Assembly: GCA_038046805.1 (NCBI GenBank)
Contig: JBBSVO010000002.1
Location: 114,445 to 147,844 of the forward strand
Direction: 5' to 3'
From: Candidatus Micrarchaeota archaeon
GTDB taxonomy: Archaea > Micrarchaeota > Micrarchaeia > Anstonellales > Bilamarchaeaceae
Length of the DNA stretch: 33,400 bases
Every line of letters begins with the position of its first letter. Positions within the stretch are counted from its first letter, which is position 1. A model generated the notes under the pieces. It was not told the DNA's origin, did not search any database, and saw nothing but the letters and a program-made list of their open reading frames with translations. The position numbers and the translations under genes were made by a program. Positions 1 through 33,400 of the stretch are shown here, piece after piece.

Positions 1-963
1 TGTCCATCTGGAACATCCTGCAAGGATGGTGCATGTGTTGCAGGAACAAATTCCTGCAGTGATTCTGATGGGGGCACTGATTTAACTATCAAGGGTACTG
101 TAACTGCAACAGGAGCAGATGGAAAAGTCAACAAATCAACTGATTTCTGCAGTGGCACTGCGAATATATTGGAAATGTCTTGTAATACTAATAATATGAA
201 TAAAACCAGTTGGGAGTCCTGCCCTTTAGGTTCCTCATGCAAGGATGGTGCATGCGTAGCTGACGAAGATGACGGTCCAAGTACTCCAACAGTTAAATGC
301 ACTGTTTCGAATTCACCTGCAACAACATCCAAGAAGAATAAGGTTACCTGTACAAACGGAACCGTTGTTGAGGACTTTTGCATTGACAACTCAACTCTGT
401 CTGATTACAAGGTCAAGAAAGACTTGATAAGCCAGTCCACGATAAAGTGCGGCGCTGGCAAGATATGTTCTAATGGGTTATGCAAGAAAAAGCCAGTTTC
501 AGATGAGGGCGCTGATCTGTCCTGCACTGATTCGGATGGCGGCATTGCAACCGCAGTGAAGGGCTCCATTTCATATAAGGAACTGTATGCAACTGAGCCA
601 ACAGTTGAATATGACAGCTGCAAGGACACTCTCAATGTTTATGAAAAATACTGCAGCAACAAAAAGCCAAAGACAAAGAAGGTGAAATGTCCTGCATACA
701 TGGTATGTACGGATGGTGCCTGTGTTGATGAGGATACTGCTGGTTCTGCGAGTTCCGATAACGCGGGACAGCTGAAGAAAAAATCTCCTCTTAGGGAATT
801 CCTCATGGCCGCGTTGTTTAATGACTATGCGTATCTATACGCGCCATCAACCGATGCAAAATCAAGAATGGCAAAAAGCTGGAAGATTGGAAGCGGGAAT
901 CTTCTTTCCGAAATCTTCCTGTATGATTTTGAGCCGGTTGAGATTGGAAATCCGCCGGAATAA
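1..963 (+). CDS. Cys-rich repeat extracellular protein (CxDSDGG...DxC...ExxC...C...CxxGAC domains), 5'-truncated by window edge
   Basis: Frame of ORF 169..963 is open from base 1 (CPSGTSCKDGACV...SCSDSDGG...). Repeated six-Cys modules end in CxDGAC. Confidence 0.8.
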   Translation, partial: CPSGTSCKDGACVAGTNSCSDSDGGTDLTIKGTVTATGADGKVNKSTDFCSGTANILEMSCNTNNMNKTSWESCPLGSSCKDGACVADEDDGPSTPTVKCTVSNSPATTSKKNKVTCTNGTVVEDFCIDNSTLSDYKVKKDLISQSTIKCGAGKICSNGLCKKKPVSDEGADLSCTDSDGGIATAVKGSISYKELYATEPTVEYDSCKDTLNVYEKYCSNKKPKTKKVKCPAYMVCTDGACVDEDTAGSASSDNAGQLKKKSPLREFLMAALFNDYAYLYAPSTDAKSRMAKSWKIGSGNLLSEIFLYDFEPVEIGNPPE

Positions 964-1025
964 AGTTGTTTGGAGTTTCAATCCAAACACTTCCCTTTTT
1001 ATTCTTTATTTTCGTAGCCTTTAGC

Positions 1026-3758
1026 ATGAGCACAACCCCTCTTCGTCCGAAAATCATGTTTGGATTGTTTTTTGTCCTGGTTATGTTATCTGCTTCTTTT
1101 GCAGTTAATTCTCTTACTTCGCCTTCTATCGTTGCCGGAGCGCCGTCCGTAGACAATTCGCAACCGGTTACATGTGTTGATCCTGCAAATTCAAAAACAG
1201 CCGAAGAAAAAGACGAAGTAACCTGTACAAACGGAACTGTTGTGGTTGATTATTGTCTTGGTTCAACCGCGGTGTTGGAATACCATATTATACCCACATC
1301 AAAGCAACTTACCTCGACACAAATGCCTTGCAAAGCCGGCACAGTTTGTTATGATGGGGCATGCATGTTTCCAAATGAAGCAAAGGCATTGGAAAAAGAT
1401 GCAGATCCAACTGTGCAGGTTTCAGCTTCATGCACGGACAGTGATAACGGGCAAAACACCGAAGTCTCAGGAACGATGGACTATCTTTTCAAACAGGGTG
1501 GCTGGAGCTATGCGCATACATTCAAAGACCAGTGTGCAGATAGCGGTTCGGTTTTGGAAAGATATTGCGATTCTGGAAAAGGTAAGAACATAACTCTGTC
1601 GTGTGCGACAGGTTCTTCGTGTTCAAATGGAGCTTGCGTAAAATCTTCGATTCCAGCACCTTCTGTTTCCGCATCAAGTTCTGTTCCAGGCAGCATTGTT
1701 GATCCTGCAGTTGAAACTCCAGTAAGTTGTACGGACAGTGATGGCGGAAAAAATAATCTTATTGCTGGTTCCGTAAACTACGCGTTCACAAAAGGGGCGC
1801 AGAGTTATACTGTGAATCTTGTTGACAAATGCATTAATGACAATGTAAATGTTTCCGAGAATTATTGCGATTCAAAGAACAAGGCGCATACGATTTCGCT
1901 TCCGTGCGAGGCTGGTTCTTCCTGTGTAAGTGGTGCCTGTGTAAAATCATCCGCGTCCTCGTTTCCAGCACCTTCTGTTTCCGCATCAAGTTCGGTTCCA
2001 ACGAGCGGTTCAACAAACAACAACGAGCAGATTATAGGTAACAATGTTTATTCCTGCGTTGATAGTGATGGCGGCAAAGACAATATTTTCAAAGCAGGAA
2101 CTTCTATAAGATACAAAAATAGTTCTATTGATTTCACGGTTCAAGAAGTATGTGTATCTGAAACCCAAGTAATGGAAGCCCATTGCGATGGAATAAATCC
2201 GGTATTTTCAAATCCAGATGGTGAAACCTGTCCAGAAAATTATGTTTGCAAATCCGGTGCGTGTATTAATTTATCAGAACCTTCAGTTTCAGAGCCAGTT
2301 ACTTCAGAAACCACGCCTCCATTAACAGCATCTGCTTCATCTTCGGTTTCTACAAATGCTTCAAAACCAACAGCAAAATCCATAGTTCCTTCAGGACCAT
2401 CGCTGGTCAAACCTCCAACTACCTCCGGGCCAAGTACAACCAAACCCACAATTCCTTCACTGCCTTCAATTTCCTCATTACCATTAACAGCATCTTCTCC
2501 GTCTTCGGTTTCTTCGAATGCTTCATCATCGGTTACAACTACTGAAGCAGCACCAGCAGAACCATTACCAGCCGAAATAAAAACTCCGTTCGCAGACAAA
2601 AAAATTGCGAATTGTAAAAAGAGCGGCGGGGAAAGCATCTACAGAAAAGACAAGATAACCTGGACGGCATATATCGGTTCTTCCGTAACGCCATCAGTGA
2701 ATGAAGACACGTGCACTTCAGATACGCGGGTAGCCGAATGGGCATGTGCTAGTGACAGCTCCCCGATAATAAAATATATTGATTGTCCATCAGGTTATTC
2801 CTGTTCTGATGGCGCTTGCTTACTGAATCCGCGTTCAGCTGGAGAAAAGCCAGATGCTTCATCTGTCCCGTCTTCGGTTTCTACAACTGCTTCACAACCA
2901 CGCCCGATGGCAAACAAGTCTATAACTCCCAAATCCGTAACTCCTTCGACCGCTTCAGCTCCAACCGCCAGGCCGCGTGACTCTTCAGTAGTTTCAGAAG
3001 AAACTTCAGATGTATCTTCAACTGAATCATCATCCGTTTGCCGTGATAATGACGGTGGATTAGAATACAGAATCGCTGGCAGGGTCACATGTACCGATGG
3101 ACTAAGTTTTGAAGATAATTGTGCTGATTCAAGAATCCTGGTTGAATATTACGAGCGCGGGGGAGAAATGAAATCCACGCGCGTAATATGCTCACGGGTT
3201 GCAGAAGGTTATTCCTGTGTTCGCGGGGCTTGTGCAAAATCCGATTCAGTTGTTCCGCAATCAACAGCGACAACTCCAACTGCAAGGGATGTTGTTTCAA
3301 AAGGAATCTCCCAATCTGTTATTCCAACGGTTTCTTCCAGTGTTCCGCCAAAAGCAGAGCTTAGATACGAATGTGCTGACTCTGATGGCGGCATGGATAT
3401 CAAAACCAAGGGAAACACGCGCGAGGCATTGATAACCGAAGACGGAACAAGAACCGAAGTAGCGTTTCAGGATGCTTGTGATGGCGATATGCGCGTTCGG
3501 GAATATTTCTGTTCAGGAAACCGTGCAAAATCCAAAACAATGCGTTGCAGTATGGCTGAAAAATGCAGCGACGGAATCTGCGTGCGATCTTCAGAGGTGC
3601 GAGAGACTTCATCCACAACTTCATCTACAACGTCATCCGCAACTTCCGGATCCTCAACCTCAAGAGTCTCAACATCGCGTGATTCATCTACAAGGCGTGG
3701 AAATGTGCTCACCACCTGGGATACTTCTCCCGTCGATGAGCTGGTAAGACGTCGATAG
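1026..3758 (+). CDS. Secreted protein with seven six-Cys repeat domains separated by S/T/P-rich linkers
   Basis: ATG at 1026 followed by a signal-peptide-like stretch (KIMFGLFFVLVMLSASFA). Seven CxDSDGG/CxxGAC-type modules. No C-terminal TM segment seen. Confidence 0.85.
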   Translation: MSTTPLRPKIMFGLFFVLVMLSASFAVNSLTSPSIVAGAPSVDNSQPVTCVDPANSKTAEEKDEVTCTNGTVVVDYCLGSTAVLEYHIIPTSKQLTSTQMPCKAGTVCYDGACMFPNEAKALEKDADPTVQVSASCTDSDNGQNTEVSGTMDYLFKQGGWSYAHTFKDQCADSGSVLERYCDSGKGKNITLSCATGSSCSNGACVKSSIPAPSVSASSSVPGSIVDPAVETPVSCTDSDGGKNNLIAGSVNYAFTKGAQSYTVNLVDKCINDNVNVSENYCDSKNKAHTISLPCEAGSSCVSGACVKSSASSFPAPSVSASSSVPTSGSTNNNEQIIGNNVYSCVDSDGGKDNIFKAGTSIRYKNSSIDFTVQEVCVSETQVMEAHCDGINPVFSNPDGETCPENYVCKSGACINLSEPSVSEPVTSETTPPLTASASSSVSTNASKPTAKSIVPSGPSLVKPPTTSGPSTTKPTIPSLPSISSLPLTASSPSSVSSNASSSVTTTEAAPAEPLPAEIKTPFADKKIANCKKSGGESIYRKDKITWTAYIGSSVTPSVNEDTCTSDTRVAEWACASDSSPIIKYIDCPSGYSCSDGACLLNPRSAGEKPDASSVPSSVSTTASQPRPMANKSITPKSVTPSTASAPTARPRDSSVVSEETSDVSSTESSSVCRDNDGGLEYRIAGRVTCTDGLSFEDNCADSRILVEYYERGGEMKSTRVICSRVAEGYSCVRGACAKSDSVVPQSTATTPTARDVVSKGISQSVIPTVSSSVPPKAELRYECADSDGGMDIKTKGNTREALITEDGTRTEVAFQDACDGDMRVREYFCSGNRAKSKTMRCSMAEKCSDGICVRSSEVRETSSTTSSTTSSATSGSSTSRVSTSRDSSTRRGNVLTTWDTSPVDELVRRR
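1651..1993 (+). repeat. 31-bp exact direct repeat inside the Cys-repeat gene (1651-1681 and 1963-1993)
   Basis: ttccagcaccttctgtttccgcatcaagttc occurs twice and encodes the PAPSVSASSS linker. Confidence 0.9.
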
Positions 3759-3794
3759 CTTTTTCGCCGAATGCCGTAGTGCCCTAGCGTTAGG

Positions 3795-3830
3795 TTTATA
3801 AACTTAATCGTCGTGGGTTATCTCGGTGAT
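3795..3830 (+). promoter_or_regulatory. Archaeal TATA box and Shine-Dalgarno for the 3836 ORF
   Basis: tttataaa at 3795-3802; ggtgat at 3825-3830, 5 nt before the ATG. Confidence 0.6.
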
Positions 3831-3835
3831 TTACC

Positions 3836-4186
3836 ATGGATGAGAAAATAGGTGAATATGCGTTTATTCTTGGTGTAGTGCTGTCCCTTATCATAGGGGT
3901 ATTCTCAGCACAGGTTGAGGCATACCAGACTTTGATCCTGGGAGCACTTGCGATTTTGGGTCTGATTGTCGGTGTATTGAATATTACTGACAAGGAGATC
4001 TACAACTTCCTTATTGCAACCATTGCTCTTCTTGCAGCGGCAAGCTCTGTCAGTGCATTGGGTTCAATTCTTGGAACGGAAGTGGGCAGCATGATAATTG
4101 GTTTCGTTGGCGGATTGGCTGCCTTCGTATCTCCGGCTGCAGTAGTTGTTGCGCTTAAAGGCGTTTACAATATGGCAAGCAAGTAA
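3836..4186 (+). CDS. Small multi-pass membrane protein, function unknown
   Basis: 116 aa with about 4 hydrophobic helices, a good SD, and a T-rich tract after the stop. Confidence 0.85.
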   Translation: MDEKIGEYAFILGVVLSLIIGVFSAQVEAYQTLILGALAILGLIVGVLNITDKEIYNFLIATIALLAAASSVSALGSILGTEVGSMIIGFVGGLAAFVSPAAVVVALKGVYNMASK

Positions 4187-4188
4187 GC

Positions 4189-4228
4189 TTGCTTTTCTTT
4201 CTTTTTTATTTTAATTTTTTTATCTTTT
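4189..4228 (+). terminator. Oligo-T archaeal terminator-like tract
   Basis: Several T-runs immediately after the TAA at 4184-4186. Confidence 0.5.
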
Positions 4229-4320
4229 ACGTTTGTGCCATACATTCATTACCTTTTTATATTCTTCTCTTTATTATACTTTTTATGACAGTTCAAAAAT
4301 TTAGGCCTTTTATTCCATTT

Positions 4321-4878
4321 ATGGCAAGAGAGCCAAGTTTTGTCCGCTTTTTAGGTCGTAAAGATAGGGACGCATTCACTCCTCCACAAGGCGTATCTGG
4401 AGTTGTATTAAACGAATCCATTCCTGATCCCCGTAAATTCCATGATTTTGTTCAGGGAGTTTCTGTTGCTGAAAATTTAGGTGTGGGTGGTAAGATTGCC
4501 GTAGGTTTGGAAGTTGCCCGTGCGGTTAAAACTACCTATGGATCAAATAGGAATATGGGATTTGACGTCGTTCGGGTTCATCTTTCGGATGGTTCAAAAC
4601 TTATGGTTGTCTGCAGTTCATGTATCATCGCATTAGAAGATAAAATCGTTCAAGATCAGGGTTCGTTTCGTATGGTCGATACTGTAACTCACTTAAATGT
4701 ATTTGCTTTACAGACGAATTTAAATCACGAGGGTATTATAGGTGTATATCCTGCTCAGGGAGTGCTAGTTGATTTGAGGTCTGCTCCAAGAAAATCTTTA
4801 GTCTTCACCAAACCATTACCCTTGGCTGCAGTTAGGCCATCCTTTGGTCCAGAAGGAATGGGTGTATTTAGATTTTAG
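4321..4878 (+). CDS. Hypothetical protein (start 4285 or 4321)
   Basis: Long ORF with globular composition from MAREPSF. The upstream extension in the track is T-rich terminator sequence. Confidence 0.6.
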   Translation: MAREPSFVRFLGRKDRDAFTPPQGVSGVVLNESIPDPRKFHDFVQGVSVAENLGVGGKIAVGLEVARAVKTTYGSNRNMGFDVVRVHLSDGSKLMVVCSSCIIALEDKIVQDQGSFRMVDTVTHLNVFALQTNLNHEGIIGVYPAQGVLVDLRSAPRKSLVFTKPLPLAAVRPSFGPEGMGVFRF

Positions 4879-5192
4879 TCTGGAACAAGATCCTACTCAT
4901 TGTTACCGCATGACAGTTCGAACTCCTCACCCAGATTCAATTATTGCGTTCATGTCTGTTGTAGAAAAGCAAGTCCGTAGCTTGTTCTTCGGAGACTTTT
5001 ATAATGGACTAGTTAATATGGCTTCGTCGCTTTTGGGAATCATTGAATCCAAGTAATTTTTCATTAATCTCTTTTTTTATTTTACTCCTCTGCTTTTTTA
5101 GAGCGTACAAACCAAAAACTTATTTGGTTCGCTGTATGAGGTCCGGCTTTATTTTTACGTCGTTCTCCCATATTATTCCTCGTTTTCCGAGA

Positions 5193-5209
5193 CCGAAAGC
5201 ATTTATAAA
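5193..5209 (+). promoter_or_regulatory. BRE/TATA promoter of the 23S rRNA transcript
   Basis: ccgaaag(ca)tttataaa about 150 nt before the 23S 5' end, followed by a gctcac/gtgagc hairpin near the expected start site. Confidence 0.65.
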
Positions 5210-5313
5210 CATATGTGTTCCTAATATTAGCTCACCGAACGAGTGAGCGCAATTTATGTGCAATGAATTTGTAAGGTTAGTGTGCTTCTTCTCTAATAGA
5301 AGCGAAACGACTA

Positions 5314-5354
5314 TGAAGTGACTGTAAGGAAGTCTATAATGTGAGTTTATAATT
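5314..5354 (+). other. 5' arm of the 23S pre-rRNA processing stem
   Basis: tgaagtgactgtaa (5314-5327) is the exact reverse complement of ttacagtcacttca (9795-9808). ggaag/cttcc, tataat/gttata and taatt/aatta extend the pairing. Confidence 0.8.
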
Positions 5355-7292
5355 TAAACCAGATATGCAAATGCTATAATCCATGTAGTGGATGGCTAGG
5401 CTGGCAACCACAAGGTCCCGCGGTAAGCGGCGAAACGTCCGGAGTAGGCGCATGCAGCCCGTGATCCCGGAATAGGACGGTGCCCAGGAATGGGCAACAT
5501 TACTCCCTGAAATGAAGCGTCTTAGTAGGGGATGGAAAAGAAATCAATAGAGACCCGGTTAGTAACAGCGAGTGAACGCCGGTCAGATCGCGCTGAATAT
5601 TCTGCAGTAATGCAGATAAGATGTGGCGGGGAGCATCCGTTTTTTGAGCTGAACTTGTCTGGAACGACAGGCCATAGCGAGTGATAGCCTCTTAAGCGAA
5701 GGGAAACGGAGCGATCCAAAAAGAGTAGTGCCTCCTGGATAGGTGGTATGAATATAGGGGTATCAACCTCTAAATCTAAGTATGAGTGTGCCAGACCGAT
5801 AGCGAATTTAGTATCGCGAGAGAATGCTGAAAAGTACCGCGAGAGCGGTGTCAAAAGAACCTGAAATTACATGGAGACATTACGATACGGCGCAAAAGAA
5901 TCGACCTTCCTGGAAGTTAGGTTTCGTAAGGAACTGTACGACAGGGAGTATCAGCGTTGTGTCTTACTTCTCGAAGCAAGTGCCAAGGAGTTATCGGGCG
6001 TGGCGAGATGAAAATCGAAGCGAAAGCGAGTGCCCGCAAGAAATGAGGGGTGTCGTGCGAAAGCGCGATCAGTCACTCCCGATAGACCCGAAGCCGTTGT
6101 GATCTACTCCCGGCCAGGATGAAGCCATTCTGACGAATGGTGGAGGTCCGAATCCAGTTCTGGTATATTCCGTTTGGGTGAGCTGGGTGTAGGGGTGATA
6201 GTCCAATCGAACACGGCGATAGCGGGTTCCCTCCGAAATGTCCCTCAGGACAGCGTCCCTAGAGGATGATGCGGCGGTAGAGCACTGATTAGGGGGAATG
6301 GCCTCGAAAGGGGTCGCCTTCTTCTCAAACTCCGAATGCCGTTTCTCCAAAGAAGGGGGCAGTCGGGTTTCACGGGGTAAGCCCGTGAGCCCTTACGGGA
6401 ACGACCGTACGTGGGGTTAAGGACCCTAAATGCTGGTTAAGTGTTAATCGTAAAGGAGCGTCCATCCTAAAACAATCGGGATGTAGGCTTAGAAGCAGCC
6501 ATCATTCAAACAACGCGTAATAGCGGACCGATCGAGGGTGCACGTTCTGAAAATTGACGGGGCTAAACCAGCTTCCGATACCTCACCAGCGCCAAAAGCG
6601 CATGAGTAGGTGGGCGATCGGGTTGCGTAGAAGTCGGGCAGTAATGTCCGATGGAGCGACCTGATATGAATATCTTGGTGTTAGTAGCAGCATATCTAGG
6701 TGAGAATCCTGGACGCCGAAAGAGCACGGATTCCTTAGCAATGTTTGTCAGCTGAGGGTTAGTCGGTCCTAAGGGGTTAGGTAAATCCGAAACTCCGAAA
6801 GGGAAATCGGTTAATATTCCGATACTATAACAGTAGGTTTGCGGAAACGCACGCCGTTTCTTAGACGCCTTGAGATATGTAGAGCATCGCGAGATGTCTG
6901 TAGGCAGTAACTCTGTGGAGTCTCATTATGAGGAGAAGCAGATGAAAGCCGAAGGGGTAACTCTATCGATTCTTGGGGCCCATGAAAATAAGAGCGGAAC
7001 GACCTGTTATACCCGTACCTAGAACTAATACAGGTGTCTCTAGCTTAAAAGGCTAAGGCGTGGCAGGACAACCCAGGTAAGGGAACTCGGCAAGATAGTC
7101 CCGTAACTTAGGAAGAAGGGATGCCTTCGCCTGCGTAAGGCGGAGGTCGCAGATACAAGGGGAGAGCGACTGTTTATCAAAAACACAGGTCATCGCAGGT
7201 TCGAAAGGATGTGTATGATGGCTGACGCCTGCCCACTGCCAGTACCTGAAACCGGGTTTCAACCCGAAGAAAGGCTGGTAAAGAGCGGGGGT

Positions 7293-7898
7293 TTCTGTAT
7301 CTCTCTCAATAAGAATAAAAAACGTGTCTGAGAATTACTTGCATGAAGTCAGATGAGGCATATTTTTTGGGAGCACTTGGAGACGCTTATCTTGATTTTA
7401 AGCGTAACGAAGTGCAAATTTACCAAAAAGATGTTGAATGGCTTGAGTATTTGAACGAAATATTGTTCCGAATGATTGGTGAAAGAGGCAGATTATTCAA
7501 ACGGGATGTTTTTATGCTCCGTAAACGGAGTAAGAAACTTTTTCTGATATTGAAAAAATTGCTTAATGAACCTATTCAACATGGGGAATATTTTGTTGCA
7601 GGTTGGTTTGACAGCGAAGGAAGTGTTTATCTATCTACAAAATCAAAAATTCCCGTAGTGGATATAACACAATCTGAAAAAGGCCTTTCTGTTTTAAACA
7701 ATTGCAAGCAAATTCTCGACGGACTAGGAATAAAAAATTTCTTAAATGGTCCGTACAAACATTGGAATTCGAAGTTGAAAACATACCATCTTCGTGTCTA
7801 TGGAAAACACGCGAGGTTATTCTTTTTGCGGATTCCATTAATCCACAAGGAGAAAAAGGCACGTTTTAAAAAATTCTTAGGAGAGATGCAGACCTCAA
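7293..7898 (+). mobile_element. 23S intron 1 (606 nt, BHB-type, after ~E. coli U1911) carrying a LAGLIDADG ORF
   Basis: Exons rejoin as GGGGGU|AACUCUGACC. Stem tctgtatctctc/gagagatgcaga, central helix gggg/cctc, and bulges gt^t and aa^a place the cuts at exactly these ends. Confidence 0.92.
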
Positions 7899-7906
7899 AA
7901 CTCTGA
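7343..7906 (+). CDS. Intron-encoded double-motif LAGLIDADG homing endonuclease (sense)
   Basis: Motifs AYFLGALGDA and YFVAGWFDSEGS. AT-rich ORF inside intron 1; the genomic stop lies in the downstream exon. Confidence 0.88.
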   Translation: MKSDEAYFLGALGDAYLDFKRNEVQIYQKDVEWLEYLNEILFRMIGERGRLFKRDVFMLRKRSKKLFLILKKLLNEPIQHGEYFVAGWFDSEGSVYLSTKSKIPVVDITQSEKGLSVLNNCKQILDGLGIKNFLNGPYKHWNSKLKTYHLRVYGKHARLFFLRIPLIHKEKKARFKKFLGEMQTSKL

Positions 7907-7914
7907 CCCTCTTA

Positions 7915-7958
7915 GACCTTCCATGCTTTTTATTTTGCATGGCAGGGGTCGTGGAGAT
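7915..7958 (+). other. 23S mini-intron 2 (44 nt, canonical BHB, after ~A1927)
   Basis: Exons rejoin as CUCUUA|AGGUAGCG. Outer helix acc/ggt, central helix ctct/ggag, bulges ta^g and at^a, internal ccatgc/gcatgg hairpin. Confidence 0.92.
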
Positions 7959-8272
7959 AGGTAGCGTAATACCTCGCCGCTTAATTGGCGGCTTGCATGA
8001 ATGGCGTAACGCCTCTCCCACTGTCCCTACTTGGGACCTGGTGAACTCACTGCCCGGTGAAGATGCCGGGGACTTCCAGAGGGAAACGAAGACTCCATGG
8101 AGCTTTACTATAGCCTGACGTTGTAATAATGGATTTATTACCGAGCGTAATTGGGAGCGTCGAAACGGTGCTTCCGGGCATCGTGAATGCGAAAGTGAAA
8201 CACCAATTAATAGATTTATTATTGCTTACCCGCAAGGGAACAGCATCAGGTTGATAGTTTGGCTGGGTGTCT

Positions 8273-8908
8273 TTAGGAGTAAGAACAACAAGAGTCCAAT
8301 AATTCGTTCTTAGTCCGTCCCACATTGACAGAACTTGATTGAACTACTGTACTTTCTGGCAGGAATCGAATTTGTGAAGCGAATTTTTTAATTTCGCTCA
8401 TTCTATTAATTCGAATTCCTTTAGGAGTTACCAAACTTTGTATATCAAGAGTTTGAAGAAGTTCTGAAAGTTGCTGTTTTATGTTGGGATGTACGCATGC
8501 GATTTCTATCACGGCCTTATGGTCTTTGTCAGAATAAATACAACCATCTGACGAAGCGTAGGTCTGAAGAAATACAATTGCTAAATTTCTGTTCGTGAAT
8601 ATCTCTTGAGGAATGCACGTCTTTGGGTATTCTCCATCTTTAAAGCGAAGAGTTCTAAACGATGGTGAATAAGTAAAAAGATGTTTCGCAATCTTCTTAG
8701 AGAAAAAGCGAACAGAAGTGGCATTCTTACATTTGTTTTTAGAAAATTTTTGAATGCCAAAACATTGTTTGACTAAGAATTTGAATTTTTCGAGCATCTG
8801 CTCGTTCTTATTTGTGAACTGAATACAGAAGGTTCGTTTGCTTTTATCGTAATATGCCGAACCATCCGAAATCAGGAATCCAATAAGCGCGGCAAGATTC
8901 TCGTCCAT
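8273..8908 (-). CDS. Double-motif LAGLIDADG homing endonuclease encoded antisense to the rRNA
   Basis: Motifs LAALIGFLISDGS and FLQTYASSDGC. Intact 211 aa ORF wholly inside intron 3. Confidence 0.9.
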   Translation of the reverse strand: MDENLAALIGFLISDGSAYYDKSKRTFCIQFTNKNEQMLEKFKFLVKQCFGIQKFSKNKCKNATSVRFFSKKIAKHLFTYSPSFRTLRFKDGEYPKTCIPQEIFTNRNLAIVFLQTYASSDGCIYSDKDHKAVIEIACVHPNIKQQLSELLQTLDIQSLVTPKGIRINRMSEIKKFASQIRFLPESTVVQSSSVNVGRTKNELLDSCCSYS

Positions 8909-8930
8909 ATTTCGATAATATCATTTGTTA

Positions 8931-8947
8931 ATTTATATGACTTTTGC
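8931..8947 (-). promoter_or_regulatory. Intron-internal BRE/TATA driving the antisense endonuclease (leaderless)
   Basis: The minus strand reads gcaaaag-tc-atataaat, with the TATA 23-30 nt upstream of the ATG at 8908. Confidence 0.6.
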
Positions 8948-9172
8948 TTACTCCTCTAGACCAGCAAGCGGTACGCCCTCGAAAAGGAAACAAGGGCGCC
9001 CAATGCTCTGCTCAGTCCGGTCAGAAATCGGATGTAGAGAGTTAAAGGCAAATGCAGGGCTGACTGTATTCTTAAAAGCGTGGAATGCAGAGAGGAAACT
9101 CGGGCTTAACGAACCTTGATATCCCTTTGATGAGGATTCAAGCTGTCAGACAAGCTACCCTGGAGGTAACAG

Positions 9173-9214
9173 TGTTCGTATGACCTAGCGTTAGCTAGTT
9201 CTATGAGCGTTAAG
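9173..9214 (+). other. 23S mini-intron 4 (42 nt, BHB, after ~G2454 in the PTC ring)
   Basis: Exons rejoin as UAACAG|GCUCGUCGCGGG. Central helix taac/gtta, bulges ag^t and ag^g, inner stem gttcgta/tatgagc. Confidence 0.9.
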
Positions 9215-9237
9215 GCTCGTCGCGGGTGAGAGTACAC

Positions 9238-9290
9238 ACGTGACGATTGTCTTCGTTATAACTATAACTATACAATCGCACAACGTATAA
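9238..9290 (+). other. 23S mini-intron 5 (53 nt, bulge-helix-loop, H89 after ~2477)
   Basis: Exons rejoin as GAGAGUACAC|AUCGAC. Central helix gtac/gtat, 3' bulge aa^a, inner stems gtg/cac and cgattgt/acaatcg. Ends are uncertain by 1-2 nt. Confidence 0.85.
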
Positions 9291-9347
9291 ATCGACCCCG
9301 CGGTTTGGTACATCGCTGTCGGCTTGGGACATCCTGGTCGTGCAGGA

Positions 9348-9389
9348 AATCCCCGCGGATTCGCATTGTAAATCCTAGAGGATATGCAA
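9348..9389 (+). other. 23S mini-intron 6 (42 nt, relaxed BHB, H91 loop ~2533-2534)
   Basis: Exons rejoin as GUGCAGGA|GCGGCCAAGGG. Central helix gca/tgc plus one G-A mismatch, bulges ga^a and aa^g, inner stem atcc/ggat. Ends are uncertain by 2 nt. Confidence 0.8.
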
Positions 9390-9770
9390 GCGGCCAAGGG
9401 TTGGGTTGTTCATCCATTAAAGTCCCACATGAGCTGGGTTCAGTACGTCGCGAGACAGTACGGTAGTATCTCCTGGAAGTGTAGCCTCTTGAGAGTAAGG
9501 ATCCCTGAGTACGAGAGGAACGGGGATCCGGCGCCTCTAGTAGATCGGTTGTCATATGGCATTGCCGAGCAGCCACGCGCCACGTCGATAAGACCTGAAA
9601 GCATCTAAGGTCGAAGCGACTCTTAAAACTAGGAGGCAAAGTCCGCCCATAGTAGATGGGTTTGATAGGACCGGGGTGTAAGCGGTTAGCGCAAGCGAGC
9701 CGTTCAGCCTGCGGTTACTAAAGGAATATTCCTAATACTTTTTAGTATTGGGGTTTTTGCATATTTGGTC

Positions 9771-9808
9771 AATTACTCCAGTTATATTCTTCCTTTACAG
9801 TCACTTCA
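9771..9808 (+). other. 3' arm of the 23S pre-rRNA processing stem
   Basis: Complementary to 5314-5354. Confidence 0.8.
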
Positions 9809-9916
9809 ACAGTTCGTTAGATCAGAATAAATCTACAATTAATCTTACGATTTTTTCCTACGAATTTTTGTTGTTTTTTCCGCACGCATTTAGCGTGAGC
9901 CAGTACCTTTCCTAAT

Positions 9917-9967
9917 TTCTTCGTCTATCATCGTTCTTCGCTTATCGTCGTTCTTCGCCCATCAGCG
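9917..9967. repeat. Three imperfect tandem 17-bp units
   Basis: ttcttcgtctatcatcg / ttcttcgcttatcgtcg / ttcttcgcccatcagcg, directly upstream of a BRE/TATA. Confidence 0.75.
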
Positions 9968-9977
9968 TTGGCTCTAT

Positions 9978-9992
9978 GGAAAAGTTTATAAA
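9978..9992 (+). promoter_or_regulatory. BRE/TATA promoter for the 10062 ORF
   Basis: ggaaaag followed by tttataaa. Confidence 0.6.
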
Positions 9993-10061
9993 GCGGCCAA
10001 ATTGTATCTGTTCAGGTTATCGTCGCAGTGGAATTACTACACGAAACCCGGGGGAAAAAAC

Positions 10062-10589
10062 ATGTCTGGTCCAAGTGTTGTTAGACAATTGCGTCCGCAA
10101 GTTTCGGAGAATGTCTCCAGAGTAGTTGTTGTTAGCGGGTTTTTTGAAAAAGCGTCTCATCTTCCAGGTGGAAAAATGCCTTACCCATATACATTTGTCG
10201 CATCGTTTACTCCAGAAACCGGGGTGCGGGTGACTAGGCATTTTGGAAATAATAACGGGGTTGCTGTTGGCCAAAAATCTTTTTCTGATCCGAACACCCA
10301 GCGTGAAATGCTTTTAGCACGATTGCATGAAATTGTAATGCCTTTTGGGGATCAGAAGGCAATTGAGGTACATTCAAGAGAAACAGATCCGAAGAAGCAA
10401 CTACTTCGCCCAAGCCAGTTGTCTCATCTTTCACTTGAGGAACTTGAGCATATTCGGTCCGGGCTGTCAGAGCAGGGCAATGTGCCAAGGCAGGTAACCG
10501 AAGCTATTTCCTCTGTGATATCTGAAAAAGACAGTCTTCGTAGTGAGGCCCCTTTGATAGAAGGTTTGAGAGTTGCGGCATCAGGTTAA
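10062..10589 (+). CDS. Hypothetical protein (paralogue of the 10623 ORF)
   Basis: ATG at 10062 after a G-rich SD-like run. Shares motifs with the next ORF. Confidence 0.7.
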   Translation: MSGPSVVRQLRPQVSENVSRVVVVSGFFEKASHLPGGKMPYPYTFVASFTPETGVRVTRHFGNNNGVAVGQKSFSDPNTQREMLLARLHEIVMPFGDQKAIEVHSRETDPKKQLLRPSQLSHLSLEELEHIRSGLSEQGNVPRQVTEAISSVISEKDSLRSEAPLIEGLRVAASG

Positions 10590-10622
10590 ATTAAATTTTG
10601 CTATTAATCGAGGTGATGAACT

Positions 10623-11063
10623 ATGGGTGGAGCGCAAGCACTATGTGGAAAACCAGTAAATATGAGGCAGGTTGGCAATGGAGAAACGTCTCGGATAGTT
10701 GTGACATCCCAGGCAAATCGGGATTCAAGGAGCTGGTTTATCAGCAGCTCAGGAGGCAAAGGACCTTTATATGAGGTCATTGCGAAAAATGGCCGCGAAA
10801 AACCTGACCGCGAAATTGTTATTACCCGTAAATTTGGCCAGGATGTCATTACCCAAACTTCGGAAAGCACAACCCTGTTTCAAAATGGAAAGCCTGGTCT
10901 CACTTCGCACGAGTTTGAGTTCGTGGCAGATGCACTCCAGAACGAATTGAGCAGGGGCGGGGATAGTAATACGTTAGCCAGTACTGTCTCGAATGTCAGG
11001 GGTCTTGCCTGCATTTCCAGGGTTCGCGAATACGGGGATAGGCACACGGGAGTTATTGATTAA
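10623..11063 (+). CDS. Hypothetical protein (paralogue of the 10062 ORF)
   Basis: Strong SD gaggtga at 10610-10616 and a T-rich tract after the stop. Confidence 0.75.
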   Translation: MGGAQALCGKPVNMRQVGNGETSRIVVTSQANRDSRSWFISSSGGKGPLYEVIAKNGREKPDREIVITRKFGQDVITQTSESTTLFQNGKPGLTSHEFEFVADALQNELSRGGDSNTLASTVSNVRGLACISRVREYGDRHTGVID

Positions 11064-11224
11064 TCTCTTTCAATTTTCTTTTTTTATTTTTTCCGCTTTG
11101 TATACTCGTCCAACTATATCAATCCACGAAAGTAATACTGCTTTGCCAGATAATAACTACGTCGTGGATTGATAGGTAGCGATCCGAATTACTTTTTTGG
11201 ATCGCTATAAGTTTTACCGATGTC

Positions 11225-11355
11225 GCGAACGACCGATAAATCGCCGATGCGATTTATGGTCCATTGAAAGTACACTTTCAATTGGACGTTGGACGAGTAT
11301 AGATCGAGACCGGAAAACTTTCTGGTCTCGGGATTTTTTCTTTTCCCGCGTTCGC
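11225..11355. repeat. Structured intergenic element, copy A (branched hairpins)
   Basis: Core 11227-11288 matches the reverse complement of 17826-17889. Closed by gcgaacg/cgttcgc. Confidence 0.8.
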
Positions 11356-11378
11356 AGATTTCCAGAATGATTCGCCCT

Positions 11379-11393
11379 CGAAACATTTATAAA
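11379..11393 (+). promoter_or_regulatory. BRE/TATA promoter upstream of ppsA
   Basis: cgaaac-a-tttataaa, about 150 nt before the ppsA start. Confidence 0.6.
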
Positions 11394-11542
11394 ATATGGG
11401 CGGCTTACATATCCTGAGCCAAAAAAGTTTTTTGGCTCAATCTATTCAGAACCAATGAGGTGATGCCTCTCTATTGCAATATGGACTATCCAGTCGGTTC
11501 TGAATATTCACAAATTCTTTTATTTGAGTCAGGGTGTTTGTT

Positions 11543-14017
11543 ATGAAAAATATAATGTGGTTTGAGGAATTGTCAAAGGCTAATCTGGCGGAAGCGGGTG
11601 GAAAGGGTGCAAACCTTGGGGAAATGACTCGGGCAGGTTTTCCAATCCCTCCTGGTTTCGTAGTAACAAGCGCTGCATATTATAAGCATCTTGACGCCAA
11701 CAATCTCCGCGGAGCGATTTCTGCGATTCTTTCAAATCTTGATGTAGAAGATTCCGATTCCCTTAATGCAGCATCAGAAAAAATCAAGACTCTGATTATA
11801 GAAGGTAAAATTCCAGAAGATGTGAAAAACGACATACTCAATTATTACAAGCGTCTTTGCGAACGTGCAACGCGCGAGGTTTTTGTGGCAGTAAGAAGTT
11901 CCGCAACAGCAGAAGATCTTCCAACCGCGAGTTTTGCAGGACAGCAATCAACTTATCTTAATGTTCGTGGTGCAGACTCCGTAGTTCAGAACGTGAAAAT
12001 GTGCTGGGCATCTCTTTTCGAGTCAAGGGCAATATTTTATCGGGTTCAGAATAATTTCGATCACATGCGCGTTGCACTTGCAGCAGTAGTACAGCAGATG
12101 GTCCAGAGTGAAAAATCTGGAGTTGCATTCACAGTAGATCCGCTTTACCAGGATCCTAATCTTCTTGCAATCGAAGCAGGATATGGTCTTGGTGAATTGG
12201 TTGTTAGTGGTCAGATAACCCCGGATACTTATCGGGTTGACAAGACGACAATGAAACCGATTGATAAACTTATCTCAAAGCAAACCTGGATGCTCATGCG
12301 CGGTTCAACAGGAAACGTACGTGCCGATATTCGCGACGAAATGCAGGAACGCCAAAAACTTTCAGACCAGGAAATGTTTGACCTTGCGAAAATATGCGTG
12401 AAGATAGAAGAGCATTATCAGTTTCCCCAGGATATTGAATGGGCATATGAAAAGGGAAATCTTTACATCACACAATCCCGACCGATTACCACGTTGAAAG
12501 AAAAAGGAAAAGATGGAGATAAAACAGAAGGAAAAGAAATCTCGCAGGAAGTTCAGGAAGAAAAATCATCTGATGATGGTCAAATTATTCCGGCACAATC
12601 TGCGACAGAGACTAATCATTCCGAATCCGTGAAAACATTCGATTCTGCGAAAATCCTTGTTCACGGTCTTGGCGCATCTCCAGGAATAGGTACTGGTCCG
12701 GTTCGCCTGATTTCGAGTCCCAAGGAAATCCGAAAAATGCAAAAAGGAGAAATTTTGGTTACTGATATGACGACTCCTGATTTTGTCCCTGCAATGAAAA
12801 AAGCAGTTGCTATCGTTACAAACACGGGCGGAATGACTTCTCATGCCGCAATAGTAAGCCGTGAGCTCGGTGTTCCATGTATTGTTGGCACTGGAAATGC
12901 AACAAAAGAACTCTCGGAAGGAATTAAGATAACTGTGGACGGCACACACGGAAATGTTTATGAGGGGGTAATTGCTTCCGCAGTAGCAGAAGAGGAAAAA
13001 AGTGGGAACTCCTCCGGAGTCAGAGGTCCCGCGTTCGCAGTGTCGGAAACCCCCGCGATAACCGGAACAAAGATTTACGTTAATCTCGCCGAGGTTGAAC
13101 TGGCTGAAAAAGTAGCAAAGTTACCCGTGGACGGTGTTGGCCTTCTTCGGGCTGAATTTATGGTCGCAGAAATTGGCCAGCATCCAAAGAAAATGCTCGA
13201 TGAAGGAAAAAGAGCGGAATTTGTTGATAAGCTCGCAGAAGGTCTAAGGCGATTTGCAGCTGCGTTCTATCCGCGCCCGGTCGTTTATCGTGCAACTGAT
13301 TTCAAGACAAACGAATATCGTAATCTTGATGGCGGAGAAAAATACGAACCTCAGGAAGCTAATCCAATGATGGGTTACCGCGGTGCTGTAAGATACATGA
13401 TGGAGCCTGAAGTTTTCAAAATGGAGCTCGAGGCAATAAAAAAGGTCCGCGATAAATTTGGACTTAGAAATCTCTGGCTGATGATTCCATTTGTCCGCAG
13501 AGTTGGAGAAATGCGTGCAATAAAGGAAATTATGCGCGAGGTTAATTTGTACCGCACGCGAGATTTCAAGCTATGGATAATGGTCGAAGTTCCGAGTACG
13601 GTGTTTCTTATAGATTATTTCTGCAAGGAAGGAATAGATGGTATTTCAGTTGGAACAAACGATCTTACCCAGCTGATTCTGGGAATTGACCGTGACAATG
13701 CAACACTGGCAAAAGGCTTTGACGAAAGGAACGAGGCAGTCTTAAGGGCGGTCAAGCATGTTGTTGAGACATGCAACAAGTACGGAGTAACTTCCTCGTT
13801 GTGCGGTCAGGCGCCGAGCGTATATCCGGAATTCGCGGAAAAGCTGGTCGAGATGGGCATAACCTCTATGAGTGTTAATCCTGATGCAGTAGAGCGCACC
13901 AGAAAAATAGTTGCGAGTGCTGAACAGAGGGTAATGCTCAAGCGATTAGCAAGGCTCACAAGAGAAGACGAGGCAAAGGAGGAAAAGGATCCGCTTGTGG
14001 GTATTGAGGATGAATAA
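11543..14017 (+). CDS. ppsA: Phosphoenolpyruvate synthase (pyruvate, water dikinase)
   Basis: Motifs GGKGANLGEM, VAVRSSATAEDLPTASFAGQQ, phospho-His GGMTSHAAIVSRELG, GVGLLRAEF and SVGTNDLTQ. Confidence 0.97.
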   Translation: MKNIMWFEELSKANLAEAGGKGANLGEMTRAGFPIPPGFVVTSAAYYKHLDANNLRGAISAILSNLDVEDSDSLNAASEKIKTLIIEGKIPEDVKNDILNYYKRLCERATREVFVAVRSSATAEDLPTASFAGQQSTYLNVRGADSVVQNVKMCWASLFESRAIFYRVQNNFDHMRVALAAVVQQMVQSEKSGVAFTVDPLYQDPNLLAIEAGYGLGELVVSGQITPDTYRVDKTTMKPIDKLISKQTWMLMRGSTGNVRADIRDEMQERQKLSDQEMFDLAKICVKIEEHYQFPQDIEWAYEKGNLYITQSRPITTLKEKGKDGDKTEGKEISQEVQEEKSSDDGQIIPAQSATETNHSESVKTFDSAKILVHGLGASPGIGTGPVRLISSPKEIRKMQKGEILVTDMTTPDFVPAMKKAVAIVTNTGGMTSHAAIVSRELGVPCIVGTGNATKELSEGIKITVDGTHGNVYEGVIASAVAEEEKSGNSSGVRGPAFAVSETPAITGTKIYVNLAEVELAEKVAKLPVDGVGLLRAEFMVAEIGQHPKKMLDEGKRAEFVDKLAEGLRRFAAAFYPRPVVYRATDFKTNEYRNLDGGEKYEPQEANPMMGYRGAVRYMMEPEVFKMELEAIKKVRDKFGLRNLWLMIPFVRRVGEMRAIKEIMREVNLYRTRDFKLWIMVEVPSTVFLIDYFCKEGIDGISVGTNDLTQLILGIDRDNATLAKGFDERNEAVLRAVKHVVETCNKYGVTSSLCGQAPSVYPEFAEKLVEMGITSMSVNPDAVERTRKIVASAEQRVMLKRLARLTREDEAKEEKDPLVGIEDE

Positions 14018-14031
14018 TTGGTGGAATAATA

Positions 14032-14151
14032 TATGAAAATTCTTCTGCAATTTCCCGATCCGCTTGAACTTCGCTTCGCTCGTTCAAGTCTCAGGAAATT
14101 GTATCAGGCAATCGAGAGGTAAATTATGAAAATTCTTCTGCAATTTCCCGA
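14032..14151 (+). repeat. 27-bp direct duplication of the dph2 start (14032-14058 and 14125-14151) flanking a hairpin insert
   Basis: tatgaaaattcttctgcaatttcccga occurs twice, 93 bp apart. Confidence 0.92.
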
Positions 14152-15046
14152 AGGGCTGAAAAAAGAAGCCATGAAATACGCTGAAAAATACGAGAAAGAG
14201 GGCCACGAGGTTTTCATCGCGTCTGCCCCGTGTTTTGGCGCGTGCGATCTTGCGATCGAAGAAGCAAAAGCAGTTGGTGCAAAGAAAATCGTTCATTTCG
14301 GGCATTCTATTTTTGTGCGGAAAAAACTTCCCATCGACGTGGAATATGTTGAATGCGAATCTGATTTTGATATCGAAGTTTTGAAGCGGAGCCTTATCGC
14401 GCTTTCAGGATTCAAAAACCTCGCAATTGCCACGACAATTCAGTATTCTCACAAGATTCCTGGAATAAAAAAATTCTTTGAGCAAAACGGAAAGCGCGTT
14501 TTTATTGGGAAAGGGTCACTTGCATTTTACCCAGGCCAGGTTCTTGGCTGTGATGCCACCGCGGTTACGCAGTTCAAAAAGGATGTTGATGCAGTCGTTT
14601 TCATTGGCGACGGCCTTTTTCATCCTCTTGCGATGGATGTTGAAAAGCCGGCATTCGTAATTTACCCACGAAATGGTGATACGAAGCAAATCAACAAGGA
14701 GATTGATACTCTTAGAAAAAAGCGCAAGGGAGCTTTGCTTGTTGCAACAGAGAGTAATTCTTTTGGCATTCTTGTAAGCACTAAAGTCGGCCAGTCTCAC
14801 CTGAAAATAGCCAGGTGGGCGAAAAAACAGATTCAAAAACGCGGTAAATCCGCGACGATTCTCGTTGCCAATGAGTTCGAGCCGTTCTCTTTAAATAATT
14901 TTATGTCGTTTGATTGTTATGTGAACACGGCATGCCCGCGCATGTCTGATGATCTGGAAAAATTCGGGAAGCCTATGCTTGGCATGGATCTTTTCGGGGA
15001 ACTTTTGAAAATTCTGGATGAGCTGAACCGCAAAACAGGCAAATAA
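14126..15046 (+). CDS. dph2: Diphthamide biosynthesis enzyme Dph2 (2-(3-amino-3-carboxypropyl)histidine synthase)
   Basis: Motifs LQFPEGLK, CFGACD, HFGH, GQVLGC and ACPR (three Fe-S Cys). Confidence 0.95.
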   Translation: MKILLQFPEGLKKEAMKYAEKYEKEGHEVFIASAPCFGACDLAIEEAKAVGAKKIVHFGHSIFVRKKLPIDVEYVECESDFDIEVLKRSLIALSGFKNLAIATTIQYSHKIPGIKKFFEQNGKRVFIGKGSLAFYPGQVLGCDATAVTQFKKDVDAVVFIGDGLFHPLAMDVEKPAFVIYPRNGDTKQINKEIDTLRKKRKGALLVATESNSFGILVSTKVGQSHLKIARWAKKQIQKRGKSATILVANEFEPFSLNNFMSFDCYVNTACPRMSDDLEKFGKPMLGMDLFGELLKILDELNRKTGK

Positions 15047-15066
15047 CATTGAACGAGTAAGATATT

Positions 15067-16122
15067 ATGGACTCAATCAACCCAATCACAAAAACAAACA
15101 TATCTCTTCCTTCAGTAAGCCGTGGAAAGGTTCGCGATGTTTACGAGCTTGACAACAACCTTCTTATGGTATCGTCCGACCGTCTCAGCGCATTTGACGT
15201 AGTATTTAACGAGGGGATTCCGCTAAAAGGCCAGGTCCTCAATTCCCTTTCTGTTTTTTGGTTTCTCAAAACGAACGACATTATCAGAAACCATTTCATA
15301 ACCGATGCGATTCCAGCGACTCTTCCAAATTATCTTCAAGGACGGAGCATGATAGTACTGCGCGCAAAGCCGATAAAGCTGGAATGTGTTGTCCGCGGTT
15401 ATCTTACAGGGAGTGGTCTAAAAGAATATGAAAAAACAGGAAAGGTTTGCGGAATTCCACTGCCAAAAGGTCTTAAAAACGGAAGCGAACTTCCACAACC
15501 GATCTTCACACCCACAACAAAGGCCGAGCAGGGTCATGACCTGTCTGTCACAGAGCAACAGGCAAAGGAGCTTGTTGGAGAGCAGACATTCAATTACATA
15601 CGAGAAAAAAGCCTTCAGTTATACGAGTTCGGAAAAAACCATGCAAGAAAATGTGGGTTAGTACTTGCGGATACGAAATTTGAATTCGGATATCACCAGA
15701 ACGGAAAGAATACTGTGCAGGTTGGGCATGAGCAAACCATAGACCGTTCTGGCGAGCATTTTTCGAATTTCGAAAAATCTAATCTTCCGAATGGAAACGG
15801 AACTGGTAGTGCGGGAAATGGCGAAAACGGAAGCAACGGCGGGAGCAGTACAAACCACATAATCATCATCGATGAAATTCTTACTCCTGATTCCAGCAGA
15901 TACTGGCTAAAGGATAAATTTGATGATGGAGTTCTGGAAAGCCTTGACAAACAATTCGTTCGGGATTATCTTGAGCGTCTTGGCTGGAATAAATCCCCTC
16001 CGCCTCCATCACTTCCAAAAGAAGTTATTGAAAACACTACAACGCGTTATCTTCAGGCATATAAGATGCTCACGGGAAGGGATTTGGGCGTGGCAGATAC
16101 GTTATCCTCCTTAGAAGCATAA
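15067..16122 (+). CDS. purC: SAICAR synthetase, with a ~55-aa low-complexity insertion
   Basis: Motifs GKVRDVY, SDRLSAFD, ECVVRGYLTGS, DTKFEFG, DEILTPDSSRYW and LDKQFVRDYL. Confidence 0.96.
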   Translation: MDSINPITKTNISLPSVSRGKVRDVYELDNNLLMVSSDRLSAFDVVFNEGIPLKGQVLNSLSVFWFLKTNDIIRNHFITDAIPATLPNYLQGRSMIVLRAKPIKLECVVRGYLTGSGLKEYEKTGKVCGIPLPKGLKNGSELPQPIFTPTTKAEQGHDLSVTEQQAKELVGEQTFNYIREKSLQLYEFGKNHARKCGLVLADTKFEFGYHQNGKNTVQVGHEQTIDRSGEHFSNFEKSNLPNGNGTGSAGNGENGSNGGSSTNHIIIIDEILTPDSSRYWLKDKFDDGVLESLDKQFVRDYLERLGWNKSPPPPSLPKEVIENTTTRYLQAYKMLTGRDLGVADTLSSLEA

Positions 16123-16199
16123 TATTGGCCCGTTGCCTTGGGCCTTGGGCTTTTGGCCCGCGAGTTAAGGTTTTAATTTGCAACACCCTATTCTCTTCC

Positions 16200-17420
16200 A
16201 TGCGGTTATTTGTAGTAACAATGGTCGTTCTTACATTTCTCATGGGCAATCTGTTCTCTCAGTCCGCCCAAGAAAAAGCAGCACTTATTGTGCAACCAGC
16301 TATCGTGAATCTCGAGGCCACTGTTCTTTTTACTGTAAAAATAAATTCTGCTTTTCTGGGATATCCCGAACTTGCCGGACGAAGCTATGCAATAACCGAG
16401 AAAAAACAAGGGGCTGGTTTTTTAATAAATGGAGATGGTTATCTTTTTTCCTCATCAACATTAATTCCGCAGGAGAATGATTCCGAATTCCTTTCAGACA
16501 TTGCCCTCGCAATTTCAACCGACTTGGGAAGAATCGAGCACATAAAGATGTTCGGAACCGAGCCTGGCAATTCCGAAATTAATGCTTTTTCGGAATACCT
16601 ATATGGTTTAAACGGAGGCAAGGATGTTTTTTTTAAGATTCTTTTCTCTGCCATAAACTCGGGCAATATCTCTGTTATAAAAAGCAAAAACCCAACAATT
16701 TTCGCATTCTTCAATGAAACCAATCCAGAAGAACTTCTTTTTATAAATGAGAGTGATGGTTTGGTTTTTGCAAAGGCAGATGGAAAAAATTTTCTGACCC
16801 TGGGGTTGTCTAATGATTCAAACAATCTTTCAAACATCTCCAACGGAGACACGGTGTATATCGTTTCATTCAATAATTCAAACTTCTCGATTTCAACTGC
16901 GGTTGCATCAGTTGCATCGGTCGCATCAGTTACCCAAAGCAATGCCGGTGGTACGGCGTCGCCCAATTCAGTCTCATTCAACAATCCCTACGGTTCTTTT
17001 CCACCATATTTACCGGGAATCGTTTTTGATTCATCCTCGCGGGTTTGGGGGGTTTCTTCGGGGGGCAGTACAACTCCTTCAAGCGAGATTGTCCGTGCGT
17101 CCAATCAGGCGGGTATTGTTCCATCTAAGTCAGAAGCTGATAAATCATATGAACAGGGAATGACTGCATTGTGGGATGGAGACAATCAGATGGCGGAATT
17201 CTTTCTTGAAGACGTAATTTCCGATAATTCTAAACAATCCGGCGAGGTTGGCAAACACCTGAATTCTGCTCGTTCGGCAAAACTTGATATAAAAATTCCC
17301 GAATTAAGTGTTTCCAGTTTGAATGGATTTTCACCATTCGTGATACCTGCACTTGCAATTTTGGCAGCCGTTTTCCTGATCGCGAAATTTATTCTAGGAA
17401 GACGCCGAAGGTCACATTAA
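16200..17420 (+). CDS. Secreted/membrane-anchored trypsin-like (HtrA-like) domain protein, catalytic residues degenerate
   Basis: Signal peptide. GAGFLINGDGYLFSS resembles the GSGF..DGYILTNAH segment. C-terminal TM segment followed by RRRR. Confidence 0.6.
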   Translation: MRLFVVTMVVLTFLMGNLFSQSAQEKAALIVQPAIVNLEATVLFTVKINSAFLGYPELAGRSYAITEKKQGAGFLINGDGYLFSSSTLIPQENDSEFLSDIALAISTDLGRIEHIKMFGTEPGNSEINAFSEYLYGLNGGKDVFFKILFSAINSGNISVIKSKNPTIFAFFNETNPEELLFINESDGLVFAKADGKNFLTLGLSNDSNNLSNISNGDTVYIVSFNNSNFSISTAVASVASVASVTQSNAGGTASPNSVSFNNPYGSFPPYLPGIVFDSSSRVWGVSSGGSTTPSSEIVRASNQAGIVPSKSEADKSYEQGMTALWDGDNQMAEFFLEDVISDNSKQSGEVGKHLNSARSAKLDIKIPELSVSSLNGFSPFVIPALAILAAVFLIAKFILGRRRRSH

Positions 17421-17446
17421 TAACTATTTCTTTTGTTACCTATACT

Positions 17447-17788
17447 ATGGGCATTGGTGAAATACTGAAAAATATTGCTACTGGCGCAACCAGAGGAGAG
17501 TCCAAAAAAGGTCCAGTTCAAAAATGTCCTAATTGCGGGGAGACAGTTCTTTTAAGCATGGAGAGGTGCCCAAAGTGCGGCGTCCACGTTAAAAGCATGT
17601 TTAGGCGAAAATGCCCAAAATGCTCAGATCTAAATGAGCTTGATGCTAAAAAATGCAGGAAATGCGGATATGATTTTGTCGCGGAATTGGAACGGGCGCA
17701 GAGAACTGTTTATGTTTGTCCGATCTGTGGATATAGAATGGACGCAATTTTGACACAATGCCCGGCATGCAATACCAGATTCCTTTGA
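17447..17788 (+). CDS. Zinc-ribbon repeat protein (six CxxC motifs)
   Basis: CPNC/CPKC, CPKC/CRKC and CPIC/CPAC. Confidence 0.88.
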   Translation: MGIGEILKNIATGATRGESKKGPVQKCPNCGETVLLSMERCPKCGVHVKSMFRRKCPKCSDLNELDAKKCRKCGYDFVAELERAQRTVYVCPICGYRMDAILTQCPACNTRFL

Positions 17789-17815
17789 TTGAGAAAACCT
17801 ATGTTTTCGAAATAT

Positions 17816-17891
17816 TTGAACGATTCGTCCGATTGGTCGTCGCAACGACCAATGGACCATAAATCGATTCGTCGATTTATTGGTCGTTCAA
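17816..17891. repeat. Structured intergenic element, copy B (opposite orientation to copy A)
   Basis: ttgaacga/tcgttcaa closing stem enclosing two long hairpins. Reverse complement matches 11227-11288. Confidence 0.8.
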
Positions 17892-18033
17892 TTCATTCCG
17901 GTAGCGAATTTGACCGCGAAAACACTTCGTTCACTTTGTTTTTCTCTCTTTTTTATTGTTTTTCGAGGTTTTTTCCGAAACGTATATATATTTTCCCTGT
18001 TTTATGCAAAACATATTTTTCGTTGGTGGCACC

Positions 18034-19182
18034 ATGACTGATACTCAAGACAAAGAGAAAAAACCAAGGCGTAAAAAAGATATCTGGGACAAATGGGTTG
18101 GAGATTTGAGAAACCATAATGATGTTTCCAAGATGCCGGAACGAAAAACTTATCTTACAGATGTTGTCGAACAGATTGATCTGACAAAAACTAATTCTGT
18201 GCGCGATTTGGTTAAATCCTTTAGTAATATGTCTATACAGGCAAGAAATATTGGTCAGTGCGCGGAAATATTCGAGAATATGCTTACAGATAAGGACAGA
18301 CCGACAATATTGCTTGGTCTTTCAGGTCCTTTAATTGCAGCTGGTTTGCGCAATGTAATAAAAGACATGATCAAACTCAATCTTGTTGATGCAATAGTTT
18401 CCACCGGAGCAGTTCTTTATCAGGATTTTTACCAGTCAATGGGGTTCAGGCATTTCAAGGGGGATCCGTACGAAGATGACATAAAGCTCAGAACTCTTCT
18501 TATCGATAGGATTTACGATACCTATGTTGATGAAGTGCATTTTGACCATACAGACCATAAAATCGCTGATTGGCTGGAAACTCTTGAACCCCGTGATTAT
18601 TCTTCACGCGAATTGATGCATTTACTTGGTGCGGAAATTGAAGATGATAATTCCATTCTCTATCAGGCATATCACAACAATATCCCGGTTTTCTCCCCAG
18701 CATTGTGTGACAGCTCGATAGGAATCGGGTATACTATTTACTATGCGCGCAATAGAGACAAGCCGTATACTGAGCGGGTTACTCTGGATATGATAAGGGA
18801 TAATAATGAAATTCTTCAGATAATCGACAAGTCAAAGAAAACATCCGCAATATACATAGGGGGCGGAACCCCAAAGAACTGGATAAATGATGCTGTTGTT
18901 ATGGCATCCTATGTACGCAACCGTGAATTTGACGGGCATTATTATATTTTTCAGGTTACGACCGATGTCCCGCATTGGGGCGGATTAAGTGGAAGCACGC
19001 TGAAAGAGGCGCAATCCTGGGGAAAAGTCTACAAGAAGGCAACAAAGCAGATGGCTTTTGTAGAGGCATCTGTTGCAATGCCACTTATTGTTGGTTCCGT
19101 GGTTCAACAGCCGGAATTATATCAGAACCGATCGAGATTAAATTACAAGTGGAATGGGAATGTGCTGGAGTCAATATATTAG
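18034..19182 (+). CDS. Deoxyhypusine synthase family protein
   Basis: Motifs DAIVSTGA, IDRIYD, PALCDSSIG, GGGTPKNW and GGLSGSTLKEAQSWGK (catalytic Lys). ATG at 18034 after ggtgg. Confidence 0.92.
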   Translation: MTDTQDKEKKPRRKKDIWDKWVGDLRNHNDVSKMPERKTYLTDVVEQIDLTKTNSVRDLVKSFSNMSIQARNIGQCAEIFENMLTDKDRPTILLGLSGPLIAAGLRNVIKDMIKLNLVDAIVSTGAVLYQDFYQSMGFRHFKGDPYEDDIKLRTLLIDRIYDTYVDEVHFDHTDHKIADWLETLEPRDYSSRELMHLLGAEIEDDNSILYQAYHNNIPVFSPALCDSSIGIGYTIYYARNRDKPYTERVTLDMIRDNNEILQIIDKSKKTSAIYIGGGTPKNWINDAVVMASYVRNREFDGHYYIFQVTTDVPHWGGLSGSTLKEAQSWGKVYKKATKQMAFVEASVAMPLIVGSVVQQPELYQNRSRLNYKWNGNVLESIY

Positions 19183-19216
19183 CAATGGGCAGTGGGCCAT
19201 GAGCTTTGGGCAAATG

Positions 19217-19942
19217 CTACTTTCGTTTATTCACCAAACTCGCGAAATATCCCGCACCGAATCCATTATCTATATTCATTACTGCTACTCCGGGAGAGCA
19301 GCTGTTGAGCATTGCCAGCAAAGGTGCAATCCCCCTGAAATGCGCGCCATAACCAATGCGCGTTGGCACGGCGATTATCGGCTTGTCTGTAAGCCCTGCA
19401 ACAACGCTTGGCAGTGCGCCTTCCATTCCGGCAACAACGATGATCACGGAAGCGCTCCGGATTTTTTCTATTTTTGAGATAAGCCTATGGAGCCCGGCAA
19501 CTCCAACATCATATATCCGTTCAACCGAATTTCCGAAAAATTCTGCGGTCAAGGCAGCTTCTTCTGCAATTGGAATGTCTGAAGTTCCGGCGCTAAGCAC
19601 GAGGATTCTTCCGCTTCCGCATTTTGACTTTTTGTTATCCTGTTTGTTCTTAACCATAATCAGTTTTGCATCGTCGCAGTATTCAGCGTGTGGAATTATT
19701 TTTTTTATTTTACTGTAAATCCCAGGGTTCGCCTTTGTCGCAAGCACGTTCTGCTTTTTCTTTGAAAGTTCCTGGATTATTTTTATAATATGTTCGGTTT
19801 TTTTCCCAGTGCAGAGAATTACTTCAGGGTATCCGCGTATTTTTTCGCGAACCAAATCAACGTTGGCAAAGCCTAAATCAACACTTAAGCCACGTTGCGT
19901 TATTTTTTTTCTATTGTTTCTGCTTCTTTTTTTCATTTCCAT
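19217..19942 (-). CDS. larB: Nickel-pincer cofactor biosynthesis protein LarB
   Basis: Motifs GYPEVILCTGK, SAGTSDIPIAEEA, DVGVAGLHRL, AGMEGALPSVV and NIDNGFGA. Confidence 0.95.
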   Translation of the reverse strand: MEMKKRSRNNRKKITQRGLSVDLGFANVDLVREKIRGYPEVILCTGKKTEHIIKIIQELSKKKQNVLATKANPGIYSKIKKIIPHAEYCDDAKLIMVKNKQDNKKSKCGSGRILVLSAGTSDIPIAEEAALTAEFFGNSVERIYDVGVAGLHRLISKIEKIRSASVIIVVAGMEGALPSVVAGLTDKPIIAVPTRIGYGAHFRGIAPLLAMLNSCSPGVAVMNIDNGFGAGYFASLVNKRK

Positions 19943-20750
19943 CAGCCATCTCCCTATTTAGCTTTCCTGATTTAAATCCTTCCAGATCCAGTGTGACATT
20001 CTCGAAACCTGCTGCTGTCAGTTCGGTTCTGATTTTTTCCATATTATCTAATATATTCTTGAAATTCTCTTTTGGAACTTCAATTCTTGCCTCTTTTCCA
20101 TAATGCCTAACGCGAAGATGGCGAAGTTCCTTACAAATTCGTTTTATCTCGAACTCTGCTTTCTCAACCATCTTGAGTTTTTTTTCAGTAACTTTTGAAC
20201 CATAAGGTATGCGGGATGCAAGGCACGGGCTTGCGGGCTTGTTCCAGTTTGGCAATCCAAGGCGCCGTGCTATTTCCTTAATTTCTTTTTTTGTTATTCC
20301 TGCATCGCGAAGCGGGCTAACCACTTTAAATTCATCCGCAGCAATCATGCCGGGTCTGTGATCTCTTTCATCATCCTTGTTTGCACCATTGAGAAGATTT
20401 GTCATTCCATTTTGTCCTGCAATTTCTTTCATGCGTCCATAAAGGTTTTTCTTGCAGAAGTAGCATCTGTCGGAAAAGTTTTTTACGTATCCCGGATCAC
20501 ATATTTCGGTCGTGTCCGCGAGAATATGTCTGGCACCGATTCCGCGTGCAATTTCCTTTGCACTGTCCAGTTCGTATTGAGGGTATGAAGCAGATACTGA
20601 AGTCACGGCAGCACATTTTTCTCCAAGTTCATCTGCGGCTATTTTCAGGACCAGCGTGCTATCTACCCCGCCGGAATATGCAACGAGCGCGTTTCCCAAA
20701 GTTCGAATATTCTTTCTAAGCAGCAGAATTTTTTTATCCAAAGAATCCAT
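19911..20750 (-). CDS. larE: ATP-dependent sulfur transferase LarE
   Basis: PP-loop AYSGGVDS, plus RCYFCKK, DHRPGM, KPASPCLASRIPYG and LRVRH. Confidence 0.95.
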   Translation of the reverse strand: MDSLDKKILLLRKNIRTLGNALVAYSGGVDSTLVLKIAADELGEKCAAVTSVSASYPQYELDSAKEIARGIGARHILADTTEICDPGYVKNFSDRCYFCKKNLYGRMKEIAGQNGMTNLLNGANKDDERDHRPGMIAADEFKVVSPLRDAGITKKEIKEIARRLGLPNWNKPASPCLASRIPYGSKVTEKKLKMVEKAEFEIKRICKELRHLRVRHYGKEARIEVPKENFKNILDNMEKIRTELTAAGFENVTLDLEGFKSGKLNREMADGNEKKKQKQ

Positions 20751-20806
20751 TTCTCTCGTTAATATTTCGCGGATATCTTAATAAATGTTAGCGGTTTAAC
20801 CGATTT

Positions 20807-22606
20807 ATGAAACCAGTTATCAGTTTAGTTGCGGTGATGTTCGCATTGATATTATTGGCTCCGTTTGCATTTGCGGAATGTCCTGCAGGAGAATCTTCCT
20901 ATTATGTTCCAGCAGTCGTTGGAAGTGATGGCGGCCTGGTGAAAATATCAGTTAAGCTTTTTTCAGGAGTCGGTGATACTTATCTTACTACTCAGCCACA
21001 TACCGGAGTATCTACTCAAATTTCAACTGAGGATGCAATCGCAGTTGCCTTTTCAAAATCCAATTCTGACGTATCTGAATGTGATGTGCTTGTTAAGATT
21101 GAAGGAAAGGGAGTTGCAGATTATGTTGATGGTCCGAGCGCCGGAGCCGCAGTGGCAGTTACTACCTATTCGGCACTTACCGGAAAGCCATTGCGTGACG
21201 ATGCAACCATTACCGGAGCAATTGATCCAGGTGGAAACATTCAGAGTGTAGGTGGATTATATGAGAAGTCAAAGGCAGTTGCAAGATATGGCCTGAAATA
21301 TTTTGTTACCCCGATGAATAGGCTTGCCGAGAGACTTCTTCTTGCCCCTGTTGAAAAAGCGTACAATGTTACTATTGTTGAGGTTGCCAATATCAACGAA
21401 GCAATTGATTTTCTTGTGGAAGGAAAAGAGATACAAAAGAAAGGTTTTCAGGCTATGAAAAAGCCTATGCCAAATGTGTCCAATTATTCATCATCTTCGA
21501 TTCTCTTAGGTATTGAGCCTTTCAAAAAAGTTTCTGATGATGTCATAACTATTGAAAGGACTATGGTCGAAAACATGGGTAATAATACTCAGGAAACCGA
21601 AGAAATGAAGGAGTTCTTCACAAACGAAATCGACCGTCAGAAGTTCATTCTTGATAACGGCTATCTTTTCACTGCGGCCAATGAGGCATTTTTATCCTAT
21701 ATTGACGTTGTTACTGTTTCAAGTGCCGAGAACCTTAATCCAGAGCAAAGATTCCAGTCTGCAAAAAGTTGCGCATCTTCTATTAAAGAAGTTCCGAAAT
21801 CATCTGCTAATTTCGAGTGGCTGGTTGGTGCAGACCTAAGGGAAGGATGGGTAATCCAGAGACTACAAAAAATTGATGTGAGCAAGGCAAGCCTCATAGA
21901 AGAAAAATACTTTGTTTTCAACCAGATAATGTATGCGGATGCATGGTGCTTTGTTTCAAAGGAACTTTCCGGCGTGGCTGTGTCAATGGATGCCGAAAGC
22001 CAGAATTCCTCAGCAATCAACGAATCCCTGTGGAAATCCCTTGCGGAATCAAAAATAAAACAGGCTGAAGGAATGAACATAACGTTTGAGGACTGGGCAG
22101 AGCATGTTGACAATTCAAAGGCCTTATATGAACGAGGAAAATACGGCGCCGCAATCTACGATGCAGTGTTCGCAATGGAAATGAATCTTGCTGACATGGA
22201 TATCGCAAACAAAGAAGACACGCTTATTCCGCTTGCCGAACAGATGAACCTGGAAAACCGCACTTCTATTTGGGGTAAAATATATCATACGCAGGGTGCG
22301 TTCCTTATGCAAGAAGGTGGGGAGGGTGGAAAGAGAAGCGCGTACAGGATTTTCAAGTATGCCAAAGCCCTTGATAGTGCGACTGAGGAAATGAAGGCGC
22401 TGACATTTCCATTAGTCGAGTCGGTTGAGCAACCTGTTTCCGAGTCAAACAAAGATGGAGTTGGTATCGTTGACTCCTTGTTAAAGAACAAGAAATTATT
22501 CCTTTTAATCGGGGCAATCGTTCTTCTGGGAATTGCTGCGGTGGTTTATCTGTTGGGGAAGAATAAAACCGGAAAAAACAAAAAAGCCATATTTAATCGG
22601 GTATAA
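20807..22606 (+). CDS. Secreted, membrane-anchored Lon-like (S16) serine protease without AAA domain
   Basis: Signal peptide, VDGPSAG catalytic Ser, VGGLYEK catalytic Lys, and a C-terminal TM segment with basic tail. Confidence 0.88.
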   Translation: MKPVISLVAVMFALILLAPFAFAECPAGESSYYVPAVVGSDGGLVKISVKLFSGVGDTYLTTQPHTGVSTQISTEDAIAVAFSKSNSDVSECDVLVKIEGKGVADYVDGPSAGAAVAVTTYSALTGKPLRDDATITGAIDPGGNIQSVGGLYEKSKAVARYGLKYFVTPMNRLAERLLLAPVEKAYNVTIVEVANINEAIDFLVEGKEIQKKGFQAMKKPMPNVSNYSSSSILLGIEPFKKVSDDVITIERTMVENMGNNTQETEEMKEFFTNEIDRQKFILDNGYLFTAANEAFLSYIDVVTVSSAENLNPEQRFQSAKSCASSIKEVPKSSANFEWLVGADLREGWVIQRLQKIDVSKASLIEEKYFVFNQIMYADAWCFVSKELSGVAVSMDAESQNSSAINESLWKSLAESKIKQAEGMNITFEDWAEHVDNSKALYERGKYGAAIYDAVFAMEMNLADMDIANKEDTLIPLAEQMNLENRTSIWGKIYHTQGAFLMQEGGEGGKRSAYRIFKYAKALDSATEEMKALTFPLVESVEQPVSESNKDGVGIVDSLLKNKKLFLLIGAIVLLGIAAVVYLLGKNKTGKNKKAIFNRV

Positions 22607-22624
22607 CTGGGATATCCTATCATT

Positions 22625-22768
22625 CACACTCCCAGGGTGCGCGGAAGCCTTTGTCTTCAGACATTGGAGGAAGCGCACCCGCAGGCTTCGTTTTTTCTTC
22701 TCCAATCTGCTTTCCGCCTAAAGCCACAACGTCAGAAGCCCAGGGCTTTAGCCCTGGGGGTGTGTCAC
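22625..22768 (+). mobile_element. Non-coding IS200/IS605-type end or remnant (no tnpA/tnpB)
   Basis: gaagcccagggctttagccctgggggtgtgtcac fits the GAAGCCC..GGCTTTAGCC..GGG...TCAC end pattern. Additional complementary segments lie upstream. Confidence 0.65.
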
Positions 22769-22795
22769 GAATGTAGTTTTGCGTTTACGATATTC

Positions 22796-24193
22796 CTATC
22801 TTATCCGTTTGAGCCGAAAATCTGTAATTGTATTCACATGCGGTTTGTGCAATACAGATTGCGCCGGAGGCGTGTAGTTTTGCATAACTCTTCTCACAAC
22901 TTCTTTATATCTCGTAATTTCTTCGTGGTCTGCGAGGGTTTTCCTTATTTTTTCTCTTAGTTCTGATTCCGGATATGCATGAATTTTCACTCCAAACAAT
23001 CTTATCACAAATTGTATAAGCGGATCCTCGTTTATCTTTTTCATTATTTTGTTTGTCTGTTTTTCGTTCACTCCAATAATATGGTATCCCCCTACACCAA
23101 GGTGAGCTACGGAATAATAAAATGCCACGACCGCGGATGGTCCGAAGGCACTCCAATAATTGGCAACCTTGTCATTTATTATTCCAAATATACTGCCTGC
23201 ACCTACTCCGAGGCTCTTTGCAAGTGCAGTTCTTGGATTGTTTATGTCGCTAGTGCATATAATTCCTGCCTTTACAACGTCAGCCTGTTTGCTGGCGCAC
23301 CAAATTCTTTCAGGGTCATCCTCTGGCAAATAAGTCAAAGCAATCTCCTTTATCCGTGCCTTGTCATCGAGAATAAAATATGCATGTTCATTCCTATCCA
23401 CTCTTATAACTCCTCCAGTTTCAAAATCTTCTATGCCTGCATTTATGATTACTGGCAGGTCTCCGAGTTCCGGATCCATTCTTATCGCGGCTTTGAGATT
23501 TCCCTTTTGATCCGTTATATGTTTTACAAGTTTATCTATATTAGTTATAAATCCTCTTACGTGTTCTCCAGTATAAAAGTATACATTTCTTAGCAATTTT
23601 TGGAGGCGGCCTTCGTTGTCAATAGGTTCATCAACTGTGTTAACTGTTTTTCCGGTCGCTTTATCATAATATTCCGTGGCAAGTTTGTGGTCTGTGTTAG
23701 CATTGTCAAAAATTAGTTTCATGAGTTCCTTCCACGCCTCTGCTGCATGTGCCATGCCACAATGTGTTCTGGAGGTCTCATCAACCGTTATCTCCTCTTC
23801 AGAGTATGTTGTCTTTCCAACAGTAACAAATGGTGCCAGCCCGACTTTTCCGTGGGTAAGAAGTTGAACTATTAAGTCTAACCTGCCGTCCGCATGATCC
23901 ATACTTGAATGCATTATGCGATGCAGTCTGCCCTTTACTTCAGATATATTGTCCGGAGTCATATATGTGCCTGCAACGCTCATTGTTTCAATCATTGCCA
24001 TAATTCCTCTGAGGGCATACGCTCTAACTAATTCCTCTTCTATTATAGAATCCAGGAATCTGACTCTTCGCGAATCCGAGCATCCCACTACAAGGTTTAT
24101 CTGAATCCGTTCAATCTGCGCTTCGTTCTTCTTCATATCAATGCATTTTGGTTTGTCACTATAGTCTCCACCTTCAACAACCATACCTGTCAT
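22796..24193 (-). CDS. Divergent beta-carbonic-anhydrase-like protein (paralogue 1)
   Basis: Motifs CSDSR, SVAG, THG...HCGM; second module IICTSD...YYSVAHLGV. Confidence 0.6.
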   Translation of the reverse strand: MTGMVVEGGDYSDKPKCIDMKKNEAQIERIQINLVVGCSDSRRVRFLDSIIEEELVRAYALRGIMAMIETMSVAGTYMTPDNISEVKGRLHRIMHSSMDHADGRLDLIVQLLTHGKVGLAPFVTVGKTTYSEEEITVDETSRTHCGMAHAAEAWKELMKLIFDNANTDHKLATEYYDKATGKTVNTVDEPIDNEGRLQKLLRNVYFYTGEHVRGFITNIDKLVKHITDQKGNLKAAIRMDPELGDLPVIINAGIEDFETGGVIRVDRNEHAYFILDDKARIKEIALTYLPEDDPERIWCASKQADVVKAGIICTSDINNPRTALAKSLGVGAGSIFGIINDKVANYWSAFGPSAVVAFYYSVAHLGVGGYHIIGVNEKQTNKIMKKINEDPLIQFVIRLFGVKIHAYPESELREKIRKTLADHEEITRYKEVVRRVMQNYTPPAQSVLHKPHVNTITDFRLKRIR

Positions 24194-24356
24194 CCTCTAA
24201 TAAGTTTTTTCAAGAACGTCTGTGTTAATTAATGTAACGGTATATTTAAAACTTGATCTTAAATAGTTATTTTTTCGGAAGCCACCTGCAGTTTATCTAA
24301 TGGGGAAGAATAAAAACACACAGCAAAAACAAAAAATAAGTTTTATGAAATAATCT

Positions 24357-25817
24357 CTATCCGTTTAATATCGCTTTGAACTGTGGTTTAACGTTTCCTC
24401 TTAGTACGGAACCTTCTGGAATATGTTCTCTTAGACGGCTATATGCAGTTGCAACTATTTTTCTGTATCTATCATCGCCTTCCGCCGTTTCCTGAGTTCT
24501 TATCTGGTCAACCGTTACAGCGTGTATCCGTACACCATATTTCTTTATGATCCATTGCATTATAGGATCCTTTTCTATTTTTGACGATATTTTTTCGCAT
24601 TGATCTCTGTCATTTCCTACAAGGTAATGATCTTTTATACCAAGGTGCTTAACTGCATAGTAAAAAGCAACCAATTGGTAGGGGCTGAATGGATAATAAT
24701 CATGCAGAACATTGTCGCTTATTGCAGTTGCAAATACTCCGCCAGCTGCGTTTACTTCCGCTTGTTTTTTTGAACTACTAAGCCACTTTGCCAGCATGTT
24801 TCTGGGGGAAGGGATGCTGTCATGACAAAATATCCCTACCTTTGCAATATCTTTTTGGTCCTTGGTTCGGTTTATTCTTTCCGGATCGTCATCGGGCAAT
24901 AGTGATTTGTCCAAATATATCAATCTTCTTACAATCGCAGCGTCATCAAGAAATGAATGGGTTTCTACATTTCCATCGACTCTAAAACATGTTCCATCCT
25001 CGTAATTAGTCATTGCGCCATTTATTGTCATTTTTACATTTCCAAGTCGCCTATCTGTGCGTATCGATTCCTTTAATGTATCCTTTTGTCTCCGTGGATG
25101 TTTTATCAGGTTTCTAATACTGGAAACAAATTCATCGAGTCTATCTTCCTGGTAATTGTATACTTCCTTTAAGAGAGACAAGAACGTCGTGTCACTGTTT
25201 ATTGTTGAAACAACTGTCCCACCAGTATCTTTGTCATAATATGATATCACTGGGGAATTGCTTGTGATTTCATCTATAAGCTCTCTCCATACTCTTCCAG
25301 CACCACGCATTCCACAATTTATAGATGCGCTATCTCTTCTCATTTTTAATTCATGGATATAATACACTCTTCTAAATGGATCCTCATGTTCAGCATCTTT
25401 TAATACCACATCACCGTGAGAGTGGAGTTGAACTATCAGCCTAAAGTCATCCGGACGCATGTTCCTGAATCTGCCATAGTTGAACAGCATGTTGTGTATC
25501 GTTCCCTTTACCTCTGGGATCGTGTCTACATGTGTCATGAACGCACCGGCTATGCTCATTGATCGATATGGAACAACCACACCTCTAATAGCATATTCTG
25601 CTCTAAGTAATTCGGTTATGAATTTATCTAATCTTCCAACTTCTCTTGCGTCTGCGCATTTTATTTTTATTATAACCTGGATAGCGTCTGTAAAATCTGG
25701 TTCCACAACTCCTTTAATCATTCTTAAAAATGCAGCATTTATCTCGGCCTCGCTTGAAACCTGAAGTTGTTGGCGTATGCCTCCGACAGTCGTTCCATCT
25801 GTTCCTCCAGTAGTCAT
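24357..25817 (-). CDS. Divergent beta-carbonic-anhydrase-like protein (paralogue 2)
   Basis: Motifs CADAR, SIAG, SHG...NCGM; second module IFCHDS...YYAVKHLGIK. Colinear with the neighbouring ORF. Confidence 0.6.
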   Translation of the reverse strand: MTTGGTDGTTVGGIRQQLQVSSEAEINAAFLRMIKGVVEPDFTDAIQVIIKIKCADAREVGRLDKFITELLRAEYAIRGVVVPYRSMSIAGAFMTHVDTIPEVKGTIHNMLFNYGRFRNMRPDDFRLIVQLHSHGDVVLKDAEHEDPFRRVYYIHELKMRRDSASINCGMRGAGRVWRELIDEITSNSPVISYYDKDTGGTVVSTINSDTTFLSLLKEVYNYQEDRLDEFVSSIRNLIKHPRRQKDTLKESIRTDRRLGNVKMTINGAMTNYEDGTCFRVDGNVETHSFLDDAAIVRRLIYLDKSLLPDDDPERINRTKDQKDIAKVGIFCHDSIPSPRNMLAKWLSSSKKQAEVNAAGGVFATAISDNVLHDYYPFSPYQLVAFYYAVKHLGIKDHYLVGNDRDQCEKISSKIEKDPIMQWIIKKYGVRIHAVTVDQIRTQETAEGDDRYRKIVATAYSRLREHIPEGSVLRGNVKPQFKAILNG

Positions 25818-25998
25818 GCCTGTCCCTCATCAAATAAGAAGTTCTAGTAATATCTGTTATAACTGATGTAAACTCGTATTTATATAACTTGGTACAAACA
25901 GTCAATTTGCTTACTTCCTATTATGTCCAAACCTATTTAAAATTTAACCGAGAATGCAAAAATGCGAGTTTACGGGTAGGATTCAGGGGCGACAGGAC

Positions 25999-26844
25999 AT
26001 GGCTGACAAAATGGATGAGATTATAATCACCCCCCGGGATATTGCACGCATTGTTGAATTGAACAAACAGCGTGCAGAGCTTATTTTCAGGAAATCTTAT
26101 GCAAACAATGCCTCTCTGAACGTAACCATTGACAAAGAACTTTCAATTATTGAGGCAAGTCTTTCCTCGTTCAATGAAAAACTGAAAAAGGCAAGAATGG
26201 AGCTGGTGTTCCCAAACGGCGAGCTTATCTCCGGGCTTTCCGTCCAGATAGATAAACACTCTCATTCTGCGATTGCTGAGGCGCTTAAGACAAGAAGCGG
26301 AGAGTTATACTCTCTTCTCGAGCAGCGCGGGAAACTCACAAAAAGGAATTACGAAGCACGGGAGGAAATAGGAAAATTGAATATCCTGCTTCAGCACGTG
26401 GGAAGCCGCAATCGGGAACATATTGTAAAGGCAATTGTCTGCGGAGCAATAGCCGAAGAAGAAACGACTATTTCATTTGACGGCATAGATAGCAAATCCC
26501 AGAAAGCGCTTTGCGTGCTGCTCAAGCGCGTTGGGTTGGGGGCGCTCGTCAACGGTGCAAAAACACCGGACGAGGTAGAAGTGACTGTTGCCAACCGGAA
26601 ATTATGGGTTCCTCCAGATGCAGTTGAAGCTATTTCCAAAAATGAGCAGAAGATGTTCGAGCTTCAAAAATCCATTCAATTAAAGAACGCGGAGCGTCAG
26701 ATAAAAGTATTCTCCGAAGAGGAAGAACTGGCGTTCGCATCTGCGCAAAAACAGTATCTTGAACTTCTGAAGGAAAAAGATGCCCTTTGTGCGGATTCTC
26801 TTTCTGGTGACACGGAGTTTGTTTACAAATTTTTTGCAACGTAA
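25999..26844 (+). CDS. Hypothetical helical/coiled-coil protein
   Basis: Long E/K/L-rich ORF. Start is uncertain (25954, 25999 or 26011). Confidence 0.7.
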   Translation: MADKMDEIIITPRDIARIVELNKQRAELIFRKSYANNASLNVTIDKELSIIEASLSSFNEKLKKARMELVFPNGELISGLSVQIDKHSHSAIAEALKTRSGELYSLLEQRGKLTKRNYEAREEIGKLNILLQHVGSRNREHIVKAIVCGAIAEEETTISFDGIDSKSQKALCVLLKRVGLGALVNGAKTPDEVEVTVANRKLWVPPDAVEAISKNEQKMFELQKSIQLKNAERQIKVFSEEEELAFASAQKQYLELLKEKDALCADSLSGDTEFVYKFFAT

Positions 26845-28448
26845 CTTCCCTTTGGTTTGTATCCGAGTTTGTAATAATATCTTCGTACTCCGATTCCGCT
26901 GTTAATTACTATCTCACTCTTCTTGAATCCTTTTTTTGCTATTTTTTCCGCTTCCTTCAGAAGAGCGCGGCCGATTCCTGTATGCTGTGCAGATATTTTT
27001 GATTTTCCTCCGGCTACGCCGACTGGTTCTTCGCTTCCGTAAACATGAAGCTCTCGCACAATCGCGGTGTTTTTGTCAATTTCTTTTCTTGATATTGAGC
27101 CGTCTGGTATTCTCAATCTAAGAAAACCGGAGATAATTCCTTCGGTTATGCTTTCGTAAGAAATAAATACTTCCGTTCCTTTGCTTGCGGAATACGTCTC
27201 AGTTTTTATTCCGAATTTCCCGCAGGGTTTTTCCTTATTCAGCCCTATTTCCCTCCACCTTATTTCTTTTGGTATGATCCCCCGTTCCCGGATTTTGTTT
27301 TCAACCAGCTCACGGAGATTGCTTTTCTTAACTCCCCCTGCGATGAGTCCTGCCGGAATATCGCGCTGTATTCTCATCACTCGGACGTACTTCGGAATAT
27401 ACCTGTAAAATTCCGCAATCAAATCTGCGGCCTCTTCGCTCGAATAAGGTTTGTAATTGCATTCGCCGCGTTTCATCATCTCATAAAGTTTCGTTCCGCC
27501 TATCACCAGAGCAGGATAAATCTTCAGCATATCTGGCCGGAATTGCGGGTTTTCAAACAATTCTTTTATCATTCCAATATCCTTTTTTGGGTTTGAACCA
27601 GGAAGCCCAGGCATTATATGATATAAAACTTTGAGTCCGTTGTCCTTTAGCAGCGCAGTCGCACGCACTACGTCCGCAACCACGTGCCCGCGGTTCACCA
27701 ACCTGTAAATTTCATCGCTTGGGTGCTGTACTCCCAATTCCACACGTGTTGTTCCGTATTCAAGCATTTCTTCAATTTCCTTTTTTCCGCATACGTCCGG
27801 GCGGGTTTCAATCGTAAGTCCGACACACCTGTGTTTCGCAGTTTCGTTTCTCTTCTTTGATTCGGAAAGAGTTTTGGATTTCGTGCTCCTTTTTTTGTTT
27901 TCCGAATCGTTGTTGAGCGCGTCGTAAATCCCTTTTATGAAATTCTGCTTGTAATTCTCGTCCATCTGCAGGAATGTCCCGCCCATAACGATTATCTCGC
28001 ATTTTGATGTCGGATGCCCGCCTATAGTAAACTGGTTAAGCCGGTCCTTTACCTGCATGGCTGAATCAAAATTATTGGCTCGCGCACGAAGGGCTGCTGG
28101 TTCTTCTCCGGTGTAGCTCTTCGCAGCCTTTCCAGCCGCCGGGCAGTAAATGCAGTTCCATCTGCACGAACCTTCGGGCTTTATCATAACTGCTACTGGA
28201 GTTACCCCGGAAAGCGTGCGGATTGGCTTTCTTTTGAGAAGTTGAATGATATTTGCAATGCGTTTTGCGTTGTTTGGTTTTGATATTTTTTCCGCAATTC
28301 GTATAATGTCGCTGTTTCTTACAATTGCATTGGAACCAAATTTAAGCGCAGCTTCGGATTTTATTCTTCTGAGGTTTTTCACGCTCGATTTTTCTGAAAG
28401 AATTCGCTTGATTATATATTCTGCTATAGCTTTAGTGTTATCAGACAA
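26823..28448 (-). CDS. elp3: Elp3 tRNA uridine(34) acetyltransferase (radical SAM + GNAT)
   Basis: Motifs RTLSGV, CRWNCIYCP, SYTGEEPA, IETRPD, RVMRIQRDIP, RELHVYG and QHTGIG. TTG start with gggggt SD. Confidence 0.96.
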   Translation of the reverse strand: MSDNTKAIAEYIIKRILSEKSSVKNLRRIKSEAALKFGSNAIVRNSDIIRIAEKISKPNNAKRIANIIQLLKRKPIRTLSGVTPVAVMIKPEGSCRWNCIYCPAAGKAAKSYTGEEPAALRARANNFDSAMQVKDRLNQFTIGGHPTSKCEIIVMGGTFLQMDENYKQNFIKGIYDALNNDSENKKRSTKSKTLSESKKRNETAKHRCVGLTIETRPDVCGKKEIEEMLEYGTTRVELGVQHPSDEIYRLVNRGHVVADVVRATALLKDNGLKVLYHIMPGLPGSNPKKDIGMIKELFENPQFRPDMLKIYPALVIGGTKLYEMMKRGECNYKPYSSEEAADLIAEFYRYIPKYVRVMRIQRDIPAGLIAGGVKKSNLRELVENKIRERGIIPKEIRWREIGLNKEKPCGKFGIKTETYSASKGTEVFISYESITEGIISGFLRLRIPDGSISRKEIDKNTAIVRELHVYGSEEPVGVAGGKSKISAQHTGIGRALLKEAEKIAKKGFKKSEIVINSGIGVRRYYYKLGYKPKGSYVAKNL

Positions 28449-28520
28449 TGAAGAATTACCCCCGTTATTTAGTATTGAGTCCGTTGCAAATTACGAGATT
28501 ACTGCTTCCGGTGGTGATCC

Positions 28521-28618
28521 GCGCGAACGGAGTGAAGCGCCCGTTCTGGTGTCTCCTCACCTTGTTTATATCATATAAGATTAAAGCGGGTAGCGAGCGA
28601 TAGCGAAGCGTTACCCGC
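28521..28618 (+). repeat. Two GA/GAA internal-loop mini-hairpins
   Basis: gcgc-GA-ac-GGA-gt-GAA-gcgc (28521-28540) and gcgggtagc-GA-gc-GATA-gc-GAA-gc(gt)tacccgc (28586-28618). Confidence 0.7.
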
Positions 28619-28654
28619 GTCCATGTGAAAACCGGTTTAATTTGTAACACCTTG

Positions 28655-29473
28655 TTAGTATAAATTAGACAACAATCCTGCTAGTCCGAATATTGGCAGT
28701 TCAAATGTCGGGAAGATCAATACTCCGTAATTCGTTGCCTTATAATCATAAAGAAGGTTTGAAGATACGGTGAAGCTGACGTTATGCTCTGCGGAGATCA
28801 CTGCACTGGAATTTGAAACAACCCTTATCGTTGGGTAATAATTTTCCTCTTCATTTTCAGTTACTTCGTATGCAATTGTTTTTGTGCTAAGGGGAGGCAT
28901 GTGAACGTATTTCTTGAACGCCCATCTTTTCACTCCTTCGCTGCTTACAACATAAAGATCTGCAGCAGTTCCTTTATTTCTTATAGTGATTAGGAATTTA
29001 GCTGGCTGTCCCGGGCCTACGCTTGCTGTTTTTGGGGCAACGCTGCTTTCCATAATATCCTGAGTTATTCTTACCTTTGCAATTATTGTTATATTCCCGA
29101 GAAGCTCTCCATTATTTTCATCCGAAACAACTATTTTTGCATAGTATGTTCCATCTAGCGCGTTCTTTGCCGCGCTTATTCCAATCTGAAGAGGATTTCC
29201 ATATAACTTGCTGTTTTCACCTTTCCATCCTTCTGGGACTTCGGTTACAACTGCAAGATCATATCTTCCGCCTTTTCCAAATTTCCCACCGTTATACACG
29301 ATTGGGTGAATTACAAGGGGCATTGTTTGGCCAGGTCCCATTACTCCCAGATCAATCATCCCTCCGTTAGCTACTTCTGCGGCTACGGGTTCTATAGTCT
29401 GAATTGAAAATGAAAGTGAAACTGCAAGCAATGCAATTAATGAGATTACCCAAAAAAACTTGAAATCGCGCAT
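28655..29473 (-). CDS. Secreted/membrane protein with two beta-sandwich-like domains
   Basis: Signal peptide, repeated GPGQ motif, beta-rich composition and a hydrophobic C-terminus. Confidence 0.75.
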   Translation of the reverse strand: MRDFKFFWVISLIALLAVSLSFSIQTIEPVAAEVANGGMIDLGVMGPGQTMPLVIHPIVYNGGKFGKGGRYDLAVVTEVPEGWKGENSKLYGNPLQIGISAAKNALDGTYYAKIVVSDENNGELLGNITIIAKVRITQDIMESSVAPKTASVGPGQPAKFLITIRNKGTAADLYVVSSEGVKRWAFKKYVHMPPLSTKTIAYEVTENEEENYYPTIRVVSNSSAVISAEHNVSFTVSSNLLYDYKATNYGVLIFPTFELPIFGLAGLLSNLY

Positions 29474-29508
29474 GCCTGCATATCTGCGGGAAATATTAAA
29501 AAGATTGG

Positions 29509-29937
29509 CTATTTGGTTATATCCATCGCATCCTTCTCGTTTTTCAAATGTTTGTCCCCGGTCAAAACTCTTGCATTGAGCTTTTTCGCGGTTGCTAATA
29601 TCACAGCATCCCCCAGTCCAAAATCAGGATATACCTGCCTTTTTTCAGTTTTTATTTTTCCTGCCAAATCTGCGATATCTTCATCCAGTTTCACAATTTC
29701 GCTTTTTATTCCTATATAAACGAATTTTTCATTTTCCCATTCTTCAGATGCCCCGCTTCTTCTATATTTGTCGCTTAGTTCGGCGATAACTATCGCCGGG
29801 GTCAGGAGTCTAAAATTCCCATCTATAATCCGTTCAGCCTTTTTCCCCTCAGCACTTCCTCTAAAATACTCTATCCATGCATATGAATCTACGACAATTT
29901 CGTCACTCCCTGAATCTCGCCCGGTCTTCATGTTCAT
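29509..29937 (-). CDS. vapC: VapC PIN-domain toxin
   Basis: Motifs VVDSYAWIEYF, VIAEL, GLGDAVILATA and LTGDKH. Start at 29937 or 29931. Confidence 0.92.
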   Translation of the reverse strand: MNMKTGRDSGSDEIVVDSYAWIEYFRGSAEGKKAERIIDGNFRLLTPAIVIAELSDKYRRSGASEEWENEKFVYIGIKSEIVKLDEDIADLAGKIKTEKRQVYPDFGLGDAVILATAKKLNARVLTGDKHLKNEKDAMDITK

Positions 29938-30100
29938 CCCATTTTGGTAGTGTTGGACTTGTGCCAAATAGGCTTATCTTCTTTTTCTGGGTTGTTATGA
30001 GATTGCGTATTACTTCCTCTAGTGAGCGGACCTTCATCTTTTCCTTGAGTTCAACAAGCATTTCTACAGTTGTTTCGTTTACCCTCACGGTTGTAGTCAT
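29903..30100 (-). CDS. vapB: VapB-type antitoxin
   Basis: 65 aa MTTTVRV...SLEEVIRNLI ribbon-helix-helix-like pattern, overlapping the vapC start. Confidence 0.85.
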   Translation of the reverse strand: MTTTVRVNETTVEMLVELKEKMKVRSLEEVIRNLITTQKKKISLFGTSPTLPKWDEHEDRARFRE

Positions 30101-30133
30101 GTATATCACATTGTATATTATAAAAGTATACAT
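30099..30133 (-). promoter_or_regulatory. vapBC promoter with inverted repeat (putative auto-operator)
   Basis: atgtata...tatacat inverted repeat spanning a ttttataa TATA on the minus strand and the start codon. Confidence 0.5.
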
Positions 30134-30151
30134 TTTTATATACTTCCGTTT

Positions 30152-31807
30152 TCAAAGAAAAGCCTCAACATCCCCTTTTTTCTTTTCCTCCTGCATTTCA
30201 AACTCAATCGCCTGCTCGTGCAATGGCTTTCCCTTCTCGCGCTTTTGTGATTTTCTGTCCCGCACATTGACGAATATCGGATGGTTTGTCGCCGCACCGA
30301 CTATTATTGCCTCTCCAACCTGAAGCCCGGTTATACTTTTTGCAATCCGCGAATCTATTCCCTCCGAACTCATCTGAATATGGTCAAGGTCGTTTGGATT
30401 CGTTACGCGGAGGATTATATGGGTGTTGCACTGGGAGAGAGCTGTTGTGCTTAGATTGACCGGCCGCTGGCTGATAAGGCATAAAGATGCCCCGAATTTT
30501 CTGCCTTCTCGCGCTATTGTTTCAATTATTCCGCGCGAAACTGCTTCGTGTGCTTCAGCCTTTTCTCTTGCAAAATTGTGCGCCTCTTCTATTACCAGCA
30601 CGAACGGGGGGATTTTGCCTTTTTTCCTGAGCCTGAATAGCTTCCTTGCAATATAGGAAACCATTATCTGTTTTTTTCGCATGCTGTCTGTGTCGCTTAA
30701 ATCAACAACGAGCATTTTTCCTGGTTTGATATCTTCGATGAGTTTTGGATTTTCCTTTCCTACGGATATGAATCTGTAACGTCTTAACTCCATCAATATC
30801 CGCTTCAGCGTCTTTTTCGTGTCCTCTTTTGTCGCAACAGGGGAATTTTCTATTTTTTCAAACAATGCTTTCAATGATTTTTTTGTTCCGCTTGCTTTGT
30901 CCGCCCTTAATTCATGCATTGCATGCCTCAGTACCTCGCGCTGCGCGGGAGACATCAACGGCAACCATTCATCGGCCATTTCCGGAGTTATCTTCCTGAG
31001 CGGTACAAATACGTCTCTTCCTTCGATTGTTTTTGTGTTTGCACCGTATTTCCCGTCAAATCCGAATCCTATGTATTCTCCATGAATATCAATAACTATT
31101 ACTGCTAGTCTTCCCTCTTCCTTTTTTCTTTCCAGCATTTCTTCAAGAAGAACGCTCATCAAATGCGATTTTCCCGCTCCACTCATTGCAAGAATTGCAA
31201 CGTGTTTCTGGAACAGGCGGGTTAGGTCTATCTTTGCCTGGGTTTCATGGTGCTGAAGCGTTCCTATATGCAGGCCTGCTTCTTCAAAACCAAGGAATTT
31301 TTTTAGCATTTTTTCATCGGCAAGCTGGACCTTTAGTCCGGGGCTTGGGGGAACATGGGCGCGACCGAATTTTTCACGCGTTTTTTTATCTGCGTTTTCA
31401 TCTGCTTTTCCGTTTGCATGTCCATCTGTTTTATTGTGTGTGCCGAGTATCCGCACGTTCGCAATGGTGTATTCCCACGAATCCGTCGGGAAATTCTCTC
31501 TAAGTGGCATTTCTTTTTCATAATCTGCAACTGACTCTGCGCGTTCAAAATACCTGTTTGCACGGAACATCTCGTTTATGTAGCCGAACAAGGTTTCGTT
31601 GCCGTTCTCGCTGCTATTGTTTGCATTTTTTCCGCTTTGTCCGTTCTTTCCGCACTGCACCTGCACGTATTGCCCTTTTTTTACCGCATTGTTAGTATTT
31701 CCATCCACTACGAATGAGAATTCCCCGGTTGATGGACTTTCTTCTGTGGAAATTATCGTGCCTATAGAAGGAGATGAATTCGGAGAACGGGTATGTGTGT
31801 CAGCCAT
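30152..31807 (-). CDS. HerA/FtsK-family ATPase (HAS barrel + helicase domain)
   Basis: Walker A HVAILAMSGAGKS, IDIHGEY, Walker B IEEAHNF, REGRKFG and SQRP. Confidence 0.92.
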   Translation of the reverse strand: MADTHTRSPNSSPSIGTIISTEESPSTGEFSFVVDGNTNNAVKKGQYVQVQCGKNGQSGKNANNSSENGNETLFGYINEMFRANRYFERAESVADYEKEMPLRENFPTDSWEYTIANVRILGTHNKTDGHANGKADENADKKTREKFGRAHVPPSPGLKVQLADEKMLKKFLGFEEAGLHIGTLQHHETQAKIDLTRLFQKHVAILAMSGAGKSHLMSVLLEEMLERKKEEGRLAVIVIDIHGEYIGFGFDGKYGANTKTIEGRDVFVPLRKITPEMADEWLPLMSPAQREVLRHAMHELRADKASGTKKSLKALFEKIENSPVATKEDTKKTLKRILMELRRYRFISVGKENPKLIEDIKPGKMLVVDLSDTDSMRKKQIMVSYIARKLFRLRKKGKIPPFVLVIEEAHNFAREKAEAHEAVSRGIIETIAREGRKFGASLCLISQRPVNLSTTALSQCNTHIILRVTNPNDLDHIQMSSEGIDSRIAKSITGLQVGEAIIVGAATNHPIFVNVRDRKSQKREKGKPLHEQAIEFEMQEEKKKGDVEAFL

Positions 31808-31867
31808 GAGAACCAGTCAACCTCTTTCTCGGCTCAGCTATAAAAATTTTGTTATTGTAATGCAGGC

Positions 31868-32518
31868 ATGGCAGATTTTACCTTTGCTTCGTTTGATTTT
31901 GGTTCTATGGACTCACTTGCATTTGTTATTTTTGTTCTTGCAGTGGTTTTCTCTATTTACTCTCGCACACGTGCGGAAAAATCAAAAATCACCACCGGAA
32001 AGAAAATCCGCGAGCTTTACCGAAGGAGCTGGGTTGACAATATGCTCGGCTCAAAGGACAATGGAAACCTGCTCGAGATCGTGCGGAATTCCATTCTTGT
32101 TTCATCCGCTCTAATAACCGCGATTGTCATTTCATTTGGATTTGTAGTTGCCAATGCAGTTATCGATGGTTTTTCTTTAATCTCTACATTGCGTCTCACC
32201 GCAATCGTTTCGCTTCTTCTCTATTCGTTGTTTGCGATTTTTCTTGAAGCCAGAACTCTTATTTATATTCCAATTGTTGCTGGTGCATCTGAAGAGGTCA
32301 TAAAGCAAAATGAGAAGCGGTCCAAATCCCACTACGTCAGTATGCTTCTTGATTCCGCGTTTGATGAGTTCGCGAATTCAATGCGGGCATTGTTCTATGT
32401 TGTCGTTCTTCTGGTCTGGTTCTTCAATACTTATTTGTTCATTGCCGCAACTCTTCTGATAACATACATAATGTTCCGCGAGGATTTCGGGACAAAAAGC
32501 AGGATTGGGGTATTCTGA
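31868..32518 (+). CDS. DUF599-like membrane protein
   Basis: Pattern R..WV..ML...L...RN.I.....L, RALFY, and about 4-5 TM segments. Confidence 0.7.
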   Translation: MADFTFASFDFGSMDSLAFVIFVLAVVFSIYSRTRAEKSKITTGKKIRELYRRSWVDNMLGSKDNGNLLEIVRNSILVSSALITAIVISFGFVVANAVIDGFSLISTLRLTAIVSLLLYSLFAIFLEARTLIYIPIVAGASEEVIKQNEKRSKSHYVSMLLDSAFDEFANSMRALFYVVVLLVWFFNTYLFIAATLLITYIMFREDFGTKSRIGVF

Positions 32519-32603
32519 ATCTAGAGCCTGGGTCTTGAGTCTAGCGTTTTGCGAAATGGTTATAAACGTGTGATTGCCACATTCATGGATATCGGTGTTT
32601 CCC

Positions 32604-33400
32604 ATGTCAAAATCAAAAGTGTTTCTATTTGTTGAAAATGCCACGTCTTCGTTCCTTCGTTTTCATTCAGGAACAGAAAGATTTTTTGAGAAGAAAAAGA
32701 AGGATGCAAATTATAGGAATGCGATTATCCTATTCATATTAAGCGTTACCGTATTAACTTTTCTCTTTTATCTCACCTCTTTCGACTTAACCACGGTGAA
32801 CATTTTTCTGGTAATGGCGGAAAGCCAGGGGTATCTGGTTCACGGGTTGTTACGAGCGGTGTTTTCGAATCTTAGCCTGTTCCTAACCTCAGCTGTGATC
32901 TACTTTCTTGTTCTGACAAAAGGATTTAAAATAAAGATTAACTTTGTCCAAATCCTATATTTTTACGGTTTAATCGTATCAGTATCTGCTATAGCCAATG
33001 TATTGTTTCTTCTTTCATCTGTAATGCAAGAGTATGTGAGTAGTTCTATCCCGGGCATGGGTGTTCTCGTCATTTCCATACTTGCCATGGTAGTTGCATT
33101 AGTAGTCGCGTTATACCTGATGCTGACTGCTTTCAAAGTTCTCAGCAGTCTTTCCTATAAGAAAACCATTTTGGCTCTGATCGTGGTGGCGATAATCGCC
33201 GGCATGTTGTTGCCTTTTGTTTTGCTGTTTACAACGGTTATTCAGTGGACTATCCTCGGTTCGGGCAATCCTCCAACATATTATTACTACAACGTAACTG
33301 CCAATACGGATGGTTCAATCACCGCCACCTATGCGTGGATGCTCAATTCCACAAATAAACCGAAGGAGATTTGTTATGTCGGGTTTCCGAAGGGGTGGGT
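32604..33400 (+). CDS. Yip1-like multi-pass membrane protein, 3'-truncated by window edge (absent from the ORF track)
   Basis: Frame is open from ATG 32604 (MSKSKVFLF...ERFFEKKKKDANYRNAIILF...) to the window end. About 5 TM segments; ggtg SD and ttataaa upstream. Confidence 0.7.
   Translation, partial: MSKSKVFLFVENATSSFLRFHSGTERFFEKKKKDANYRNAIILFILSVTVLTFLFYLTSFDLTTVNIFLVMAESQGYLVHGLLRAVFSNLSLFLTSAVIYFLVLTKGFKIKINFVQILYFYGLIVSVSAIANVLFLLSSVMQEYVSSSIPGMGVLVISILAMVVALVVALYLMLTAFKVLSSLSYKKTILALIVVAIIAGMLLPFVLLFTTVIQWTILGSGNPPTYYYYNVTANTDGSITATYAWMLNSTNKPKEICYVGFPKGW

What the first reader, a model, noticed from the sequence alone, without database searches (positions are those of the whole stretch)
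7293..9389. Six BHB-type introns concentrated in the functional core of one 23S rRNA
Seen: inserts of 606, 44, 700, 42, 53 and 42 nt at about E. coli 1911, 1927, 2252, 2454, 2477 and 2534 (H69, H69/70, P-loop, PTC ring, H89, H91). In each, the cut sites predicted from the BHB/BHL (after the second bulge base) coincide with the ends needed to restore the conserved exon. Removal gives ~2925 nt. No insert was seen in the first ~1930 nt. Inference: building a working peptidyl-transferase centre needs six splicing events. rRNA callers would probably fragment this gene and miss the mini-introns.
Basis: partly seen in the sequence, partly recalled or inferred. Interest (0 to 1): 0.7.

Follow-up and report, generated by a model that had tools for sequence, protein, structure and literature searches.

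The report
Six spliced introns in archaeal 23S
The single large ribosomal RNA gene of a tiny uncultured archaeon (Micrarchaeota) is cut by six archaeal-type introns at its catalytic and subunit-joining sites, a known kind of intron, but one 53-base intron carries a conserved stretch that can pair with two strands of the catalytic centre and may hold them in place while the RNA is being made.

Summary
Confirmed. Six inserts (606, 44, 700, 42, 53, 42 nt) lie after E. coli 1911, 1927, 2252, 2454, 2477 and 2534; removal leaves 2886 nt. Five have a perfect 4-bp BHB central helix, one has 3/4. The genome encodes an epsilon2 EndA and RtcB. Groundwater RNA contigs of a 99.5%-identical strain show the predicted exon joins, but that strain may lack the introns, so splicing is strongly inferred, not proven. 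Two introns carry LAGLIDADG genes under purifying selection, one antisense. Six is high but not extreme: 7 of 52 family loci have six or more, and relative G010 has 37 inserts in 23S and 25 in 16S. New here: the helix-89 intron, found in 34 of 59 family loci and never long enough for a nuclease gene, has a 5' arm conserved across two orders. Its best complements in the whole 23S are 2452-2464 and 2053-2064, both strands of the peptidyl-transferase ring. I propose a transient folding clamp (about 45%). The scan earlier reported multi-intron Micrarchaeota 23S genes, antisense nuclease genes and an exon-gripping intron on other DNA; I saw no note on this clamp.

The parts
5364..9736 (+). 23S rRNA gene, seven exons (5364-7292, 7899-7914, 7959-8267, 8968-9172, 9215-9237, 9291-9347, 9390-9736 in BHB register), 2886 nt spliced; only 23S copy in the assembly; 16S unlinked (contig C4)
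   Evidence: RF02540 2106.7 bits; junctions; one locus by blastn; 16S
7293..7898 (+). Intron 1 (L1911, 606 nt), relaxed HBh'-type motif, long terminal stem
   Evidence: central helix 4/4, no exon helix; 7 relatives with 1911/1912 inserts all 4/4; double join 1+2 seen as a loose end in run X8; local fold does not favour the helix
7343..7906 (+). LAGLIDADG endonuclease gene (187 aa); runs 8 nt past the 3' splice site, so its stop lies in exon 2; on the excised circle it would be 191 aa
   Evidence: PF14528 E 5.6e-08; circle translation; 63-65% identity to G074/G098 proteins, pN 0.25 vs saturated pS 0.8
7915..7958 (+). Intron 2 (L1927, 44 nt), ORF-less hairpin, BHL-type
   Evidence: 4/4 helix, 3-bp exon helix; pair probability 0.9-0.98; 8 of 55 family loci have an insert here; RNA loose ends at 7959 in X1, X2, X8
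8268..8967 (+). Intron 3 (L2252, 700 nt) in the P-loop, between G2252 and G2253
   Evidence: 4/4 helix; 3 of 57 family loci plus G027, homologous ends; join seen as loose end in X1
8273..8908 (-). LAGLIDADG endonuclease gene (211 aa), antisense to the rRNA
   Evidence: PF14528 E 6.7e-15; antisense in 5 of 5 L2252 introns; dN 0.13-0.16 vs dS 1.7-1.9
8931..8937 (-). TATA-like element 22 nt before the antisense start codon (candidate leaderless promoter)
   Evidence: similar element 20-24 nt before the ATG in 5 of 5 L2252 introns, read by eye in AT-rich DNA, no statistical test
9173..9214 (+). Intron 4 (L2454, 42 nt); its central helix takes up U2449-C2452, including A2451
   Evidence: 4/4 helix at the +2 equivalent register; RNA join skipping 42 nt in X1, X2, X8; 0 of 59 other family loci have this site, 3 have L2450
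9238..9290 (+). Intron 5 (L2477, 53 nt) in the helix-89 loop, ORF-less, family A
   Evidence: 4/4 helix; RNA join skipping 53 nt in X1, X2, X8; 34 of 59 family loci, none 500 nt or longer
9239..9246 (+). Arm 1 of intron 5: complementary to U2457-G2464 (window 9217-9224), the 5' strand of helix 89
9249..9257 (+). Arm 2 of intron 5: exact 9-nt complement of A2055-C2063 (window 8085-8093), helix 73 / peptidyl-transferase ring
9348..9389 (+). Intron 6 (L2534, 42 nt), weakest motif (3/4)
   Evidence: RNA join skipping 42 nt in X1, X2, X8; 6 of 59 family loci, 5 of them 4/4
5326..5371 (+). 5' strand of the pre-23S processing stem, with a 4-bp helix and 3-nt bulge (BHB-like)
   Evidence: cofold with 9716-9800, -48.5 kcal/mol; prediction only
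9754..9795 (+). 3' strand of the pre-23S processing stem
   Evidence: prediction only

Best explanation
A Micrarchaeota 23S gene with six archaeal bulge-helix-bulge introns. Shown: positions, motifs, enzymes' genes, joined RNA in a near-identical strain. Inferred: the precursor folds each exon-intron boundary into a strict or relaxed BHB; the epsilon2 EndA cuts after the second bulge base on each strand and RtcB joins the exons (and probably circularises the introns). Each motif borrows functional nucleotides (helix 69 stem, G2251/G2252, U2449-C2452), so the unspliced RNA cannot form a working subunit. Introns 1 and 3 are homing elements with intact-looking LAGLIDADG genes, intron 3's read from the opposite strand; 2, 4 and 6 are ORF-less remnants or passengers tolerated because the relaxed-specificity enzyme removes them. 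Intron 5 belongs to an old, widespread ORF-less family whose 5' arm can pair with 2453-2464 and 2052-2063; my preferred reading (about 45%, inferred) is a co-transcriptional clamp that holds these strands until their native partners (2488-2496 and about 2610-2623, both downstream) are made, after which the intron's own hairpin and the BHB take over.
For: Register test: 5 of 6 window inserts and 130 of 160 family inserts have a 4/4 central helix, against 3 of 92 and 54 of 2394 shifted registers. Insert-free alleles at every site in relatives. EndA of 393 aa matches PDB 4FZ2 at E 1e-137; residues aligned to the catalytic Y236/H251/K282 and loop Y160/K161 named in PMC12397907 are kept; epsilon2 cuts strict and relaxed motifs (PMC3239211 passages). 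RtcB. RNA runs X1 and X2 (two studies) and X8 (RNA status doubtful) join 9170-9213, 9237-9291, 9346-9389 exactly; loose ends match joins of introns 2, 3 and 1+2. Nuclease genes: Pfam hits and low dN. Clamp.
Against: X1, X2 and X8 differ from the window at 4 of 825 exon bases, so their DNA may simply lack the introns; X6, which matches exactly, shows an unspliced piece (7754-7986, depth 2) and no joint; no back-spliced circle was seen. Local folding does not favour the BHB at 1911, 2454, 2534. No cleavage assay. Clamp: targets are invariant wherever family A occurs, so no compensatory change could be tested; arm 1 also pairs inside the intron, and its variants are all transitions; 25 of 59 family loci lack any insert there and a second helix-89 family lacks the arm.
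Confidence: 0.9

Rival explanations
1. The complementarity of intron 5's 5' arm is a relic: the intron arose as a duplicated or inverted piece of helix 89 (its 3' arm resembles the exon) and spread by co-conversion with neighbouring homing introns; it has no role in folding.
For: 3' arms of family A resemble 2454-2463; five of six hexamer positions are paired in the intron's own stem in 21-23 of 23 cases, which alone constrains them; co-conversion of an ORF-less neighbour is described for Pog.S1205 (PMC4496867); the intron is dispensable.
Against: Does not explain arm 2, whose best match in the whole 23S is 2053-2064, 400 nt away (-10.6 vs next -8.3; better than the best window of 19 of 20 shuffled 23S), nor retention of both arms in a second order while loops diverge.
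Confidence: 0.4
2. Intron 5 is a stripped-down modification guide (C/D or H/ACA type) for a nucleotide of the peptidyl-transferase ring.
For: Two antisense arms to sites near each other in secondary structure resemble dual-guide C/D sRNAs (PMC4644070 passages); window and G010 introns begin with a C-box-like heptamer; fibrillarin is present; earlier scan notes describe such guides in other rRNA introns.
Against: No D or D' box at a fixed distance and no conserved C box across 23 family-A introns (alignment, read by eye); both arms lie on one strand, unlike an H/ACA pocket; no convincing free-standing counterpart in the genome.
Confidence: 0.12
3. The inserts are cut out but the exons are not rejoined (fragmented rRNA, like bacterial intervening sequences).
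For: Joined RNA comes from a slightly different strain that may be intron-free.
Against: Breaks in the P-loop, helix 69 and next to A2451 would leave 16- and 23-nt pieces; RtcB is present; joined forms fit all sites tested.
Confidence: 0.04
4. The short inserts are expansion segments kept in the mature rRNA.
For: The helix-89 insert is common in the family and forms a hairpin.
Against: They interrupt invariant loops; register-specific BHB helices; RNA contigs skip them exactly.
Confidence: 0.02
5. The two large inserts are group I introns.
For: Group I introns with nuclease genes occur in Micrarchaeota 23S at 1923, 1931, 2593 (PMC6125680 table), and relatives have non-BHB inserts at 1924/1931.
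Against: No group I match at E up to 5 in 7293-7958 or 8268-8967; ORFs fill nearly the whole inserts; BHB 4/4; 25-54-nt versions exist at 1911/1912.
Confidence: 0.02
6. Assembly chimera of alleles from several strains.
For: Metagenome-assembled genome; rRNA genes are prone to chimeras (general knowledge).
Against: One X6 contig crosses intron 1, exon 2, intron 2 and exon 3 with no difference; G098 carries four of the same sites in one gene. Linkage of all six on one molecule is not shown.
Confidence: 0.04

Closest known systems
BHB introns of Thermoproteales/Desulfurococcales rRNA genes (Jay & Inskeep 2015, PMC4496867; first quarter of the text and passages read)
   Same: BHB at the junction, EndA/RtcB route, mix of LAGLIDADG-coding and short (<50 nt) hairpin introns, several per gene, conserved sites
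   Different: Host is a Micrarchaeota (DPANN) with an epsilon2 enzyme, not a crenarchaeal thermophile; 23S rather than 16S; one nuclease gene is antisense (word 'antisense' absent from that paper); family load reaches 37 per gene
BHB introns drawn beside group I introns in archaeal LSU genes (Nawrocki, Jones & Eddy 2018, PMC6125680; passages read, figure not seen)
   Same: Uncultured archaea including Micrarchaeota have multi-intron LSU genes
   Different: That work lists group I sites; no BHB site list was found in its text passages or in its one supplement held as text; no group I intron in this window
ARMAN-2 epsilon2 splicing endonuclease and its non-canonical tRNA introns (PMC3239211, PMC12397907; passages read)
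   Same: Same enzyme type with catalytic triad and ASL residues; relaxed motifs; intron-riddled tRNAs
   Different: Those passages deal with tRNA substrates; rRNA introns are not tested there
I-DmoI intron of Desulfurococcus mobilis 23S (recalled, no call)
   Same: About 600-nt BHB intron whose LAGLIDADG frame crosses the 3' splice site so linear and circular forms differ
   Different: Crossing is not conserved in the 1911/1912 family (ends inside in G074 and L098); no sequence match to solved structures for intron 1's protein
Dual-guide C/D sRNAs proposed as rRNA folding chaperones (Dennis et al. 2015, PMC4644070; passages read)
   Same: Two antisense segments to rRNA sites distant in sequence but close in structure
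   Different: Here the segments are in cis inside a spliced intron, contiguous on one arm, without conserved boxes
Antisense homing endonuclease genes in nuclear group I introns (PMC9548176; abstract read)
   Same: Nuclease gene opposite to the rRNA, needing its own transcript
   Different: His-Cys enzyme in a self-splicing eukaryotic intron there; LAGLIDADG in a protein-spliced archaeal intron here

Membership tests
Archaeal BHB rRNA introns | Insert absent from homologous alleles, removal restores conserved rRNA | tested here: met
Archaeal BHB rRNA introns | 4-bp central helix with cuts after the second bulge base at the exon-restoring register | tested here: met
   5 of 6 at 4/4, one at 3/4; controls 3 of 92
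Archaeal BHB rRNA introns | Strict hBHBh' with both flanking helices and motif thermodynamically favoured | tested here: inconclusive
   several are relaxed; folding favours the helix at 3 of 6
Archaeal BHB rRNA introns | Host encodes EndA able to cut relaxed motifs, and RtcB | tested here: met
Archaeal BHB rRNA introns | Exons ligated in mature RNA | tested here: inconclusive
   exact joins in RNA contigs of a 99.5% strain whose DNA was not seen
Archaeal BHB rRNA introns | Excised intron circularised | tested here: inconclusive
   no back-splice joint among contigs of 4 runs; contigs show presence only
Archaeal BHB rRNA introns | Cleavage by EndA in vitro | not testable with these tools
   needs an assay
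LAGLIDADG homing endonucleases | Two LAGLIDADG motifs with acidic residues, open frame under purifying selection | tested here: met
   Pfam over cut-off for both; alignments and dN/dS; motif 1 of intron 1's protein is one residue short but kept in relatives
LAGLIDADG homing endonucleases | Cleavage of the intron-less allele | not testable with these tools
   needs an assay
Group I introns | Catalytic core detectable by covariance model | tested here: not met
Box C/D guide RNAs (intron 5) | Conserved C and D/D' boxes with guide ending 5 nt rule | tested here: not met
   alignment of 23 family-A introns, read by eye
Box C/D guide RNAs (intron 5) | Antisense of 9 or more nt to rRNA | tested here: met
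   9-nt exact complement to 2055-2063
Box C/D guide RNAs (intron 2, C1920 lead) | Conserved antisense to helix 69 followed by a D box | tested here: not met
   duplex rank 0.22/0.27 against random windows; arm shared only with G010 among 9 other L1927 mini-introns
H/ACA guide RNAs (intron 5) | Antisense on both sides of a pocket plus ACA box | tested here: not met
   both arms on the 5' strand

The most novel reading that the evidence does not exclude
The helix-89 mini-intron is a domesticated, cis-acting folding chaperone of the peptidyl-transferase centre: its 5' arm clamps 2453-2464 and 2052-2063 across the base of helix 74 during transcription, leaving 2447-2452 looped out, is displaced by its own 3' arm, and is then removed by EndA. 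In this lineage the relaxed epsilon2 enzyme has let ORF-less introns multiply to about 60 per rRNA set (G010), some of which have acquired jobs.
Probability: 0.45. Interest if true: 0.82.

Novelty: new variant of a known kind. Interest (0 to 1): 0.6.

Why it matters
The six introns themselves extend a known class to Micrarchaeota 23S and show that one endonuclease gates ribosome assembly at helix 69, the P-loop and A2451. If the clamp is real, a supposedly parasitic mini-intron would act as a built-in chaperone for the ribosome's catalytic core, which gives a testable reason why rRNA introns without nuclease genes persist. The family survey also exposes rRNA genes with up to 37 short inserts, more than the 16 per gene reported for CPR bacteria (inserts of 100 bp or more; PMC11270868 passage), which affects primers, rRNA annotation and models of intron spread.

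Tried and rejected
1) A 19-of-19 match between intron 5 and the leader of rpoK (G000:C6:13225-13243): 1 of 5000 dinucleotide shuffles reach 19, but 2 of 133 relatives' introns reach 19-22 against this genome, and none of 14 relatives with both sequences shows more than 7 nt; treated as chance or strain-specific. 2) Free-standing C/D guide for 2450-2460 at C4:151071: lies antisense inside a long ORF; rejected. 3) C1920 guide in intron 2 (lead from earlier notes): not supported. 4) Group I identity of the large inserts: no match. 5) Kinship among the window's own mini-introns (4 in 23S, 4 in 16S): best local score 20, under the 99.9% null of 26. 6) Exon/intron covariation for the clamp: 48 further loci from other families gave family-A introns only where the target is unchanged. 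7) Solved-structure search: nothing meaningful for intron 1's protein; weak intein LAGLIDADG matches for intron 3's (E 0.007-0.024). 9) G001 (same genus): partial, 68% aligned, inserts unreliable, left out of counts. 10) A search for the motif of G010's large intron family outside rRNA gave only chance-like hits in 5 genomes.
Full report
Observation. Rfam places one archaeal LSU gene at 5364-9736. Aligning it without assumptions to 7 relatives, the insert-free L043 returns six inserts of 606, 44, 700, 42, 53 and 42 nt. Against E. coli rrlH they follow 1911, 1927, 2252, 2452-2454, 2477-2478 and 2533-2534, the ranges being equivalent registers. The BHB rule selects 2454, 2477 and 2534. Removal gives 2886 nt. 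Exon 1 has no consistent extra sequence against 16 family genes. It is the only 23S in the assembly; the 16S is on another contig and cut by its end.

Host. The 393-aa EndA matches PDB 4FZ2 over its whole length at E 1e-137, the next hit at 8e-24. PMC12397907 (passages) names Y236, H251, K282 and loop residues Y160, K161 of the ARMAN-2 epsilon2 enzyme; counting along the alignment, all five are kept. PMC3239211 (passages) reports that this type cuts strict and relaxed motifs. RtcB and fibrillarin are present. Of the 10 named loci closest to the spliced 23S, 8 are titled Micrarchaeota or Micrarchaeia. I therefore call the host a Micrarchaeota.

Are they BHB introns? At the exon-restoring register the central helix is 4/4 in 5 of 6 inserts and 3/4 at 2534; 3 of 92 shifted registers reach 4/4. 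In the family, 130 of 160 inserts reach 4/4 against 54 of 2394 shifted registers (left out: inserts at 1923-1933 other than 1927, flanks under 70% identity, G001 and other families). At each shared site the four bases before the 3' bulge stay complementary to the exon while the rest diverges. Against this, nearest-neighbour folding favours the helix only at 1927, 2252 and 2477. The large inserts have no group I match.

RNA. Of 24 runs listed, 4 from 4 studies were laid as contigs. X1, X2 and X8 skip exactly 42, 53 and 42 nt at introns 4, 5 and 6; loose ends give the exon join at intron 3 (X1), at intron 2 (X1, X2) and across introns 1 and 2 together (X8). X8 may be DNA. These runs differ from the window at 4 of 825 exon bases, so their strain may be intron-free; the joins then show only the expected mature sequence. 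X6 matches exactly and holds one unspliced piece across intron 1, exon 2, intron 2 and exon 3 at depth 2, and no joint. No circle was seen. Splicing is therefore strongly inferred, not proven.

What the motifs borrow. From the numbering, intron 1 pairs with G1906-G1909 and intron 2 with C1922-U1925, both helix-69 strands; G2251 and G2252 form the bulge of intron 3; U2449-C2452 form the central helix of intron 4. Inference: the unspliced RNA cannot build these sites. Micro-exons are 16 and 23 nt.

Nuclease genes. Both large introns encode LAGLIDADG proteins over the Pfam cut-off. Intron 1's frame runs 8 nt into exon 2 (187 aa) and would end differently on a circle (191 aa); this is not kept in 2 of 3 relatives. 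Intron 3's gene is antisense, as in 5 of 5 L2252 introns, with a TATA-like element 20-24 nt before the start in each (by eye). dN is 0.13-0.16 against dS 1.7-1.9; for intron 1 pS is saturated and dN about 0.3. Earlier scan notes already describe the antisense layout on other DNA.

Family context. 69 of 99 family genomes hold the 3' exon; I fetched most and catalogued inserts of 18 nt or more. Other family loci with an insert: 1911/12 6 of 55, 1927 8 of 55, 2252 3 of 57, 2450 3 of 59, 2454 0 of 59, 2472-77 34 of 59, 2532 8 of 59, 2533/4 6 of 59. Among 52 near-complete loci, 7 have six or more BHB-like inserts and 13 have none. Of 138 such inserts 96 lie at 1900-2620, 37 before and 5 after. So six is high but not a record, and core clustering is a tendency. 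G010 has 37 inserts in 23S (23 at 4/4, 10 at 3/4), removal leaving 2908 nt at 83% identity with no gap over 7 nt, and 25 in 16S (12 at 4/4); 18 form one sequence family across both genes, each with its own site-matched helix.

The helix-89 intron. It is the commonest site and none of the 34 is 500 nt or longer. I first noted an exact 9-nt complement to 2055-2063; a blind scan of 32 short introns then put 2450-2465, just upstream, first. Against their own upstream exon 19 of 31 rank in the top 5%, against 7 of 106 at other sites. The same family occurs in another order (6 genomes of f14). With one intron per genus (13, chosen by homology and so not blind), the first 24 nt match 2452-2464 best of 2873 windows (-14.6 kcal/mol, stronger than the best window of 14 of 14 shuffled genes); nt 11-24 alone match 2053-2064 best (-10.6, next -8.3, stronger than 19 of 20 shuffles). 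In a small model that I built from these two targets, both arms pair in 12 of 13 by a fixed criterion, in 21 of 30 unselected short helix-89 inserts, in 9 of 114 introns from other sites and 117 of 1950 shuffled arms. Folding growing transcripts of the window, arm 1 pairs with the exon at probability 0.91-0.99 until the intron's 3' arm appears and at 0.00-0.04 once the downstream exon is there. The native partners of both targets lie 3' of the intron. This fits a temporary clamp. Weak points: kin are not independent, the second target was first seen by eye, arm 1 is also constrained by the intron's own stem, no compensatory change could be tested, and many relatives do without it. No C/D or H/ACA boxes are conserved.

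Comparison with print. The class is known: PMC4496867 (part 1 of 4 and passages) describes coding and short hairpin BHB introns at 13 16S sites in Thermoproteales and notes that 23S introns were too few to analyse. PMC6125680 (passages, supplement search) lists group I introns in Micrarchaeota LSU and draws BHB introns beside them in a figure I could not see. PMC11270868 (passages) gives 16 as the most inserts per CPR rRNA gene. PMC4644070 (passages) proposes chaperone roles for dual-guide sRNAs. PMC9548176 and PMC8395846 were seen as abstracts; PMC7714728, PMC4238349, PMC8527467 and PMC12918454 as passages with nothing on DPANN rRNA introns. Nine searches found no account of BHB introns in Micrarchaeota 23S by site, of dozens per gene, or of an intron arm pairing with the catalytic ring; older subscription papers on crenarchaeal 23S introns are not held and may list some of these sites. 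The I-DmoI parallel is recalled.

Verdict. Six genuine introns of a known class (0.9), in a lineage where they are abundant; a new variant through the antisense nuclease gene, the family's extreme loads and the candidate clamp (0.45). Interest 0.6.

Noticed in passing
L236 (G010:C58:1-8062) and L241/L244 (G010:C3:20937-23522, minus): Same-family genome with 37 inserts of 25-106 nt in 23S and 25 of 27-55 nt in 16S, most with BHB helices; exons as short as 8 nt; an 18-member intron family shared by both genes; its helix-89 insert looks like an intron nested in an intron.
   Followed up: partly
L229 (G098), L217 (G111), L219 (G114), L227 (G104) and their 16S loci L237-L240: 9-16 inserts in 23S and 9-13 in 16S; all encode the epsilon2 EndA at 71-74% identity.
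   Followed up: partly
L070 (G000:C4:1-1100, minus): The host's partial 16S has four mini-inserts near 696, 793, 866 and 908.
   Followed up: partly
G000 whole genome: ARAGORN finds only 10 tRNAs and Rfam 4 over cut-off; T-arm motifs show tRNA genes broken by one or more introns at non-canonical places.
   Followed up: partly
window 9247-9265 and G000:C6:13225-13243: 19-nt identity between intron 5 and the leader of rpoK; not conserved in relatives.
   Followed up: yes
L1927 introns of G044, G093, G104 (L203, L225, L227): Their 3' arms are complementary to the exon just upstream of helix 69 (rank 0.000 of 150 random windows), a second case of exon-like stems.
   Followed up: no
L1938 inserts in 8 family loci (128-145 nt): Conserved ORF-less family with a fixed 5' end across genera.
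   Followed up: no
window 9310-9320: Peptidyl-transferase ring carries A2499 and C2503 in place of E. coli C2499 and A2503, and G2058/C2057.
   Followed up: no
L077 (record titled Odinarchaeota): 583-nt BHB insert with an ORF at L1927, so the site is used outside DPANN.
   Followed up: no
window 169-4878, 10002-11063, 16125-17420, 22796-26844, 28655-29473: Several ORFs without Pfam match at E 0.01, including 930 aa at 966-3758.
   Followed up: no
inserts at 1924/1931 and near 2497, 2586-2597 in relatives: Many lack a BHB helix or carry ORFs and include likely group I introns beside BHB introns.
   Followed up: no
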